Shown: positions 1-43,652 of the stretch, piece by piece
Numbering within the stretch: the first letter of the stretch is position 1
Layout of the letters: the number at the start of each line of letters is the position of its first letter
Virus genome (UHGV): UHGV-0122704
DNA from: a virus
Length of the DNA stretch: 43,652 bases
Reading direction: 5' to 3' (one strand)
Program-made: the position numbers and the translations under genes
Notes under the pieces: model-generated
What the model saw: the letters and a program-made list of their open reading frames with translations, nothing else
Told to the model about the DNA's origin: nothing
The model's database searches: none

Positions 1-686
1 TCCCTATCTATAGGGAGTGCCTAGCTTATGACAACGTACGCTCTGGCTTTAACTGTTCGTACGGTGGTGGCTACGTTTATGACTGCGAGGCTCACGGTAG
101 CCAGAATGGTGTGCGAATCAACGGGGGCCGTGTTAAAGGCGGTCGGTACACGCGCAACTCCAGCTCTCACATCTTCGTCACTAAGGATGTGGCTGAGACA
201 GCGCAGACATCCCTGGAGATTGATGACGTGAGCATGCGCTACGACGGTACCGGAAGAGCTGTGTACTTCCACGGGACTATGGGCATTAACCCTACCATGG
301 TATCTATGTCCAATAATGACATGACCGGTCACGGTGTGTCTTGGGCATTACTGAGTGGTTATACTGTGCAGCCTACGCCTCCGCGCATGTCCAGGAACTT
401 ACTGGACGACACAAGCATTCGCGGAGTGGCAACACTGGTTGCGGGTGAGGCTACGGTCAACGCTCGTGTACGCGGAAACTTTGGCAGCGTAGCTAACTCC
501 TTCAAGTGGGTGTCTGAGGTCAAGTTGACGCGGTTAACCTTTCCTTCTAGTGCTGGGGCCTTGACGGTTACTGGCGTAGCACAGAACCAGGATGTACCTA
601 CACCTAATCCGGACCTAAACAGCTTCGTGATTAGGAGTAGTAACGCAGCGGATGTATCCCAGGTAGCCTGGGAGGTGTATCTCTAA
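1..686 (+). CDS. Tailspike / putative capsule depolymerase, C-terminal part (5'-truncated by window start; probable continuation of 42383..43652)
   Basis: Frame with codons at 3,6,9... is open from base 3 to the TAA at 684..686. It is in phase with the ORF truncated at 43652 if the window ends are joined. Gly/Ser/Thr/Asn/Val-rich sequence typical of beta-helix tailspikes. Confidence 0.6.
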   Translation, partial: PIYRECLAYDNVRSGFNCSYGGGYVYDCEAHGSQNGVRINGGRVKGGRYTRNSSSHIFVTKDVAETAQTSLEIDDVSMRYDGTGRAVYFHGTMGINPTMVSMSNNDMTGHGVSWALLSGYTVQPTPPRMSRNLLDDTSIRGVATLVAGEATVNARVRGNFGSVANSFKWVSEVKLTRLTFPSSAGALTVTGVAQNQDVPTPNPDLNSFVIRSSNAADVSQVAWEVYL

Positions 687-782
687 GTAGCTCCCTGGGG
701 TATCTCTATGGTATCCCGGGGCACTACTTGGGGTGCACGTCTATACCTGGACCTGAAATTTATTAGACTTTAAAATGAGGAT

Positions 783-1244
783 ATGTCTATGAACATCAAA
801 TATGACACAACATCCCCTAGCTGCTTGGTGTGGCTCAAGGGTAGGCGCGCCGGTGCTCCAGCGGGTACCCGCAACACTCGTGGCTACTGGGTGGTACAGG
901 TATCTGGTAGAAAGATACAGGCACACCGCCTCATCTGGGAACTACACAACGGGCCTATTCCAGACGGATATGTGGTGGACCACATCAACCAAAACCCCGG
1001 TGACAACAGATTAGAGAACCTGCGCTTAGCTACGGTTAGCGAAAACAACTGTAACGCACGCAGGTCTAAGCGGGAACATCCTAGGGGTGTATACTACACT
1101 GGCACCTGCTGGCGCGGGGAGTTCTGGAAGGACGGTAAGCGTTACATGAAGAAGCACAGCTCCTACGAAGTTATCTGCAAGTGGGTACTAGAGAAACGTC
1201 AAGAGCAACACAAGGCCTTCACCCCGGGGCAGGTGTATATCTGA
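783..1244 (+). CDS. HNH homing endonuclease (HNH_3-type with AP2-like C-terminal domain)
   Basis: ATG 783 preceded by GAGGA. Motif HRLIWELHNGPIPDGYVVDHINQNPGDNRLENLRLATVSENN is a textbook phage HNH_3 signature; C-terminal GVYYTGTCWRGEFWKDGKRY resembles an AP2 DNA-binding domain. Confidence 0.85.
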   Translation: MSMNIKYDTTSPSCLVWLKGRRAGAPAGTRNTRGYWVVQVSGRKIQAHRLIWELHNGPIPDGYVVDHINQNPGDNRLENLRLATVSENNCNARRSKREHPRGVYYTGTCWRGEFWKDGKRYMKKHSSYEVICKWVLEKRQEQHKAFTPGQVYI

Positions 1245-1605
1245 AACCAAAAATTATTATACTCGCCCTTGAGCCTCCCTCACCCTCAACGACGCCAATT
1301 GCCCCCATAGGGGGTGCCTAGCGCATAAAAGGAGGGGTGGGGTGGGTGCCTAGACGTCTAGACGGCCCTAGGGCGCTCTCTGAGGTGTGGAGCGCCACGG
1401 CAGCTAAGACCGTGGCTATAGCGGAAGCCTCAGAGGGCCTCAGTGGCTCCCTGCGCTGCGCTGGGGCTATCGCTAGTGCTGCCCCACGGCTTGGCCTGTG
1501 CGTGGCACTGAGTGGCTCCTGTGCGCTCTACGGGGCACTAGGGGCTATCCCTGTGCGCTCCCTGTGGGCCGTAGGGGTGCGCTCTGCCTTGCTTATTTTG
1601 CGCGT

Positions 1606-1662
1606 CCATAGTGGGCCCGCCTAGTGCCTGCATTGTGGGGCCATAGTGGGCCTGCCTAGTGC
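1606..1662 (+). repeat. 22-bp direct repeat pair CCATAGTGGGCC(C/T)GCCTAGTGC
   Basis: 1606..1627 and 1641..1662 are identical except for one base. Confidence 0.85.
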
Positions 1663-1858
1663 GCTGTAGTGCGTCACGGTGCTATCCCTAGTATGCACTA
1701 GGCTATCCACTGGCTATCCCTAGTGCTTTACATTGTGCCGATTATATGCTACGCTGCGCGCTCCCCACTAGGGCGCACATCCTCACCCAACACTATCCCG
1801 GCGCTATCTCTTTGCTATCCCCTTGCTCTTACTTTCATTCGAAAGCTGTCATGAAATG

Positions 1859-1875
1859 ATGTTACAGGAGTAGGA
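1859..1875 (+). promoter_or_regulatory. Copy A of conserved motif ATGTTACAGGAGTAGGA (17-mer core)
   Basis: Exact 17-mer also present at 22584..22600 and 34492..34508; lies in the non-coding terminal region about 190 bp upstream of HNH gene 2067. Confidence 0.6.
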
Positions 1876-2066
1876 GGGTTTTAGGGCACTATATACACAC
1901 TACTTACTACTACTCACTAGTAGTCACTAGTATCCCCTAGTAATGCCCTGTATGACTGACCGTAGGGAGGGAAGCATTACCTAGAATCTTGTAACCTCCG
2001 CTCCTATCCCTCCGGGATATCGTCGCTATGGTTACGCTACTAATCACTATGTAAGGAGATATTGTT

Positions 2067-2483
2067 GTGGCTAGAACATTTAAGATTGTGGTTGATAAGG
2101 AAGGTTATCCAGTGATTAATGGTGCTGGGCCTGAGTATGTGAATAAGCGAGGTAAGAGAGACTATAAGACTGTGGCGCTGCATAGGGCCGTGGTTATGGA
2201 TGCTCTGGGAATCACTAGCTACGGTTCTGGCTATCACGTACATCACTGTGACAGTAACCGCCTTAACTGTGACTTCAATAACCTGATACTGGTTAGCGCT
2301 GACACTCACCGGGCCATACACTTAGCACAGATTCAGGAAGGGAGATGCTTCACAAAGGATGAGTTATTGGCTAGTCCTGAGTACGATACTAACTGGCGAG
2401 AGTTCGACGTGACTTATGGGGACTACAATAGTTTACTGCACGCAGACCTTTGGGGGTCTGCTTACTCTTTTTGCTCCCAGTGA
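2067..2483 (+). CDS. HNH endonuclease
   Basis: GTG start 8 nt after AAGGAG (2053..2058). Motif YHVHHCDSNRLNCDFNNLILVSADTHRAIH fits an HNH nuclease core. Confidence 0.75.
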   Translation: MARTFKIVVDKEGYPVINGAGPEYVNKRGKRDYKTVALHRAVVMDALGITSYGSGYHVHHCDSNRLNCDFNNLILVSADTHRAIHLAQIQEGRCFTKDELLASPEYDTNWREFDVTYGDYNSLLHADLWGSAYSFCSQ

Positions 2484-2503
2484 TAAAAAGTTTAAAAAAG
2501 TAC

Positions 2504-2533
2504 TTGCTTCTTTTGGTTCAATAGGGCTATAGT
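2504..2533 (+). promoter_or_regulatory. Candidate sigma70 early promoter (-35 TTGCTT, 18-nt spacer, -10 TATAGT) with A-rich upstream tract
   Basis: TTGCTT 2504..2509, TATAGT 2528..2533, preceded by AAAAAGTTTAAAAAAG; sits in the 600-bp non-coding leader ahead of the early genes. Confidence 0.45.
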
Positions 2534-2635
2534 TCAATCACCGGGAGGCACTGAGGCGCTAACCGGGGCAGAGTCGGGAGATTCAGCCGGATTAAAGCTA
2601 GATAGTGTGAAGGGTTAGACACTCAATAAAAAGAG

Positions 2636-2664
2636 TTGACACCGCGAAGAACATAAGCTAGATT
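2636..2664 (+). promoter_or_regulatory. Candidate sigma70 early promoter (-35 TTGACA, 17-nt spacer, -10 TAGATT)
   Basis: Consensus -35 TTGACA 2636..2641; -10-like TAGATT 2659..2664. Confidence 0.5.
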
Positions 2665-2704
2665 GAATCCCGAAGTAAGCAGTAAGGCAGTAAGAAATAA
2701 ACGC

Positions 2705-2733
2705 TTGACAAGTTCTGATTCACTGAGTAACTT
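2705..2733 (+). promoter_or_regulatory. Candidate sigma70 early promoter (-35 TTGACA, weak -10 TAACTT)
   Basis: Consensus -35 TTGACA 2705..2710; the -10 is poor, so this is the weakest of the three tandem candidates. Confidence 0.35.
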
Positions 2734-3083
2734 AGATAGCGAACAAGGCAAGGATAACCACTCTAGGGCGCAAGGATGTGTGTCCCGTCGGATTAGGCTA
2801 GACGTTAAAAATGACCTCTTAAAGGTTTAGTAGTAAGCTGGTTTGCGGGGAGGCCCAGTACCTTGACTGGTACGTTGACGACCCACCCCTAGACAATCAG
2901 TTAAAGAGTAAACGTGCCGGACGTTATCACCGGGGTTCTGAGACAAACCACACTGTCGAGGCGAGAGCAGCTCGCTCCTCTGAATCGAGGGAACAAGGCG
3001 CGGAGTGTATCCCGCAAAGAGCATATAACATAGCGCAGCAGTAACAAGGTTGCGCTAGATTATGTTCTCTGAGAGGTAAGAGT

Positions 3084-3281
3084 ATGCGCAAATCAAAGCG
3101 TTTAGCATTACGGCGGAATATGCAATTATCACTGAATCCCACCGACGACGTGCCGCTTACTGTGAAGCCTAGCAAACAAGGGTTGAGCAGTGAGCACAGG
3201 GTGAGGGGAAAGCAAAAACAAAAGGGCAGTAGCAGGCAGCCATCTGGATGGCCTACTGTTAACTCCCAATTTGGTCGATAA
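3084..3281 (+). CDS. Hypothetical early protein, small and strongly basic (65 aa)
   Basis: ATG 3084 preceded by GAGAGG; first ORF after the early promoter cluster; Lys/Arg-rich. Confidence 0.5.
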   Translation: MRKSKRLALRRNMQLSLNPTDDVPLTVKPSKQGLSSEHRVRGKQKQKGSSRQPSGWPTVNSQFGR

Positions 3282-3287
3282 TTACAG

Positions 3288-3317
3288 CCTATAGCATCCT
3301 ACGGGGTGCTATGTGAA
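3288..3317 (+). promoter_or_regulatory. Conserved intergenic stem-loop motif, copy 1 (CCTATAGCATCCTACGGGGTGCTATGTGAA)
   Basis: 27/30 identical to 4004..4033. Stem ATAGCA/TGCTAT plus CC/GG around a 4-nt loop; no T-run follows. Confidence 0.6.
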
Positions 3318-3352
3318 GTAATTACCTAAACAACCAATCAAAGAGGTGCATT

Positions 3353-3928
3353 ATGACCCATTCAACTGGTAAAGTATTCAAGCTCACCGCTGCGGGCAGC
3401 ATTCGTAAAGCGCTGGGCGACGTAGTGGAAGCAAAGCGCAACATCACTATTAGCGCGCTCTTCCACGGCCTGATTAGCAGCAACGTTTCCTGGGCTATGG
3501 ATATGCAGCGCAGCGATGCCGCGGACTTCGATATGGTGCTGCGTACGCTGCTGCCTATCAAGTTCAACAAGGAGTCCGGCAAATACGAATTCAACGCGAA
3601 GAAGTGCTATGCGTCTGCTGAGAAGCTGGGCATCGAACTGGACACTATGCGTCTGGACTATAAACAAGCTGACAAGCAGGAGCGCGAAGTAATTGTAGCC
3701 AGCTTCTATAGCTCCTGTATGGCCCTGTACGCTGCCGAAGCGGAGCAGGTAAAGAATGACGCGCTGGATGCCGATGCAGTGCGCTTGCAAGCGCTGGGGC
3801 GCGTTAAAAACGCTATCAAGAAGGCAAAAGAGACTGGTGTAAGCGACGCTGACCTCGTGTATATGCTGGTATCGCAGGGCGTGGATGTACGCGCTGTACT
3901 GGACGCAACTTTGAAGGCGGCGGCATGA
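3353..3928 (+). CDS. Hypothetical early protein (191 aa) with host-optimal codon bias, probably abundantly expressed
   Basis: ATG 3353 preceded by AAGAGG. Strong preference for CTG/CGT/AAC/TTC/ATC codons like the capsid gene. No recognisable domain. Confidence 0.7.
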   Translation: MTHSTGKVFKLTAAGSIRKALGDVVEAKRNITISALFHGLISSNVSWAMDMQRSDAADFDMVLRTLLPIKFNKESGKYEFNAKKCYASAEKLGIELDTMRLDYKQADKQEREVIVASFYSSCMALYAAEAEQVKNDALDADAVRLQALGRVKNAIKKAKETGVSDADLVYMLVSQGVDVRAVLDATLKAAA

Positions 3929-3996
3929 GCGTAGAATTCATGGTTATCATAACGGCGGTGGTGCTGTTATTTGTAGTGGCGGGCGAATATCTCTAG
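3925..3996 (+). CDS. Possible small hydrophobic peptide (23 aa, MSVEFMVIITAVVLLFVVAGEYL)
   Basis: ATGA start/stop overlap with the upstream gene; single predicted TM helix. Too short to support strongly. Confidence 0.3.
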   Translation: MSVEFMVIITAVVLLFVVAGEYL

Positions 3997-4003
3997 TAGC
4001 AAG

Positions 4004-4033
4004 CCTATAGCGTCCTGCGGGGCGCTATGTGAA
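4004..4033 (+). promoter_or_regulatory. Conserved intergenic stem-loop motif, copy 2 (CCTATAGCGTCCTGCGGGGCGCTATGTGAA)
   Basis: Stem ATAGCG/CGCTAT carries a compensatory A-T to G-C change relative to copy 1; lies just upstream of gene 4046. Confidence 0.6.
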
Positions 4034-4045
4034 TGCAACTGGCGT

Positions 4046-4279
4046 ATGGGGTTTCATATGAAAGCAATACTGGTCTATCCGGGCCATGAACTCTGGCCCG
4101 TGTGGTGCAATCGGGTATACGCAGAATACAACTACACTGTGGTCATATTCTCTGACAAAGACACTAATCAGGAATCCCCTTTAGAATTTGTGGATACCTA
4201 CACCGAAATGGCTGCCCGCACTGTGCTGGACGCCGTGAATCTTGGCATTATCAACGACTGGAGACAACTTTATGGTTAA
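4046..4279 (+). CDS. Hypothetical early protein (77 aa; alternative start ATG 4058)
   Basis: ORF in the early gene array; weak RBS, start uncertain. Confidence 0.45.
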   Translation: MGFHMKAILVYPGHELWPVWCNRVYAEYNYTVVIFSDKDTNQESPLEFVDTYTEMAARTVLDAVNLGIINDWRQLYG

Positions 4280-4535
4280 TGTATTCAACATCATTGTGAC
4301 CAGCGCTATGCTGGTGCTGGGCAACGACATAAACAACCCAATCCCATACTGCACTGTGCAGTTGCAGCAACCGGCAACGCAGGAGCCGCAGCCGCGCCCT
4401 GAGTACGACCTATTTGAAGACCCCGAGGGTGGTTGCAAAGAGCTGGGCGCACGTATCCTTGCGGCGGTGCAGGAGCAGTACCAGGACGCTGCGGTAACGC
4501 TCACGGTGGATGGTAAGAGCAATAACGAAATTTGA
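4272..4535 (+). CDS. Hypothetical early protein (87 aa) with hydrophobic N-terminus
   Basis: ATG 4272 preceded by GGAGAC and overlapping the upstream stop; N-terminal VFNIIVTSAMLVLG could be a TM helix. Confidence 0.45.
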   Translation: MVNVFNIIVTSAMLVLGNDINNPIPYCTVQLQQPATQEPQPRPEYDLFEDPEGGCKELGARILAAVQEQYQDAAVTLTVDGKSNNEI

Positions 4536-4544
4536 GGTGGGGGC

Positions 4545-4724
4545 ATGCACGGAAAGAATCCTGAAACGCTGCTGATGCGTAAGCAGCAACCAACAATCGA
4601 CGGGCTGGCGCGGGAGTACAACGCGAAGGCAGCGCTGCGCCAGCACTATGAGAAACAAGCAAAGCGCCTGGGTATGACCCTGCGCGGCTACTGCTTCCGG
4701 TTTAATGTGCGGGGTGTAGTATGA
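4545..4724 (+). CDS. Hypothetical early protein (59 aa)
   Basis: ATG 4545 preceded by GAGGTGGGGG; ATGA overlap with the next gene suggests translational coupling. Confidence 0.45.
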   Translation: MHGKNPETLLMRKQQPTIDGLAREYNAKAALRQHYEKQAKRLGMTLRGYCFRFNVRGVV

Positions 4725-4939
4725 GCAAGCAGGACATTTATGACGTATATAAGCGCCCTAATGGGTTTCTTTACCGGGTACCTCTATTTAGTCCACTGCA
4801 CGCCCTCGCAGAATTCTATGCAGAGGAGACTAGACTGTGGTTGCCGTCCAGTCACACAGTTGGCGGGGTGGTAATGCTAAGTTGTAGCACCCTTGTGGCC
4901 CGCAACGTGGTATTCAAGGATAGCGCATGCTCACAGTAG
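4721..4939 (+). CDS. Hypothetical early protein (72 aa)
   Basis: ATG 4721 in an ATGA overlap with the upstream ORF. Confidence 0.45.
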   Translation: MSKQDIYDVYKRPNGFLYRVPLFSPLHALAEFYAEETRLWLPSSHTVGGVVMLSCSTLVARNVVFKDSACSQ

Positions 4940-5271
4940 ACGAAACAGCGCTGCTGTGCTGGCGTCTGCTGGAAACGCAGGGCAAGTGCGGTTGCACTTG
5001 GGAAACATTCAAAGAGGTTCCTAATGAACTCAAGCAAATCGTGCCAGTTGAGCGTCGATTACTCCGAGTTAGAAAAGAGGATATTGGCACTGTTCTCACA
5101 ACCTATCGAGAGTACACTGAGTCTGCCGCGCGGAAGCTGCAAGAGCACATTGCATTCGATGTGGTTGCAGCACTACGGCGGAATGGATACCGCGGAGCTT
5201 TTAAGCAATTTAGAGCCGCAGTCCGCGCCTATTATAAGCAGCAACAACTCTCCGCGTGGTACGCACGCTGA
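4927..5271 (+). CDS. Hypothetical early protein (114 aa)
   Basis: ATG 4927 preceded by AAGGA; basic, helix-rich sequence. Confidence 0.45.
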   Translation: MLTVDETALLCWRLLETQGKCGCTWETFKEVPNELKQIVPVERRLLRVRKEDIGTVLTTYREYTESAARKLQEHIAFDVVAALRRNGYRGAFKQFRAAVRAYYKQQQLSAWYAR

Positions 5272-5311
5272 ACTCTTAGTGCATGACGAAGTTCTATTAA
5301 CTCGGGAGCAA

Positions 5312-6994
5312 ATGAAAATGCAAGAAACTAACACAGCACCTATCGAATGGAAAGTAGTGTTACCGGAAGGTGCAAACGCACTGCCGATTAAAGAATCAAT
5401 GTATTCCAGCGGTGATTACTGGACCCCGTTCCAGGACTTGCAAATGCAAGGGGAGGACCATCCCCACACTGAGGGTCCGCTGCAGGTGCTTATGGGTCTC
5501 CGCACTGTCAGTGCGCACACTCCAGGCTTAGAGGTGACTATAGGCGGGGCACTGCACCCAGAGTATCGCGAATCAACGATGACGCTCGGCCCGTTGCAAA
5601 AGGTGGACCTGTACCGGTCCGGAACTTTCTGCGAACTCTTTGAACCGGTGCGAATCACCATAGACAGCAAGTTCTGGGAACGCCGCCGCGACTTCTATGA
5701 GGGCGAGGATGTAGTGGTTGAGCGCGTAGTTGCTTGCGTCGAAGAATTCACAGGTTACAAGGTGCACAAGCAGGCCGTGCAGTTATTTGAGCGCATCATG
5801 CTTGCACCAGAAGAGCAGCAGCGCCGCTTATACACTGGCTACGATTACGGCCGCCACACCCGCGATGGCAACTTAGCTGCGCTGCTCATGAAGTTGCACG
5901 GCTTCGTAGTGTCTAGATTCGCCGTGCCTTTGGGCTTTGGTTTCCGCAACGGCGAACCTATCGTGATGCTGGGGCAGCCGCGGATGCACAAGGACTTCGC
6001 AGCAGTTACTGAGTACCGCTGCGTAGAGATGCGCGTAGGTAAGTGGCTCGCTAACTACTACGGAAATGGTGTGGACTTCCGCGATGCTATCGAAGACCTC
6101 AAGGCTATGAACGTAGACCCTACAACGTACCTGTGCAAGACCGAGCAGGAATGGTACGACGCCTACGAGAATGGCCCGGGTAGCTGCATGAGCGGGTACT
6201 CATTTGAGCATAGCTCTGTGCGGACGTACGCTACCACCAGCCACGGGTTGCCGGATAATGGGCTGCGCCTGTTCATCCAGTACACCGGGGAGCTGTTCGG
6301 CGACGATTTCGAAGTGCAGGCACGGGCAATCGTTAACACAGAAACTAACGAGTACGTCCGCGCTTACGGCAACGCTGCGGATGCAATCCTGCGGGGGCAT
6401 GGGTACACCAAAAACATTGAATGTCTCGAAGGGGTAATGCTGGCGCGAATACCGCACCCAACATACAACGGCGCAGTGCTGATGCCATACCTAGATAGCA
6501 GCCAGTGCGGCGTAGATGAGTATGGGGATGATGCCTTTGTAATCCGTGATGCTTATGAGTACGAGGCACAAGACTCAGAAGGATACATCTACGTAGGCAC
6601 TGAGTCTGCTCGGTGCTGCTGCTGTGAATGTCGCTACTCTGTAGATGACATGCAGGAGACCGCAGATGGTGATATGGTCTGCGACGGCTGCGTAGAAGAA
6701 GGGGATTTTGTGTACGTAGTTGGGCGTGATGGTCTGCATAATCGCTGGAGCTGCACCTGGTCTGATTACCACGACGCCTATGTATACGACGAGGACATAG
6801 AGCGCTGCGAAGTAGAGGGTGTAGTGCACGACCAAGAGGAACTGGTGTTTGCACAGGACCGGCAAGTGCTTATTGAGCACGCAGAAGAACACCCAGTGCA
6901 CGGGTTAATTCTCACTGAGCATGCAGCTGATTGCTTGGGAGAGAAGTACCTGGGCAACGATGAAGATGAAGAAGAAGCAGAGGAGGCAGCTTAA
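5312..6994 (+). CDS. Large hypothetical early protein (~560 aa) with a Cys cluster and an acidic C-terminal tail
   Basis: Track ORF 5024..6994 trimmed to ATG 5312 (GGGAG RBS), which avoids overlapping 4927..5271. Contains CCCCECRYSVDD...CDGC and ends NDEDEEEAEEAA. No family recognised. Confidence 0.6.
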   Translation: MKMQETNTAPIEWKVVLPEGANALPIKESMYSSGDYWTPFQDLQMQGEDHPHTEGPLQVLMGLRTVSAHTPGLEVTIGGALHPEYRESTMTLGPLQKVDLYRSGTFCELFEPVRITIDSKFWERRRDFYEGEDVVVERVVACVEEFTGYKVHKQAVQLFERIMLAPEEQQRRLYTGYDYGRHTRDGNLAALLMKLHGFVVSRFAVPLGFGFRNGEPIVMLGQPRMHKDFAAVTEYRCVEMRVGKWLANYYGNGVDFRDAIEDLKAMNVDPTTYLCKTEQEWYDAYENGPGSCMSGYSFEHSSVRTYATTSHGLPDNGLRLFIQYTGELFGDDFEVQARAIVNTETNEYVRAYGNAADAILRGHGYTKNIECLEGVMLARIPHPTYNGAVLMPYLDSSQCGVDEYGDDAFVIRDAYEYEAQDSEGYIYVGTESARCCCCECRYSVDDMQETADGDMVCDGCVEEGDFVYVVGRDGLHNRWSCTWSDYHDAYVYDEDIERCEVEGVVHDQEELVFAQDRQVLIEHAEEHPVHGLILTEHAADCLGEKYLGNDEDEEEAEEAA

Positions 6995-8055
6995 TGTTCT
7001 TGAATCCGCACGGGATTGATATGCAGCTGCTCTTGCAGATACTGCAAACGCACCGGCCTAGCTGGGGTAGCACTAAGTGGTTCGAGCCGCTGCTTATGCA
7101 GTCGCTACAGGCGCTGGGTAGTGGTATGCACTACGTAAAGGACAAGCACGGGAACTACTTCGTGCTGGTGGGGGACTCAGAGCAAAGTGACGTAGCGTTT
7201 ACGTCTCATCTCGACACAGTGGCACGACCAACCAGCGCTGCGCCGGACGTCGGCTGCACTAACAAGGGCGTGCTGTTCGTAAAGAATCCGCAACAAGCTG
7301 ACTGCTTGGGCGCCGACTGCGGCGCCGGTATCTACCTGATGCTGGAGATGCTGCGGCGCGGCGTGCACGGACGCTACTGCTTCTTCGTGGATGAAGAGGT
7401 AGGCTGCGAGGGTAGCGCTGCATCGGTCAAGGATGACTCTGGATTTTGGACTGGGGTCAAGGCGATGATTAGCTTCGACCGCCGCGGCGACGGTATCATT
7501 ACGCATCAAAGGTATATGCGCTGCTGCTCTGACACCTTTGCCAAGACCCTAGCAGAGCGCCTGGGACGCACGGAGCAGCACTTGCAGAAGGGTGTTTATA
7601 CTGACTCGGCTGAGTTCGTTGGCATCATTCCTGAGTGCACCAACGTCGGTGTAGGGTACATGCACGAGCACACCCCGGATGAGGTGCTGGACCTGAACAT
7701 ACTGGGCCAGGTGCTTGAGCGGGTACTACAAGACGGCACGTTCTCGCACCTCCCTATTGAGCGGGACCCGGCAGTAGCAGAGCCAGACCTATGCCAGTGG
7801 CTCGCTGCATCGACGCTCAGTTTACGGCAGCCGTGGGATATGCCGCCGGACGAGGACCCGCAGTTACTGGCCGCGTTCCGGGAAGTATCGCAGCTTTCTA
7901 AACAACAACTGGTTAGCTGGGTACAGGAGAATCCAGAGAAGGCGGCGGAGTACATAATGGTGTTCTCCGATTACGGCTTTAAAGAAGAACTGATTGAACT
8001 AGGCACCCGAGTCGTAGAAGACTGGGGCGGATACGATAATATTGTGGAGGGTTGA
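6994..8055 (+). CDS. Putative Zn-metallopeptidase-like protein (M20/M28/M42-like ligand pattern)
   Basis: Ordered candidate metal ligands HLD (TSHLDTV), D (GADCGAG), EE (FVDEEVG), D (FDRRGDG), H (MHEHT) match the co-catalytic zinc exopeptidase pattern. Motif-level inference only. Confidence 0.5.
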   Translation: MFLNPHGIDMQLLLQILQTHRPSWGSTKWFEPLLMQSLQALGSGMHYVKDKHGNYFVLVGDSEQSDVAFTSHLDTVARPTSAAPDVGCTNKGVLFVKNPQQADCLGADCGAGIYLMLEMLRRGVHGRYCFFVDEEVGCEGSAASVKDDSGFWTGVKAMISFDRRGDGIITHQRYMRCCSDTFAKTLAERLGRTEQHLQKGVYTDSAEFVGIIPECTNVGVGYMHEHTPDEVLDLNILGQVLERVLQDGTFSHLPIERDPAVAEPDLCQWLAASTLSLRQPWDMPPDEDPQLLAAFREVSQLSKQQLVSWVQENPEKAAEYIMVFSDYGFKEELIELGTRVVEDWGGYDNIVEG

Positions 8056-8057
8056 TT

Positions 8058-8504
8058 ATGTCTAAACTTTTTAAAGTAGGTGATAAGGTTCAGCGCATCA
8101 ATAAGATTGAAGGTAAGACCGTGCGCGGCGAGATAGTCACTAAGGGGCCTGGCCTCTATATAGACATCAAGCTAACCGAAGGCGCAGGGATTCATTATGC
8201 CGGGGATATCTATGGCGGCTCTGCCGACTTCTGGCAGCTAATCGAGGAGGCGGACGAGCTGCCACCGGTTCCGTCTAGTGTAGCATATTTAAACACTAAA
8301 CGAGACCCAGGAAACGACCAGCGGCTGGTATTAGAAAAGGACAGCGAGACTAACGAAGGACTACTATACATCGGAATAGTGCCTAGAAAAGGCAGCACCC
8401 GGGCAGAGCGAGAGATTGGTATTAATATGAGCCCCGATTCAGCCCTGCAGTTGGCACATGACATTCGTCGAATGGCTATGAAAGTTAAGCGAGAGATTCA
8501 GTAA
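8058..8504 (+). CDS. Hypothetical protein (148 aa)
   Basis: ATG 8058 preceded by GGAGGG; track start TTG 8052 is a less likely alternative. Confidence 0.5.
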   Translation: MSKLFKVGDKVQRINKIEGKTVRGEIVTKGPGLYIDIKLTEGAGIHYAGDIYGGSADFWQLIEEADELPPVPSSVAYLNTKRDPGNDQRLVLEKDSETNEGLLYIGIVPRKGSTRAEREIGINMSPDSALQLAHDIRRMAMKVKREIQ

Positions 8505-9289
8505 TGGACCAGCCCTGGCTTAGAGCGTGCAAGCGCCTGGCCGTTGGGCAGAGGGCGCGCTTTCGGTGCTGCGGCAGGGACGCCGCCGGGGTGCTCTACA
8601 ATAACCCGGATGCCTGGGAATATTATTGCCACCGCTGCAAACAGGTGGGCAAGGAGCACAAGCAGTACCAGCGCATACAGTTACAGGAAGAGCCGAGGGT
8701 GCAGCCCGCTGCACCTGCAGATGCAATTTGCATTAGCCAAGCGCCTGCGGAAACGCAGAGTTTTATTTACGGATTCCTGACCACAAAGGGAATCATGCCT
8801 GAAATGGTGGAGGATGCAGAATGGAGCAAAGAGAAACAGCGGATAATCTTCCGTGTCGGAAGCGCTGCTCTGGGCCGTGCAGTGCATGCTCGGCAGCAAC
8901 CGAAGTGGGTAATGTACGGCCAGCCAATAGCTTTCGCTGTCGCGGCACCTGCCGTAGCACCGGCTGTAGCTGCGGCCGCGCCTCTAAAGGTCGTGCTCAC
9001 CGAGGACTTACTCTCAGCCCGGAAGATACAGCACGCAGTTACGAGTTACAGTGCATTGAACGTGCAGGCTATAGCTATGCTGGGTACACGCTTGCCCACG
9101 CCGCTGAGGGCTTGGCTGATTCAGAATCGCCCGGAAGTGATTCTGATGCTGGATAATGACCCGGCTGGACATGCTGGGGTAGCAGCGGCGCGCCGAGCAC
9201 TGCGTCCGTTCATGCAGTGCCGTGAGCATTACTTCGCTGCGGACCCGAAGGATGCAGAAATCAAAGAGATTCTGGAGGCTTTACAATGA
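8504..9289 (+). CDS. DNA primase (zinc-ribbon + TOPRIM)
   Basis: N-terminal Cys cluster RFRCCGRD...YYCHRCKQ; TOPRIM-like VILMLDNDPAGHAG with an upstream acidic residue; sits directly before the helicase. Confidence 0.8.
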   Translation: MDQPWLRACKRLAVGQRARFRCCGRDAAGVLYNNPDAWEYYCHRCKQVGKEHKQYQRIQLQEEPRVQPAAPADAICISQAPAETQSFIYGFLTTKGIMPEMVEDAEWSKEKQRIIFRVGSAALGRAVHARQQPKWVMYGQPIAFAVAAPAVAPAVAAAAPLKVVLTEDLLSARKIQHAVTSYSALNVQAIAMLGTRLPTPLRAWLIQNRPEVILMLDNDPAGHAGVAAARRALRPFMQCREHYFAADPKDAEIKEILEALQ

Positions 9290-9480
9290 GTATGGGTATC
9301 TGGGTTTTAATCATGGCGATTAATGGCAGTGCGGTTAGCGACACAGACTTCGCTGCGCTAACCACTCAAGAGTTCACAACGGGGGCCGCCTGCAACAAGG
9401 CGGCCAAGGCGTTCGAAGAGAAGTTTGACACATTCAGGGTGTATACCGCTAAAGCAATCTGTGTTCCTAAGGAGGTTTAA
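9286..9480 (+). CDS. Hypothetical protein (64 aa)
   Basis: ATGA overlap with the primase stop; fills the primase-helicase gap. Confidence 0.45.
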   Translation: MSMGIWVLIMAINGSAVSDTDFAALTTQEFTTGAACNKAAKAFEEKFDTFRVYTAKAICVPKEV

Positions 9481-10761
9481 TTGGACCTAATAGTAGTTAA
9501 GGCAATGTGCACGCAGAAGGTATGGAACCGACTGCGTGAACAGATACCCAAATCCATGCTAGCGCCGGACACAGCTAACCTACTAGACTGGGTGGGGTTG
9601 TACTGGAACACGTACCCGGAGCACCAGGAGGTTCAGTGGGATGCAATGCAGAGCATGCTAAACCTCCGGGCGGGGCACCTGTCCCGGGAAGAGCGGGTAA
9701 TCATGGACGAGCTTATGCGGGGAGTACAAGCCGTGCCACAGGATTCTGTGGTGGGGATTGTCCAGACCCTGAACGAGCTGGCCTACAGCGGGGAGGTAGC
9801 AGCGCTGACGCAGCGCTATCAAGACGGCGAGGAGATTGATTACCTGCTGGAAATGAAGCACCTACAGCGCAAGTACGGTGATGGCGCTGCGGTGCATGAT
9901 TCGCTGCTTGAATGGGAGAGCGGTAGTGTTGACGAGATACTTGCCGCGACTGATGAGAGCGGCGGTCTTAAACTGGGCGTGTTCGAGCAACTCGCTAGCA
10001 ACATCCGAGGTCTACGTGGCGGGGACTGCATCGCAGTGGCTGCTCCTGTGGACTCTGGTAAAACTAGCCTGCTTGCTGCTATTGCTGTGGACTTTGCTGA
10101 GCAGATGCAGCAGCAGCCGGAAGTATACGGGGACCGCCCGATTCTCTGGCTGGTTAACGAGGGTCCGGCGACGCGTACAGTGCCGAGGGTATATCAAGCG
10201 GCGCTGCACTGGACTCTGGCGGAGATTAAGGACCGGCACAGTAAGCAAGAGTTCGTGCCAGCCTACCTCAAGAAAGTAGGCAGGGCTGACCGGATTCGCG
10301 TTAAGGCTGCGCACTCCTTGACGATGGCGCAGATATCCACGCTCATGGAGGAGATGCGCCCCGCGGTAATCATCATTGATATGGTGGCGAATATCCGTGG
10401 CGGTACTATGGAGAGTGAGCACCAGAACCTAGAGGCGAAATGGCAGGAGCTGCGCATCCTTGGGTGCGAGAACGACTGCGCTATCGTAGGGACTATGCAG
10501 CTTTCACTCGAAGGTTACAACATGTTGTTCCCGCCGCTCACCGCTATGAAGCAGAGCAAGATTGGTGTACAGGGTGCCTTGGACTTGGCGATTATGATGG
10601 GATGCTTGGACAGGAACGAGCAGCCGCACATGCAAAACGTCCGTGGTATCAGTACTCCGAAGAACAAGATGGCACTGTCTGGTAAAGAGTCGCTACTGCA
10701 ATTCGAGGTGGGATTCGAGCCGGGTCGTTGCCGCTTTGACGAGGGCCAGATTAACCGGTGA
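9481..10761 (+). CDS. Replicative DNA helicase (DnaB-like / T7 gp4 helicase-domain-like)
   Basis: Walker A AAPVDSGKTSLL and Walker B-like AVIIIDMV. TTG start at 9481 sits 5 nt after a strong AAGGAGG; an in-frame ATG at 9506 is the alternative. Confidence 0.85.
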   Translation: MDLIVVKAMCTQKVWNRLREQIPKSMLAPDTANLLDWVGLYWNTYPEHQEVQWDAMQSMLNLRAGHLSREERVIMDELMRGVQAVPQDSVVGIVQTLNELAYSGEVAALTQRYQDGEEIDYLLEMKHLQRKYGDGAAVHDSLLEWESGSVDEILAATDESGGLKLGVFEQLASNIRGLRGGDCIAVAAPVDSGKTSLLAAIAVDFAEQMQQQPEVYGDRPILWLVNEGPATRTVPRVYQAALHWTLAEIKDRHSKQEFVPAYLKKVGRADRIRVKAAHSLTMAQISTLMEEMRPAVIIIDMVANIRGGTMESEHQNLEAKWQELRILGCENDCAIVGTMQLSLEGYNMLFPPLTAMKQSKIGVQGALDLAIMMGCLDRNEQPHMQNVRGISTPKNKMALSGKESLLQFEVGFEPGRCRFDEGQINR

Positions 10762-10767
10762 CTTCCC

Positions 10768-10790
10768 TAGCGCCTTCTATGAGGGCGCTA
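10768..10790 (+). promoter_or_regulatory. Stem-loop (TAGCGCC / GGCGCTA, 9-nt loop) related to the early hairpin motif
   Basis: Shares GGCGCTATGT with copy 2; lies between the helicase and the small ORF before the DNA polymerase. Confidence 0.45.
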
Positions 10791-10813
10791 TGTAGGTACA
10801 CTAGGAGGCTACT

Positions 10814-10969
10814 ATGCTTAAACCGTCAGACATTAACTACCTCGACGAAGAGGTAATCAAGGCGTACGCTGCGTCTGCAGGTACTTTCCGTAAACGATTC
10901 GCGCTGGACAGCAGCCAGCTGATTGTGCATCTAGCTATCAATAAAGCTCGGAGGGCTAAGTGGAAATGA
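10814..10969 (+). CDS. Hypothetical small protein (51 aa)
   Basis: ATG 10814 preceded by a near-perfect AGGAGG; its stop overlaps the DNA polymerase start in ATGA. Confidence 0.5.
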   Translation: MLKPSDINYLDEEVIKAYAASAGTFRKRFALDSSQLIVHLAINKARRAKWK

Positions 10970-13377
10970 CAACCAGCATAATGCACCTTGACCTGGAGAC
11001 GGAGAACCATGAATATTACGGCTCTAAAGCAAGCCCATACTGCCCTGACAACTATGTTGTTGAGTCCGCATGGCGTATCGACACGACACAGGCTGACGGT
11101 ACTACCACTGTTGGCGCGACTCAATCGGTGCGCTTCAATTCAAGAGCTGATTTCTTGGCGGGAAACAGTGCAGCAGAAGGCTGCCGGTGGTTTCATATCC
11201 CCGAGGATTGCTGGCTTATTGTTGCGCACAACGCAGCCTATGAGATTTCTTGGTTTCTCACGTACCAGCGGCAGCAGTTTGAGGCCTTCCTCAAGCGCGG
11301 TGGCAGGGTGTTCTGCACAATGCACGGGGAATACATCGCCTCGGACTTTCAGAGCATGTATCCGTCTCTGGACGAGACGGCTCCTAAGTACGGTGGTACG
11401 CACAAAGTAGACGGGGTTAAGATTCTATGGGAGCAGGGTGTGTTAACCTCCCAGATCGACCCGATACTGCTGCATGACTACCTGGTTAACGGGGACATCC
11501 CGAACACGGCCCTGTGCTTCTACGGCCAGTGCGCTACGTTCGCCCAGCGCAATCAGATGCAGTACGTGTGGGAACGTATGGATGCCTTGCTAGCTTGGGC
11601 GTACTGCGAGTGGTTCGGCCTGTTCGTGAATATGCCAATTGCACGCAAGAACCAGGAGGAGCAGGAGCAGCGCATCCGTGAGATTAAGCAGGAACTGCAG
11701 CAGTACATCCCGAAGGACTTGCCGGAGACGCTGGACTTCAATTTCGGGTCGGACTTTCATATGTCTGCACTGGTGTACGGCGGGCCTATAAAGTACCGCA
11801 AGAAGGTCCCCTATGACCCTCCGCAGTACGTCAAGGCCGACTACTATAAGTACGAGGACGAAGATGGTGCGCACACCTATATACCTGTACACGACACGCA
11901 CATGCAAGAACTTCAAACGGAAGGCGGATGGTGGCGTGTAGTGACATATCGTGCGGGTAAGAACAAGGGGCTCCCTAAAGTATTCCGCCTCGATACCGAG
12001 GAAGAGAAACTTAAATGGGAAGACGACCTTTACTTCTGCCCGGGCCTAGTGAACATCCAGGAGCTTCCGGAAGTTATCCGGGAGAAGTACGCAGAGCGCG
12101 GGGAGTTCCGACAGGCGCGCACCCTGCAGGATGGCACCCCTGTGTATAGCACCAGCACTGATGCAATGGAGGCGCTGGCTCGCCAAGGGTTCGAGTTCTG
12201 TAAGTTGGTGAACGAACTGGCGGCGCTGGAGAAGGATACCGGCACTTACTATTTGCGAGAAGTACTGGACGCAGGAGGTAATGTAAAAGAGCGGAAGGGG
12301 ATGCTGCAGTATGTAATCCCGGAGCGTCCCGATGGTTCCGGCATCATTCACCACCGGCTGAATACTTGCGCCACCGTAACCGGGCGCTTGAGTAGCTCTA
12401 ACCCGAACCTGCAGAACCTACCCCGCCCGGATGAGGATGGCGACGGTGTGGCTAAATCCAAGGTGAAGCAGGTGTTCACCAGTAGATTCGGGGACAACGG
12501 ACGTATCACTGAGGTTGACTACTCGGCACTGGAAGTGGTTATGTCCTGTGTACACACGGGTGACAAGAAACTGCTGGGACTGCTGCAGAGTGGTACGGAT
12601 ATGCACTGTTACCGCCTAGCTTTCCGCGAGGGATTACCGTATGAAGAAGTATATGAGCGCTGCCACAACAAGAAGCACGAGCTGCATCCGCTTTGGAAGG
12701 CAATGCGTACAGGTATTAAGGCTCCTAGCTTTGCAGCCCAGTATGGCGCTACGGCTAAGGGGATTGCGTTTGCTACTGGATGTACGGTGGAATTTGCACA
12801 GGCTTTCTTGGACAACGAGGCTGCGCTGTTCCCGCAAACAATTGGCTTCCGCGCTGTTGTCAAGGAAGAGGTAGAACGTACCGGTGCGGAGGGGCGCATG
12901 TACCGGGAGCAGGCTGACGACGGCAGCTACCGAATCTACCGCATTGGGACGTGGACCAGCCCAGCCGGTGCCCGCTACAGTTTCCGTCAGAAAGAGCAGT
13001 GGAAAGAGGTTGTGCCTGGGCAGCGTAAGCAGAAGGTAATGGACTACAAGGAAACAGAGATGGCTAACTACTGGTGCCAGGGGGAAGCATTCTTCCTGAT
13101 GGCGGTAGCCGCCGGTATGGTTCTGCGTGCACTCCTGGCCCGTGACTGGTTCGACAATCAGGTGTGCCTGATTACGAACGTGCACGATGCGTTGTATCTG
13201 GACAGCGCCAACCCGGAGGTTGGACGTGAGGCGAGCCTGCTGGTTAAGCAGTGCATGGAGGATGCACCTAAGCGTATTCACCAGCTCTGGCCTAACTACG
13301 GCATCATTGGTGAGGTCCCGTTCCCAGCAGAGGCTGAGATGGGTACGAGTATGTACAGTAAGGAGAAGGTAGAATGA
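10966..13377 (+). CDS. DNA polymerase (family A, T7 gp5-like)
   Basis: N-terminal 3'-5' exo motif MHLDLETEN; polymerase motifs RLNTCATVTGRLSSSNPNLQNLP, K...FAAQYGA and VHDALYLD. ATG 10966 preferred over the track GTG 10960. Confidence 0.95.
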   Translation: MTTSIMHLDLETENHEYYGSKASPYCPDNYVVESAWRIDTTQADGTTTVGATQSVRFNSRADFLAGNSAAEGCRWFHIPEDCWLIVAHNAAYEISWFLTYQRQQFEAFLKRGGRVFCTMHGEYIASDFQSMYPSLDETAPKYGGTHKVDGVKILWEQGVLTSQIDPILLHDYLVNGDIPNTALCFYGQCATFAQRNQMQYVWERMDALLAWAYCEWFGLFVNMPIARKNQEEQEQRIREIKQELQQYIPKDLPETLDFNFGSDFHMSALVYGGPIKYRKKVPYDPPQYVKADYYKYEDEDGAHTYIPVHDTHMQELQTEGGWWRVVTYRAGKNKGLPKVFRLDTEEEKLKWEDDLYFCPGLVNIQELPEVIREKYAERGEFRQARTLQDGTPVYSTSTDAMEALARQGFEFCKLVNELAALEKDTGTYYLREVLDAGGNVKERKGMLQYVIPERPDGSGIIHHRLNTCATVTGRLSSSNPNLQNLPRPDEDGDGVAKSKVKQVFTSRFGDNGRITEVDYSALEVVMSCVHTGDKKLLGLLQSGTDMHCYRLAFREGLPYEEVYERCHNKKHELHPLWKAMRTGIKAPSFAAQYGATAKGIAFATGCTVEFAQAFLDNEAALFPQTIGFRAVVKEEVERTGAEGRMYREQADDGSYRIYRIGTWTSPAGARYSFRQKEQWKEVVPGQRKQKVMDYKETEMANYWCQGEAFFLMAVAAGMVLRALLARDWFDNQVCLITNVHDALYLDSANPEVGREASLLVKQCMEDAPKRIHQLWPNYGIIGEVPFPAEAEMGTSMYSKEKVE

Positions 13378-13595
13378 GTATAAAGTCTGGCAGTGTTGTG
13401 GAGTTGATGGACCTGGGGCCTGAGCCGATAGACCCGCGGTATGCAGCATACTTCGCCCCGGGTACGAGGCACACGGTCATGTTCTTCGACCCGGTTACTG
13501 GGGAGATAGAACTAAGTTATCCTGGACTAGTAGTAAGTAGACCGGGGGATGGTGTTACCTTCTTCCCGGGGGAGTACAAGCTTATCGTGGAATAG
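13374..13595 (+). CDS. Hypothetical protein (73 aa)
   Basis: ATGA overlap with the DNA polymerase stop. Confidence 0.5.
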   Translation: MSIKSGSVVELMDLGPEPIDPRYAAYFAPGTRHTVMFFDPVTGEIELSYPGLVVSRPGDGVTFFPGEYKLIVE

Positions 13596-13717
13596 TGATA
13601 GGTGGACCCTTGGGTGGTGTAGGGGGTTAGGGTAGCATGGAAATACACTGGGGTCAACTAAATAATTAAATAAAATTATTTGTTGACTCTAGCTTGATTC
13701 TGTGATTCACAGAGAAT

Positions 13718-13736
13718 TAATGTGATACGAGTAGGA
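13718..13736 (+). promoter_or_regulatory. Degenerate copy D of the conserved 19-bp motif (TAATGTgatacGAGTAGGA)
   Basis: Shares the 5' block TAATGT and 3' block GAGTAGGA at the same spacing as the three exact copies; about 20 nt upstream of HNH gene 13757 in an AT-rich intergenic region that also holds a TTGACT -35-like hexamer (13683..13688). Confidence 0.45.
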
Positions 13737-13756
13737 ACAACACAAGAGGATACCGA

Positions 13757-14191
13757 ATGTCGATGTGTATTGACCACGGGTATAACAAATGCCTTAACAA
13801 GAACGGATACCGCCGGGCATGGTATAAGCCGACCAGGCGATTGGAGCTGCTGCATCGGGTGGTGTATGCTGAGCATAACGGGCTGGATATAAGGGCGCTG
13901 GCTGGCCTGTCTGTTAGACATACCTGCGATAACCCCAGGTGCATTAACCCTAAGCACTTAGTATTGGGAACGCATATGGATAATATGCGGGACCGTGCAG
14001 AGCGCGGAAGGAACCCAGATGTGCGTGGGGATAGGAACCCAAAAGCGCAGTTAACTTGGGATGCTGTGCAGGATATCAGGGATAACTATATCCCATACAA
14101 GAAAGGTATGCGGCAACACTTTGCTAATAAGTACGGTGTAGGTGTACATGTAATTAGTGACGTAATAAGTAACAGGAGCTGGAATGCCTAA
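13757..14191 (+). CDS. HNH homing endonuclease (HNH_3-type)
   Basis: LHRVVYAEHNG...HTCDNPRCINPKHLVLGTHMDNMRD; RBS AAGAGGA. Confidence 0.85.
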   Translation: MSMCIDHGYNKCLNKNGYRRAWYKPTRRLELLHRVVYAEHNGLDIRALAGLSVRHTCDNPRCINPKHLVLGTHMDNMRDRAERGRNPDVRGDRNPKAQLTWDAVQDIRDNYIPYKKGMRQHFANKYGVGVHVISDVISNRSWNA

Positions 14192-15173
14192 GTTAAACAC
14201 AATAAAGCTATTCACCAAAGAGCAACACATAGATATCTTGAGCAAGCACAGCTCTAACGTGGATGCTGCTGCCGCCTATAATAATCTGGCGGGACTGGAC
14301 GAGCCAGTGGTGTATCGACAGATGGTGAAGTACTGGCGCAGCATATTCCTAGACCACGCTGGGAGCAAGGGTAAGGCAATATCCCACATGAAGGAGGCAC
14401 TAAAGCTCATACAGCCCAGTCCCACTGATGACATCGGCAAAACCTTCGTGCCGGAAGTGTGCCACCGTATTCTCGTAGTTGGGGATTTGCATGCCCCCTA
14501 TACGCACGTAGATGCTATGGCCTTCTTAGAATCTGTGCGAGACGCCTACTGTCCGGACATGGTTGTACAGGTAGGCGACGAGACGGACGGCCACGCTATA
14601 TCATTCCACGAAAGTAACCCGAACCTAGATAGCGCCGGGGTGGAGCTGGAGAAAGCCAAGCTCGTACTGGAGGAGCTGCATGAACTATTCCCGAACCTAC
14701 TGGTTTGCGATTCCAATCACGGCAGTCTGGTTTACCGCAGGGCGAAAGCTCACGGGCTACCAGTGCAATTCATCAAGAAGTACCGAGATATACTTTTCCC
14801 TGAGCATGGTGCCCCGGCGTGGTCTTGGGCTGACGCATGGGTACTCAATACCCCACTTGGCCCGGTTAGATTCCAGCATCAAGTGTCGGGTGACTTCATG
14901 CTCAACGCTAGCCACGAAAGAACCAGCCTTGTCCTTGGTCACGAACATGGTCGCTTTGAGGTGCAATATGCAGCTAGCTCAACAGCTTTGTACTTTGGTG
15001 CGTATGCTGGGTGTCTGATTGACCGTAAGAGCATGGCCTTTGCTTACGGCAGACTCACCCGCAAGAAACCAATCCTGGGTGTGATGGTAATCACCGAGGG
15101 CTGTCCGCAGTTAATCCCGATGCTGCTTGATGATTCCGGAAGGTGGTGTGCAAGAGATAAAACCAAAGACTGA
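14184..15173 (+). CDS. Calcineurin-like metallophosphoesterase (possible nuclease/phosphatase)
   Basis: Ordered motifs GDLHA (D-x-H), GDETDGH (GD-x-x-D), SNHG (N-H) and GHEHG (GH-x-H). Confidence 0.75.
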   Translation: MPKLNTIKLFTKEQHIDILSKHSSNVDAAAAYNNLAGLDEPVVYRQMVKYWRSIFLDHAGSKGKAISHMKEALKLIQPSPTDDIGKTFVPEVCHRILVVGDLHAPYTHVDAMAFLESVRDAYCPDMVVQVGDETDGHAISFHESNPNLDSAGVELEKAKLVLEELHELFPNLLVCDSNHGSLVYRRAKAHGLPVQFIKKYRDILFPEHGAPAWSWADAWVLNTPLGPVRFQHQVSGDFMLNASHERTSLVLGHEHGRFEVQYAASSTALYFGAYAGCLIDRKSMAFAYGRLTRKKPILGVMVITEGCPQLIPMLLDDSGRWCARDKTKD

Positions 15174-15195
15174 TACAGGAAAGAGATTCCGCGGT

Positions 15196-15699
15196 ATGGT
15201 TGTTTATACCTGGGACTGCCCTTACTGTGGCGAGGAGTTTGAGGCGATACGCACTAAGCTATTCAATACCAGTAAGCGCGGCGGCCTTGGTCACTGCGGA
15301 TGTCAAACTAAACTCAGGCAAAGTGAGAAGAATACTGGACGAACTCCGCCTAATAAGCTGGACGACTTAACAGTATCGGCGAATAAGGTATGGGCCTTTA
15401 GCACTAAGTTAGGTAGGAGTATTACTAAGGAAGACGCCAAGGCCTTAGTAAGCGCAGATTGTTATTACTGCGGCGCGCCACCCAGTACCTACCGGGAACT
15501 CGGCAGTGGGAGATGGGCGCGTAAATCCACAGTACCCACTAACGGGATAGACCGGAAGGATTCACGCATTGGGTACCATTTAGACAACTGTGTGCCATGC
15601 TGCCCTACCTGCAACTATATGAAGTCTGACATGCACCACGATGACTTCGTAGGACTGTGCAAACGCATAGCCCTGCATCTGCACGTAAATATCATTTAA
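15196..15699 (+). CDS. Cys-rich HNH-like endonuclease (start uncertain; track start 15127)
   Basis: CPYCGEEF, CGC, CYYCG and YHLDNCVPCCPTCNYMKSDMHHDDF suggest a zinc-binding HNH fold. ATG 15196 chosen to avoid a 45-nt overlap. Confidence 0.5.
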   Translation: MVVYTWDCPYCGEEFEAIRTKLFNTSKRGGLGHCGCQTKLRQSEKNTGRTPPNKLDDLTVSANKVWAFSTKLGRSITKEDAKALVSADCYYCGAPPSTYRELGSGRWARKSTVPTNGIDRKDSRIGYHLDNCVPCCPTCNYMKSDMHHDDFVGLCKRIALHLHVNII

Positions 15700-15720
15700 A
15701 CTAAACGAGGACGTAATTAT

Positions 15721-16509
15721 ATGACTACGAATGTATTGGCATCCCTGAACGCTCTGGTAGACGCAGCAATCGGAACCCAAGATGTAGATATGCGGGAAAC
15801 CGCACAGGGCGGCGCATATGAGGACGTGCTGCTGCCGAAGGGTGAATACTACGGCTACTTCACCGAGTACGTAGAAATCGGTAAGCGCCTGCCGACTAAG
15901 GGTGGCAAGCCGACCGGTAAGCCCGCAGTAGCTAACGTACGCATCGGCATTGTAGTGTTCGGTCCTAACGGCGAAGTGAAGCGTATCCGCCCGTTCCCGA
16001 TGGCTATCAGTAACTTTGAGCGCGCAGGCTTCAAGAAGTTCTTCGACAAGCTCAACTACGACAATAGCATTAAGCATGCAGCACAGCGTCTGGGCCAGGC
16101 CTTCACCTTCCCGATTGATGAGCACACCAGCGCCGCGGGCAAGAAGTCCAACATCGTGGACCTGTCCGGTATCCGCCCGATTCCGAAATTCGACCCGAAC
16201 ACTGGCGAGCCTATCAAGATGCCTGCCATGGATGCCTCTGAGATTAAGCTGTTCCTGTGGAACAACCCAACCAAAGAGACCTGGGATAGCCTGCACATCG
16301 AAGGCACCTTCGACGATGGTAAGAGCAAGAACTGGATTCAGGAGGATATGTACAAGGCTGTAGACTTCCCTGGCAGTGCTCTGGATATTCTGCTGAACGC
16401 TGGCTCGGTTCCTAGTCCGGCAGCTATGCAGGCACCCGCAGCCCCGGCTGCACCAGTGGCCCCTGCAGCCCCTGTGGCGCCAGCAGCACCCGCCGCACCT
16501 CAAGCCTAA
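15721..16509 (+). CDS. Hypothetical protein with Pro/Ala-rich C-terminal repeat; host-like codon bias (possibly an abundant DNA-binding protein)
   Basis: RBS GAGGA; C-terminus APAAPAAPVAPAAPVAPAAPAAPQA; codon usage resembles the capsid gene. Confidence 0.7.
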   Translation: MTTNVLASLNALVDAAIGTQDVDMRETAQGGAYEDVLLPKGEYYGYFTEYVEIGKRLPTKGGKPTGKPAVANVRIGIVVFGPNGEVKRIRPFPMAISNFERAGFKKFFDKLNYDNSIKHAAQRLGQAFTFPIDEHTSAAGKKSNIVDLSGIRPIPKFDPNTGEPIKMPAMDASEIKLFLWNNPTKETWDSLHIEGTFDDGKSKNWIQEDMYKAVDFPGSALDILLNAGSVPSPAAMQAPAAPAAPVAPAAPVAPAAPAAPQA

Positions 16510-16532
16510 TCAACCCTAACCTAAACTAATAC

Positions 16533-16549
16533 GGCCCCTCCTAGGGGCC
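16533..16549 (+). promoter_or_regulatory. GC-rich hairpin (GGCCCCT / AGGGGCC, 3-nt loop) with no T-tract
   Basis: Perfect 7-bp stem in the intergenic gap after gene 15721..16509; could be a processing or pause site. Confidence 0.35.
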
Positions 16550-16562
16550 TTAGAGGAAGCCT

Positions 16563-16817
16563 ATGAACATCATCAAGATTCTCATCAAACTCCTGAGCGC
16601 AGCCTACACAGCAGAAGCTAAACGCGCCGATGCCAAAGCGCAGTTTAACGAGCAGTTGTCAGTTAAATTCGCAGACGACGCAGTGCGTCTGGCCGCTCAA
16701 TCCGAGGCGCGCGTAGAGGCATCCAAGCATAGCAAAGAGTTAGCCGAGGCGTGCGCTTGCCATGCTGATAACCTGCGCGCTAAGCGTGATGAAGTAGCTA
16801 ACTTCCTGGAGGTATAA
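16563..16817 (+). CDS. Hypothetical protein (84 aa)
   Basis: ATG 16563 preceded by AGAGGAAG. Confidence 0.55.
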   Translation: MNIIKILIKLLSAAYTAEAKRADAKAQFNEQLSVKFADDAVRLAAQSEARVEASKHSKELAEACACHADNLRAKRDEVANFLEV

Positions 16818-17096
16818 ATGCGCATAATCACATGGGCCAAAGAACAGTACGCTGTGTTTCTGCTTCTGCGTGCACAGCGTTTGCAGAAGCGAGCAAATGA
16901 CTGGCACCGGGCAGCTAATTCTCACGCACACAGGGCAAGCCTTCTGGGTGCCGAGATTAGCGCACACCGCTATCACTTGACTCGCCAGTGCGCCAAGTCC
17001 CGACGCCGTGCATACGCCCTGGGTGCAGAGGCTACGGCCACTGAGACCAAAGCCCACAATTTCATTTCAAAACACAAATTGAAAGGATTTGACTAA
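16818..17096 (+). CDS. Hypothetical protein (92 aa), basic
   Basis: ATG 16818 preceded by GGAGG. Confidence 0.55.
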   Translation: MRIITWAKEQYAVFLLLRAQRLQKRANDWHRAANSHAHRASLLGAEISAHRYHLTRQCAKSRRRAYALGAEATATETKAHNFISKHKLKGFD

Positions 17097-17470
17097 TGGA
17101 CAAAGTACTAGACGCATACAAGAAACTGGTTCTGGCTGTAGGTTACGTGAACTGTAGCGCCGTTCAAGGTTTCGACAATGGTGACCAGCTCGGCGCTGTG
17201 TACGATGCTCTGGACAAGCTGGCGGCCCTGTACGGCATGGACCTGGAGTTGGCTGCTACCGCCTTCAAGGAGCACAATGACCTGGCGGCACATGCCGATA
17301 AGTTACGGGGTGATGACCTAGTGCTTATCCGCATTGTGGGTACCCTAAGCATCGGGCTGGCGGAGATTGGTTCCTGCATCTACGACGTAGACCAGAGCCT
17401 GCGTACCACGGAAGTAATCGGGGACATGCTTGGCACCGTGTTGGTGCTATCTGAACTGGAGGGTATATAA
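17096..17470 (+). CDS. Hypothetical protein (124 aa), acidic
   Basis: ATG 17096 preceded by AAAGGA. Confidence 0.55.
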   Translation: MDKVLDAYKKLVLAVGYVNCSAVQGFDNGDQLGAVYDALDKLAALYGMDLELAATAFKEHNDLAAHADKLRGDDLVLIRIVGTLSIGLAEIGSCIYDVDQSLRTTEVIGDMLGTVLVLSELEGI

Positions 17471-17631
17471 TGCGTAAATTTATATCCTACATAATTTCAG
17501 TCCCAGCACTGGTACTACTTGCAATCAGCTTGATGCTAATGGCGCTGGCGCTCAGTGTAGCCGGAGGCTCTAAGGGCGTGGCTATGCTGGGCCGTGCAAT
17601 CCATGCTTTTACTGACCACTTAAAGGTGTAG
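17470..17631 (+). CDS. Small membrane protein (53 aa, one TM helix)
   Basis: MRKFISYIISVPALVLLAISLMLMALALSVAGG...; start overlaps the upstream stop. Confidence 0.45.
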   Translation: MRKFISYIISVPALVLLAISLMLMALALSVAGGSKGVAMLGRAIHAFTDHLKV

Positions 17632-17634
17632 AGA

Positions 17635-17796
17635 ATGCGTAACTTCTTTGCAAAATCATTTTACTTCCTGTTAGTAGCCCCGCTAGTGCCTGTAGCTATC
17701 CTGTGCTGGGCATTTGAGAAGGTAGAAAACAGTCAGGCGCCGACCGCCTGGGAATCCTGGGCGCGTAAGTTGACCAAGAAGGTTACGGGGGTCTGA
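17635..17796 (+). CDS. Small membrane protein (53 aa, one TM helix)
   Basis: MRNFFAKSFYFLLVAPLVPVAILCWAF...; same length and M-R-(K/N)-F start as the preceding ORF; stop overlaps the exonuclease start. Confidence 0.45.
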   Translation: MRNFFAKSFYFLLVAPLVPVAILCWAFEKVENSQAPTAWESWARKLTKKVTGV

Positions 17797-18764
17797 TGAT
17801 TATCAACGGGGTTGACTTGTCCCAGCTCGGGGAGCAGTTAGCTCCGCAGAACTCTGGGAAGATTCTGCTGTACGACGCGGATTTCACAGTTTATAAATCT
17901 GCTGCTACAGTGAAACGTTTGGATACCGCGATACGCCGCTTCTATCAGCTGGTGCTTGAGGACATGTTCCTGGTCGGCTGCTCAGAAGCAGTGGCGTATC
18001 TGACGCCTACGGGGTGTGCTAAGTGCCTGCGCTGGCACCTGCCTACGGCTAAGCCGTACCAAGGGAACCGCAATAAGCGTCAGGAGCTGCCACTCAAGGC
18101 ACCGTTGAAGCGGCACCTGATTGAGAACCCGGACCAGTATTCTGAGCATGGCATACAAGTGGTAAGCAGTGACTACTTCGAGGCGGATGACCTGTTCATA
18201 ATGGATTCGTACAGCTTCGGGGACCGTGGAATCCTGATGTCTCAGGACAAGGACTCCTGGCTCAGCCCTATGGCCCGGTTCGATATCCCAACCGGAACCG
18301 TATGGCCTGCCTTGGATAACCCCTTCGGATGGATTAAGTGGGATGATACCCAGGCTATGCCGGTACGAGCGCATGGCACTAAGTTCTTCTGGTGGCAGAT
18401 GCTAGCAGGAGATGACGCAGATAACGTCAAAGGCATCACATTGCTTGATGGGAAGCTCTGTGGGAAGCGAACGGCCTTTGATGCTATCTACCCTATTACC
18501 TCAGAGCAGGACGCCGCAGAATTCGTTGTAGCGGCTTACGCTCGAAACAACCAAGATGTACTCGCAGAGGCAGAATGCCTGTTCCTGCGGCGCTCCCCGT
18601 CAGATTCAGCGTACCTGTATCTGATGTCACTGTTGACTACTCCCAGTCTGCGTGACTGGGTGCATTCGCTGCACGAGTACCATAAACAGCATATACAGTG
18701 GATACAGGAGCACCCAGACAATGGCGAAGATGTCTGCGAAGGAAATGAGCCTGCGGGCGATTGA
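17796..18764 (+). CDS. 5'-3' exonuclease (T7 gp6-like, FEN family)
   Basis: ILLYDADFTVYKSAA, SQDKDSWL and GDDADNVKGI parallel T7 gp6 acidic-cluster motifs. Confidence 0.85.
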   Translation: MIINGVDLSQLGEQLAPQNSGKILLYDADFTVYKSAATVKRLDTAIRRFYQLVLEDMFLVGCSEAVAYLTPTGCAKCLRWHLPTAKPYQGNRNKRQELPLKAPLKRHLIENPDQYSEHGIQVVSSDYFEADDLFIMDSYSFGDRGILMSQDKDSWLSPMARFDIPTGTVWPALDNPFGWIKWDDTQAMPVRAHGTKFFWWQMLAGDDADNVKGITLLDGKLCGKRTAFDAIYPITSEQDAAEFVVAAYARNNQDVLAEAECLFLRRSPSDSAYLYLMSLLTTPSLRDWVHSLHEYHKQHIQWIQEHPDNGEDVCEGNEPAGD

Positions 18765-18921
18765 GTTATACTACGAGGGGAAACATGATGAACTTGAAAC
18801 TATTCTGGTTGCGCTGCGTGAACGAGCACCCAAAACACATCGAAGAACGGTTGAGCATTTGGATTCTCTCATTCACGACAATGCTCTGCTGGATGTAGTG
18901 GGGGAGATTGAACTATGTTAG
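18721..18921 (+). CDS. Hypothetical protein (start uncertain: ATG 18721, 18730 or 18745)
   Basis: ORF overlapping the 3' end of the exonuclease gene; ATG 18745 has the best RBS (AAGGA). Confidence 0.4.
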   Translation: MAKMSAKEMSLRAIELYYEGKHDELETILVALRERAPKTHRRTVEHLDSLIHDNALLDVVGEIELC

Positions 18922-19094
18922 AAATGGGTAGAGAATATACTTTTGAGGATACACAAGACGTGTATATATTGGAACCCGCCCCACAGCAAGGGGTTCAGGT
19001 TAGGTGCACTAACACCGGAGAGGTGATGTCTCCGGCACTGACCGTAGCTCACATACGCTCCGCGCATTTATGGTGGGGGTTCATATACGTATGA
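18915..19094 (+). CDS. Hypothetical protein (59 aa)
   Basis: Its stop overlaps the endonuclease VII start in ATGA. Confidence 0.4.
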   Translation: MLEMGREYTFEDTQDVYILEPAPQQGVQVRCTNTGEVMSPALTVAHIRSAHLWWGFIYV

Positions 19095-19513
19095 GTCTGC
19101 GGAAGATTACACGGGCACAGATTCGCTCCGTGGCAATTAAGCTTGCCAAAGACCAGGGAGGTATCTGCCTCCTTTGTGGCAAACCTTTGGACTTCACAAT
19201 CAAGGGGGTAACTGGTGATTCTGTTGTCGTTGACCACGATCATATTACTGGGCGTATTCGGGGTGCTCTTCATCGCTCGTGCAATGGAGGGGAAGGCAAA
19301 GTGGCATCTGCCGCTGGGCGCTGGATTGTTGGTAGCATGCAATCTTCTGGGGCTATTGCTGAATCTCTACGTAGGGTCGCCGATTACTTAGACCGCGAAC
19401 CTACGGATATGCTATACTATACGCACAAGACGCCGGAAGAATTGGCGCAGGCACAGAAGCTCAAGGCCCGCAAGGCCCGGGCACGACGTAAAGCACGGGA
19501 GACTATTAAATGA
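19091..19513 (+). CDS. DNA endonuclease VII-like (Holliday-junction resolving)
   Basis: CLLCGKPLDF...VVVDHDHITGRIRGALHRSCN matches the T4 endonuclease VII zinc/HNH-like core. Confidence 0.8.
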   Translation: MSLRKITRAQIRSVAIKLAKDQGGICLLCGKPLDFTIKGVTGDSVVVDHDHITGRIRGALHRSCNGGEGKVASAAGRWIVGSMQSSGAIAESLRRVADYLDREPTDMLYYTHKTPEELAQAQKLKARKARARRKARETIK

Positions 19514-19965
19514 GTAATATTAAAGTTGGTGATGTGGTAGTTCGTAAAGCTACGCACGTGTCGGGTGACTGGTCTCGAATCTGCGAGTCTCTTCATATCT
19601 CCCCATACGCCTCCAGGGGGGTGCTTGAGGTTAGTGGCACCACAATTACACTAAGCGGAGACCTAGCTGGCGGTTGGCGCGCGGACTACTTCCATGTAGT
19701 GGGGGAAGTCCCCATAACCAGCACACAAGCGCCCGACGCAGTGAACTCACCCAAGCACTACCAGTTCTTCCCGGACCTGGAGGCAATTGAGGTGATTGCA
19801 CGCAGTATGACGAAAGAGCAGTTCTACGGATACTGCCTGGGGAACCGGCTCAAGTACAGACTGCGCGCCGGGAACAAGGATAAGCTGGAACAAGACATTG
19901 CCAAGTCCGACAAGTACTCAGAACTATACGAGCAACACAGAGGTAAGTGCATTGACGCCAAGTGA
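19510..19965 (+). CDS. Hypothetical protein with DUF3310-like C-terminal motif
   Basis: NSPKHYQFFPDLEAIEVIARSMTKEQFYGYCLGNRLKYRLRAGNKD resembles a widespread phage domain of unknown function, as far as I recall it. Confidence 0.55.
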   Translation: MSNIKVGDVVVRKATHVSGDWSRICESLHISPYASRGVLEVSGTTITLSGDLAGGWRADYFHVVGEVPITSTQAPDAVNSPKHYQFFPDLEAIEVIARSMTKEQFYGYCLGNRLKYRLRAGNKDKLEQDIAKSDKYSELYEQHRGKCIDAK

Positions 19966-20106
19966 GTGGTGCCACGGGATGTGGCAGAAAGCAGTAGAGC
20001 GGGGAGACGAACGCGCCGCTAAAGACTACCTGGAGATGTACAATCTCTGGGTAAGTCGCAATCAGTAGTTAGAAGTACCGGACATAACCAAGGAGACTAA
20101 GCGCCT

Positions 20107-22575
20107 ATGATTAGCGCCCTGAATACGGTTGTAGTACCAGAGGAAGCACTGGTGAAACGCCAGCTGGAGCTTGAAGAGACCTATAAGATTCGCGGAATCG
20201 AGCGGGCACGTAAGCTGATTACGGACGCATTGCAGAACGGTGGGATTATGAACCTGCCGATGACGCAGCGTATGCTCACCTCGGCATATGAGGTGGCCGC
20301 CGCCGCTATCGATGAGATGCGAAATGTAAAAGCCCCGGGCATTGGCGGTAAGTACCGCCGGTTCCTGCGCTTAGTCCCCTTGGATGTCCTGACCACCCTG
20401 AGCCTATGCACAATGTTTGAGGCATTTAGCGTAGCTCCTGGCGAGTCCGCTAGCCGCCGCCAGACTGCACAGGCGGTAATGTCCGCGCTGGGCCGGAACG
20501 TACAATCGGAACTGCTGGCCCTGCAGTTACGCAACGTGGCTCCGGCGTACATGGACCGTGTGTACGAGTACCTTACGGAGCGTAAGACCAAGTCTCCCAC
20601 GCACATCCTGCGTACGCTGCGGGCCAGTGCTGAGAACGTGCACTATGGGCACGAGCCATGGACCAACTCCCAGAATATCTCAGTAGGTCGGCTGCTATGT
20701 GCCGCGGTGTTTGAGACTGGCCTGTTCCAATGGAAGAACTGTAGTGGGAACCTGAGCATGCTCTACCCGGCTGACGATGTTATGGAGGCCTTCCAGAAAC
20801 TGGTAGAGTCCGCTGATACCGTAACCATGAAGCCGCCTATGCTGGTGCCACCGGTACAGCACACCACTATGTGGGATGGCGGGTACCTTACCCCCATCGA
20901 CAATCGCGGGACCTATCACAACTCGCACATCGACCGCGCGCGACTCCGTGAAGTAGCAGAAGCATTCAAGTCCGCGGACGGCATCAAAAAGGCGCTTAAT
21001 AAGGCGCAGGAAACCCCATACCGTATTAATAAGCGCATACTGGAACTGGTGCAAGAAGCACGGGCCCTGGGTATTGGGGTGGGCATGCCCCGCTCAGTAC
21101 CAGAGCCTAAACCGGAGTGGTACTTGGATGGAGTACCAAAAGAGAACTACACCGAAGAAGAACTGGACCGCTTCGGTGAGTGGAAGACGCGCATGTCCCT
21201 ATGGTACAGCGCAGACCGTAAGCGTGTGTCACAACTACGCAGCCTGTTGACCACGCTGGAAATGGCGGAGGAATTCAAAGATGAGAAAGCCCTGTACTTC
21301 CCGACTTGTGTGGACTGGCGCTACCGCCTGTACTTCAAGTCCTCGCTGCATCCCCAAGGTTCTGATTTGCAGAAAGCCCTTCTTGAATTCGGACGTGGCA
21401 AGCCTCTGGGAGAGCGCGGACTTTTCTGGCTTAAAGTGCACGTCGCCACTTGCTTTGGTTATGACAAAACCCTATTCGAAGACCGTGCAGCTTGGGTTGA
21501 TGCGAACTATGCAGAGATTGAGAGGCTCGCGGATTCTCCTCTTGATGCCCCTGCTTTTTCCTCTGCGGATAGCCCCTGGTGCCTGCTGGCCGCCGCTATC
21601 GACTTGGTTAATGCGGTTCGTTCTGGATGCCCAGAAGAGCATATTAGCCGAATCCCAGTTGCTATGGACGCTACAAACTCAGGTGGACAGCATCTCTCAG
21701 CGCTCCTGAGAGACCCTGTGGGCGGACGCTTGACGAACCTGTACTGGGAGGGTAATGATAAGAAAGCGGACCTGTACATGGACGTGAAGCGCCGTACGGA
21801 CGAGAAGGTGATACTGGACCTGGACAAGGAGGATTTCGTTATCCAGAGCACGTACTGGAGAGAGAACGAAATCACCCGCAGCATGACCAAGCGCCCTAGT
21901 ATGACCTACTTCTACAGCGCCACTGTGCGCAGCTGCAGCGACTACATCTTCGAAGGCGCTTGCGCTGAGGGGTACGAGGGTACTGAGACTAACAGTCTGT
22001 GGAACTTGTCATGCTACCTGGCTCCGCGTATGCGCACTGCTATCGAGGAGGCAAACCCAGCCGCAGCCGCAGTTATGGGGTACTTGCAGAACCTCGCTAG
22101 GCGTGTACCGGCAAGCCAGCATCTGCAGTGGTATACGCCGCTGGGTGGGCTCGTAATGAACCGCTACACGCAGCGTGAAGAAGTGCGCGTACGTATTGAC
22201 TGCATGAACCTATCAGCGGTACTGGTACACAACCGGGACTTCAAAACTTGCAACAAGCGCAAGGCAGCCTCCGGGATTGCCCCGAACTTTGTGCATAGCC
22301 TGGACAGTACGCACTTGATGATGGTGCTCTGCGCTGCGGAGGGTCTGGATATTGTGCCTATTCACGACTCGCTGGCTACTCACGCAGCTGACGTTGACGC
22401 TATGCATAGGCACATCCGTGAGCAGTTTGTGCGCCTGTATGAAGAGAATGACCTGCTTGGCGACATTACTCGCGCAGCAGCAGCAGCCGGGGCAGACTTG
22501 ACGGACCTGGACATGCCGGAAGTGGGCACTTTGGACATCCGGCAAGTGCTAGAATCCCCGTTCTTCTTCTGCTAA
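20107..22575 (+). CDS. Single-subunit DNA-dependent RNA polymerase (T7-like)
   Basis: Motif A VAMDATNSGGQHLSALLRD, motif B RSMTKRPSMTYFYSAT and motif C IHDSLATH correspond to the T7 RNAP catalytic motifs; RBS AAGGAGA. Confidence 0.95.
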   Translation: MISALNTVVVPEEALVKRQLELEETYKIRGIERARKLITDALQNGGIMNLPMTQRMLTSAYEVAAAAIDEMRNVKAPGIGGKYRRFLRLVPLDVLTTLSLCTMFEAFSVAPGESASRRQTAQAVMSALGRNVQSELLALQLRNVAPAYMDRVYEYLTERKTKSPTHILRTLRASAENVHYGHEPWTNSQNISVGRLLCAAVFETGLFQWKNCSGNLSMLYPADDVMEAFQKLVESADTVTMKPPMLVPPVQHTTMWDGGYLTPIDNRGTYHNSHIDRARLREVAEAFKSADGIKKALNKAQETPYRINKRILELVQEARALGIGVGMPRSVPEPKPEWYLDGVPKENYTEEELDRFGEWKTRMSLWYSADRKRVSQLRSLLTTLEMAEEFKDEKALYFPTCVDWRYRLYFKSSLHPQGSDLQKALLEFGRGKPLGERGLFWLKVHVATCFGYDKTLFEDRAAWVDANYAEIERLADSPLDAPAFSSADSPWCLLAAAIDLVNAVRSGCPEEHISRIPVAMDATNSGGQHLSALLRDPVGGRLTNLYWEGNDKKADLYMDVKRRTDEKVILDLDKEDFVIQSTYWRENEITRSMTKRPSMTYFYSATVRSCSDYIFEGACAEGYEGTETNSLWNLSCYLAPRMRTAIEEANPAAAAVMGYLQNLARRVPASQHLQWYTPLGGLVMNRYTQREEVRVRIDCMNLSAVLVHNRDFKTCNKRKAASGIAPNFVHSLDSTHLMMVLCAAEGLDIVPIHDSLATHAADVDAMHRHIREQFVRLYEENDLLGDITRAAAAAGADLTDLDMPEVGTLDIRQVLESPFFFC

Positions 22576-22581
22576 AAAATT

Positions 22582-22600
22582 TAATGTTACAGGAGTAGGA
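22582..22600 (+). promoter_or_regulatory. Copy B of conserved 19-bp motif TAATGTTACAGGAGTAGGA, abutting the start codon of gene 22601
   Basis: Exact 19-mer shared with 34490..34508 and 17-mer shared with 1859..1875. Sits between RNAP and the first late gene; its AGGAG doubles as the RBS. Confidence 0.6.
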
Positions 22601-23041
22601 ATGAAGTTAAAACACACTAGTAAAACTTCCGACTACACTCTCAGAGTTCTGTATAAGTCTGACGACATTACGGACGCAGTGAAGCAACTGCATGAACTGG
22701 GCCACGGCATTAGTCGGGGCCTGGCTCCAGAGCAGCACTACTGGAGGGTGCTGGGAAGTATACTGGGTAAACAGTATATACTAGGGGTCTATGACTCCCA
22801 AGGCGACTTAGTCGGTGCTGTCAGCTACTACCCAGAGGCTGTAGAGGACTGTCATTACGTAGAGCCTGTGCTGTATACAGACTTCTTCGTATTGAAACCG
22901 GACAACGGCGCGGCAGTGTCTGTGATTATGCAAGGCCTGCGCGCAATAGCCAAATGCATGCGCGCTGGGCGTATAGCCATTAGCCGGAGTACATCGGATA
23001 ACACGTACAAGACAACTTATCATTTAGTGAGGTCAGAATGA
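22601..23041 (+). CDS. Hypothetical protein (146 aa)
   Basis: First ORF after RNAP, immediately downstream of motif copy B. Confidence 0.6.
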   Translation: MKLKHTSKTSDYTLRVLYKSDDITDAVKQLHELGHGISRGLAPEQHYWRVLGSILGKQYILGVYDSQGDLVGAVSYYPEAVEDCHYVEPVLYTDFFVLKPDNGAAVSVIMQGLRAIAKCMRAGRIAISRSTSDNTYKTTYHLVRSE

Positions 23042-23304
23042 GTGGTGGTAATTTAGGTAAGCTGTTAGGTAAGGCCACGGACATGCTCGGCCTTACTGAC
23101 AACGCAGGATTAGAGGCGCAGCAGCGCTTGGCAGAGCAGCAGGCCAGTGCAGCTAAACAACAGGCTGCCTTAGAGGCTAATAGCGCCGCAGATAACATTG
23201 CTGAGATTGACCCCGCAGGGGCTGCCTCTGAATCTGCAGATGCAATTACGTCTGAGCAGAAGAAACGGCGACAAGCAGGGCAGAGCAATCCTCTGGGCCT
23301 GTAA
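23038..23304 (+). CDS. Hypothetical protein (88 aa), Ala/Gln-rich; possible virion-associated protein
   Basis: ATGA overlap with the upstream gene; lies just before the portal gene. Confidence 0.5.
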   Translation: MSGGNLGKLLGKATDMLGLTDNAGLEAQQRLAEQQASAAKQQAALEANSAADNIAEIDPAGAASESADAITSEQKKRRQAGQSNPLGL

Positions 23305-23313
23305 GGGGGTAGC

Positions 23314-24909
23314 TTGGAACAAAAAGCAACATTAGCAGAACTCTTTAAGAAGGACCAGGACGCAGGTGTATTGGATGCCTCCGAGAAGTTCGCGCAGTGG
23401 ACGCTCAGCACTATCTTTACCCGGGACGATTCCCTGGACGGTAGACGCAGACCGCTAGAGCGTGACTACCAGAGCACCGGCGCGCAGCTGGTCAACACTG
23501 CAGCCACTAAGATTGTAGGGGCACTGTTCCCTCAGGGCACTAGCTTCTTCCGGTTCTCCAAGAGTTCGGACCTGGACGAGTTCATTAGTTCGCTGGGCAG
23601 TGCAGCTACGGCAGAATCTAAGCTGGCTGAGGTTGAGAACACAGCGTCACAGAAAGTATTTGAGAAAGACGGTTATGCTGCGAAGTTGCAAGCTGTGAAG
23701 CTGCTGCTGGTTACAGGTAACGCGTTGGAGTATATTGATGAGCGGACAGGTAAATCCATCGTCTACTCAGTTCGTAACTTTACCGTTCGAAGGGATGGCA
23801 GCGGGAACGTCCTGCGACTCATTATCAGAGAGCGCACAAGCGTCCAGGACCTGCCAGAGGATTTCCAGAACACCTTCTACCGTGACAAAGACCCATACGG
23901 CGACGTTGATATCTACACTGCCGCTTGTCGCAAAGTTAAGCGGACAGAGGAAGGCGTAGAGGTAGTAAGCTACGAGGTGTATCAAGAAGCCGATGGACAC
24001 CGTATCGGGGACAGCAGCACCTATCCGGAGCTGGAGCTCCCCTACAACGTGCTGGTGTGGAACCTTGTTAGTGGCGAGCACTACGGGCGCGGCTTGGTAG
24101 AGGACTACGCTGGGGACTTTGCCCGATTATCGGTACTGTCGGAAGCACTGACTAACTACGAGGTCGAAGCCTCTCGGCTGATTCCACTAGTAGATTCTAG
24201 TTCTGGCCTGGATGTGGACGAGTTCTCTACGGCGGAGACCGGGGAGGCCGTGCAGGTGGGCGGCGGTGGTTCCAACGGAAACACTAAGTCTCCTGTCACT
24301 GCTTACGAGGGCGGCTCTGCCCAGAAGATTCAGTGGATTGCCAGCAACATCCAGATGCTCGAACAGAAACTGTCTCGTGCGTTTATGTACACCGGCAACT
24401 CCCGGCAGGGTGAGCGTGTCACGGCTTATGAGATTCGCCAGAACGCCAAAGAGGCGGAAGCCGCTATGGGTGGTGGGTTCAGTATCCTGAGCGACACCTG
24501 GCTGCGTAAGCTGGCGTACCTGTACACTGCACTGGTGTACCCTCGCTTTAAGTTGTACCTCAGCGAAGGCGTGGTGAGCATCAACGTTACAGTAGGTACC
24601 TCTGCGCTGGCTAAGGCCGCAGCAGCGGACAAGCTGTTAGAGGCGGCACAGTCCATGCAGCTGGCTATCCCGGTGCTTGAGCAGATTACTCCGCGCTTCA
24701 ACAAGGATGCGTGTGTAGACTGGTACTTCGACGCCTATGGTATCGTCAGCGAGCCGTTCATGTACACCGAAGAGCAGCTGCAGCAGAAGCAACAGGTTCA
24801 AGATGCGTCTGCCGATGTATCCGCAGGTGCAGCACAGGACCAACTCCAGGGCTTGACAGCAGCGGACCCGACAGTAGCAGGTAAGCAGCTGGGCTTATTA
24901 CCAAGTTAA
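23314..24909 (+). CDS. Portal (head-tail connector) protein
   Basis: LLLVTGNALEYID, RDGSGNVLRLIIRE, LPEDF and GNSRQGERVTAYEIR...GGGFSILS parallel T7 gp8 blocks. Only possible start is TTG 23314 after the in-frame stop at 23302..23304. Confidence 0.9.
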   Translation: MEQKATLAELFKKDQDAGVLDASEKFAQWTLSTIFTRDDSLDGRRRPLERDYQSTGAQLVNTAATKIVGALFPQGTSFFRFSKSSDLDEFISSLGSAATAESKLAEVENTASQKVFEKDGYAAKLQAVKLLLVTGNALEYIDERTGKSIVYSVRNFTVRRDGSGNVLRLIIRERTSVQDLPEDFQNTFYRDKDPYGDVDIYTAACRKVKRTEEGVEVVSYEVYQEADGHRIGDSSTYPELELPYNVLVWNLVSGEHYGRGLVEDYAGDFARLSVLSEALTNYEVEASRLIPLVDSSSGLDVDEFSTAETGEAVQVGGGGSNGNTKSPVTAYEGGSAQKIQWIASNIQMLEQKLSRAFMYTGNSRQGERVTAYEIRQNAKEAEAAMGGGFSILSDTWLRKLAYLYTALVYPRFKLYLSEGVVSINVTVGTSALAKAAAADKLLEAAQSMQLAIPVLEQITPRFNKDACVDWYFDAYGIVSEPFMYTEEQLQQKQQVQDASADVSAGAAQDQLQGLTAADPTVAGKQLGLLPS

Positions 24910-24923
24910 CAACAGAGGCATAG

Positions 24924-25766
24924 ATGGATAACGTAGAAAACGGTCAAAACGTAGAAACTACACAGGTAGAGAACCAAGGTGGTCCTAAGATTCCGGGCCT
25001 AGGTGCTCCCCTTAGCGCCCCGAACAATCAAGGCGTGCAGGATGCACAGACACCTACCCAGCAGCAACAGGGCAAAGATTCCCCTGACCCTGCTAAGATT
25101 CCTCTGGATATCGAAGCCCTAAAAGCGGCCCTGGATAAGGGTGGCGATAGCGCTAAAGAGCAGCCCCAGGAGCTGGCTAAGACTGGCAACCCGACGATTG
25201 ACGCCGGTGTAGCTATGTTGCAGAAAGTCTCTGGGTTAACTGACTCTGATATGGTGCGGGCACTTGGTAAGGCCCTGGAGTACCAGGACCCTAACCTAAT
25301 CGATACGGCCTTCATTAAGGAACGTTTCGGCGAGCACGCTGCTTATGCAGAGCTGCTGGCCAAGGCGTACCTGGAAGACCAGGTTGGCCAAGCCACCAAA
25401 GCAGTACAGGAAGCTTACGATATCGTGGGTGGTAAGGAGAACTGGGAGGTAGCAGCGCAGCTGTTTAATTCCAAGGCCCCTGAACCTCTGCGTAACGCAG
25501 CTCGTGTACTCGCTAACTCGGGTGAGCTCAAGCAGGCCGCTGAGTTGGTAGCAAGCTTCTGCCGGGATATGGGTCTTATCAAGACACAGAACCCAATGGT
25601 ACGCGGTGTAGCCAGCAACAATGCACTATCTGCTGCGGAATTCCGCGCAGAGTACACCAAACTCCGTCAGGAAGCGGGCAACCGTAGCTTGGCATCCCCA
25701 CAGTTCAGTCAACGTTATAACGATTTGCTCGCACGCCGTGAAGCCGGTAAGCGCGTAGGTCTTTAA
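24924..25766 (+). CDS. Capsid assembly (scaffolding) protein
   Basis: Position between portal and capsid; acidic, low-complexity 280-aa protein. Confidence 0.7.
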   Translation: MDNVENGQNVETTQVENQGGPKIPGLGAPLSAPNNQGVQDAQTPTQQQQGKDSPDPAKIPLDIEALKAALDKGGDSAKEQPQELAKTGNPTIDAGVAMLQKVSGLTDSDMVRALGKALEYQDPNLIDTAFIKERFGEHAAYAELLAKAYLEDQVGQATKAVQEAYDIVGGKENWEVAAQLFNSKAPEPLRNAARVLANSGELKQAAELVASFCRDMGLIKTQNPMVRGVASNNALSAAEFRAEYTKLRQEAGNRSLASPQFSQRYNDLLARREAGKRVGL

Positions 25767-25791
25767 TCTCATTTAAAAGGAAAAGTAAGAT

Positions 25792-26811
25792 ATGGCAGAT
25801 ACTATCTATAAAAGCGCCCTGACCCGAGCCCATTGGGGCGGCGCGGCATCTGATGTAGACATTCACCTGGAAGTGTATCAGAATGAAGTAGACACCCGCT
25901 TCCAGTACCAGGCTCTGTTCCTGGGCCTATCCAGCCAGCGCTCTATCAGCGGTTCCAATACCTACCGTATTGACCGCCTGAACACCTCTTCGGTGAAGGG
26001 TCGTCGCTCTGGCGAGGCGCTGGATAGCACCCCGGTCCGTAACGATAAGATGATTATCGTGGTGGATACGGTGCTGTATATCCGTAACCCGATTGACTAC
26101 CAGGATGACTGGACCGGTCCGGACTTCCTGACTGAGATGGGCCAGAACAACGGCTCGGAGTTCGCGGAGACCTTCGACCAGGCGCACCTGATTCAGCTCA
26201 TCAAGGGCCGCTCCTGGGTTGCTCCGGAGCACCTTAAACCGGCATTCAACGACGGTATCGAAGTGGGTGCCTCTATCCTGGTTCCGGGCACCACTACCGC
26301 CACGCAGCTGACCCAGGCTGAGATGGAAGCGAACGCCATGAACATCAACCTGGCCCACAAGGCTGGTATTGATGAGCTCATCAAGCGTAAGACTCCGCTG
26401 GCGGACATGATTACCCTGGTGGATGTCGATACCTATTCGCGTCTGCTGGAGCATCCGAAGCTCCTGAACCTGGACTTTGGTGCATCCAACAACGACGGTT
26501 ACAAAGACCGCCGTGTAGTGAAGATGAACGGAGTGCCTGTAGTAGAGTGCACTGAGTTCCCGACCGCTGCTGGTACGCACCCGCTGGGCTCTGCTTACAC
26601 CGTCACCCCTGACGACGCGCTGTGCCGTATGGTGACTTTCAGCAAGTCCAAGACCCTGGTGACTGTTGAGGCCAAGCCGTTCACCTCCCGTATCTGGGAC
26701 GATACGCGCGAGTTCAGCAACGTACTGGACTGCTACGCGATGTACAACATCGGCCTGCGTCGTCCAGACACCGCTGCAGTGACCAAGTTCACCCTCACCA
26801 CCAAGTCCTAA
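25792..26811 (+). CDS. Major capsid protein (T7 gp10-like)
   Basis: Size, position, C-terminal YAMYNIGLRRPDTAAVTKF block resembling T7 gp10, and strongly host-optimised codon usage. Confidence 0.9.
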   Translation: MADTIYKSALTRAHWGGAASDVDIHLEVYQNEVDTRFQYQALFLGLSSQRSISGSNTYRIDRLNTSSVKGRRSGEALDSTPVRNDKMIIVVDTVLYIRNPIDYQDDWTGPDFLTEMGQNNGSEFAETFDQAHLIQLIKGRSWVAPEHLKPAFNDGIEVGASILVPGTTTATQLTQAEMEANAMNINLAHKAGIDELIKRKTPLADMITLVDVDTYSRLLEHPKLLNLDFGASNNDGYKDRRVVKMNGVPVVECTEFPTAAGTHPLGSAYTVTPDDALCRMVTFSKSKTLVTVEAKPFTSRIWDDTREFSNVLDCYAMYNIGLRRPDTAAVTKFTLTTKS

Positions 26812-26822
26812 TTGGAGGTTCA

Positions 26823-27005
26823 ATGGCAGTAATCGCTACGTTCGGTCTGGAGACTCTCCAGGCCAATGCAGCTCAGCGGGAGGCGGTTAAGGCCGCCACC
26901 GATGTAGCGAAGAACATCCAGGTGGCTTCGGTTGAATCTGGCCGCAAGGCTACCAAGAAAACCCGTAAGGCGGCTGACGCAGCCGCTGATACTACGGAAG
27001 AGTAA
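26823..27005 (+). CDS. Hypothetical small protein after the capsid gene (60 aa)
   Basis: ATG 26823 preceded by TGGAGG. Confidence 0.5.
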   Translation: MAVIATFGLETLQANAAQREAVKAATDVAKNIQVASVESGRKATKKTRKAADAAADTTEE

Positions 27006-27054
27006 ACAGTTAACGGCAATTGAACCTGCCTAGTTCCGTTTGATGAGGAAACCT

Positions 27055-27387
27055 ATGAAAGATATCCGTAACATTATAACCGGTATGACCCGCATGGAGG
27101 CCATAACCCAAGGTGGTGTAGAGTACGGCACAGAGGTGTGGCACAAACGCTGCACTGGGGACAGTACAGCCAATGCTCTGCGCATCATCTCAGAGGCCAT
27201 GTTAAAGCAGGCTGTACCTGTTAGGGTTGAGCAGTACGTAGTAAGCGGCACCCACACCCGGGAACCTAAGCACGTGTTTGATTTGTGCCGATATCTGGTG
27301 GATGTTATGGGTCTTCGGGGTTTTACGTTTAACGCAGCAGCTAGAACTGTTGAGTGTAACGTGTTCGAGCCTGTTAACAAACAGTAA
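27055..27387 (+). CDS. Hypothetical protein (110 aa)
   Basis: ATG 27055 after GAGGAA; track start 27040/27043 has no RBS. Followed directly by the intrinsic terminator. Confidence 0.5.
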   Translation: MKDIRNIITGMTRMEAITQGGVEYGTEVWHKRCTGDSTANALRIISEAMLKQAVPVRVEQYVVSGTHTREPKHVFDLCRYLVDVMGLRGFTFNAAARTVECNVFEPVNKQ

Positions 27388-27392
27388 TACGC

Positions 27393-27429
27393 GCCCCTGG
27401 TGCCTTCGGGTGCCAGGGGCTTTTTTTTT
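27393..27429 (+). terminator. Rho-independent terminator (12-bp stem, UUCG tetraloop, T9 tract)
   Basis: GCCCCTGGTGCC-TTCG-GGTGCCAGGGGC followed by TTTTTTTTT; stem includes two G-U wobble pairs. Confidence 0.85.
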
Positions 27430-27474
27430 GTCCCTGTCTTAAGGGTCCAAGGGGTCTTTAATAGAGGAACAAAT

Positions 27475-28035
27475 ATGAGAGAATTAGACGCTGTGAACCT
27501 GACGCTGGAAGCCCTGGGGGAGTCCCGCGTTATGGACATCAACACCAGCAACCCAAGCGCTGGGTTAGCTCGCTCTGCGCTTGCGCGCAATCGGCGCGGG
27601 CTGCTCAGCACAGGGTTCTGGTTTAACGTGGTCGAGCGTGAAGTTGCCCCTACTGCTGACGGCTTTATTAAAGTGCCGTGGAACCAACTGGCCGTGTACG
27701 ATGCTGGCTCTGACTCCAAATACGGGGTCCGTGATGGGAACCTGTACGACCTTATGGAGCAGAACCAGTACTTCGACAGCTCCGTTAAGCTCAAAATAGT
27801 CCTGGACTTGGACTTTGAGGACCTGCCGGAGCATGCGGCTATGTGGGTGGCTAACTACACCACTGCACAGGTGTATCTAAACGACCTGGGCGGCGACAGT
27901 AACTACGCTAATTACGCACAGGAAGCTGAGCGCTACAAGAGCATGGTGCTGCGTGAGCATCTGCGCAACCAGAGATTCAGCACCAGCAAGACCCGCTTTG
28001 CTCGTAGAATCCGCCGCGCTCGTTTTATGGTTTAA
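27475..28035 (+). CDS. Tail tubular protein A (T7 gp11-like)
   Basis: ATG 27475 with RBS AGAGGAA; the track start 27400 lies inside the terminator. LEALGESRV and GFWFN blocks parallel T7 gp11. Confidence 0.8.
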   Translation: MRELDAVNLTLEALGESRVMDINTSNPSAGLARSALARNRRGLLSTGFWFNVVEREVAPTADGFIKVPWNQLAVYDAGSDSKYGVRDGNLYDLMEQNQYFDSSVKLKIVLDLDFEDLPEHAAMWVANYTTAQVYLNDLGGDSNYANYAQEAERYKSMVLREHLRNQRFSTSKTRFARRIRRARFMV

Positions 28036-28044
28036 GGAGAGGTT

Positions 28045-30405
28045 ATGGCGCAATCATTAGAAGGTACTATTCAGAGCTTGCTGCAGGGCGTTTCCCAGCA
28101 GGTTCCGAGAGAGCGCCAACCAGGACAACTGGGGGCGCAGCTGAACATGCTCAGCGACCCGGTTTCCGGTATCCGCCGCAGACCCCCGGGTGAGATTGTC
28201 TGGGAAAGCACGATTGATAATCCAGGGCTTGATTCCCTGTTCACTGAATACGTAGAGCGTGGAACTGACGGTAGGCACCTGCTGATTAACACCAGCAACG
28301 GTAACTGGTGGTTACTGGCTAAGAATGGAAAGACCATCCTTAACTCCGGAAACGACCCGTACTTTATTACCGCCGTGGGTCAGACCTCTTTGCAGACCGC
28401 GAGTATTGCTGGACTGACTTATATCCTGAATACGGAGATGGCCCCGAACACAACCGTGGACAATACGGGGCGTATTGACCCAGGCACCACTGGGTTCTTC
28501 TACGTTAAATCTGCAGCATTCCAGAAACGCTGGAACGTCACTGTTACATCTGCCGGGGTAGATTACTCCGGGGACTACACCGCCCCAGCTGCTGGCAGTA
28601 CCAGTGGTAACGCTGAGGAGGTATCAGGTGCCTACGTTGCTCAGCAGCTGCGAGACTCTCTTGTAGCGAATGGATTGCCAGCTGGGAACGTTAGCGTACG
28701 CGGCGCATACTTGTTCTTCTATGGGTTGAGCAACTGTGTGGTATCCTCCGACGCTGGCGATACTTATGCTGGGGTATCCAACCAGTCTCGTGTAGACCAG
28801 GAGCAGGACCTACCTGCACAGCTCCCAGCGCAAGCTGACGGGGCGATGTGTCGTGTAGGTACAGCCTCGTCTGAGACAGCGTGGTACCAGTTCAGCTACA
28901 GCACCCGCACCTGGTCTGAGGTGGGAGCGTACGGCAGCATCACCAAGATTACGAACATGCCCCGAGAGCTTGCTGCAGATGACAACATTATTGCGCGGGA
29001 TTGGGAGGGGCGTTTAGCTGGTAACGACGACAATAACAGCGACCCCGGATTCGTGGAGAATGGATACATCACCGGCATTGCAGCTTTCCAGGGCCGCTTG
29101 GTTCTGCTTAGTGGTAGCTCCGTGGATATGTCTGCCTCAGGTCTGTACCAGCGCTTCTACCGCTCCACTGTGACGTCTCTGCTGGATACGGACCGTATCA
29201 GCATTAGCTCTGCGTCTGCACAGGATTCTGTGTATCGTACCGCTGTGCAGTTCAACCGGGACTTGGTCCTGTTTGCTAACAGCATGCAGGCGGTTGTGCC
29301 GGGTTCAGCGGTACTCACCCCCACTAACGCAAGTATTAGCATCACCAGCACCTACGAGTGTGATAGCCGTGTGACTCCGGTAATGGCGGGGCAGACGGTA
29401 ATCTACCCGAATAAGCGCAACAACAGCTACGCGGGTATACTGGAGCTAATCCCATCACCATATACTGCGGCGCAGTACACTACGCAGGACGCCACGGTGC
29501 ACCTGCCGCGGTACATTCCCGGCAGGGTATTGCAGATGCAAAACTCCAGTGTCACCAATATGGCCTTCTCACGAATGTCCGGAGAGCGAAATAACCTGCT
29601 GGTCTATGAGTTTATGTGGGGTGGGAGTGATGGTACTAAGATGCAAGCGTCGTGGCATAAATGGACGTTCCCATATCCAATCCTGAGCGTGCAGGCGCTG
29701 GAGGATGAGGTGTTCTTGTATATGCAAGGGCCCAGTCCCAGCAACAAGCTTTTGATTGTGTCTATGGACCCGCGTGAAGGTTATCAGCTGGGTTCGGAGT
29801 ACCGCGAAGCCTACTCGGATTTGCAGAAGCAAGTTCAAGTGCAGGATGGGGTGTTTACTGTTCCGGCGGTACTGCGCCCCGTCGGGTGGGCTGACAACTA
29901 CAAGGAAGAGCTTATCCTAACGTACTTGCCCAGCAACCCTATGGGGCCTACTGAGGTTGGCATCAAGGAGATTGCCGGGGAGAACACCCTGCGGGTTGTG
30001 CGTGGTGTACCTGATGGCACCTACGTAATTGGGAGACGCTACCGCAGTACGTTCACTCTAACTACGCCTATTCTACGGGACCAGAATGACAAGCTAGTGG
30101 GAAGTGGGCACGTGCGCCTGCTGCGCCTGGACGTAGCAGTACGTAACTCTGGGCACTTCGATGTACAGGTACTAGACACCCCACGGGACGTCAACTGGGG
30201 TGGGGAACTAACCGGTATCTTGATGAACTCAAAGGAGCTAACGCTTGGGCAGGCCCTGCGTATGGACTTGGCTACGATTACCGTGCCGTGCCGTACTAAC
30301 GCAGACACAACCGAGGTGACGTTATTTACTGAGGGTTCTATGGAACTGAACGTGCTGGATATCTCGTATATCCTGCGCTACAACCAACGCAGACGGAGAA
30401 TTTAA
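28045..30405 (+). CDS. Tail tubular protein B (T7 gp12-like)
   Basis: 786 aa directly after tail tube A; RBS AAGGAGAGG. Confidence 0.8.
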   Translation: MAQSLEGTIQSLLQGVSQQVPRERQPGQLGAQLNMLSDPVSGIRRRPPGEIVWESTIDNPGLDSLFTEYVERGTDGRHLLINTSNGNWWLLAKNGKTILNSGNDPYFITAVGQTSLQTASIAGLTYILNTEMAPNTTVDNTGRIDPGTTGFFYVKSAAFQKRWNVTVTSAGVDYSGDYTAPAAGSTSGNAEEVSGAYVAQQLRDSLVANGLPAGNVSVRGAYLFFYGLSNCVVSSDAGDTYAGVSNQSRVDQEQDLPAQLPAQADGAMCRVGTASSETAWYQFSYSTRTWSEVGAYGSITKITNMPRELAADDNIIARDWEGRLAGNDDNNSDPGFVENGYITGIAAFQGRLVLLSGSSVDMSASGLYQRFYRSTVTSLLDTDRISISSASAQDSVYRTAVQFNRDLVLFANSMQAVVPGSAVLTPTNASISITSTYECDSRVTPVMAGQTVIYPNKRNNSYAGILELIPSPYTAAQYTTQDATVHLPRYIPGRVLQMQNSSVTNMAFSRMSGERNNLLVYEFMWGGSDGTKMQASWHKWTFPYPILSVQALEDEVFLYMQGPSPSNKLLIVSMDPREGYQLGSEYREAYSDLQKQVQVQDGVFTVPAVLRPVGWADNYKEELILTYLPSNPMGPTEVGIKEIAGENTLRVVRGVPDGTYVIGRRYRSTFTLTTPILRDQNDKLVGSGHVRLLRLDVAVRNSGHFDVQVLDTPRDVNWGGELTGILMNSKELTLGQALRMDLATITVPCRTNADTTEVTLFTEGSMELNVLDISYILRYNQRRRRI

Positions 30406-30406
30406 T

Positions 30407-30994
30407 ATGTGGTGGATGGTTGCGGCCATGGCCGCTAAGGCCGTTCTGGGGCAGAGTGCTCAGATTGAAGTGTCCAAGGCCAGGAACAAGGCTGTGATTC
30501 AACAGACAGCCAAACAGTTAAACGATATAGCGCTGCAGCGTGCACAGTCCAGGGACAGGACTGAGGTATCCCTGTTTAACATCCAGCAGCAGAAACTGCA
30601 GGCGCAGAGCCAAGTAGTACTGCAGGCAGCAGCCTCTGGCACTATGGGGGCCTCTGTTAAAGACGCCGTAGCCACCGTGAACACAGTAGCAGGGCGACAA
30701 GAGGCTAGCGTACGGGACCAGCAGGCAACCCAGGAAGAGGGCTTCCGGCTAATGACGGACAAGGCTGTGGATAGTGGTCTGGCTAACATGGACATGGAGG
30801 ACCCGTACGATAACATGTTTAACTCGTTGCTAAGTGTTGGGGCATCTGCCGTTGGGCAGTACGCCGGTAACGCTGCGTCATCTTCTGACTCTGGCGGCTC
30901 ATCCCCTGGTAGCGGTGCGTCGGCTACACAGAACACGGCATCCTCCTATGACTTATGGGGGAGTAAGGGTAACAGCTCAGTTCATACCTGGTAA
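30407..30994 (+). CDS. Internal virion protein (T7 gp14-like)
   Basis: 195 aa at the position of T7 gp13/gp14; hydrophobic N-terminus. Confidence 0.65.
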   Translation: MWWMVAAMAAKAVLGQSAQIEVSKARNKAVIQQTAKQLNDIALQRAQSRDRTEVSLFNIQQQKLQAQSQVVLQAAASGTMGASVKDAVATVNTVAGRQEASVRDQQATQEEGFRLMTDKAVDSGLANMDMEDPYDNMFNSLLSVGASAVGQYAGNAASSSDSGGSSPGSGASATQNTASSYDLWGSKGNSSVHTW

Positions 30995-31011
30995 CTTAAG
31001 AGGAATATTAA

Positions 31012-33696
31012 ATGCCTGTGATTCAACCCAATAGACAGGGGCTAAATGTCGGTGGCGTACAATTGCAGGCCAACGATGTTAGCTTGCCGTCAACGGTGAG
31101 TGAGGTATCTGTTGATACCTCCAAAGCAAAACGTCTAGCCGCCCTGTCTGGGTTTGTGCAGGACTTCGGCGTAGGCTTTGACGAGGCAGTAAAAGAGAAC
31201 GCCGCAGCCGCCACAGTGCGCGGCGCGATGGATGCTCAGGGTGCGGTGGACGCGATGGCCTCCAAGGACGAGGCTGTACAGAAGCAGAACATCTTCGTAC
31301 GTGAAGCCTACCAGGATGGCTACGTATCCGCTGCTGCATACGACTCGCTAGCCAAGTGGCGCACAGACAGTATCGCCCGGGCTAAGAAAGCTGCCGAGTC
31401 CGGGTTGACTGACGAGGAGTTCCAGCAGCAGGAGCAAGAGCACGTCCAGTCTATGTCGGACAAGCTCGGTATGTATCTACCGGATATGTCCAAGCAGTCC
31501 GCTACCACCATACTGCAGCAGCTCCGTGCTACCAGCATGGCGAACTATACAGCCTTCCAGAAAGGTCGAGCTGCGTTTGCCCTGGCGCAGGCTGACCGTG
31601 CCCTAGACCGCGGCCTTAGCTCGTCCAGTGATGAGTTCTATCAGCGCCTACAAGCAGGGCAGGGTGCCGCTGCGCAGATGTCTATCAAGACCGGCTTAGA
31701 CAGCATCCTGGCTGCTGAGCACCTGGATAAGAGCAAAAAGCTTGACCGGGCCAAGCAGTATTTGGTCAGCGTAGCGCAGCAGACGCAGGACCCGCTGGTA
31801 ATCAACCAGCTGCAAGAAATGGCCACTAAGGAACTTGGTGTCAACTCCGTAGATGTCAACGCGGCGCTATATCAGGAGTTCAAGCGTGCTGGTGCTCAGA
31901 TTGAGACCCAAGCCCGTTTCGAAATCTCTGATGCAATCCAGTCCCTTGAAGGGCAGACCCCAGAGCAGCAGGAACAGACTATGGCGCATATTCGTAGTCG
32001 TGTCATTGAGCTGTCTGCATCTGATGTGCTCAGCGCTGGCACCAGTATGGAGTTCTGGAACAAGGCCCAGACCATCCGCGAGAAGGCAGCGGACACCCAG
32101 GCATTGCGCACAGCAATCACTGGGAATATGCCAAGCTCTACTTTAGCAGGCATGTTCAAAGGGGACTTAGATAAGGCGCGTACTCAGCTGCTCAAGAGCT
32201 TTCCGGACACCCCGGAAGGGAACCTGCAGTTGCTGGCATACGGGAGCAACAGCAAGGATGCGTGGGCAGTCAACGAGGCGCACAAGCGTATGTCTTCGGA
32301 CATGGCACGTACGCTGACTACGCTGGACCAGCTCGGTGAGGATGGCGAGGTTTCCCGCGAGAACGTCAACAGCATCAACTTGTGGGCACAGGCTTATAGC
32401 ACCAGTACGGACTTAGGTAAGATGGCCCTGCTGTCTGAGGTCCCGTCCGAGTGGCAGGGGGTGGTGCAGAAAGCTATTGCACAAAACCCAAGCAATGCCA
32501 GCAATACTATCTTGGACGACCTGCGCCGCCAGGCGCGTAACAAGGCCAGTGGGCGCTACAGCAATATCCAGAGTAACCCCACGGACAAGATGGTAGACCC
32601 TAGCGGTACCAGCAACTGGTTCAGTTTCTTTGGCGATGCCGACGCTCAGCGCCAGGAAGCGCGCGCTGCTATGGAGGAGGAGTACCGTTATACGTACAGC
32701 CGCAACCCAGAATCTCTGGTGGGTAAAGATGCCGAGGACATCAACACGATGCTAAAGGGTAACATCCAAGCCCGTAAGCTAGAGCTGGAAATTGCCGGTA
32801 CGCCGAGGCACGTGTATCTGCCTGCCGGAACCTCTCTGCAGTCTATCATGGGCGACTACAAGGGCGACCAGGAGCAGTTCAAGGCTACTCTGCAACAGCA
32901 GATTCAAAACCAAGTCCAGGCCATCACCGACCCCAGCAACATGGAACGTGTAGTGGTGCAGGCTGCCACAGCGGGCAACGCGGGTCAGAACATGACCGTA
33001 ACCGTGTTCGACAAGAAGGGCACATTCCAGACTATGTCTGTGAACCTCCGTGACGTTCAGGCTACTGCGCAGGCTGCGTACGATTCGGCACTGGCTGGGG
33101 ATATGAAGATTGGCAGCGAGCAAGTGGGCGTACGTCCTGCCACCTTCTACGACCACGACAATGGGCGCGCTGTCAGCGTACAGGTCAACGGTCGTAACGC
33201 GGTGGGGCTGGAACCATCGCTGTTTAGTGACATCCTCGCCACCACTATGAAGTTCGAAGGGTTCCGAGAAGGCAAGGGCAAGGGTAGCGTAGGCTTCGGT
33301 CTGCACGTTAACTCGGGCATGCCTGTCCCTCAGAAAGTAACCATTGACGACGGTATCAGTATCCTTAAATCCTCTATGGAGAGGCAGTACGTTCCGAACG
33401 TGCAGAAGCAACTCAAGGGGCAGGGTTTGAATGCCTCCGATGAGGCGTTAAAGGTTATGGTGGACCTGAACTATCACGGTGGTAACGGTAGCTCTGGTCC
33501 TGTAGCAGAGGCGATGGCACAGGTACGTAAGGCTGCCAAGTCCCCGGTGGGGGCGTATCAGTATCCTGTATCTGAGGCCCAGGGTAGGGCTTGGCAAGCG
33601 CTGAGGAATACCCCGGCGTACAAGCAGGCCCAACCTGAGCGTAAGAAGTACCTGGAACAAAACCTACGTGATTGGCTCTTTGAGGCAACACACTAA
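31012..33696 (+). CDS. Internal virion protein (gp15-like) with possible C-terminal lysozyme-like domain
   Basis: 894 aa; C-terminal MKFEGFREGKGKGSVGFGLH loosely resembles the E-G...G-x-G-H lysozyme block. Size matches the phiKMV-type internal virion protein with a peptidoglycan hydrolase domain (from memory). Confidence 0.7.
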   Translation: MPVIQPNRQGLNVGGVQLQANDVSLPSTVSEVSVDTSKAKRLAALSGFVQDFGVGFDEAVKENAAAATVRGAMDAQGAVDAMASKDEAVQKQNIFVREAYQDGYVSAAAYDSLAKWRTDSIARAKKAAESGLTDEEFQQQEQEHVQSMSDKLGMYLPDMSKQSATTILQQLRATSMANYTAFQKGRAAFALAQADRALDRGLSSSSDEFYQRLQAGQGAAAQMSIKTGLDSILAAEHLDKSKKLDRAKQYLVSVAQQTQDPLVINQLQEMATKELGVNSVDVNAALYQEFKRAGAQIETQARFEISDAIQSLEGQTPEQQEQTMAHIRSRVIELSASDVLSAGTSMEFWNKAQTIREKAADTQALRTAITGNMPSSTLAGMFKGDLDKARTQLLKSFPDTPEGNLQLLAYGSNSKDAWAVNEAHKRMSSDMARTLTTLDQLGEDGEVSRENVNSINLWAQAYSTSTDLGKMALLSEVPSEWQGVVQKAIAQNPSNASNTILDDLRRQARNKASGRYSNIQSNPTDKMVDPSGTSNWFSFFGDADAQRQEARAAMEEEYRYTYSRNPESLVGKDAEDINTMLKGNIQARKLELEIAGTPRHVYLPAGTSLQSIMGDYKGDQEQFKATLQQQIQNQVQAITDPSNMERVVVQAATAGNAGQNMTVTVFDKKGTFQTMSVNLRDVQATAQAAYDSALAGDMKIGSEQVGVRPATFYDHDNGRAVSVQVNGRNAVGLEPSLFSDILATTMKFEGFREGKGKGSVGFGLHVNSGMPVPQKVTIDDGISILKSSMERQYVPNVQKQLKGQGLNASDEALKVMVDLNYHGGNGSSGPVAEAMAQVRKAAKSPVGAYQYPVSEAQGRAWQALRNTPAYKQAQPERKKYLEQNLRDWLFEATH

Positions 33697-33746
33697 CTAG
33701 AGGCCCTCCGGGGCCTCCCCTTATCAAAATTCTTTTAGGAGATATT

Positions 33747-36700
33747 ATGGCTCAGTTTCTGAACCAAGAACCGAATCCACAGGAAAAGGATTCTGCTAAG
33801 GGCGCAACACTTAAACCTGCGCCTGAGCGCGTAGATTGGAACGATGCCGGAGACAACGGCTTAAACGCACTGGAGCGTGCCTCCTTACTGGCGCAGGCCA
33901 AGACCCCAGCTACTACAGCCGGGGAGAGCTTTGCGTCTGGTATGGGTAACAGCATCATCGCCGCAGCTATCCGTAAGGCCTCTGCCCCGGCATTTGACCG
34001 GGACCAGAACTTTAACGCCAAGCAGACTCTGAGCAGCGATACCAGGGCTAAGCTGTATGCTCCGAATCAGGAAGAGATTGAGTACCTGCACGACTCTGTA
34101 TCGGTCGAGGATTACAACTACCGCATGCAGCAGATGCTTGAGCAACGCAACCGTGACCGCTTAATGGCTGACAACACGGTAGCCGGGTTCGCGGGTATGT
34201 TGGTGGGTGATTCTCCGTTCATCCTGGCCCCGATGTCTGCCGCTGGTATTGCTGGCCGCGCAGGCTTAGCTGCACGGACTGCTATCCGCGCTGCTGACGT
34301 AGGCTCCGCATTCTATGCGCAGGACCAACTGGGCCAGTCTGCTGCGGTAACTGCACTGGTAGCGGGCGTAGCTGGGTTGGACCAGCTCTGGGATATGTCT
34401 AGGGCTGCTAAAGCTGCTGCTAAGGCTCGTACTGGGCGTGAGCCTATGTTCGACCCAGAAGCGCCTACAACTCGTACAGCGAGGGACGCTAATGTTACAG
34501 GAGTAGGAGAGGGAGAGGAAATCCTTACTAAGACACTGGATGAAAGCATCCAAGTATCTAGAAACAATACCGCCTCCGTGAACATGAAAGCACAGCACGT
34601 AGTTCAGTTCTTGAAGAAGTCCGAACACTTAACAGCAGGCCAGAAGGCTATTCTGGACACGCTGGGCGATGCTGTAAATGACATTGATTTTAAACTGGTA
34701 GCAGGCTCCGCAAACCGCAGCCGCTACACTTACGCACAGCAAGATTTAGCTAAGCGTGGAGAGGTGTCTCTACGCGCACCTAAGCGAGCTAATGGCAGCA
34801 CATGGACTACAGCAGGGGACGCACTGCGTGCTATGGATGCAGACACAAGCAGGGTAGCCGTGCACGAACTGATTCATGCCGCCACTGCGCGCGCCGTTGA
34901 CAGTAACCCAGAGATTGCTAAGCGCCTGGATGAAGTGCGCGCTGTTATTGCAGCGGACTCCACCTTGACGCCGCGTATGCGGTATTACGCTAGTAATGTG
35001 CACGAGATGCTGGCAGGCTTAGGTGACAGCCCTGAGTGGGTTGAGCATCTGGCGCGGACGAAATCCCCAACCGGTAAGAGCATGCTCCGCCAACTGGGCG
35101 AGTACATCATGAATGCCCTGGGCATCAAGGCCAAAGGTTCTGCCTTGGAAGATGTCTTGGATGCGTACGAGGACGCCGTTAAGTGGACAGCTAAGGATTA
35201 TGCAGACCAAGCCCAGGGCTTCCGTAGTGAAGCCTTCCAGGACCTGGCGGGCAGCACTACCCTAAACGAGGCTAAGGGTGCCCAAGCTATGCTGGATGGC
35301 GCTAAGAAGAAGCTCTCTACTATGTTTGCCCTGTACGATAACATCGCTCAAGGCAATGAAGACTTGGCTAAACTGCTAGTGTCGGATGCGTCCGCAGTAG
35401 GCGGCCGTCGCCCGTCTGTAGTGGACTTCAAGCGCAACCTCACTTTGGAGATGGACGCCAGCGCTAGCGTAGTGGAAGACGCTATCCTGGGCGCGTTGAA
35501 GGATAAGGGTGTAGGTTTCTCTGAGCGCTTCTTCCATCGGAGCAAGTTCCGCGCTGAGCGGGCTGCACTGGAAGACCGCCTGAGCAAGTACCTGGATGCT
35601 GCCTACAGTGCTGATGTAAACGGCCGAGCTGTTCCCGTACCGGATGCAGAGATTGCCCCACTGGTTGACGCCTATCGCCGCTCTGGCTGGGCAGGCAAGT
35701 GGCACGAGCATATGCTCAATGCTGGTCTAGTGGATGATGGTGCGTTGGTTAAATCCGATTACTACTTCCCGCGTCAGTACAGCTACGACAAGATGCGCCA
35801 AGGTATTGCGCAGGGTAACACTCTGGACGACTACCGCGCCCTGTTCAGGTCCGCCCTGCGGGACGTGTACCCGAGCATGGAGTCAGAGGTAGTGCAGCGT
35901 GTTGCAAAGGAGATGGTTGACGGTATCTACAACGGCCGTGCAGGGCAGTCCGGCCCGATGTGGAAGCAGCTGATTAACGGCATGGGTAACGACGAGGTCG
36001 TTATGGCTATGCGTAGCGCTGGTGTAGATGAATCTGCAATCCAGAGTTTCCTGGCTGGTAACGTACGCGAATCCGGTAGCACATCCCCTGCGCGGAACCT
36101 GCGTCAGCGTACTCGGTTCAACATGGACAAAGAGTATCTGGTGAACGGTAAGAGCATGCGCATGCAGGACCTGATGGATACTGATGTAGCCAAGGTTATG
36201 CACGGGTACACTAACCGTATGTCTGGGCGTGTAGGCATGGCCTATGCAGGCGTACAGGACCTGGGCCAGCTAGCTAAGATGATTGATGAGTCTAAGCACG
36301 CACTGGCGGATTCCGCTAAGTGGGAGAAGACAGTCAATGACACCATCGACTTTATCCTGGGTGGGGCGCCTGCTGACGCCGGACAGCTTCCGGATTTGCT
36401 GCGTGCAGCCGGGAACATGGCTAACGCCACCATGCTTAAGAACTCCGGCCTGTATCAGCTGACTGACACTGCCCTGGCTATGAAGGAGTTCGGTATGGCT
36501 AGAGTGCTGCGTAGTATGCGTGACCAGCCTTGGTTCAAGGAAGGTGCCGTAGCTATCAAGACTCCGGATATGGCTACCCGTCTAGACACTGTACTGCGAG
36601 GTAATATCCAGAAGGAGATGCGCTTCCGCTGGTTGAATACGTACGCCGACGATAACCTGGACCTGACCCGTCAGGCCTCTTGGTTCAATGTAACCCAGAA

Positions 36701-37445
36701 CGTTGGGCAGGCTGCGCGTCACGTCAACGGTATGAGCATGGTGCACCGGCTGCAGGTTAACCTGAACTCCGGCATTGTGGCGGATGAGCTTACCCAGATG
36801 TTCAAGGGTGATGCTGCGGCGTTTAAGCGTCTGGAGCGTTTCGGGCTTACCCGCGACGTTGCTGACCGTGCCATCGCTGCCAACAAAGCCAACCCGGGCG
36901 CCATGTTCCAGCCGGACCTGCAAATGCAAGTTGAGGTTGTAGGGACGCGTATGATGGACTACCTGGTACAGCAGGTTCGTACTGGAGAGACCTCACACTT
37001 TGCACAGTTCAACCCTATCGGCAAAGTCATTGTAGGGTACCAGAGCTTCGCACTGGCCGCCACTAACAAGATTCTGCGTAGGGAGCTGAGCGACGCTGGG
37101 TGGATTGGCGTAGCCCATATTATGGCGTATCAATTCCCGCTGATGCTACTGGCTACTATGGCTAAGCACGGTATGGATGGGAAGGACGTAGACACCCAGA
37201 AACTCATCGGTGAGTCCGTGATGGGTATGAGTGCCATTGGCGGTGTATCCTTACTACAGGATATCTTCCTGGGGGATTCTCCCCGTCACTCATTGGCATC
37301 TATGGGTTACGTCACAGGACTACTTGGGGCTGTGCAGGACCTGGCTACCGGTAATATGGATATCAAGACCTTCACTAAGCAGGTGCCGTTAATCCAGGAA
37401 TTCGCACCTACGCGAGCTATCATCAATAACTTCGGAGACGATTAA
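33747..37445 (+). CDS. Internal virion (core / ejectosome) protein, gp16-like
   Basis: 1232 aa, the largest ORF, at the position of T7 gp16; RBS AGGAG. Confidence 0.75.
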   Translation: MAQFLNQEPNPQEKDSAKGATLKPAPERVDWNDAGDNGLNALERASLLAQAKTPATTAGESFASGMGNSIIAAAIRKASAPAFDRDQNFNAKQTLSSDTRAKLYAPNQEEIEYLHDSVSVEDYNYRMQQMLEQRNRDRLMADNTVAGFAGMLVGDSPFILAPMSAAGIAGRAGLAARTAIRAADVGSAFYAQDQLGQSAAVTALVAGVAGLDQLWDMSRAAKAAAKARTGREPMFDPEAPTTRTARDANVTGVGEGEEILTKTLDESIQVSRNNTASVNMKAQHVVQFLKKSEHLTAGQKAILDTLGDAVNDIDFKLVAGSANRSRYTYAQQDLAKRGEVSLRAPKRANGSTWTTAGDALRAMDADTSRVAVHELIHAATARAVDSNPEIAKRLDEVRAVIAADSTLTPRMRYYASNVHEMLAGLGDSPEWVEHLARTKSPTGKSMLRQLGEYIMNALGIKAKGSALEDVLDAYEDAVKWTAKDYADQAQGFRSEAFQDLAGSTTLNEAKGAQAMLDGAKKKLSTMFALYDNIAQGNEDLAKLLVSDASAVGGRRPSVVDFKRNLTLEMDASASVVEDAILGALKDKGVGFSERFFHRSKFRAERAALEDRLSKYLDAAYSADVNGRAVPVPDAEIAPLVDAYRRSGWAGKWHEHMLNAGLVDDGALVKSDYYFPRQYSYDKMRQGIAQGNTLDDYRALFRSALRDVYPSMESEVVQRVAKEMVDGIYNGRAGQSGPMWKQLINGMGNDEVVMAMRSAGVDESAIQSFLAGNVRESGSTSPARNLRQRTRFNMDKEYLVNGKSMRMQDLMDTDVAKVMHGYTNRMSGRVGMAYAGVQDLGQLAKMIDESKHALADSAKWEKTVNDTIDFILGGAPADAGQLPDLLRAAGNMANATMLKNSGLYQLTDTALAMKEFGMARVLRSMRDQPWFKEGAVAIKTPDMATRLDTVLRGNIQKEMRFRWLNTYADDNLDLTRQASWFNVTQNVGQAARHVNGMSMVHRLQVNLNSGIVADELTQMFKGDAAAFKRLERFGLTRDVADRAIAANKANPGAMFQPDLQMQVEVVGTRMMDYLVQQVRTGETSHFAQFNPIGKVIVGYQSFALAATNKILRRELSDAGWIGVAHIMAYQFPLMLLATMAKHGMDGKDVDTQKLIGESVMGMSAIGGVSLLQDIFLGDSPRHSLASMGYVTGLLGAVQDLATGNMDIKTFTKQVPLIQEFAPTRAIINNFGDD
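34490..34508 (+). promoter_or_regulatory. Copy C of conserved 19-bp motif TAATGTTACAGGAGTAGGA, inside the gp16-like gene
   Basis: Exact 19-mer identical to 22582..22600; lies in-frame within the coding sequence (encodes ...ANVTGVGEGEE...). Confidence 0.6.
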
Positions 37446-37446
37446 T

Positions 37447-38403
37447 ATGGCATACAGCTGGCAAGAACAAATCAAGCCAGCTGGTACCCAGGATATCCAG
37501 TGCGATATTGAATATTTGGACAAGTCCTATATTCATGTATACCTAGACGGTGTGGAAACCACTGGGTACACCTGGACCAGCTCTACTAATATCAGGCTTA
37601 ATTCGGCCTTAGCGGCAAGCACTACTGTGCTACTAATCCGTAAGACAGAGCGAGAGTATCTGTACATTGAGTTCGCCAGTGGTTCTCCGTTCATTGAGGT
37701 AAACGTAGACTCCCAAAACACGCAGTTCCTGCACCTTGCGCAGGAACTAGTGGAGGGCCGGGCTATACCCGGATTCTATGGCGCTATCAGCATGAACGGG
37801 TACCGGATAACCAACTTAGCCAACCCAATCAGTGCCCAAGATGCCGCCACTAAGGCTTATGTAGATGCCGCCGATGCCTTACTAGGACAGCGCATTGACG
37901 CAGAGCATTCGGGGTGGGTATCCGCTGTACAGGCCGAAGCCGTTACACGGAAGGCAGCAGATGACGCGCTGAGTGCCCGTACCTCCGCCTTGGAGAACAC
38001 CTTTATAAGCGGTGTAGAGACGGTAAGCTACCCGTGGAGCACGGTCCTGGCCACTGATACGGACGAAGTAACTCCAGGCTTAGCCTTCACTAAGGCTGTA
38101 GTAGAGGTTAACGGGGTTGGGCAGATTCGTGGCTACAGTTTCGATATTGTAGATAATACCATACTGTTTGCAGAGACCTTACCTGCAGGCACTATTGTAG
38201 CCGCTCGGCTGGGGGTTGATGTAACTGCGGGGGACGGTTTTGCTACGCAAGCATCCCTAGATTACTTAGCCGACTCTTTGGGAGATTTGGCGTATCTGGA
38301 CAAGGCTGCAGCTGTATCCAACGCAACCGGCACCGGGGATGTAGTGGCTAAATTTAACGCACTGCTGGCAGCGCTACGCACCAGTGGGGTGCTGTCTACA
38401 TGA
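37447..38403 (+). CDS. Tail fibre / adaptor protein with T7 gp17-like N-terminal domain
   Basis: MNGYRITNLANPISAQDAATKAYVD parallels T7 gp17 GRRIVNLANAVDDRDAVPFGQL. At 318 aa it is short, consistent with an anchor for a second receptor-binding protein. Confidence 0.8.
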   Translation: MAYSWQEQIKPAGTQDIQCDIEYLDKSYIHVYLDGVETTGYTWTSSTNIRLNSALAASTTVLLIRKTEREYLYIEFASGSPFIEVNVDSQNTQFLHLAQELVEGRAIPGFYGAISMNGYRITNLANPISAQDAATKAYVDAADALLGQRIDAEHSGWVSAVQAEAVTRKAADDALSARTSALENTFISGVETVSYPWSTVLATDTDEVTPGLAFTKAVVEVNGVGQIRGYSFDIVDNTILFAETLPAGTIVAARLGVDVTAGDGFATQASLDYLADSLGDLAYLDKAAAVSNATGTGDVVAKFNALLAALRTSGVLST

Positions 38404-38415
38404 TAGGAGAAGAGC

Positions 38416-38718
38416 ATGGCAGGGGCAGCTAAACGCAGTCGCCTCTCGGAGCTGCACCGTATGTTCACCGAGGCCTTGATTGAAGAAATCAAGCAGTCTA
38501 AGGAAGATGAGGTGCCGCTCCCCGCAGCAGATAAATCGGTCATTGCTAAGTTCTTGAAGGATAACGACATCACCGCGGACGCAGATTCCGAGGAGATGCA
38601 GGACCTTCGTGACGAATTCGATGACGAGCTAGCGGCGCGCAGAGAGGCGCGTAAGCAAGAGATTCTAAATAAAGTTGGTGGTTCAGACTCTGAGGACTTA
38701 CTAGAAGGAATTGTCTAA
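38416..38718 (+). CDS. Terminase small subunit (T7 gp18-like)
   Basis: 100-aa acidic protein directly upstream of the large terminase; RBS AGGAGAAG. Confidence 0.7.
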   Translation: MAGAAKRSRLSELHRMFTEALIEEIKQSKEDEVPLPAADKSVIAKFLKDNDITADADSEEMQDLRDEFDDELAARREARKQEILNKVGGSDSEDLLEGIV

Positions 38719-40574
38719 TGGTATCGGTGAAGACTGCGCGAAGACTGCGCATGCTCAACCAGAAACTTACTGGTTATAGTGCGAATCCGCGCAGTATTCC
38801 CAAAGAGGAGCGCGAGGATATCGCGATGATGATGGCCGCGGCGCTAAGCGACTTCCGGGAATTCGCGTACATCGGTATGCGGTTCCTGGGCTTTACGCTC
38901 ACGGACATGCAGGCCGACATTGCAGAGTACATGCAGAAGGGCCCCCGGAAGCGCATGGTGGCCGCGCAGCGTGGTGAGGCTAAGTCTACACTAGCTGCAC
39001 TGTACGCCGTCTGGAGGCTCATCCAGGACCAATCCTGCCGTATCCTGATTGTGTCCGGTGCAGAGAAGCAGGCGTCCGACGTAGCGAACTTAATCATTCG
39101 TATGATTGAGACATGGCCGCTGCTGTGCTATTTGAAGGCTGATCCTACTCGTGGGGACCGTACTTCATTCGAAGGTTATGACGTACACTGTGACCTCAAG
39201 CCGCTGGAGAAATCCGCCAGCGTAGCCTGTGTAGGTATCACTGCATCCCTGCAGGGTAAGCGCGCGGACCTGCTGATTCCGGATGATATCGAGACCACCA
39301 AGAATGGTTTAACGCAAACCCAGCGTGAGCAGCTGCTGATGATTTCTAAAGACTTCGCGGCTATCTGTACGCACGGGGATACGCTGTACCTGGGTACACC
39401 ACAGACCAAGGACAGTATCTATAAAACCCTGCCGGGACGTGGCTTCGAGGTCCGCGTGTGGCCCGGGCGCATTCCGTCTGTTGAAATGGAAGAGCGATAT
39501 GGAAGTACACTTGCTCCTTATATCCTGGAGCTTATTGAGCGCGGCTATAAACGCACCGGCTTCGGAGTCGACGGAACGCTAGGCGAGAGCACGGACACCG
39601 GGCGCTATGACGAGGATGCGCTGATTGAGAAGGAGCTGGACTTTGGTCCGGAAGGCTTCCAGCTGCAGTACATGCTCGACACCACCCTGTCCGACCAAAT
39701 GCGTACGCGCATCAAGCTATCGGATATGCTGGTTTACTCTGGCAGCCAGGATTCCTCCCCGGAGACGTTCTCCTACATTGCGGACCGCAGGTACCTGTAC
39801 CAGCACGAGCATGAGGGGATTATGGGTCAGCAGATGTACTTCCCGGCATTCTACGGGGACATGCACCTGCCGTACCAGCATAAGGTACTGGTGGTGGACC
39901 CGGCTGGTTGTGGTGGGGACGAAGTGTCCTACGCTGCTGGAGGTGCTGCGAACTCGTACATTCACCTATTCTCCGTAGGCGGATTCCAAGGAGGTATCAG
40001 CGAAGAGAACATTGATAAACTGATTGACCTGTGTGTAGAGTTGGACATCCCGGATATGGTGGTGGAGAGCAATATGGGGCACGGTACCGTGTCTATGCTT
40101 ATCCTGAACCGATTACGTGAGCGGCGTCTCGCCGGTATCGGTGTAAGGGACCTGAATAACTCCACGCAGAAAGAGCGTCGTATCATCGACACAATCAGCC
40201 CAGTTACTCGTCGCCATCGCCTGATAGTGCATGAGCGTGCTATTCACGACGATATCAGTACCTGTATGGCATATTCCCGCGATAGGCGTTGGCTGTACTC
40301 TGCGTTCGCGCAGTTGTCCGGTATCACGTACGACCGCGGTAGCCTTGCGAAGGATGACCGGGCAGACGCAATCGCCATGATGGTGGCTACGCTGAATGGG
40401 CATCTGGTGGAAGATGAGAAAGTGGTGGCTGAGCGTGAGTCTGAGAAGATGGCTCGGGCCTTCATTGAGAACCCACTGGATTGGGCACAGAGCAAAGTGT
40501 CTAAGGGCCTTCGTGGTGTAGCTGCTCGGCTACATAACCGGGGCAGAGGTAAACAACATAGAGGAAGAAGATAA
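38718..40574 (+). CDS. Terminase large subunit (T7 gp19-like)
   Basis: 618 aa at the gp19 position; call is by synteny and size. Confidence 0.8.
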   Translation: MVSVKTARRLRMLNQKLTGYSANPRSIPKEEREDIAMMMAAALSDFREFAYIGMRFLGFTLTDMQADIAEYMQKGPRKRMVAAQRGEAKSTLAALYAVWRLIQDQSCRILIVSGAEKQASDVANLIIRMIETWPLLCYLKADPTRGDRTSFEGYDVHCDLKPLEKSASVACVGITASLQGKRADLLIPDDIETTKNGLTQTQREQLLMISKDFAAICTHGDTLYLGTPQTKDSIYKTLPGRGFEVRVWPGRIPSVEMEERYGSTLAPYILELIERGYKRTGFGVDGTLGESTDTGRYDEDALIEKELDFGPEGFQLQYMLDTTLSDQMRTRIKLSDMLVYSGSQDSSPETFSYIADRRYLYQHEHEGIMGQQMYFPAFYGDMHLPYQHKVLVVDPAGCGGDEVSYAAGGAANSYIHLFSVGGFQGGISEENIDKLIDLCVELDIPDMVVESNMGHGTVSMLILNRLRERRLAGIGVRDLNNSTQKERRIIDTISPVTRRHRLIVHERAIHDDISTCMAYSRDRRWLYSAFAQLSGITYDRGSLAKDDRADAIAMMVATLNGHLVEDEKVVAERESEKMARAFIENPLDWAQSKVSKGLRGVAARLHNRGRGKQHRGRR

Positions 40575-40948
40575 TGGCATCAATCATCGCAGCTAAAACT
40601 GCGGACGTCCAGTACGCCATTGTAGGCACGTGCCAGAACCTGGAGAAGCAGGTGCAGCCGGACTACAACGTAGGCTTCGTAGGTACGACTGCCCTGACTA
40701 AGCTGAACGCGTTCTTCACGTACATGCAGTCCCAGGGCTATACGGCTACCCGTGCCGGTACAGCCTTTAAGGATGACGGTACGCTGCAGGCGCGCCTGTT
40801 CAGCATGCTGTCACAGCTCTCTAAGACCGGCTACGTTGCCCTTACAGGTACAGGTATGCCGCTCGGTGAGGGCTCCGGTACAGCGTTTGATGATTCGTTC
40901 ACTGCACTGCAGAGTGCATTCGTAGCCGCCACTGATGCGGCAGAATAA
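40574..40948 (+). CDS. Hypothetical protein (124 aa)
   Basis: Start overlaps the terminase stop; soluble Thr/Ala/Gly-rich protein. Confidence 0.55.
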   Translation: MASIIAAKTADVQYAIVGTCQNLEKQVQPDYNVGFVGTTALTKLNAFFTYMQSQGYTATRAGTAFKDDGTLQARLFSMLSQLSKTGYVALTGTGMPLGEGSGTAFDDSFTALQSAFVAATDAAE

Positions 40949-40959
40949 GGAGAGTACAC

Positions 40960-41142
40960 ATGGCAATTGCAAAAGCAACCTCAGCGCAACAGCAGGAGCT
41001 GTTGCGTCAGCTGAACATTCTCGGTAAGGACCTGTATGCTATCCTTACGCAGCCGCAGAACGTGGCCCAGACTGGTGCTGCCTTCGATACCAAGATTGCT
41101 GCGCTTGAAGCCGCGGTGGCCGCAGTGGAGGCTGCTAGCTAA
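40960..41142 (+). CDS. Hypothetical protein (60 aa)
   Basis: RBS AAGGAGAG; Ala/Gln-rich, helical. Confidence 0.5.
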   Translation: MAIAKATSAQQQELLRQLNILGKDLYAILTQPQNVAQTGAAFDTKIAALEAAVAAVEAAS

Positions 41143-41546
41143 TGCGTAAACTGGTCGCTGGGTTGCTGCTCGCGGTTACTCTGACTGGTTGCTCGGCGAC
41201 CTCTGCACTCACCGGCTTAGTTGGTTCTAAGCCGGATGTATCTGCTCAGGTTGGTGCCGAGAACACCAAACAAACCGTTGGCTTGAATAACAAGGTGGAC
41301 TCCAGCACCACCAACAAAACTGATGTACAGGATTCTAACGTAGGCACTTTGGACACGTCCAGTAAGAAGCAGGTGCAAACTATTAGCACCGGGACAATCC
41401 AGGCAGAACGCCTGCAGGTGGTTAACAATGATAGTTACAGTCTTATCCTCGCCGGATTAGCTGGGGCCAGTATTCCTCTGGTCTTCCTAGTGGTCATTCT
41501 GGTGATTCGTAAGCTGTTCAGGAAGAAGGGGCAGCAGGATGATTAA
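41142..41546 (+). CDS. Putative unimolecular spanin (N-terminal lipoprotein signal + C-terminal TMD)
   Basis: N-terminus MRKLVAGLLLAVTLTGCS has a signal peptide with lipobox LTGC; C-terminus LILAGLAGASIPLVFLVVILVIRKLFRKK is a TM helix with a basic tail. Sits in the lysis cassette. Confidence 0.7.
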   Translation: MRKLVAGLLLAVTLTGCSATSALTGLVGSKPDVSAQVGAENTKQTVGLNNKVDSSTTNKTDVQDSNVGTLDTSSKKQVQTISTGTIQAERLQVVNNDSYSLILAGLAGASIPLVFLVVILVIRKLFRKKGQQDD

Positions 41547-41790
41547 GGTGGGAGACATGGTTGGAGCAGACATCGCTACCCGGGCAGGTGCAGCAGTTAC
41601 CGGCGCTACGGTATCAGGAGGTTGGTTGGCAGAGTTAATGAGCTGGAACTGGAGCACTATCAGCTTCATCACTGCGACGGTGTGCGCAGTGTTAACCCTG
41701 GCGTGGAATGCGTATTACAAGCGACGTACATTCAAGCTCCTAGAGGAGCAGGCACGTAAGGGGACTATTAAATATGAGTTTAAGGACTAA
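41539..41790 (+). CDS. Holin (two predicted TMDs; pinholin-like)
   Basis: 83 aa with two hydrophobic segments (AAVTGATVSGGWLAELM and STISFITATVCAVLTLAWNAYY) and a charged C-terminus; immediately upstream of the endolysin. Alternative start ATG 41557. Confidence 0.7.
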   Translation: MIKVGDMVGADIATRAGAAVTGATVSGGWLAELMSWNWSTISFITATVCAVLTLAWNAYYKRRTFKLLEEQARKGTIKYEFKD

Positions 41791-42382
41791 GGTTGTGGCG
41801 GCCCTTACGGGGGCCACCATGCTCGGCGGCGCTATCACTGGAGTGATTAAGCATAACGAAGGTCTAAGCCTCCCCGCCTATAGGGACAGTGCCGGTGTCC
41901 CTACCATCTGCTATGGCGAGACAAAGGGCGTCAAGATGGGCCAGAGAGCCACGCTGAGCGATTGTCAGAAGCAACTGATACAATCAGCAGGGGAACACGC
42001 AAAAGCCCTTGACGGGCTTCCTATGCAGCTCTCTGATGTAGCTCTGGTTGGGTCTATAGACTTTATTTATAACGTAGGAGTAGCTGGCTTCAACGGCAGC
42101 TCCGTGAAGCGGCATCTCAAGAACCTGGATTACGCAGCAGCTGGAAAGGCCGTACTGGACTGGCGCTATATTAGCAAGTACCAGCAGAAATCCCCGGGCA
42201 TCGGTTGGGTGTACAAGGGTAGCAACCGCTGGACCTTCGACTGTTCTCAGTATATTAACGGGCAGCGCAATAAAGTGTGCTGGGGCCTATGGGGGCGCAG
42301 ACAGTGGCAGAGCAAGGCCATTGGGAATCAGTATAAGAATGTAAATGCTGCGGTGGCAGCTCTTACTAAGACCGGAGGATAA
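41774..42382 (+). CDS. Endolysin, GH24 (T4-lysozyme-like) muramidase with N-terminal SAR domain
   Basis: Gly/Ala-rich weakly hydrophobic N-terminus VVAALTGATMLGGAITGVI followed by catalytic E-x8-D-x5-T (NEGLSLPAYRDSAGVPTICYGET). Confidence 0.85.
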   Translation: MSLRTKVVAALTGATMLGGAITGVIKHNEGLSLPAYRDSAGVPTICYGETKGVKMGQRATLSDCQKQLIQSAGEHAKALDGLPMQLSDVALVGSIDFIYNVGVAGFNGSSVKRHLKNLDYAAAGKAVLDWRYISKYQQKSPGIGWVYKGSNRWTFDCSQYINGQRNKVCWGLWGRRQWQSKAIGNQYKNVNAAVAALTKTGG

Positions 42383-43652
42383 ATGGCGTTAATTAGATTA
42401 GTAGCTCCAGAGCGGGTATTCTCCGACTTGGCGAGCATGGTAGCATATCCAAACTTTCAGGTGCAGGACAAGATTATCCTACTGGGCAGTGGTGGTGGGG
42501 ATTTCACCTTTACTACTGCTGCGTCGGTAGTAGATAACGGGACTGTGTTTGCTGTGCCCGGTGGGTATCTGCTCCGTAAATTCACGGGCCCGGCATACAG
42601 CTCCTGGTTCAGCAATTGGGCAGGCATAGTCACGTTCATGAGCGCGCCTAATAGGCACCTGGTTGTGGACACAGTCCTGCAGGCCACGAGTGTGCTCAAC
42701 ATCAAAAGCAACTCTACGCTAGAGTTTACCGATACCGGAAGAATCCTACCGGACGCTGCGGTTGCGCGTCAGGTGCTTAATATTATCGGCGCGGCACCAT
42801 CGGCGTTCGTACCGTTAGCGGCGGACGCTGCGGCGGGCAGCAAAGTCATTACGGTGGCTGCTGGTGCTTTGTCTGTGGTAAAAGGTACGTACTTGTATCT
42901 TCGCTCTAACAAGCTATGCGACGGTGGGCCTAACACCTACGGGGTAAAGATTTCCCAGATTAGGAAAGTGGTGGGTGTTAGCACCTCCGGTGGCGTCACC
43001 AGCATTCGGCTGGATAAAGCGCTGCACTATAACTACTACCTGTCTGATGCTGCGGAAGTAGGTATCCCGACAATGGTGGAGAACGTAACCTTAGTATCCC
43101 CGTACATCAACGAGTTCGGCTACGACGATTTGAACCGGTTCTTTACTATCGGTATCTCTGCCAACTTTGCCGCGGACTTGCACATCCAGGACGGGGTTAT
43201 TATTGGCAACAAACGCCCAGGGGCTTCTGATATAGAAGGGCGTAGCGCTATCAAGTTCAATAACTGCGTAGACAGCACCGTTAAGGGTACGTACTTCTAC
43301 AACATCGGATGGTACGGGGTAGAGGTGCTCGGCTGCTCAGAGGACACGGAAGTACACGATATCCACGCTATGGACGTACGCCACGCAATCTCTTTGAACT
43401 GGCAGAGCACTGCAGACGGGGACAAGTGGGGAGAGCCTATCGAGTTCTTAGGCGTTAACTGCGAAGCCTACAGCACAACCCATGCTGGATTTGATACTCA
43501 CGACATTGGTAAGCGTGTGAAGTTCGTTCGCTGCGTTTCGTACGACAGTGCTGACGATGGGTTCCAAGCGCGCACTAACGGGGTAGAGTACTTGAACTGT
43601 CGAGCTTACCGTGCAGCTCTGGACGGGTTCGCCTCCAACACCGGTGTAGCCT
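42383..43652 (+). CDS. Tailspike / putative capsule depolymerase, N-terminal part (3'-truncated by window end; probably continues at 1..686)
   Basis: ATG 42383 directly after the endolysin stop; no stop codon before the window end. N-terminus lacks a T7 gp17-like adaptor domain. Confidence 0.75.
   Translation, partial: MALIRLVAPERVFSDLASMVAYPNFQVQDKIILLGSGGGDFTFTTAASVVDNGTVFAVPGGYLLRKFTGPAYSSWFSNWAGIVTFMSAPNRHLVVDTVLQATSVLNIKSNSTLEFTDTGRILPDAAVARQVLNIIGAAPSAFVPLAADAAAGSKVITVAAGALSVVKGTYLYLRSNKLCDGGPNTYGVKISQIRKVVGVSTSGGVTSIRLDKALHYNYYLSDAAEVGIPTMVENVTLVSPYINEFGYDDLNRFFTIGISANFAADLHIQDGVIIGNKRPGASDIEGRSAIKFNNCVDSTVKGTYFYNIGWYGVEVLGCSEDTEVHDIHAMDVRHAISLNWQSTADGDKWGEPIEFLGVNCEAYSTTHAGFDTHDIGKRVKFVRCVSYDSADDGFQARTNGVEYLNCRAYRAALDGFASNTGVA

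What the first reader, a model, noticed from the sequence alone, without database searches (positions are those of the whole stretch)
33340..33696. Possible lysozyme-like domain at the C-terminus of the 894-aa internal virion protein
The tail of the gp15-like protein contains MKFEGFREGKGKGSVGFGLH, loosely resembling the catalytic block of phage lysozymes. Virion-borne peptidoglycan hydrolases assist genome entry in T7-group phages. From memory, the phiKMV-type internal virion protein of similar size carries such a C-terminal domain. The motif match is weak.
Basis: partly seen in the sequence, partly recalled or inferred. Interest (0 to 1): 0.4.

Follow-up and report, generated by a model that had tools for sequence, protein, structure and literature searches.

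The report
Virion lysozyme-fold domain lacking catalytic Asp
The tail end of a large protein packed inside this Klebsiella phage's head folds like a phage lysozyme and most likely nicks the bacterial cell wall during DNA injection, a feature already annotated in near-identical phages; the only twist is that one of the three usual catalytic residues is deleted.

Summary
The window is a KP34-like (Drulisvirus) Klebsiella podophage. The 894-aa ORF (31012-33696, +) is real and is the gp15-like internal virion (ejection) protein.

**Coordinates.** The quoted motif MKFEGFREGKGKGSVGFGLH exists, at aa 746-765 (nt 33247-33306). That is upstream of the coordinates given, which start at aa 777 and cut off the catalytic lobe. 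The domain spans about nt 33151/33214-33693.

**Sequence evidence is weak.** Pfam and NCBIfam give no hit. BLASTP against phiKMV gp36C gives E 0.07.

**Structure evidence is strong.**
- The AlphaFold2 model has pLDDT 91.
- A family profile links the domain to the experimentally active phiKMV gp36C (hhalign 90.5%, E 1.4e-6).

**Catalytic residues.**
- Glu749 (T4L Glu11) is invariant across the family.
- Ser759 (T4L Thr26) is kept as Ser or Thr.
- A 5-residue deletion in the beta-hairpin removes the Asp20 equivalent.

So this is a lysozyme-fold, virion-borne domain that probably cuts peptidoglycan. Its chemistry is either attenuated or uses a single Glu. Activity is untested.

Orthologues are already annotated "internal virion lysozyme motif" (PHROG 2083), and related ejectosome structures describe the same domain. 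The finding is correct but ordinary.

Seen in passing: a strictly conserved HExxH module in the adjacent gp16-like protein.

The parts
31012..33696 (+). 894-aa gp15-like internal virion / periplasmic-tunnel ejection protein (orthologue of KP34 p47, phiKMV gp36, PhiM1 OEP gp49)
   Evidence: ORF list. PHROG 2083 'internal virion lysozyme motif', E=0 over the full length. PDB 23sg_N gp11, E=0, and 8vb2_I octameric ejection protein, E 4.9e-8. 98.8% nt identity to Klebsiella phage RCIP0038.
33151..33693 (+). C-terminal lysozyme-fold (GH24/T4L-like) domain, aa 714-894; the globular core starts at about aa 735 (nt 33214)
33184..33207 (+). Conserved pre-domain motif VNGRNAVG (aa 725-732; Gly727 and Asn729 invariant), shared with phiKMV gp36 'MNGGNSAG'
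   Evidence: Invariant columns G14 and N16 of alignment A1. The motif is aligned to phiKMV gp36C by hhalign and by hmmsearch.
33247..33306 (+). Catalytic block MKFEGFREGKGKGSVGFGLH (aa 746-765): Glu749 (nt 33256-33258) = T4L Glu11; shortened GH beta-hairpin; Ser759 (nt 33286-33288) = T4L Thr26; Gly763 = T4L Gly30
   Evidence: Sequence. Alignment A3 with T4L, two SAR endolysins and gp36C: the E11 and G30 columns are invariant, the T26 column is S/T, and T4L residues 20-24 are deleted here. Motif survey of 136 proteins and 64 loci.
33460..33483 (+). C-lobe motif VDLNYHGG (aa 817-824; Asp818 invariant). It aligns with 'IDFIYNVG' of the phage's own endolysin and 'INMVFQMG' of T4L
   Evidence: Invariant D105 in A1; alignment A5.
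33640..33642 (+). Arg877, invariant in the family. Possibly the counterpart of T4L Arg145, the salt-bridge partner of Glu11; this is an inference and was not verified
   Evidence: Invariant R164 in A1. MAFFT did not align the C-terminal helices reliably.
30407..30994 (+). gp14-like internal virion protein (195 aa), first gene of the ejectosome module
   Evidence: PHROG 4295 'internal virion protein', E 4.2e-82.
33747..37445 (+). gp16-like internal virion protein (1232 aa), partner of the gp15-like protein in the ejectosome; carries a conserved HExxH at aa 373-377 (nt 34863-34877)
   Evidence: PDB 23sg_S gp10, E=0, and 8vb2_A PhiM1 tetrameric ejection protein, E 5.1e-91. PHROG 342. HExxH conservation.

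Best explanation
The last ~180 residues (aa 714-894) of the gp15-like ejection protein form a T4/P22-type (GH24-like) lysozyme-fold domain. It is homologous to the C-terminal lysozyme domain of phiKMV gp36.

**Proposed mechanism.** By analogy with the PhiM1 and Ar-KM structures, the protein is packaged in about eight copies in the core stack above the portal. It is ejected ahead of the DNA and re-assembles as the periplasmic tunnel. The lysozyme-fold domains then sit on the outside of the tunnel at the level of the murein layer. There they cleave glycan strands locally, so the channel can reach the inner membrane.

**Active site.** Glu749 is the general acid, equivalent to T4L Glu11. Ser759 occupies the Thr26 position. 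The beta-hairpin is 5 residues shorter than in T4L, so the Asp20 equivalent is missing. I therefore expect one of two things: attenuated muramidase activity, as in P22 lysozyme D20L or SpmX, or single-Glu chemistry like a lytic transglycosylase. I do not expect a fully canonical Glu-Asp-Thr hydrolase.

**Shown here:** the ORF, the fold, the profile-level homology, the residue conservation and the purifying selection.

**Inferred:** virion location and copy number, position at the murein layer, and catalytic activity and its chemistry.
For: **Fold**
- AF2 pLDDT 91, pTM 0.86.
- In BFVD the top hits are C-termini of ~900-aa internal virion proteins (Providencia, Pantoea LIMElight, Ralstonia RSB3) and LKA1 'lysozyme'.

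**Homology chain**
- Family profile A1 against phiKMV gp36C: hhalign 90.5%, E 1.4e-6.
- A1 against PDB 28sd_a, an 898-aa internal virion protein: E 0.0066.
- gp36C passes Pfam PF00959 with 29.2 bits against a threshold of 22.3.
- gp36C is reported as an active thermostable lysozyme.
- Three long-hairpin family members reach 18-19 bits on PF00959.

**Residues**
- The columns for E11, T26 (S/T) and G30 are conserved against T4L, two SAR endolysins and gp36C.
- Glu749 is present in every homologue that contains the region. That includes the PhiM1-like phage PP16.

**Selection**
- dN/dS is about 0.05-0.07 for the domain against 84-86%-identical orthologues.

**Context**
- The gene order is gp14-like, gp15-like, gp16-like.
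- The PhiM1 paper describes a lysozyme-like domain (Gly718-Ser903) on the octameric ejection protein.
- The Ar-KM preprint places the lysozyme domain on the gp15-like tunnel protein, facing outward. It finds this layout in 31 of 127 Autographivirales genomes.
- D20L attenuates P22 lysozyme but does not abolish it, whereas E11A abolishes activity.
Against: - No muralytic assay exists for this protein or any Drulisvirus orthologue that I could find.
- The window's domain gets no Pfam or NCBIfam hit.
- It shows no significant profile match to T4L or to the phage's own endolysin.
- Foldseek E-values against the PDB are weak, with a best of 0.038.
- The original KP34 paper judged the orthologue to have no significant lysozyme similarity.
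- The Asp20 equivalent is deleted, and no other acidic residue is conserved in the hairpin. In T4L most substitutions at this position reduce activity to a few percent.
- The residue mapping rests on sequence alignment and predicted secondary structure. I could not superpose coordinates.
Confidence: 0.75

Rival explanations
1. The domain is a catalytically dead lysozyme fold kept for a non-enzymatic role. Candidate roles are anchoring the periplasmic tunnel to peptidoglycan, forming the groove around which the last-packaged DNA spools inside the capsid, or stabilising the core stack.
For: - The Asp20 equivalent is deleted and the GH beta-hairpin is truncated.
- Sequence similarity to active lysozymes is below every curated threshold.
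- SpmX shows that GH24 domains can be co-opted for localisation.
Against: - Glu749 is invariant across lineages as low as 28% identical. The T26-position Ser/Thr, the GxG block and the DxxYxxG motif are also kept.
- That pattern was taken as evidence of retained, selected activity in SpmX, where D20L only attenuates and E11A abolishes activity.
- A purely structural role would not need the Glu.
Confidence: 0.2
2. The motif is a chance resemblance, and the C-terminus is simply more of the helical gp15-like body with no lysozyme relationship. This was the KP34 2011 view.
For: - BLASTP against gp36C gives E 0.07 at 22% identity.
- Pfam gives no hit.
- The KP34 paper reported only marginal similarity.
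Against: - hhalign against gp36C gives 90.5%.
- The catalytic-block columns are conserved.
Confidence: 0.03
3. The domain is the phage's lysis enzyme (endolysin) rather than an entry enzyme.
For: It has a lysozyme fold. One GenBank record labels the orthologue simply 'lysozyme' (H38).
Against: - The window has a separate SAR endolysin at 41774-42382. It has a strong PF00959 hit (E 1.9e-20) and the canonical Glu29/Asp38/Thr44, and it lies next to small ORFs in the lysis-cassette position.
- The 894-aa protein is a structural component: its orthologue is a chain in entry 23sg, and bands are seen in KP34-like virions.
Confidence: 0.02

Closest known systems
phiKMV gp36 C-terminal lysozyme domain (gp36C; PHROG 2083 'internal virion lysozyme motif')
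   Same: - Same protein size (898 vs 894 aa).
- Same gene position, between the gp14-like and gp16-like genes.
- Same C-terminal location of the domain.
- Shared pre-domain NGxNSxG motif.
- Shared Glu and S-V-G-x-G block.
- Profile-level homology.
   Different: - Only about 22% identity.
- gp36C keeps the Asp (FEAYRGEAYKDADGYSVGLG) and passes the Pfam PF00959 threshold. The window's domain has a hairpin 4 residues shorter than gp36C, no Asp, and no Pfam hit.
- gp36C activity has been measured; this domain's activity has not.
PhiM1 octameric ejection protein gp49, lysozyme-like domain Gly718-Ser903 (PDB 8vb2)
   Same: - The N-terminal body is homologous (E 4.9e-8).
- Foldseek matches the C-terminal domain with TMq 0.57.
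- The related phage PP16 also has a Glu-containing, Asp-less short hairpin, YEGYTPSKGFSV.
- The domain was seen in a packaged ejectosome.
   Different: The C-terminal domains are too diverged for phmmer. The PhiM1-type has lost the GxG block after the Ser.
T4 lysozyme / P22 lysozyme / SAR endolysins (GH24, Pfam PF00959)
   Same: - Same catalytic Glu at the end of helix 1.
- S/T at the Thr26 position.
- DxxYxxG motif in the C-lobe.
   Different: - The domain is fused to an ejection protein of about 710 residues.
- T4L residues 20-24, including Asp20, are deleted.
- There is an extra insertion at about aa 840-865.
- It scores below the Pfam threshold.
SpmX muramidase domain of Caulobacterales (PDB 6h9d)
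   Different: It is a bacterial developmental protein. Asp20 is substituted (L/R) rather than deleted, and Thr26 is also lost there whereas it is kept here.
T7 gp16 N-terminal lytic transglycosylase
   Same: An ejectosome-borne, single-Glu murein-cleaving domain at the level of the cell wall, so the functional role is equivalent.
   Different: - It is on a different subunit (gp16 rather than gp15) and at a different terminus.

Membership tests
GH24 / T4-type phage lysozyme (Pfam PF00959 Phage_lysozyme) | Two-lobe T4L-like fold with the active-site cleft between the N-lobe beta-hairpin and the C-lobe helices | tested here: met
   [not shown]
GH24 / T4-type phage lysozyme (Pfam PF00959 Phage_lysozyme) | Score above the Pfam gathering threshold (22.3 bits) | tested here: not met
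   No hit for the whole protein or the C-terminal 181 aa, even at E<=1. The best family relatives reach 18-19 bits.
GH24 / T4-type phage lysozyme (Pfam PF00959 Phage_lysozyme) | [quoted passage not shown] | tested here: met
   Glu749 lies at the end of predicted helix 22-36. Its column is invariant against T4L, the endolysins and gp36C. It is invariant in the family.
GH24 / T4-type phage lysozyme (Pfam PF00959 Phage_lysozyme) | Asp in the GH beta-hairpin 9 residues after the Glu (T4L Asp20) | tested here: not met
   A 5-residue gap covers T4L 20-24 in alignment A3. The distance from Glu to Ser/Thr is 10 here, against 15 in T4L and the phage's own endolysin. No acidic residue is conserved in the loop.
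GH24 / T4-type phage lysozyme (Pfam PF00959 Phage_lysozyme) | Thr/Ser at the T4L Thr26 position, followed by I/V-G-x-G | tested here: met
   Ser759-Val-Gly-Phe-Gly; the position is S/T in all family members.
GH24 / T4-type phage lysozyme (Pfam PF00959 Phage_lysozyme) | Muramidase activity (hydrolysis of MurNAc-beta-1,4-GlcNAc) | not testable with these tools
   Needs a zymogram, an RBB-sacculi assay and muropeptide mass spectrometry. No published assay for Drulisvirus orthologues was found.
phiKMV gp36-type internal virion protein with C-terminal lysozyme (PHROG 2083) | Protein of about 900 aa encoded between the gp14-like and gp16-like internal virion genes | tested here: met
   894 aa at 31012-33696, flanked by 30407-30994 (PHROG 4295) and 33747-37445 (PHROG 342). 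phiKMV has the same order.
phiKMV gp36-type internal virion protein with C-terminal lysozyme (PHROG 2083) | Full-length match to the family profile | tested here: met
   PHROG 2083: E=0, 1098 bits, residues 1-894 against profile 1-908. The C-terminal 181 aa alone give E 7.5e-68.
phiKMV gp36-type internal virion protein with C-terminal lysozyme (PHROG 2083) | C-terminal domain homologous to the experimentally active gp36C | tested here: met
   hhalign 90.5%, E 1.4e-6 over 68 columns. hmmsearch of A1 against 28sd_a gives E 0.0066. Pairwise BLASTP alone is not significant.
phiKMV gp36-type internal virion protein with C-terminal lysozyme (PHROG 2083) | Packaged in the virion and ejected | not testable with these tools
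   Indirect only. The orthologue (E=0) is a chain in solved entry 23sg, together with the gp16-like protein. SDS-PAGE bands are assigned in KP34-like virions.
GH23 lytic transglycosylase of T7 gp16 type | Goose-lysozyme/Slt70-like fold as the best structural match | tested here: not met
   [not shown]
GH23 lytic transglycosylase of T7 gp16 type | Domain at the N-terminus of the gp16-like protein | tested here: not met
   The domain is at the C-terminus of the gp15-like protein. The 1232-aa gp16-like protein has no SLT or lysozyme Pfam hit.

The most novel reading that the evidence does not exclude
The KP34/PhiM1-type ejection-protein domain may represent a stable GH24 sub-lineage that lacks Asp20 and has a short hairpin. 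It would still be catalytically competent, through one of two routes.
- It acts as a single-Glu lytic transglycosylase and produces 1,6-anhydro-muropeptides.
- It acts as a deliberately attenuated muramidase, tuned to open a local hole without lysing the cell from without.

The strict retention of Glu749 and Ser/Thr759 across lineages about 30% identical fits selected activity rather than a dead fold. So does the fact that the long-hairpin relatives (Vibrio, Novosibovirus, phiKMV) keep or nearly keep canonical spacing.
Probability: 0.35. Interest if true: 0.4.

Novelty: already known. Interest (0 to 1): 0.2.

Why it matters
It confirms that Drulisvirus phages, which are widely used as anti-Klebsiella therapy candidates, carry a cell-wall-cutting module on the gp15-like tunnel protein. 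T7 carries its module on gp16 instead. This corrects the 2011 statement that KP34 lacks such a domain.

In practice it supports the existing database label. It also flags that the label 'lysozyme' should not be read as a canonical Glu-Asp-Thr enzyme.

If the Asp-less variant proves active, it would be a natural example of a GH24 fold working without Asp20. It would also be a small, possibly thermostable enzyme of interest for enzybiotic work.

Tried and rejected
**Sequence searches on the main domain**
- Pfam and NCBIfam scans of the protein and the C-terminal 181 aa found nothing.
- phmmer against PDB sequences found only the orthologue 23sg_N and no lysozyme.
- BLASTP against phiKMV gp36 gave E 0.07 for the C-termini.
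- hhalign of the family profile against T4L and against the phage's own endolysin was not significant.
- An exhaustive phmmer search of 1.8 billion cluster representatives returned only 12 clusters. One of them, P0138, a repetitive 1775-aa protein, I rejected as spurious.
- Two of the three word-indexed homologue searches returned almost only fragments.

**Literature**
- I looked for a paper behind PDB 23sg and for any muralytic assay on KP34-type virion proteins. I found none.

**gp16-like side question**
- The single-sequence AF2 model of gp16-like aa 255-540 was unusable at pLDDT 44, so no fold search was run on it.

**Other checks**
- MAFFT did not align the C-terminal helices with T4L reliably. 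The proposed equivalence of Arg877 and T4L Arg145 therefore remains an inference.
- No terminal direct repeat was found in the window.
- The hairpin after the stop codon is unremarkable, z -1.65.
- The antisense ORFs over the region (32779-33411, 33448-33660 and 33455-33727, all on the - strand) have no support. I treat them as by-products of GC-rich coding sequence.
Full report
**What the window is**

The 2685-nt gene is 98.8% identical at the nucleotide level to Klebsiella phages RCIP0038 and RCIP0043. It is 91-93% identical to many other KP34-like (Drulisvirus, Autographiviridae/Slopekvirinae) phages. In all, 242 phage records match.

The ORF list shows the T7-like late module on the + strand:
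- tubular tail protein B, 786 aa, 28045-30405
- a 195-aa gp14-like protein, 30407-30994
- the 894-aa protein, 31012-33696
- a 1232-aa gp16-like protein, 33747-37445
- a 318-aa tail-fibre protein, 37447-38403

PHROG assignments agree with this order.

**Check of the observation**

The 894-aa ORF is real. The quoted peptide MKFEGFREGKGKGSVGFGLH is in it, at aa 746-765, nt 33247-33306.

The coordinates in the finding (33340-33696) correspond to aa 777-894. They therefore leave out the quoted motif and the whole N-terminal lobe of the domain. The domain I modelled is aa 714-894 (nt 33151-33693), and its first helix begins at about aa 735.

- Pfam gives nothing for the protein or its last 181 aa, even at E<=1. 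NCBIfam gives nothing either.
- phmmer against all PDB sequences finds only a close orthologue (23sg_N 'gp11', 893 aa) and no lysozyme.
- BLASTP of the C-terminus against phiKMV gp36 (898 aa) gives 22% identity and E 0.07. Even so, it pairs FEGFREGKGKG----SVGFG with FEAYRGEAYKDADGYSVGLG.
- This matches the 2011 KP34 paper. That paper stated that the orthologue KP34p47 (894 aa) shows no significant similarity to gp36 or to its lysozyme domain.
- An exhaustive phmmer search of 1.84 billion cluster representatives found only 11 genuine clusters. Nearly all are ~870-930-aa proteins with the match at their C-terminus. This is a small, self-contained family.

**Profile-level evidence links it to phiKMV gp36C**

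I aligned ten diverse C-terminal domains, 28-56% identical to the window, as alignment A1. The results were:
- hhalign of A1 against phiKMV gp36C gives 90.5% probability and E 1.4e-6.
- hmmsearch with A1 against PDB sequences hits an 898-aa phiKMV-type internal virion protein (28sd_a) at E 0.0066.
- gp36C itself passes the Pfam Phage_lysozyme threshold, 29.2 bits against 22.3.
- Three long-hairpin members of the family reach 18-19 bits.
- According to the literature quoted, gp36C is an experimentally active, thermostable lysozyme.
- A1 against T4 lysozyme and against the phage's own endolysin is not significant.

**Structure-level evidence is strong**

AlphaFold2 on aa 714-894 with a 15-sequence alignment gave pLDDT 91.0 and pTM 0.86. 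The model has a helix ending at Glu749, a short beta-hairpin and then helices.

Foldseek against the PDB also ranks lysozymes and the PhiM1 ejectosome chain first, but with weak E-values.

Against predicted viral structures the top hits are the C-termini of ~900-aa internal virion proteins. These are Providencia PSTRCR_114 (E 9.5e-12, TMq 0.88), Pantoea LIMElight and Ralstonia RSB3. LKA1 'lysozyme' follows.

**Catalytic residues**

I aligned the N-lobes of T4L, the window's own endolysin, the phiKMV gp45 endolysin, gp36C and seven family members (A3). The alignment shows:
- The T4L Glu11 column is invariant (Glu749 here).
- The Gly30 column is invariant (Gly763).
- The Thr26 column is always Ser or Thr (Ser759).
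- The window's protein has a 5-residue gap covering T4L residues 20-24, so Asp20 has no counterpart.

The Glu-to-Ser/Thr distance is 10 here. It is 15 in T4L and in the window's own endolysin, which has the canonical Glu29/Asp38/Thr44. It is 14 in gp36C.

Across 136 homologous proteins and 64 loci the 'EG[FY]' Glu never varies. The second Glu of 'REG' and every loop position do vary.

The only invariant acidic residues in A1 are Glu749 and Asp818. Asp818 lies in the C-lobe motif VDLNYHGG, which aligns with IDFIYNVG of the endolysin and INMVFQMG of T4L.

Relatives with long hairpins keep spacing of 14-15. These are Vibrio VP93-like phages, Pseudomonas PA28 of genus Novosibovirus, and some metagenomic proteins. 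Some of them have an Asp near the canonical position.

The short form is also present in the PhiM1-like phage PP16, as YEGYTPSKGFSV. It is therefore an old and stable state.

The domain is under purifying selection: dN/dS is about 0.05-0.07 against 84-86%-identical orthologues. dS is near saturation, so this value is approximate.

**How it most likely works**

By homology the 894-aa protein is the periplasmic-tunnel (gp15-like) ejection protein.
- In PhiM1 it is the octameric ejection protein. It sits in the core stack above the portal and carries a lysozyme-like domain at Gly718-Ser903.
- In the phiKMV-like phage Ar-KM the stoichiometry is 4:8:8. The lysozyme domains are predicted to face outward from the assembled tunnel at the height of the cell wall.

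I infer the same here: about eight copies are ejected ahead of the DNA, and their C-terminal domains cut murein locally.

The missing Asp matters. In the SpmX study, P22 lysozyme D20L and the naturally Asp-less SpmX domain keep attenuated hydrolytic activity, whereas the Glu-to-Ala mutants are dead. I therefore expect attenuated muramidase activity, or single-Glu chemistry like a lytic transglycosylase. An invariant Glu argues against a dead fold.

None of this has been assayed for a Drulisvirus protein as far as I could find.

**Comparison with what is known, and novelty**

Orthologues in GenBank already carry the names 'internal virion lysozyme motif', 'internal virion protein B' or even 'lysozyme'. 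PHROG 2083 covers the whole protein with E=0.

The PhiM1 paper and the Ar-KM preprint describe this arrangement. The preprint counts it in 31 of 127 Autographivirales genomes with identifiable domains.

The finding is therefore right but already known. The only element I did not see described is the deletion of the Asp20 segment in the KP34/PhiM1-type domains.

**Seen in passing**

The adjacent gp16-like protein carries VAVHELIHAAT at aa 373-377 and a downstream VHEMLAGLG.
- HExxHAxT is invariant in an alignment spanning Klebsiella, Vibrio, Pseudomonas PA28 and phiKMV gp37. It is present in all 54 loci where the region was covered.
- A profile of the region also matches the PhiM1 tetrameric ejection protein (LLHEAAHAKT, E 3.9e-6).
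- It matches residues 1120-1311 of a 2493-aa 'virion DNA-directed RNA polymerase' (11fw_A, LIHELVHAST, E 4e-5).
- tblastn reaches the RNA polymerase gene of the 79.6-kb Acinetobacter phage nACB1.
- The PhiM1 paper calls this region 'endolysin/exotransglycosidase-like'. Neither structural paper mentions a metal or peptidase motif.
- Pfam gives only a faint 'putative zincin peptidase' hit at E 0.22.
- My single-sequence AF2 model was unusable.

This looks like a gluzincin-type motif in ejected proteins and deserves its own follow-up.

Noticed in passing
window 34863-34877 (HELIH, aa 373-377 of the 1232-aa gp16-like protein, 33747-37445 +) and about 34995-35021 (VHEMLAGLG): There is a strictly conserved HExxHAxT motif with a conserved Glu about 45 residues downstream, a gluzincin-like arrangement. 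It is invariant from Klebsiella Drulisvirus through Vibrio VP93-like phages and Pseudomonas PA28 to phiKMV gp37, and is present in all 54 loci covering the region. It is also present in the solved chains 23sg_S, 9sfn_G and the PhiM1 TEP 8vb2_A. The PhiM1 paper labels the region 'endolysin/exotransglycosidase-like', and neither structural paper mentions zinc or a peptidase. It may be a metallopeptidase module in an ejected protein.
   Followed up: partly
window 34509-35366 (gp16-like aa 255-540), compared with PDB 11fw_A and Acinetobacter phage nACB1 (OQ032511.1, 22746-23204): The same HExxH module matches residues 1120-1311 of a 2493-aa 'virion DNA-directed RNA polymerase' chain (E 4e-5, 'LIHELVHAST'). 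It also matches the RNA polymerase gene of a 79.6-kb Acinetobacter phage (tblastn E 4e-4). This suggests a module shared between T7-type ejection proteins and virion RNA polymerases. I could not identify which phage 11fw comes from.
   Followed up: partly
window 33184-33207 (aa 725-732, VNGRNAVG): A conserved NGxNxxG motif lies just upstream of the lysozyme-fold core. Gly727 and Asn729 are invariant. It is shared with phiKMV gp36 (MNGGNSAGM) and contributes to the hhalign match. Its role is unknown; it could be a linker, an interface or a hinge.
   Followed up: no
window about 33529-33606 (aa 840-865 of the 894-aa protein): The C-lobe insertion occurs in at least three alternative versions: 'KAAKSPVGAYQYPVSEAQGRAW', 'KSKDSAGAALYSSPQASAAAL' and 'KVKGAADGGMYSRTQAQAIAM'. 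These are combined with different N-lobe variants in different phages, which suggests mosaic recombination inside the domain. The AF2 confidence dips here, with a block pLDDT of 71.
   Followed up: no
window 41774-42382 (+): This is the phage's own endolysin: 202 aa with a hydrophobic N-terminus (SAR type, per the KP34-genus paper). It hits PF00959 at E 1.9e-20 and has the canonical Glu29/Asp38/Thr44 spacing. The genome therefore carries one canonical GH24 domain and one Asp-less one.
   Followed up: yes
window 33700-33717 (+), between the stop codon of the 894-aa gene and the start of the 1232-aa gene: There is a 7-bp GC-rich hairpin, GAGGCCC-UCCG-GGGCCUC, immediately after the stop codon, with no adjacent U-run. 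The 61-nt region folds at -17.3 kcal/mol with z -1.65, so it is not remarkable. The terminator scan does not call it.
   Followed up: partly
whole window 1-43652: No direct repeat of 60 nt or more occurs anywhere in the window. The ~220-bp terminal repeats reported for related Drulisvirus genomes (fHe-Kpn01 abstract) are therefore not both present. The record is probably trimmed or permuted.
   Followed up: partly
related records: Acinetobacter phage vB_AbaA_LLY (OQ503491.1), Escherichia phage vB_EcoP_ZX6, Shigella phage SFN6B: Phages labelled with non-Klebsiella hosts carry these ejection-protein genes at 84-97% amino-acid identity to the Klebsiella Drulisvirus versions. Either the host range is unusually wide or the host labels are questionable.
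   Followed up: no

What the first reader, a model, noticed from the sequence alone, without database searches (positions are those of the whole stretch)
34490..34508. Motif copy lies inside the gp16-like internal virion protein gene
A regulatory or nick motif embedded in-frame in a 1232-aa structural gene is constrained at both DNA and protein level (it encodes ...ANVTGVGEGEE...). As a promoter it would drive tail fibre, terminase, lysis and tailspike genes from inside an upstream gene; as a nick site it would mark a fixed break in the packaged genome.
Basis: seen in the sequence. Interest (0 to 1): 0.6.

Follow-up and report, generated by a model that had tools for sequence, protein, structure and literature searches.

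The report
Phage RNA polymerase promoter inside gene
The 19-base motif is a copy of the already characterised promoter for this Klebsiella phage's own RNA polymerase, placed inside a large structural gene where it most likely restarts late transcription; it looks functional, but the same site has already been published for the close relative KP34.

Summary
TAATGTTACAGGAGTAGGA lies at 34490-34508, in frame (…ANVTGVGEGEE…) in the 1232-aa internal virion protein gene. It is identical to the copy just after the RNA polymerase (RNAP) gene (22582) and differs by one base from an early copy (1857); 0.01 matches are expected by chance.

The window is a KP34-like Klebsiella Drulisvirus. Its first 16 bases are the KP34 RNAP "strong promoter" T(A/G)ATGTTACAGGAGTA, shown by in vitro transcription and 5'-RACE (Lu et al. 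2019). That paper lists a copy at KP34 nt 33721-33736, the same offset (743 nt) in the orthologous gene.

New here: in about 55 relatives the 19-mer is essentially invariant at this position. The exception is promoter base -7 (34499, a synonymous ACA/ACC change). That base matches a four-residue block of the RNAP specificity loop (SAVL with A, TIMR with C) in 48 of 48 genomes. It is the only one of 749 common polymorphisms in the region to do so.

The nick-site reading is not supported. The phiKMV nick consensus is absent, and the only nick signal reported in a Drulisvirus maps elsewhere.

Verdict: a real, almost certainly functional intragenic late promoter that is already known. No in vivo start site has been mapped for this copy.

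The parts
34490..34505 (+). Intragenic copy of the phage RNAP strong promoter (positions -16 to -1), TAATGTTACAGGAGTA
   Evidence: Exact match to KP34 promoter S1. Same offset (743 nt into the gene) as KP34 33721-33736 in gene 48.
34506..34508 (+). Predicted initiation site: +1 G at 34506, initial transcribed GGA
   Evidence: Inferred from KP34 5'-RACE, where the start is the nucleotide after the 16-mer. GGA follows all three copies in the window.
34499..34499 (+). Promoter position -7 (A here), third base of Thr codon ACA, the specificity-linked base
   Evidence: A in 24 genomes with RNAP loop SAVL and C in 24 genomes with loop TIMR. It is the only one of 749 common polymorphisms perfectly associated with RNAP type.
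33747..37445 (+). Host gene: gp16-like internal virion protein with endolysin domain (1232 aa)
22582..22600 (+). Identical promoter copy 7 nt after the RNAP stop codon; the ATG of the next ORF is at 22601
   Evidence: It is the orthologue of KP34 22197-22212, where the transcription start was mapped.
1857..1875 (+). Left-end promoter copy of the S2 type, TGATGTTACAGGAGTAGGA
   Evidence: S2 was shown to be as active as S1 in vitro.
20107..22575 (+). Single-subunit RNA polymerase gene (822 aa). Residues 703-706 (SAVL; nt 22213-22224, converted from the residue numbers) lie in the segment that aligns with the T7 specificity loop.
   Evidence: Matches T7 RNAP at E = 2e-68. Residues 703-706 align with T7 Q758-I761. 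Loop types are given.
27393..27429 (+). Strong intrinsic terminator (12-bp stem followed by T9) between the capsid and tail genes, upstream of the intragenic promoter
   Evidence: The sequence is identical to the KP34 terminator listed by Eriksson et al. 2015.
37447..42382 (+). Downstream genes the promoter would serve: tail fibre, small and large terminase subunits, spanin and endolysin (the tailspike lies beyond). The tail fibre gene has its own GGAG Shine-Dalgarno sequence.
13718..13736 (+). Related but divergent motif TAATGTGATACGAGTAGGA (3 mismatches); status uncertain
   Evidence: Identical in 7 relatives whatever their RNAP type, so it does not co-vary with the RNAP.

Best explanation
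The motif is a working late promoter for the phage's own T7-like single-subunit RNA polymerase, embedded in the coding sequence of the gp16-like internal virion protein gene. The polymerase binds positions -16 to -1 (34490-34505) and starts RNA at G34506. It then transcribes rightwards through the rest of the gene into the tail fibre, terminase, lysis and tailspike genes. Because a strong hairpin terminator (27393-27429) lies between the main post-RNAP promoter (22582) and these distal genes, the intragenic promoter most likely restores or boosts their transcription. This is the same logic as T7 promoters phi13 and phi17 downstream of terminator T-phi. Shown: sequence identity to a biochemically validated promoter, orthology of the site, and co-variation with the polymerase. 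Inferred: that this copy fires in vivo, the exact start site, and the boost-after-terminator role.
For: (1) The 16-mer is exactly KP34 strong promoter S1. It is active in vitro with purified KP34 RNAP, and 5'-RACE placed the start at the next base. The authors list the orthologous copy at KP34 33721-33736, which lies at the same 743-nt offset in gene 48.
(2) The window encodes the cognate 822-aa RNAP.
(3) The 19-mer sits at the same codon offset in all 51 IMG/VR relatives. It is also kept in F19, RCIP0072 and P252, whose gene is only 69% identical to the window's (F19) and is diverged immediately downstream. Six of seven synonymous third positions are invariant or nearly so.
(4) The only common variant, -7 A/C, always equals the -7 base of the same genome's other promoter copies; no mixed genome was seen. 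It also matches RNAP loop residues 703-706, SAVL versus TIMR, in 48 of 48 genomes. It is the only one of 749 common polymorphisms in the 2.4-kb region with perfect association; the next best reaches 81%.
(5) This association holds even though the base needs 8-10 changes on the local gene tree, and regions differing by only 0.34% carry different bases.
(6) Residues 703-706 align to T7 Q758-I761 in the specificity loop.
(7) In LUZ19, of another subfamily, the motif copy I identify as structural-region promoter P009 lies inside the orthologous gene gp37; its four phage-specific promoters come from transcription start sites found by ONT-cappable-seq.
(8) A terminator lies upstream of the site, and the downstream tail fibre gene has its own ribosome-binding site.
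Against: No transcript 5' end has been mapped at this copy in any Drulisvirus; I found none in the searchable literature. The in vitro tests used synthetic 16-nt promoters, not this genomic context. Synonymous conservation of the 7 codons falls only in the 4th-6th percentile of the gene, and the sequence just upstream is also conserved for protein reasons. ZX11 (-6 G to A) and one IMG/VR contig (-13 T to C) carry mutated copies, so a perfect copy may not be essential. A transcript starting here carries about 2.9 kb of untranslatable gp16 sequence before the first complete gene.
Confidence: 0.88

Rival explanations
1. The motif marks a site-specific single-strand nick in packaged DNA, as in phiKMV-like Pseudomonas phages.
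For: The reverse complement contains CCTACTCC, the core of the phiKMV nick consensus CGACNNNNNCCTACTCCGG. Nicks do occur in this phage group, and a nick signal was reported in the Drulisvirus fHe-Kpn01.
Against: Only 8 of the 14 specified consensus bases match, on the opposite strand. CGAC is missing and the core is followed by TG, not GG. Three copies of the 8-mer against 1.6 expected is not significant. In LUZ19 the nick-consensus sites (3130, 6753, 14413, 24765, all intergenic) are distinct from the true promoters (21115, 21312, 35590, -751). fHe-Kpn01 has all three motif copies (483, 22074, 33614), yet its only PhageTerm and S1-nuclease signal is at 7873 in unrelated sequence. A nick site would not be expected to co-vary with the RNAP specificity loop.
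Confidence: 0.03
2. The intragenic copy is a non-functional look-alike, conserved only because the protein needs ANVTGVG or because it is inherited by linkage.
For: The sequence just upstream is conserved at protein level (FDPEAPTTRTARD). Synonymous conservation is only moderately extreme. Two relatives carry mutated copies.
Against: The peptide is not conserved in the Koutsourovirus or Vibrio VP93 homologues, yet all fourfold-degenerate third positions except -7 are fixed across about 55 genomes. The -7 base tracks an RNAP segment encoded 12 kb away, perfectly and uniquely among 749 sites, on mixed local haplotypes. Linkage cannot explain this.
Confidence: 0.05
3. The site is bound by the phage RNAP, but its main role is not expression of downstream genes. 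It might instead act as a transcription-primed secondary replication origin or aid concatemer processing, as described for some T7 promoters (from my own knowledge of T7 biology). This is not exclusive with the best explanation.
For: The co-variation shows RNAP recognition, not what the transcript is used for. The transcript has a 2.9-kb leader before the first complete gene.
Against: No replication or packaging data exist. The terminator-then-promoter layout, with late genes that have their own ribosome-binding sites, fits gene expression. LUZ19 has an equivalent structural-region promoter, reported among its TSS-defined phage promoters.
Confidence: 0.08

Closest known systems
KP34 RNAP strong promoter S1, copy at KP34 nt 33721-33736 (Lu et al. 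2019, Front Microbiol 10:2487, PMC6834552)
   Same: Identical 16-nt sequence. Same gene (internal virion protein with endolysin domain), same 743-nt offset and same orientation. Same three-copy layout: left end, after the RNAP gene, and inside this gene.
   Different: It is a different phage isolate; the gene is about 93-95% identical to its closest database relatives. The published work validated the sequence in vitro and mapped a start only at the post-RNAP copy; it did not examine the intragenic copy in its own context.
LUZ19 / Phikmvvirus phage-specific promoter P009 (Putzeys et al. 2024, microLife 5:uqae002, PMC10914365)
   Same: A single-subunit RNAP promoter in the structural region, which by my motif search lies inside the orthologous gene (gp37). 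The motifs are related and equally spaced (ATGT-yACA-N4-N2-GG). There are few promoters per genome. Its four phage-specific promoters come from TSSs found by ONT-cappable-seq.
   Different: The consensus differs (GgtTATGTCACacACAnnGG). The position within the gene differs (3387 of 4014 nt, against 743 of 3699). LUZ19 also has an antisense copy. I inferred that P009 is the copy at nt 35590 from a motif search, because the paper's tables were not available.
T7 class III promoters phi13 and phi17 downstream of terminator T-phi, and T7 promoters that lie within coding sequence (Dunn and Studier 1983; cited from my own knowledge)
   Same: The logic is the same: a phage RNAP promoter re-initiates late transcription after a partially efficient hairpin terminator, and promoters are tolerated inside coding sequence.
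   Different: The promoter sequence is different, and T7 has 17 or more promoters against 3-4 here. The RNAP gene sits mid-genome in phiKMV- and KP34-like phages.
phiKMV-type localized nick consensus 5'-CGACNNNNNCCTACTCCGG-3' (Kulakov et al. 2009, as quoted in bioRxiv 10.1101/619015)
   Same: It shares the 8-mer CCTACTCC, here on the reverse complement.
   Different: The rest of the consensus is absent and the match is on the opposite strand. The site here is intragenic, while the consensus sites in LUZ19 are intergenic. No nick evidence exists at this motif in a Drulisvirus.

Membership tests
KP34-type single-subunit RNAP strong promoter | 16-nt sequence T(A/G)ATGTTACAGGAGTA | tested here: met
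   Exact match at 34490-34505; the definition comes.
KP34-type single-subunit RNAP strong promoter | Initiating purine directly after the 16-mer (G at +1) | tested here: met
   GGA at 34506-34508, as in the other two copies. Actual initiation was not measured.
KP34-type single-subunit RNAP strong promoter | Cognate RNAP encoded in the same genome | tested here: met
   An 822-aa RNAP is encoded at 20107-22575. Its specificity-loop segment is identical to that of A-type relatives, including the KP34 contig.
KP34-type single-subunit RNAP strong promoter | Oriented with the genes it would transcribe | tested here: met
   The motif and all large ORFs are on the + strand.
KP34-type single-subunit RNAP strong promoter | Sequence tracks the polymerase's specificity determinants across relatives | tested here: met
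   The -7 base matches RNAP loop SAVL/TIMR in 48 of 48 genomes, uniquely among 749 sites.
KP34-type single-subunit RNAP strong promoter | Transcription initiation demonstrated at this copy | not testable with these tools
   This needs 5'-RACE or cappable-seq, or run-off transcription on the native fragment. No such data were found.
phiKMV-type localized single-strand nick site | Consensus CGACNNNNNCCTACTCCGG | tested here: not met
   Only CCTACTCC is present, on the - strand, followed by TG and without CGAC. LUZ19 shows four full matches elsewhere in its genome.
phiKMV-type localized single-strand nick site | Physical strand interruption in virion DNA at the site | not testable with these tools
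   Indirect evidence only: fHe-Kpn01 carries the motif three times, but its one reported nick signal is at nt 7873.
T7-group (Teseptimavirus) promoter | 23-bp consensus TAATACGACTCACTATAGGGAGA | tested here: not met
   It shares only the 5' TAAT and the TA/GG junction at the start site. This is a different specificity class (one search compares the promoters).

The most novel reading that the evidence does not exclude
Drulisviruses fall into two RNAP/promoter specificity classes: RNAP loop 703-706 SAVL with A at -7, and TIMR with C at -7. Every promoter copy, including this intragenic one, has been re-matched to the resident polymerase many times on otherwise mosaic genomes. If the two pairs are truly orthogonal, the switch could act as a compatibility barrier between co-infecting relatives, since a recombinant with mismatched promoters would lose late expression. 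It would also give a natural orthogonal RNAP-promoter pair differing by four residues and one base. Eriksson et al. 2015 noted the two loop types, but I found no report linking them to the -7 base.
Probability: 0.45. Interest if true: 0.45.

Novelty: already known. Interest (0 to 1): 0.2.

Why it matters
For annotation, it fixes one of only three strong phage-polymerase promoters in this genome. It also explains how the distal late genes (tail fibre, terminase, lysis, tailspike) can be transcribed beyond the capsid terminator. For phage engineering, synonymous recoding or truncation of the gp16-like gene around codons 248-254 would destroy a promoter. Swapping RNAP modules between A-type and C-type Drulisviruses may need matching changes at all promoter copies. 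The biology itself is not new: the sequence and this location were published for KP34 in 2019, and an equivalent intragenic promoter has TSS support in LUZ19.

Tried and rejected
1. Nick-site reading. I searched for the phiKMV consensus (only the 8-mer core is present, at chance frequency), compared nick-consensus and promoter positions in LUZ19, and checked the fHe-Kpn01 nick position. Rejected.
2. In vivo start-site data for Drulisvirus. Three literature searches found none. The supplementary tables of Putzeys 2024 are not held, so P009 = LUZ19 nt 35590 is my inference from a motif search.
3. Host sigma-70 promoter at the site. There is no + strand hit at 34490, and the hits in the region are at chance level (14 found against 11.4 expected).
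4. Internal translation start that would give a truncated gp16 from the new transcript. The first in-frame ATG is at 34584, a GTG precedes it two codons earlier, and no Shine-Dalgarno sequence is present. Not supported.
5. Structured 5' leader RNA. The fold of +1 to +120 has z = -0.95. Nothing notable.
6. Equivalent intragenic promoters in more distant genera (Koutsourovirus EhYP, Vibrio VP93). No repeated promoter-like motif could be identified by fuzzy search or k-mer census. Inconclusive.
7. Synonymous-site conservation alone. It is only moderately extreme (rank 26-33 of about 590 windows), so it was not used as the main argument.
8. The eight IMG/VR contigs whose C-type 16-mer flank matches that of L088 (cgggtaggcatt... 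/ ...tgatgttacc...). In L088 the match is intergenic, in a different element, with no Rfam hit. I treated it as a family-amplified chance match. Contigs in the other unclassified flank groups were not examined.

Full report
**Observation.** Window 34490-34508 reads TAATGTTACAGGAGTAGGA. It lies inside the + strand ORF 33747-37445 (1232 aa). This ORF matches phrog_342, 'internal virion protein with endolysin domain', at E = 6e-242. The same 19-mer occurs exactly at 22582-22600, with one mismatch at 1857-1875 and with three mismatches at 13718-13736, all on the + strand. That is 4 matches where 0.01 are expected by chance. A k-mer census found no other extended repeat occurring three times in the window.

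**What the window is.** The gene is 90-95% identical to those of about 150 Klebsiella phages of the genus Drulisvirus (KP34-like, Autographiviridae, Slopekvirinae). The window carries the usual mid-genome single-subunit RNA polymerase gene (20107-22575, 822 aa), which matches T7 RNAP at E = 2e-68.

**What the motif is.**
- Lu et al. 2019 (PMC6834552) purified KP34 RNAP and showed by in vitro transcription and 5'-RACE that its 'strong promoter' is 5'-T(A/G)ATGTTACAGGAGTA-3'.
- Initiation is at the next nucleotide.
- They list three genomic copies: 475-490 (TGATG…), 22197-22212 (just after the RNAP gene) and 33721-33736.
- KP34 gene 48 spans 32978-36676, so the third copy lies 743 nt into the gene. 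That is the same offset as in the window (34490 minus 33747).

The finding is therefore the orthologue of a published promoter copy. By analogy, the promoter is 34490-34505 and +1 is G34506. All three copies in the window are followed by GGA.

**Conservation across relatives.**
- In 51 IMG/VR relatives of the gene the 19-mer sits at the same codon position. Twenty-five carry the window's form, 25 carry TAATGTTACCGGAGTAGGA and one carries TAACGTT….
- Six of the seven third-codon positions under the motif are invariant or nearly so.
- Mean synonymous diversity is 0.079 against a gene mean of 0.285 (rank 33 of 594 windows). With the most variable codon dropped it is 0.007 against 0.242 (rank 26 of 585). 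On its own this is only moderately extreme.
- F19, RCIP0072 and P252 keep the exact 19-mer, although the window's gene is only 69% identical to F19's and is strongly diverged immediately downstream.
- ZX11 has a private G-to-A change at -6.
- The encoded peptide is not conserved in the Koutsourovirus (DTVYARTAAS) or Vibrio VP93 (VVKVPRTGKG) homologues. The motif sits at the start of a variable linker after the conserved FDPDAPT segment. The constraint is therefore mainly on the DNA.

**Co-variation with the polymerase (the strongest evidence).**
- The one common variant is promoter position -7 (window 34499, ACA/ACC, both Thr).
- Within every genome where two or more copies were recovered, the intragenic, post-RNAP and early copies carry the same -7 base. 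No mixed genome was seen.
- The -7 base of the intragenic copy matches a four-residue block of the RNAP. Residues 703-706 are SAVL with A and TIMR with C. This held in 47 of 47 IMG/VR genomes and in the GenBank genomes checked.
- I tested 749 common polymorphic sites across the 2.4-kb gene region in 48 genomes. Position 34499 is the only one perfectly associated with RNAP type (48 of 48). The next best, 12 nt away, reaches 81%.
- The association is not a clade effect. On a tree of the local region the base needs 8-10 changes (random expectation 17), and two regions differing by 0.34% carry different bases, each matching its own polymerase.
- Residues 703-706 align with T7 RNAP Q758-I761, inside the specificity loop that reads positions -7 to -11 in T7 (alignment; the role of the T7 loop is from my own knowledge).
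- Eriksson et al. 2015 had noted two specificity-loop subgroups, KP34 and K2044 versus SU503, SU552A and F19. This agrees with the A and C classes found here.

I conclude that the intragenic copy is read by the phage RNAP in vivo.

**Likely role.** A strong hairpin terminator followed by T9 lies at 27393-27429, after the capsid gene. Its sequence is identical to the KP34 terminator listed by Eriksson et al.. Lu et al. observed that KP34 RNAP terminates at a T7-type hairpin terminator. The intragenic promoter is the only strong promoter downstream of this terminator. Beyond it lie the tail fibre, small and large terminase, spanin and endolysin genes, and the tail fibre gene has its own GGAG ribosome-binding site. 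The most economical model is that the promoter re-initiates late transcription for the distal genes, as phi13 and phi17 do after T-phi in T7 (my own knowledge). This step is inferred, not shown.

**A parallel in another subfamily.** ONT-cappable-seq in LUZ19 found four phage-specific promoters, one of them 'in the structural region, in agreement with KP34'. My motif search places that copy at LUZ19 nt 35590, inside gp37, the orthologous internal virion protein gene. It lies at a different relative position in the gene.

**Nick hypothesis.**
- The phiKMV nick consensus is CGACNNNNNCCTACTCCGG. The window has only the 8-mer CCTACTCC, on the minus strand within the three promoter copies. CGAC is absent and TG follows instead of GG. 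Three hits against 1.6 expected is not significant.
- In LUZ19 the four consensus sites (3130, 6753, 14413, 24765) are intergenic and distinct from the RNAP promoters.
- The Drulisvirus fHe-Kpn01 carries the motif at 483, 22074 and 33614. Its only PhageTerm and S1-nuclease signal is at nt 7873, in unrelated sequence.

The nick reading is not supported, although no direct nick mapping exists for this phage.

**Limits.** No transcript 5' end has been mapped at this copy in any Drulisvirus that I could find. The in vitro work used synthetic promoters. Two relatives carry a mutated copy, so a perfect copy may not be essential.

**Verdict.** This is a real feature and almost certainly a functional intragenic promoter for the phage RNAP. 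Its sequence and its position are already in the literature. The added value here is comparative evidence that this particular copy is under polymerase-specific selection, together with a clear A/SAVL versus C/TIMR specificity split.

Noticed in passing
window 22582-22603: In the post-RNAP promoter copy, +1 (G22598) lies only 3 nt before the ATG of the next ORF (22601), so its transcript would be nearly leaderless. For read-through transcripts, the AGGAG inside the promoter sits at Shine-Dalgarno distance from that ATG. The same arrangement is seen in KP-Rio, fHe-Kpn01, F19 and ZX11.
   Followed up: partly
window 13718-13736: TAATGTGATACGAGTAGGA (3 mismatches to the promoter) lies about 20 nt upstream of an ORF start; in this window that ORF is an HNH endonuclease gene (13757-14191). 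It is identical in KP-Rio, fHe-Kpn01, ZX11, F19, RCIP0072 and P252 whatever their RNAP type, so it does not co-vary at -7. It could be a weak or differently regulated promoter or another binding site.
   Followed up: partly
window 8704-8728 and 23223-23247: A repeat of about 20 nt, CTGCAyCTGCAGATGCAATT, occurs in two unrelated genes and is conserved in KP-Rio, fHe-Kpn01, ZX11 and F19. The first copy corresponds to the place (fHe-Kpn01 nt 7873, …ctctgc|acctgcagatgcaattt…) where the only nick signal in a Drulisvirus was reported. If these phages have a nick motif, this is a better candidate than the promoter.
   Followed up: partly
L313 21593-22069; L314 22083-22559; L316 21591-21929: Several of the C-type (TIMR) genomes examined (fHe-Kpn01, ZX11, F19, RCIP0072) have an extra gene, an HNH endonuclease in fHe-Kpn01 and ZX11, inserted between the RNAP stop codon and the post-RNAP promoter. 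The A-type genomes whose post-RNAP copy was recovered, including the window, have that promoter within 200 nt of the RNAP stop. The RNAP difference is a block of four consecutive codons about 350 nt upstream of that insertion point. This raises the possibility of homing-endonuclease-driven co-conversion of the loop.
   Followed up: no
window 3286 and 4002: Two copies begin with AGCCTATAGC, the start of the ~32-nt motif AGCCTATAGCGTCCTACGGGGCGCTATGTGAA. Eriksson et al. 2015 proposed that motif as a phage promoter or nick site, and Lu et al. 2019 found it inactive with KP34 RNAP in vitro. Its function remains unexplained.
   Followed up: no
L058, L088 and about 30 other IMG/VR loci (e.g. L088 2671-2689): The C-type 16-mer ATGTTACCGGAGTAGG (usually with TA or TG in front and A after it, giving the 19-mer) also occurs once each in about 30 IMG/VR contigs, mostly 43-50 kb with some shorter fragments, that are not Drulisvirus. 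Their flanks fall into several groups. In the one locus examined (L088) it is intergenic, upstream of a small hydrophobic ORF, with no Rfam hit. It is probably a family-amplified chance match.
   Followed up: partly
L315 (LUZ19) 3130, 6753, 14413, 24765: The GenBank record of LUZ19 still annotates the four nick-consensus sites as 'phage-specific promoter sequence'. The promoters later found by ONT-cappable-seq are a different motif at different positions. At least one later paper (PMC11475235) lists the nick consensus as the phiKMV promoter.
   Followed up: yes

What the first reader, a model, noticed from the sequence alone, without database searches (positions are those of the whole stretch)
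37447..43652. Two-component receptor-binding system: short gp17-like fibre plus a terminally encoded tailspike
The 318-aa fibre (37447..38403) keeps the T7 gp17 N-terminal adaptor motif but is too short for a full fibre. The large beta-helix-like protein after the lysis cassette lacks that adaptor. This is the layout described for KP34-like Klebsiella phages, where the tailspike is a capsule depolymerase docked onto the anchor fibre, and it predicts capsule-type-specific host range.
Basis: partly seen in the sequence, partly recalled or inferred. Interest (0 to 1): 0.5.

Follow-up and report, generated by a model that had tools for sequence, protein, structure and literature searches.

The report
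Known K1-capsule phage spike and anchor

Summary
ORF 37447..38403 encodes a 318-aa protein whose only significant domain is the T7 tail-fibre N-terminal anchor (Pfam PF03906, aa 13-141). It is 90% identical to 'tail fiber gp9' of PDB 23sh and homologous to the Shigella phage HRP29 gp44 tailspike adapter.

The window is a circularly permuted whole phage genome. The ORF that runs off the end (42383..43652) joins in frame to 1..686, giving a 651-aa spike. That spike is 96.8% identical to the K1 lyase of phage NTUH-K2044-K1-1 (PDB 7W1C). It has all three K1-lyase Pfam domains, and Tyr311, His373, Arg397 and Arg472 are intact. It has no T7 anchor and starts with MALIRLV, the MALxxLV docking heptapeptide of KP34-type second receptor-binding proteins.

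Relatives with 72-97% identical fibres carry unrelated spikes that share only that heptapeptide. PDB 23sh holds fibre and spike chains of a K2-specific relative together.

Fifty-one deposited phages have a spike at least 95% identical. It is already known and of low interest. The seven genes between fibre and spike are not part of the system.

The parts
37447..38403 (+). Anchor fibre, the truncated first receptor-binding protein (tailspike adapter), 318 aa
   Evidence: ORF. Pfam PF03906 at aa 13-141, E=6e-20. 90% identical to PDB 23sh_r 'tail fiber gp9'; HRP29 gp44 adapter 8es4_G E=3e-74. 91.8% identical to NTUH-K2044-K1-1 ORF28. PHROG 2710 tail fiber, E=5e-115.
37483..37869 (+). T7 gp17-type N-terminal anchor domain of the fibre (aa 13-141), which attaches the complex to the tail
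   Evidence: Pfam PF03906 match. Nearly invariant among ten Drulisvirus fibres. Matches T7 gp17 N-terminus 7boz. Its role as sole virion attachment element comes from PMC13352976.
37870..38016 (+). Probably helical stalk (aa 142-190). It contains an 11-aa indel (AEHSGWVSAVQ, 37900..37932) that separates 318-aa from 307-aa fibre variants
   Evidence: Alignment of ten fibres; gap against PDB 23sh gp9. The helical character is my inference from the sequence and from weak profile hits to coiled-coil adhesins.
38017..38268 (+). Conserved C-terminal module of the fibre (aa ~191-274), the presumed branching/docking site for the spike
   Evidence: Conserved in both short and long first RBPs (invariant W197, P210, F214, G223, V224, Q226, A242, G248, G256). 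The same module recurs inside other branched RBPs (9k4a residues 193-277, 9d80, 9d83, 6w4q). Corresponds to Latka's 'T4gp10-like fragment', aa 186-242 of KP34 gp49. hhalign against T4 gp10 was not significant.
42383..43652 (+). K1-specific capsule lyase tailspike, 5' part (codons 1-423 plus the first base of codon 424)
   Evidence: Translation and in-frame join. PDB 7w1c_A E=0, 1426 bits over 1-651. Pfam K1-lyase_N (aa 1-71), K1-lyase_Rider (142-230) and Beta_helix. Tyr311 at 43313..43315, His373 at 43499..43501, Arg397 at 43571..43573.
1..686 (+). K1 lyase tailspike, 3' part (last two bases of codon 424 to the stop codon). Includes the second carbohydrate site Arg472 (144..146) and the K1-lyase_C domain (417..677)
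   Evidence: In-frame continuation to a stop codon ending at 686. Pfam K1-lyase_C E=2e-16. The gene is contiguous in more than 50 relatives. Coordinates.
42383..42403 (+). N-terminal docking heptapeptide MALIRLV of the spike
   Evidence: Matches the MALxxLV motif of KP34virus second RBPs (PMC6872550). It is the only stretch shared with the otherwise unrelated spikes of AttikonH1N2, AltoGao, 6995, KP34 and QL.

Best explanation
The window is a complete, circularly permuted genome of a KP34-like (Drulisvirus) Klebsiella podophage. Its receptor-binding apparatus has two proteins.

1. The 318-aa fibre is a trimeric adapter. Its T7 gp17-type N-terminal domain plugs into the tail at the adapter/nozzle junction. 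Its conserved C-terminal module offers a docking site.

2. The 651-aa spike is encoded after the lysis cassette, directly behind the endolysin. It attaches to the fibre through its extreme N-terminus (MALIRLV plus the small K1-lyase_N trimerisation domain). It presents a trimeric right-handed beta-helix that binds the K1 capsular polysaccharide and cleaves it by beta-elimination, using Tyr311, His373 and Arg397. A second, non-catalytic binding site around Arg472 contributes to adsorption.

Degrading the capsule lets the virion reach the outer membrane, so host range is restricted to K1 strains.

Shown here: the identity of both proteins, their domain content, conservation of the functional residues, the gene layout, and the fact that one anchor pairs with different spikes in relatives. 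Inferred from relatives: physical docking, enzymatic activity and K1 host range.
For: Spike:
- 96.8% identical over 651 of 651 residues to NTUH-K2044-K1-1 ORF34, and full-length match to PDB 7W1C.
- K1-lyase_N, Rider and C domains all far above the Pfam cut-offs.
- Tyr311, His373, Arg397, Arg472 and also Lys291, Glu314, Arg333, His334 and Arg378 are conserved. Their roles are given in PMC8822698.
- 17 of the 21 differences from ORF34 recur in other K1-phage spikes, and the 4 private ones are conservative.
- 51 phage records have a spike at least 95% identical, several with K1 hosts stated (KP_NC6 on NTUH-K2044, KpV2883 on capsular type K1).

Fibre:
- PF03906 only.
- 90% identical to 23sh gp9 and homologous to the HRP29 gp44 adapter, the PhiM1 gp47 fibre and a 'tail adaptor protein' 7y22.

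Docking:
- MALxxLV is the only segment shared by spikes paired with near-identical fibres.
- PDB 23sh contains both fibre gp9 and spike gp1 chains of a K2 relative.
- HRP29 gp44/gp52 is handled as a complex (PMC11654681).
- An R472A mutant phage adsorbs less well and makes smaller plaques, so the lyase acts on the virion.
Against: No experiment exists on this phage. The 'T4gp10-like' nature of the fibre's docking module could not be reproduced by profile comparison (hhalign probability 0.3%). The functional docking experiments in PMC13352976 were done on KP32/K11 scaffolds, not on a Drulisvirus fibre. I could not inspect the fibre-spike interface in 23sh, and no paper for it is held in the library. 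The 70-aa N-terminal domain of the spike is not a generic docking module, since it travels with the K1 lyase (63 records against 569 for the fibre). How much of it contacts the fibre is therefore unknown.
Confidence: 0.93

Rival explanations
1. The spike is a soluble depolymerase released at lysis together with the lysis proteins. It is not a virion component docked on the fibre.
For: The gene follows the endolysin directly (stop codon then ATG) and appears to be co-transcribed with the lysis cassette. No promoter- or terminator-like site lies between them. Free enzyme is known to cause halos, and un-incorporated RBP2 gave a halo in PMC13352976.
Against: PDB 23sh lists tail spike gp1 together with tail fiber gp9 for a close relative. 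The N-terminal heptapeptide is conserved across otherwise unrelated spikes. A point mutation in the lyase lowers phage adsorption (PMC8822698). Without the spike the phage would have no receptor-binding protein able to deal with a capsule.
Confidence: 0.02
2. The short fibre is itself the primary receptor-binding protein, for example for LPS or an outer-membrane protein, and the spike only clears the capsule.
For: The fibre has about 45 residues beyond the conserved module (aa 275-318) of unknown role, with a weak Pfam head-fibre hit (E=6e-4, below cut-off). T7 gp17, from which its N-terminus derives, is a true receptor-binding fibre.
Against: The fibre has no distal tip domain. It is 72-97% identical among phages with K1, K2, K63 and other specificities, so it does not track host range. 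Homologues are described as adapters (HRP29 gp44, 7y22 'tail adaptor protein', PP90 'tail spike attachment protein'). In the distantly related phiKMV-like phage Ar-KM, the authors consider the short tail fibre (also numbered gp44) too short and wrongly oriented to reach the receptor.
Confidence: 0.04
3. The spike binds directly to the tail tube or nozzle rather than to the fibre, and the fibre is an independent appendage.
For: Docking on the fibre was not observed for this phage. The T4gp10-like docking domain was not confirmed by hhalign.
Against: The spike has no PF03906 anchor. In KP32, RBP2 is lost from virions when the branching domain of RBP1 is absent. The K1 lyase also occurs fused behind an anchor plus the same C-terminal module in a 922-aa protein (9k4a), which places that module immediately upstream of the enzyme in the fused form.
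Confidence: 0.03

Closest known systems
Klebsiella phage NTUH-K2044-K1-1 ORF28 (fibre) and ORF34 (K1 lyase, PDB 7W1C/7W1D/7W1E)
   Same: Same gene order from fibre to spike, and the same HNH gene after the spike. The spike has the same length, is 96.8% identical and keeps all functional residues. The fibre has the same length (318 aa) and is 91.8% identical.
   Different: There are 21 substitutions in the spike, 4 of them private among the eight spikes that could be compared position by position (V68T, S137A, L523M, S615G). There are 26 substitutions in the fibre, whose nucleotide identity is only 87% against 94.5% for the spike, which suggests mosaic ancestry.
Klebsiella phage KP34 gp49 / gp57 (type of 'group A KP34viruses', Latka 2019; gp57 PDB 8BKE)
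   Same: Same architecture: a short PF03906 anchor fibre (87.7% identical), seven intervening genes in the same order, and a second RBP after the endolysin starting with MALxxLV.
   Different: KP34 gp57 is a K63-specific enzyme unrelated in sequence beyond the heptapeptide (23% over 152 aa). The KP34 fibre lacks the 11-aa stalk insert (307 aa). KP34 has no HNH gene between the spike and the terminal repeat.
Drulisvirus tail structure PDB 23sh (tail fiber gp9 + tail spike gp1), and phage QL
   Same: The fibre is 90% (23sh) and 97.5% (QL) identical to the window's. The spike is encoded at the same position.
   Different: Their spike is a 577-aa K2-type tailspike (the same as the K2-2 TSP, PDB 8IQ5), not the K1 lyase.
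Shigella phage HRP29 gp44 tailspike adapter with gp52 tailspike (PDB 8ES4)
   Same: The adapter is homologous over fibre residues 1-272 (E=3e-74). The principle is the same: a T7-type anchor carrying a separately encoded spike. The two capsid decoration proteins are also shared.
   Different: The host is different and the spike targets O-antigen. The adapter is 260 aa long.
Klebsiella phage KpV2883 (group B) and the 922-aa K1 depolymerase of PDB 9K4A
   Same: KpV2883 has the same K1 lyase, 95.9% identical, as its second RBP. In 9K4A residues 323-921 are homologous to the lyase, E=2e-94.
   Different: In KpV2883 the first RBP is a full 816-aa protein with its own distal part, giving a true dual-RBP phage. 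In 9K4A the anchor, the branching module and the K1 lyase are fused in one chain.
E. coli phage K1-5 / SP6-type adaptor protein
   Same: Distant homology to fibre residues 38-259 (28% identity, E=2e-11). The concept is the same: an adaptor that holds spikes through very short N-terminal peptides (cited in PMC6872550).
   Different: The K1-5 adaptor holds two different spikes. It belongs to a different subfamily (Molineuxvirinae).

Membership tests
Group A KP34virus (Drulisvirus) anchor-branch RBP system (Latka et al. 2019) | First RBP of about 300 aa with a T7 gp17 N-terminal anchor (pfam03906, about aa 14-142) | tested here: met
   318 aa; PF03906 at aa 13-141, E=6.3e-20.
Group A KP34virus (Drulisvirus) anchor-branch RBP system (Latka et al. 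2019) | First RBP has no enzymatic or distal receptor-binding domain | tested here: met
   No other Pfam domain above its cut-off. The whole length aligns with adapter proteins 23sh gp9 and 8es4 gp44.
Group A KP34virus (Drulisvirus) anchor-branch RBP system (Latka et al. 2019) | Fragment of a T4 gp10-like branching domain in the C-terminal part of the first RBP | tested here: inconclusive
   hhalign of a 14-sequence fibre profile against T4 gp10 gave probability 0.3%, E=0.19. The profile is shallow (Neff 2.7) and the template is a single sequence. The module at aa 191-274 is nevertheless conserved and recurs in other branched RBPs.
Group A KP34virus (Drulisvirus) anchor-branch RBP system (Latka et al. 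2019) | Second RBP gene separated from the first by 5-8 genes (terminases, hypotheticals, lysis genes) and placed after the endolysin | tested here: met
   Seven genes lie in between: terS, terL, two decoration proteins, u-spanin, holin, endolysin. The spike ATG directly follows the endolysin stop codon.
Group A KP34virus (Drulisvirus) anchor-branch RBP system (Latka et al. 2019) | Second RBP starts with the conserved heptapeptide MALxxLV | tested here: met
   MALIRLV. The same motif is found in NTUH-K2044-K1-1, KpV2883, KP34, QL and AttikonH1N2, and as MALxxIV in AltoGao and 6995.
Group A KP34virus (Drulisvirus) anchor-branch RBP system (Latka et al. 2019) | Second RBP physically docks on the first RBP in the virion | not testable with these tools
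   Indirect only. PDB 23sh holds both chains for a relative, and there is genetic evidence in KP32.
K1 capsule-specific polysaccharide lyase (NTUH-K2044-K1-1 ORF34, PDB 7W1C) | Full-length collinear homology with N-terminal, beta-helix plus 'rider', and C-terminal beta-sandwich domains | tested here: met
   651 of 651 residues aligned at 96.8% identity. PF24145 E=1e-38, PF24149 E=6e-38, PF24146 E=2e-16, PF13229 E=3e-5.
K1 capsule-specific polysaccharide lyase (NTUH-K2044-K1-1 ORF34, PDB 7W1C) | Catalytic residues Tyr311, His373, Arg397 and second-site Arg472 | tested here: met
   All are present at the same positions. Their roles are taken from PMC8822698.
K1 capsule-specific polysaccharide lyase (NTUH-K2044-K1-1 ORF34, PDB 7W1C) | Beta-elimination activity on K1 capsular polysaccharide, and K1-restricted host range | not testable with these tools
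   Inferred from 97% identity and from relatives with stated K1 hosts.
Full-length T7 gp17-type tail fibre | Long shaft and C-terminal receptor-binding tip domain | tested here: not met
   318 aa against 553 aa. T7 gp17 (7boz) aligns only with profile positions 11-187. The protein is an adapter, not a fibre in the T7 sense.

The most novel reading that the evidence does not exclude
The particular pairing found here may behave differently from the reference phage. The fibre is closest to that of the K2 phage QL (97.5%), and the K1 lyase allele carries four private substitutions. One possibility is a shifted tolerance for K1 capsule modifications such as O-acetylation or pyruvylation. Another is that the unexplained C-terminal 45 residues of the fibre bind a secondary receptor, which would make this a genuine two-receptor system rather than an anchor plus enzyme.
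Probability: 0.04. Interest if true: 0.35.

Novelty: already known. Interest (0 to 1): 0.08.

Why it matters
K1 Klebsiella pneumoniae is the main cause of pyogenic liver abscess. K1 lyases of this type are being developed as anti-virulence agents and as tools for making defined oligosaccharides for vaccines (PMC8822698). For this window, the practical result is a confident annotation. The phage can be predicted to be K1-specific. Its spike gene has to be read across the assembly junction. Its fibre should be annotated as a tailspike adapter. Nothing here opens a new question, because the architecture, the enzyme structure, the catalytic mechanism and the modular exchange of spikes on a constant anchor are all published.

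Tried and rejected
(1) I asked whether the spike's whole 70-aa N-terminal domain is the generic docking module. This was rejected. tblastn finds it in only 63 phage records, essentially the K1-lyase carriers plus 12 distant ones, against 569 records for the fibre. Only the heptapeptide is shared with other spikes.

(2) I tried to confirm the 'T4gp10-like' branching domain by hhalign against T4 gp10. The result was not significant, so the feature is recorded as inconclusive rather than met.

(3) I searched the literature for the papers behind PDB 23sh/23sf. None is held in the library. 8ES4 was identified as HRP29 and 8VBX as Pectobacterium PhiM1.

(4) Sigma-70 promoter and intrinsic terminator scans around the fibre and spike gave counts close to those of shuffled sequence, and nothing between endolysin and spike. 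This is uninformative, because the phage encodes its own RNA polymerase (822-aa ORF at 20107..22575; assignment from the annotation of relatives).

A crystal structure at 97% identity already shows the right-handed beta-helix.

(6) I did not run the large protein-database searches. The phage collection and the PDB already gave near-identical characterised relatives.

(7) BUCT631 was dropped from the position-wise substitution analysis, because a 1-aa indel shifts its register.
Full report
**What the window is.** The 43,652-bp window has uniform composition (about 54% G+C, positive GC skew throughout), and all long ORFs lie on the + strand. It is 90-94% identical over 85-98% of its length to deposited Klebsiella phages of the genus Drulisvirus (KP34-like Autographiviridae). 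It is a complete genome opened at an arbitrary point. The annotated direct terminal repeats of relatives (AttikonH1N2, KP34, NKA196) map to about 1277..1584 of the window, so the physical ends lie there and not at the window ends.

**The observation.** The 318-aa ORF is exactly where stated, at 37447..38403. Its only significant Pfam domain is the T7 tail-fibre N-terminal domain (PF03906, aa 13-141, E=6e-20).

A long ORF begins at 42383, immediately after the endolysin stop codon (GGAGGA-TAA-ATG), and runs off the window end. Codon 424 is split across the junction, and the frame continues from base 1 to a stop codon ending at 686. This gives a 651-aa protein. The join is not an artefact of my reading, because the same 1953-nt gene is contiguous in more than 50 deposited phages. 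This protein has no PF03906 hit. Instead it carries K1-lyase_N, K1-lyase_Rider, Beta_helix and K1-lyase_C.

Seven genes inside the stated range are not part of the system, and the last 228 codons of the spike lie at 1..686.

**The spike.** It aligns end to end with the crystallised K1 lyase of phage NTUH-K2044-K1-1 (PDB 7W1C; 1426 bits). It is 96.8% identical to the GenBank ORF34 protein, with the same length.

Tu et al. (PMC8822698) describe this enzyme in detail:
- It has a 14-rung right-handed beta-helix (Ala71-Asp559) with a protruding 'rider' domain, and a C-terminal beta-sandwich.
- It cleaves K1 capsule by beta-elimination using Tyr311, His373 and Arg397.
- A second, inter-subunit carbohydrate site around Arg472 matters for depolymerisation, adsorption and plaque size.

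All of these residues are conserved in the window's protein, as are Lys291, Glu314, Arg333, His334 and Arg378. Of the 21 differences from ORF34, 17 recur in other K1-phage spikes, including that of KP_NC6, which was isolated on NTUH-K2044. The four private changes (V68T, S137A, L523M, S615G) are conservative and lie away from the functional residues. The prediction of K1 specificity is therefore as strong as sequence alone can make it.

**The fibre.** It is 90% identical to 'tail fiber gp9' of PDB 23sh. It is clearly homologous to gp44 of Shigella phage HRP29 (8ES4, E=3e-74), which the literature calls a tailspike adapter and which is handled as a gp44/gp52 complex. It is also homologous to the Pectobacterium PhiM1 fibre gp47 and to a 'tail adaptor protein' (7Y22). 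T7 gp17 itself matches only the N-terminal part.

An alignment of ten Drulisvirus fibres shows four regions:
- an almost invariant anchor (aa 1-141);
- a stalk with an 11-residue indel that separates 318-aa from 307-aa variants;
- a conserved module at about aa 191-274, which is retained even in the long (816- and 946-aa) first RBPs of KpV2883 and 6995;
- a 45-residue tail.

The conserved module corresponds to what Latka et al. called a fragment of a T4gp10-like branching domain. I could not reproduce that similarity by profile comparison with T4 gp10 (probability 0.3%). However, the same module recurs inside other branched receptor-binding proteins in the PDB, including a 922-aa K1-specific depolymerase (9K4A). 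In that protein it sits between the anchor and a homologue of this very lyase.

**How the two parts are connected.** Latka et al. 2019 (PMC6872550) defined 'group A KP34viruses'. These have a ~300-aa anchor fibre without an enzymatic domain, and a second RBP encoded five to eight genes downstream whose N-terminus carries the heptapeptide MALxxLV. The window fits every testable criterion, since its spike starts MALIRLV.

I tested the modularity directly. The fibre family occurs in 569 phage records, 248 of them at 60% identity or more. The spike's 70-aa N-terminal domain occurs in only 63 records, so that domain travels with the K1 lyase and is not the generic docking element. I then compared phages whose fibres are 72-97% identical to the window's (QL, AttikonH1N2, KP34, AltoGao and others). 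Their spikes are unrelated to the K1 lyase except for the first seven residues. The closest fibre of all (QL, 97.5%) is paired with a K2-type spike, and that spike together with a 90%-identical fibre is found in the single PDB entry 23sh.

Experimental work on the related KP32/K11/KP34 systems shows that the anchor is the sole attachment to the virion. [quoted passage not shown] Docking in this phage is thus well supported by analogy, but it was not demonstrated here.

**The genes in between.** They are:
- small terminase, 38416..38718;
- large terminase, 38718..40574;
- two small proteins, 40574..40948 and 40960..41142;
- a unimolecular spanin with a lipobox, 41142..41546;
- holin, 41539..41790;
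- endolysin, 41774..42382.

Most database records call the two small proteins hypothetical. They match solved capsid decoration proteins: 23sf gp6 and gp5, and HRP29 gp47 and gp48.

Downstream of the spike lies an HNH endonuclease gene (783..1244). It is shared with NTUH-K2044-K1-1 but absent from KP34, where the flanking sequences abut. After it comes the collapsed terminal repeat. 'Terminally encoded' is therefore correct for the physical genome, because the spike is the last structural gene before the right end. The spike's position at the window boundary is only a matter of how the assembly was linearised.

**Verdict.** They can be sharpened: the spike is a K1-specific lyase, and the fibre is a tailspike adapter. 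The system is a textbook example of a published architecture. A crystal structure exists for a 97%-identical enzyme, a solved tail assembly exists for a relative, and 51 deposited phages carry the same spike. It is already known and of low interest. The one open detail is structural: exactly how a seven-residue peptide docks into the fibre's C-terminal module, and whether that module is truly T4 gp10-like. That question concerns the whole genus and is not raised by this window in particular.

Noticed in passing
window 40574..40948 and 40960..41142: Two small ORFs (124 and 60 aa) are annotated 'hypothetical' in most relatives, and one record calls the first an 'exonuclease'. They match solved capsid decoration proteins: PDB 23sf gp6 (E=1e-73) and gp5 (E=2e-29), and HRP29 gp47/gp48 in 8ELD. 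They could be annotated as head decoration proteins.
   Followed up: partly
window 783..1244 (and 2067..2483): An HNH endonuclease gene sits between the spike stop codon and the terminal repeat. KP34 lacks it: 39 nt at 731..769 are identical to KP34, and the KP34 match then resumes around 1226, so it looks like a mobile insertion shared with NTUH-K2044-K1-1 ORF35. A second HNH ORF lies at 2067..2483 in the early region.
   Followed up: partly
window about 1277..1584: The annotated direct terminal repeats of AttikonH1N2, KP34 and NKA196 map here at 80-88% identity. The physical genome ends are therefore in this region, and the repeat is collapsed to one copy in this assembly.
   Followed up: partly
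window 37900..37932 (fibre aa 152-162): An 11-residue segment (AEHSGWVSAVQ) in the fibre stalk is present in the 318-aa variants (window, NTUH-K2044-K1-1, QL, AttikonH1N2, and the long fibres of 6995 and KpV2883). It is absent from the 307-aa variants (KP34, NKA196, AltoGao, 23sh gp9). It may be a discrete length polymorphism of the stalk.
   Followed up: no
L005 13811..13996 (phage 6995) compared with window 38269..38400: The 61-aa truncated second RBP of phage 6995 consists of the MALVEIV heptapeptide plus a tail ending ...LAALLASLRSSGAIAE. That tail resembles the C-terminus of the anchor fibre (...FNALLAALRTSGVLST). The fibre tail also gives a weak Pfam head-fibre hit, below its cut-off. 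It may be a shared short trimerisation or recombination motif.
   Followed up: no
L003 about 11904..11957 (phage NKA196): The annotated start of the NKA196 tailspike (MEAYAVSS...) is probably mis-called. An in-frame ATG 18 codons upstream gives MALQKIT..., which resembles the docking heptapeptide.
   Followed up: partly
GenBank OQ503491.1 ('Acinetobacter phage vB_AbaA_LLY'): This record is labelled as an Acinetobacter baumannii phage. It nevertheless has a Drulisvirus backbone 93% identical to the window and a 96.6%-identical Klebsiella K1 lyase. The host label looks doubtful.
   Followed up: no
PDB 7W1C sequence compared with GenBank ORF34 (L001 11064..13019): The crystallised K1 lyase sequence differs from the GenBank ORF34 translation at a few positions. 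For example, the PDB chain has Thr213 and 'SAAAG', where both GenBank and the window have Ala213 and 'SADDG'. These are probably construct or strain differences and do not involve catalytic residues.
   Followed up: no

What the first reader, a model, noticed from the sequence alone, without database searches (positions are those of the whole stretch)
41142..42382. Compact lysis cassette: spanin-like lipoprotein with a C-terminal TMD, two-TMD holin and SAR endolysin
Gene 41142..41546 has a lipoprotein signal (lipobox LTGC) and a C-terminal TM helix with a basic tail. That is the topology of a unimolecular spanin rather than a nested two-component pair, and I found no embedded lipoprotein ORF. 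The next gene is a small two-TMD holin and the endolysin has a Gly/Ala-rich SAR N-terminus with the E-x8-D-x5-T catalytic motif. The three genes overlap at their ends, suggesting translational coupling.
Basis: partly seen in the sequence, partly recalled or inferred. Interest (0 to 1): 0.6.

Follow-up and report, generated by a model that had tools for sequence, protein, structure and literature searches.

The report
Known KP34-type phage lysis cassette
These three overlapping genes are the standard host-lysis module (single-protein spanin, small holin, membrane-tethered lysozyme) of KP34-like Klebsiella phages; the same module was described in 2015-2018, so the reading is correct but ordinary.

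Summary
The window is a circularly permuted, complete genome of a Drulisvirus (a KP34-like Klebsiella podophage). The three genes are 41142-41546, 41539-41790 and 41774-42382. Their products are 99%, 98% and 92% identical to KP34 gp54, gp55 and gp56.

- **Published descriptions.** Eriksson et al. 2015 describe exactly this cassette: u-spanin, then holin, then SAR endolysin. Kongari et al. 2018 place the KP34, F19 and NTUH-K2044-K1-1 spanins in the phage T1 gp11 unimolecular-spanin family.
- **Spanin.** I confirmed the lipobox LTGC (Cys17), Ser at +2, no periplasmic Cys, a C-terminal TMD and a basic tail. It is 42% identical to T1 gp11 (E=3e-26).
- **No second spanin.** No other credible lipoprotein ORF occurs anywhere in the window.
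- **Endolysin.** It has the E29-x8-D38-x5-T44 triad. Its best solved relative is the phage 21 SAR endolysin R21, and the alignment includes the SAR segment.
- **Overlaps.** The 8-nt and 17-nt overlaps are conserved in 58/58 and 54/57 relatives.
- **Holin.** "Two-TMD holin" needs a nuance. There is one strong TMD plus a weakly hydrophobic Gly/Ala-rich N-terminal segment, about as hydrophobic as the releasable TMD1 of pinholin S21. Sequence membership in the S21 family is marginal.

No function was tested here.

The parts
41142..41546 (+). Unimolecular spanin (u-spanin) gene, 134 aa, of the T1 gp11 family and the KP34 gp54 type.
   Evidence: ORF. phrog_1804, E=6e-52. 42% identical to T1 gp11, E=3e-26. 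99% identical to KP34 gp54.
41142..41192 (+). Lipoprotein signal peptide of the u-spanin. It ends in the lipobox LTGC (41181-41192). The lipidated Cys17 is followed by Ser at +2, which is taken as an outer-membrane sorting signal.
   Evidence: Pfam LPAM_1 scores 20.3 bits against a cut-off of 20. The L(S/T)GCS motif is invariant in 7 homologues, including T1 gp11.
41442..41543 (+). C-terminal inner-membrane TMD of the u-spanin (residues 101-122), followed by the basic cytoplasmic tail RKLFRKKGQQDD.
   Evidence: Kyte-Doolittle 19-residue mean up to 2.66. Summed dGapp is -0.9 to -1.5.
41539..41790 (+). Holin gene, 83 aa, a probable S21-like pinholin. Residues 16-34 (41584-41640) form a weakly hydrophobic Gly/Ala-rich segment. 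Residues 38-60 (41650-41718) form TMD2. The C-tail is basic (8 K/R against 4 D/E).
   Evidence: Pfam PF04971, 26.6 bits against a gathering score of 26. phrog_20, E=5e-17. Hydrophobicity matches S21 TMD1 and TMD2. hhalign against S21 gives 53% probability. 98% identical to KP34 gp55.
41774..42382 (+). SAR endolysin gene, 202 aa, an R21-type lysozyme. N-terminus MSLRTK. The SAR segment is residues 7-25 (41792-41848). The catalytic residues are E29 (41858-41860), D38 (41885-41887) and T44 (41903-41905).
   Evidence: Pfam Phage_lysozyme, E=2e-20. The best PDB hits, 3HDE (R21) and 4ZPU (RrrD), align from residue 2. The triad is invariant in the alignment. 92% identical to KP34 gp56.
41539..41546 (+). 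8-nt overlap between the spanin stop and the holin start (ATGATTAA).
   Evidence: The same 8-nt overlap occurs in 58/58 IMG/VR relatives.
41774..41790 (+). 17-nt overlap between the holin 3' end and the endolysin start.
   Evidence: A 17-nt overlap occurs in 54/57 relatives.
40960..41142 (+). Context only: a conserved 60-aa helical protein of unknown function (the KP34 gp53 position). Its stop overlaps the spanin ATG (TAATG). It has no TMD and there is no evidence that it takes part in lysis.
   Evidence: phrog_7375, E=1e-38, function unknown..

Best explanation
This is the late-expressed three-step lysis module of a KP34-like (Drulisvirus) Klebsiella phage. It is co-transcribed with the packaging and tailspike genes.

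**Inferred mechanism, by homology with phage 21 and T1**
1. The endolysin is exported by Sec. It stays tethered to the inner membrane, inactive, through its weakly hydrophobic Gly/Ala-rich N-terminal SAR helix.
2. The 83-aa holin accumulates in the inner membrane. At a programmed time it forms small holes that collapse the proton-motive force.
3. Depolarisation lets the SAR helix leave the bilayer. The lysozyme (E29/D38/T44) refolds to its active form and degrades the peptidoglycan.
4. The u-spanin is lipid-anchored in the outer membrane through Cys17 and anchored in the inner membrane by its C-terminal TMD. Once the peptidoglycan mesh is removed it is free to oligomerise and fuse or disrupt the two membranes, releasing virions.

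**Shown here**
- Gene structure and motifs.
- Homology to the validated prototypes.
- Absence of a two-component spanin.
- Conservation of gene order and overlaps.

**Inferred, not shown**
- Every functional step.
- The pinhole (rather than large-hole) nature of the holin.
- Translational coupling.
For: **Identity with the described cassette**
- The products are 99%, 98% and 92% identical to KP34 gp54, gp55 and gp56.
- The cassette is 94-96% identical in nucleotides to more than 200 Drulisvirus genomes annotated 'Rz-like spanin/U-spanin | holin | endolysin'.

**Spanin**
- 42% identical to T1 gp11, E=3e-26, from the lipobox to the TMD.
- No periplasmic Cys, as reported for all 58 u-spanins surveyed (PMC6139136).
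- It is the only credible lipobox ORF in the window.

**Endolysin**
- R21 (3HDE) and RrrD (4ZPU) are the top solved relatives, and both alignments include the SAR region.
- The triad is conserved.
- The SAR segment contains no Cys, which makes it R21-type rather than P1 Lyz-type.

**Holin**
- Pfam P21 holin S family scores above its gathering score.
- Summed dGapp is 5.7-6.6 for segment 1, against 6.2-6.4 for S21 TMD1. It is 0.2-1.3 for TMD2, against 0.2-1.0 for S21 TMD2.
- The S21 sequence used was verified as 100% identical to Escherichia phage 21.

**Conservation and literature**
- The gene order spanin-holin-endolysin is conserved in Drulisvirus, Koutsourovirus, Bucovirus and Kotilavirus. 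The overlaps are conserved.
- The literature states the same model for this genus (PMC4411677; PMC6115819; PMC10194101).
- All but two members of the T1 gp11 family sit in pinholin-SAR endolysin cassettes (PMC6139136).
Against: - I found no experiment on any Drulisvirus lysis protein in the searched literature. Function rests on homology to T1 gp11, R21 and S21.
- Holin-S21 homology is marginal. Pfam is 0.6 bits above its threshold. hhalign probability is 53% over 39 columns that cover only the loop and TMD2. BLASTP gives 31% identity over 35 aa.
- Holin segment 1 has only about 16 uncharged residues between R15 and E31. Published predictors call one TMD.
- The AF2 single-sequence model of the spanin was uninformative in the periplasmic domain, with pLDDT below 50.
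- The spacing of the spanin and endolysin Shine-Dalgarno sequences is rather long, about 10 nt.
Confidence: 0.9

Rival explanations
1. The same cassette, but the holin is not an S21-like two-TMD pinholin with a releasable TMD1. Instead it is a single-TMD, N-out/C-in holin whose roughly 35-residue N-terminal segment is periplasmic from the start. It may or may not form pinholes.
For: - Only one segment passes usual TMD thresholds.
- Segment 1 has R15 and E31 flanking about 16 weak residues.
- Published TMHMM, Phobius and TOPCONS predictions give one TMD with a non-cytoplasmic N-terminus.
- The S21 similarity does not extend over TMD1.
Against: - Segment 1 is about as hydrophobic as the experimentally established S21 TMD1, which the same predictors would also miss.
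- A Gly/Ala/Ser-rich segment is kept at the same position in divergent homologues (Buco, Koutsourovirus, T1 gp13) although its sequence drifts.
- The released state of S21 has this same N-out topology, so the end state is identical.
Confidence: 0.3
2. The endolysin N-terminus is a cleavable Sec signal peptide, or a permanent signal anchor, rather than a signal-anchor-release domain. Holin control would then differ from the phage 21 model.
For: - The JKP2 paper reports that a signal peptide was predicted in the orthologous endolysin.
- I could not run SignalP.
Against: - The hydrophobic stretch is 58% Gly/Ala/Thr and aligns with the R21 SAR domain in the 3HDE match.
- There is no clear A-x-A cleavage motif.
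- The catalytic Glu lies only 4 residues after the stretch. This matches SAR endolysins, where the released helix becomes part of the catalytic domain.
- The stretch is conserved in all relatives.
Confidence: 0.07
3. The lipoprotein with a C-terminal TMD is not a lysis protein. It would instead be, for example, a superinfection-exclusion or receptor-blocking lipoprotein, and the phage would disrupt the outer membrane another way.
For: - No direct experiment exists on the Drulisvirus protein.
- Phage lipoproteins with other roles exist (my own knowledge, e.g. T5 Llp).
Against: - It is 42% identical to functionally validated T1 gp11 over the whole length.
- It keeps a conserved position abutting the holin and endolysin in four genera.
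- No other spanin candidate exists in the window.
- Its dual-membrane topology is what defines u-spanins (PMC6139136).
Confidence: 0.03

Closest known systems
Klebsiella phage KP34 lysis cassette gp54-gp55-gp56 (genus Drulisvirus, formerly 'Kp34likevirus'; Eriksson et al. 2015, PMC4411677).
   Same: - Same gene order (u-spanin, holin, SAR endolysin) and same protein lengths (134, 83 and 202 aa).
- 99%, 98% and 92% protein identity.
- Same position between the terminase/small genes and the tailspike.
   Different: - Only point differences.
- In the window the upstream 60-aa gene abuts the spanin (TAATG), whereas KP34 annotates a shorter gp53 followed by a 22-nt gap.
- Holin residue 7 is Met here and Thr in KP34.
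- The tailspike is K1-type rather than the KP34 depolymerase.
Phage T1 lysis cassette gp13 (holin), gp12 (endolysin) and gp11 (prototype u-spanin).
   Same: - All three proteins show detectable similarity: spanin 42% identity, E=3e-26; endolysin 28%, E=5e-14; holin 34% over 35 aa, E=5e-6.
- The lipobox L(S/T)GCS, the AQVGAENTKQ motif and the C-terminal TMD are shared.
   Different: - The gene order is rotated. T1 has holin-endolysin-spanin; here the spanin comes first.
- The host phage is a siphovirus rather than a podovirus.
- The endolysin here has an extra insertion of about 30 aa with a Cys pair.
Phage 21 pinholin S21 and SAR endolysin R21.
   Same: - The endolysin aligns with R21, including the SAR segment and the E-D-T triad.
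- The holin reaches the Pfam P21 holin S gathering score.
- The holin has the same pattern of one weak and one strong hydrophobic segment.
   Different: - Phage 21 uses an embedded two-component spanin (Rz/Rz1).
- The S21 dual-start motif (S21 71/68) is not conserved here.
- Holin similarity is marginal and limited to the loop and TMD2.
Pseudomonas phage phiKMV lysis cassette (pinholin, SAR endolysin, Rz, Rz1).
   Same: Same phage family (Autographiviridae) and the same pinholin/SAR endolysin logic (PMC4411677).
   Different: - phiKMV has a two-component spanin and the order holin-endolysin-Rz/Rz1.
- It has low sequence similarity to the KP34 cassette, about 30% over 22% coverage according to PMC4411677.

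Membership tests
T1 gp11 family of unimolecular spanins (Kongari et al. 2018) | [quoted passage not shown] | tested here: met
   MRKLVAGLLLAVTLTGC followed by S. Pfam LPAM_1 scores above its cut-off. It aligns with LSGC-S of gp11.
T1 gp11 family of unimolecular spanins (Kongari et al. 2018) | C-terminal transmembrane domain that anchors the protein in the inner membrane. | tested here: met
   Residues 101-122, with summed dGapp of -0.9 to -1.5, followed by a basic tail.
T1 gp11 family of unimolecular spanins (Kongari et al. 2018) | At least 40% identity over at least 40% of the length to a family member (the paper's clustering threshold). | tested here: met
   - 42% identity over 125 of 134 residues to T1 gp11 itself.
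- 99% identity to the listed member KP34.
T1 gp11 family of unimolecular spanins (Kongari et al. 2018) | No Cys in the periplasmic domain. | tested here: met
   0 Cys in residues 18-100. The feature is stated in PMC6139136.
T1 gp11 family of unimolecular spanins (Kongari et al. 2018) | Periplasmic domain predicted to be a short helix followed by four or more beta-strands. | tested here: inconclusive
   The AF2 single-sequence model has mean pLDDT 57.5, below 50 across residues 32-89, and no strands were called. I built no MSA-based model.
T1 gp11 family of unimolecular spanins (Kongari et al. 2018) | Complements a lambda RzRz1 lysis defect (outer-membrane disruption). | not testable with these tools
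   Shown for T1 gp11 only (PMC6139136). I found no experiment on a Drulisvirus protein.
SAR endolysins, R21 type (T4-lysozyme-like fold, GH24) | Lysozyme domain with the catalytic triad E-x8-(D/C)-x5-T. | tested here: met
   - Pfam PF00959, E=2e-20.
- E29, D38 and T44 are present, invariant in the alignment, and aligned to the R21 triad region.
SAR endolysins, R21 type (T4-lysozyme-like fold, GH24) | N-terminal basic residues followed by a weakly hydrophobic TMD rich in Gly/Ala/Ser/Thr, immediately before the catalytic Glu. | tested here: met
   - R4 and K6 are followed by a 19-residue stretch with 11 of 19 G/A/T, and then E29.
- Summed dGapp is 1.6-2.3, weaker than a normal anchor such as the spanin TMD.
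SAR endolysins, R21 type (T4-lysozyme-like fold, GH24) | No Cys in the SAR domain, meaning steric rather than disulfide-caging regulation. | tested here: met
   The SAR stretch VVAALTGATMLGGAITGVI has no Cys, and the middle triad position is Asp rather than Cys. The distinction from the P1 Lyz type rests on my own knowledge of the literature.
SAR endolysins, R21 type (T4-lysozyme-like fold, GH24) | Sec-dependent export, membrane tethering, and pmf-dependent release and activation. | not testable with these tools
   Inferred from R21 (PMC6139136).
S21-type pinholins (Pfam PF04971, Phage_holin_2_1; class II holins) | Sequence match to the family model at or above the curated threshold. | tested here: inconclusive
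   - 26.6 bits against a gathering score of 26, covering profile positions 21-60 only.
- hhalign probability 53%.
- BLASTP 31% identity over 35 aa.
- No NCBIfam hit.
S21-type pinholins (Pfam PF04971, Phage_holin_2_1; class II holins) | Two TMDs: a weakly hydrophobic, releasable TMD1 and a hole-lining TMD2, followed by a basic C-tail. | tested here: inconclusive
   - The hydrophobicity pattern equals that of S21, and the C-tail is basic.
- Segment 1 has only about 16 uncharged residues, and standard predictors report one TMD.
S21-type pinholins (Pfam PF04971, Phage_holin_2_1; class II holins) | Dual-start motif giving a holin and an antiholin. | tested here: not met
   A second ATG at codon 7 with a strong Shine-Dalgarno sequence exists in the window. 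Across 58 relatives, however, codon 7 is ATG in 33, GTG in 14 and a non-start codon in 11, and it is Thr in KP34.
S21-type pinholins (Pfam PF04971, Phage_holin_2_1; class II holins) | Forms small (about 2 nm) holes that depolarise the membrane but do not release a cytoplasmic endolysin. | not testable with these tools
   Inferred only from the association with a SAR endolysin.

The most novel reading that the evidence does not exclude
The most novel reading not excluded is that the holin is not a true S21-type pinholin. It would be a distinct single-TMD, N-out holin class shared by KP34-like podophages and T1-like siphophages (T1 gp13). In this reading the rotated, overlapping order spanin-holin-endolysin enforces translational coupling that sets the spanin:holin:endolysin ratio.

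In some lineages, including this one, an internal start at codon 7 (ATG with a strong Shine-Dalgarno sequence) would add a holin/antiholin pair. This would be a modest refinement of a known system, not a new one.
Probability: 0.15. Interest if true: 0.25.

Novelty: already known. Interest (0 to 1): 0.08.

Why it matters
It matters little for discovery. The cassette is a defining, published feature of the genus Drulisvirus and its relatives, and it is routinely annotated in hundreds of genomes.

Its practical value is annotation. The three genes can be named with confidence as a T1 gp11-family u-spanin, a putative pinholin and an R21-type SAR endolysin.

The general open questions lie outside this window. 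How u-spanins fuse membranes without coiled coils or disulfides is still mechanistically unresolved (PMC7830690). I found no experimental test of any Drulisvirus lysis protein, so a cloned KP34-type cassette would be a convenient compact model. That opportunity is already evident from the literature.

Tried and rejected
1. **Search for a hidden two-component spanin.** I scanned every start codon in six frames for a lipobox after a basic, hydrophobic N-terminus. Only the u-spanin and one antisense ORF (22980-23198, minus strand, inside a + strand gene) were found, and I rejected the latter as spurious. The upstream 124-aa and 60-aa proteins have no TMD. The 124-aa protein is unrelated to PP16 orf53, which is annotated 'Rz-like'.
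2. **Dual-start holin/antiholin idea** (ATG at 41557 preceded by AAGGTGGGAG). Rejected as a conserved feature: 11 of 58 relatives have a non-start codon there, and KP34 has Thr.
3. **AF2 single-sequence model of the u-spanin**, run to test for a beta-rich periplasmic domain. Confidence was low and the result uninformative. I ran no further search on an MSA, because the answer would not change the verdict.
4. **Sigma-70 promoter and intrinsic terminator scan of 38000-43652.** Counts were at shuffle expectation and no + strand terminator lies inside the cassette. This is uninformative for a phage that uses its own RNA polymerase.
5. **NCBIfam.** Only sub-threshold hits: spanin2_3 at 22 bits against 80, BgtA endolysin at 43 against 315, and none for the holin.
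6. **tRNA scan.** None found.
7. **Literature search for experiments on Drulisvirus lysis proteins.** Only in-silico descriptions were found.
Full report
**What is there.**

- 41142-41546, 134 aa.
- 41539-41790, 83 aa.
- 41774-42382, 202 aa.

The overlaps are as follows:
- The spanin stop and the holin start overlap by 8 nt (ATGATTAA).
- The holin 3' end and the endolysin start overlap by 17 nt.
- The 60-aa gene upstream shares one base with the spanin start (TAATG).

Each start codon is preceded by a purine-rich Shine-Dalgarno-like run inside the 3' end of the upstream gene. Minus-strand ORFs across the region are all under 62 aa. They lie antisense to a genome in which the ORFs I could assign all read on the + strand.

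**Identity of the window.**

The 1.6-kb region is 94-96% identical in nucleotides to more than 200 Klebsiella phage genomes of the genus Drulisvirus (Autographiviridae, Slopekvirinae). In those genomes the genes are annotated 'Rz-like spanin' or 'U-spanin', 'holin' and 'endolysin'.

The three proteins are 99%, 98% and 92% identical to gp54, gp55 and gp56 of the type phage KP34.

The window itself is a circularly permuted complete genome:
- The tailspike ORF starts at 42383, runs off the end of the window and continues at 3-686. The joined ORF is 651 aa.
- The junction is contiguous in related genomes.

**Spanin.**

The sequence features are as follows:
- The N-terminus MRKLVAGLLLAVTLTGC is a lipoprotein signal with lipobox LTGC. 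Pfam LPAM_1 scores just above its cut-off.
- Ser follows the Cys at +2. By established Lol-sorting rules this predicts an outer-membrane location.
- The 83-residue periplasmic part has no Cys.
- Residues 101-122 are a strongly hydrophobic TMD, followed by RKLFRKKGQQDD.

Homology is clear:
- It matches phrog_1804 'Rz-like spanin' at E=6e-52.
- It is 42% identical (E=3e-26) to T1 gp11 from the lipobox to the TMD. The two share L(S/T)GCS and the motif AQVGAENTKQ.
- T1 gp11 is the experimentally validated prototype u-spanin and complements lambda RzRz1. KP34, F19 and NTUH-K2044-K1-1 are explicitly listed in its family (PMC6139136).

A scan of every start codon in all six frames of the whole window found no other credible lipoprotein ORF. 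There is therefore no hidden o-spanin and no nested pair.

**Endolysin.**

- Pfam Phage_lysozyme matches at E=2e-20.
- The N-terminus has R4 and K6, then a 19-residue stretch with 11 Gly/Ala/Thr and no Cys. The catalytic Glu follows four residues later.
- E29-x8-D38-x5-T44 is present and invariant in seven aligned homologues.
- The best solved relatives are full-length R21 of phage 21 (3HDE) and RrrD (4ZPU). Both alignments begin at residue 2, so they cover the SAR segment.

This is an R21-type SAR endolysin by sequence. Export, tethering and release are inferred, not shown.

**Holin.**

- Pfam's P21 holin S family (PF04971) is reached at 26.6 bits against a gathering score of 26, covering the loop, TMD2 and the start of the tail.
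- hhalign of a seven-member alignment against S21 gives only 53% probability.
- BLASTP against S21 gives 31% identity over 35 aa.
- Only residues 38-60 are strongly hydrophobic.

I also summed a biological hydrophobicity scale over 17- and 19-residue windows. The scale values were entered from memory, so this comparison is relative only.

| Segment | This holin | S21 |
|---|---|---|
| Segment 1 / TMD1 | 5.7-6.6 (residues 16-34, AGAAVTGATVSGGWLAELM) | 6.2-6.4 |
| TMD2 | 0.2-1.3 | 0.2-1.0 |

I verified the S21 sequence used as 100% identical to Escherichia phage 21.

Divergent relatives keep a Gly/Ala/Ser-rich segment in the same place. These include Koutsourovirus, Bucovirus (once the mis-called Buco start is extended) and T1 gp13.

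The 'two-TMD' description is therefore reasonable in the S21 sense. Published annotations count one TMD, and the question cannot be settled in silico. A possible second start at codon 7 is not conserved.

**Conservation of architecture.**

- The order spanin-holin-endolysin, placed after the terminase genes and one or two small genes and before the tailspike, is found in Drulisvirus, Koutsourovirus, Bucovirus and Kotilavirus.
- In 58 IMG/VR relatives the 8-nt overlap is invariant, and the 17-nt overlap is present in 54 of 57.
- All three proteins also show detectable similarity to the T1 cassette. The module is therefore a T1-type cassette with the spanin gene rotated to the front.

**Mechanism (inferred).**

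1. The SAR endolysin is exported by Sec and held inactive on the inner membrane.
2. The holin triggers and depolarises the membrane.
3. The SAR helix is released, the enzyme refolds, and the murein is degraded.
4. The u-spanin, now freed from the peptidoglycan mesh, fuses or disrupts the inner and outer membranes.

This is the model published for phage 21 and T1 (PMC6139136; PMC7830690). It has been applied in print to this very genus (PMC4411677; PMC6115819; PMC10194101).

**Novelty and verdict.**

The cassette, its gene order, the u-spanin assignment, the SAR endolysin, the pinholin inference and even the overlaps are all in the literature for proteins that are 92-99% identical.

- I found no experimental test of the Drulisvirus proteins, so functional steps remain inferences from the prototypes.
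- Interest is low, at 0.08.
- The only loose end with any novelty potential is the true topology and class of the holin.

Noticed in passing
window 42383-43652 joined to 1-686: The window is a circularly permuted complete phage genome.
- The tailspike/depolymerase ORF starts at 42383, directly after the endolysin stop. It runs off the end of the window and continues at 3-686, giving a joined ORF of 651 aa.
- It is about 95.6% identical in nucleotides to tailspikes of phages grown on K1 hosts, for example KP_NC6 on NTUH-K2044.
   Followed up: yes
window 41557-41559 (holin codon 7) with upstream AAGGTGGGAG at 41543-41552: An in-frame ATG with a strong Shine-Dalgarno sequence could give a 77-aa product in addition to the 83-aa one, as a holin/antiholin-like dual start. 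In 58 relatives codon 7 is ATG in 33, GTG in 14 and a non-start codon in 11, and it is Thr in KP34. If it is used at all, it is lineage-specific.
   Followed up: partly
window 42182-42283 (endolysin residues ~137-170): Compared with R21 and T1 gp12, the endolysin carries an insertion of about 30 residues. It contains a Cys pair (C157, C169) that is conserved in the Slopekvirinae and Corkvirinae relatives aligned. This could be a periplasmic disulfide, but its function is unknown.
   Followed up: no
window 40574-40948 and 40960-41142: Two conserved small proteins of unknown function (phrog_7128 and phrog_7375; the KP34 gp52/gp53 positions) lie between the large terminase and the spanin. Neither has a TMD. 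The 60-aa gene's stop overlaps the spanin ATG here, whereas KP34 is annotated with a shorter gene and a gap.
   Followed up: partly
L006 (Shigella phage Buco, MK562503.1) 2151-2396: The annotated 57-aa 'putative holin' appears truncated at its 5' end. An in-frame upstream ATG gives an 81-aa protein with a Gly/Ala/Ser-rich N-terminal segment like the other family members.
   Followed up: partly
window 41142-42382 compared with L003 (phage T1) 4879-5983: All three lysis proteins of this podophage show detectable similarity to the T1 siphophage cassette (gp11, gp13, gp12). The gene order is rotated, which suggests exchange of the whole module between unrelated phage families.
   Followed up: partly
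window 22980-23198, minus strand: This is the only other ORF in the window with a lipobox-like N-terminus. It is Cys/Ala-rich and lies antisense inside a + strand gene, so it is almost certainly spurious.
   Followed up: no
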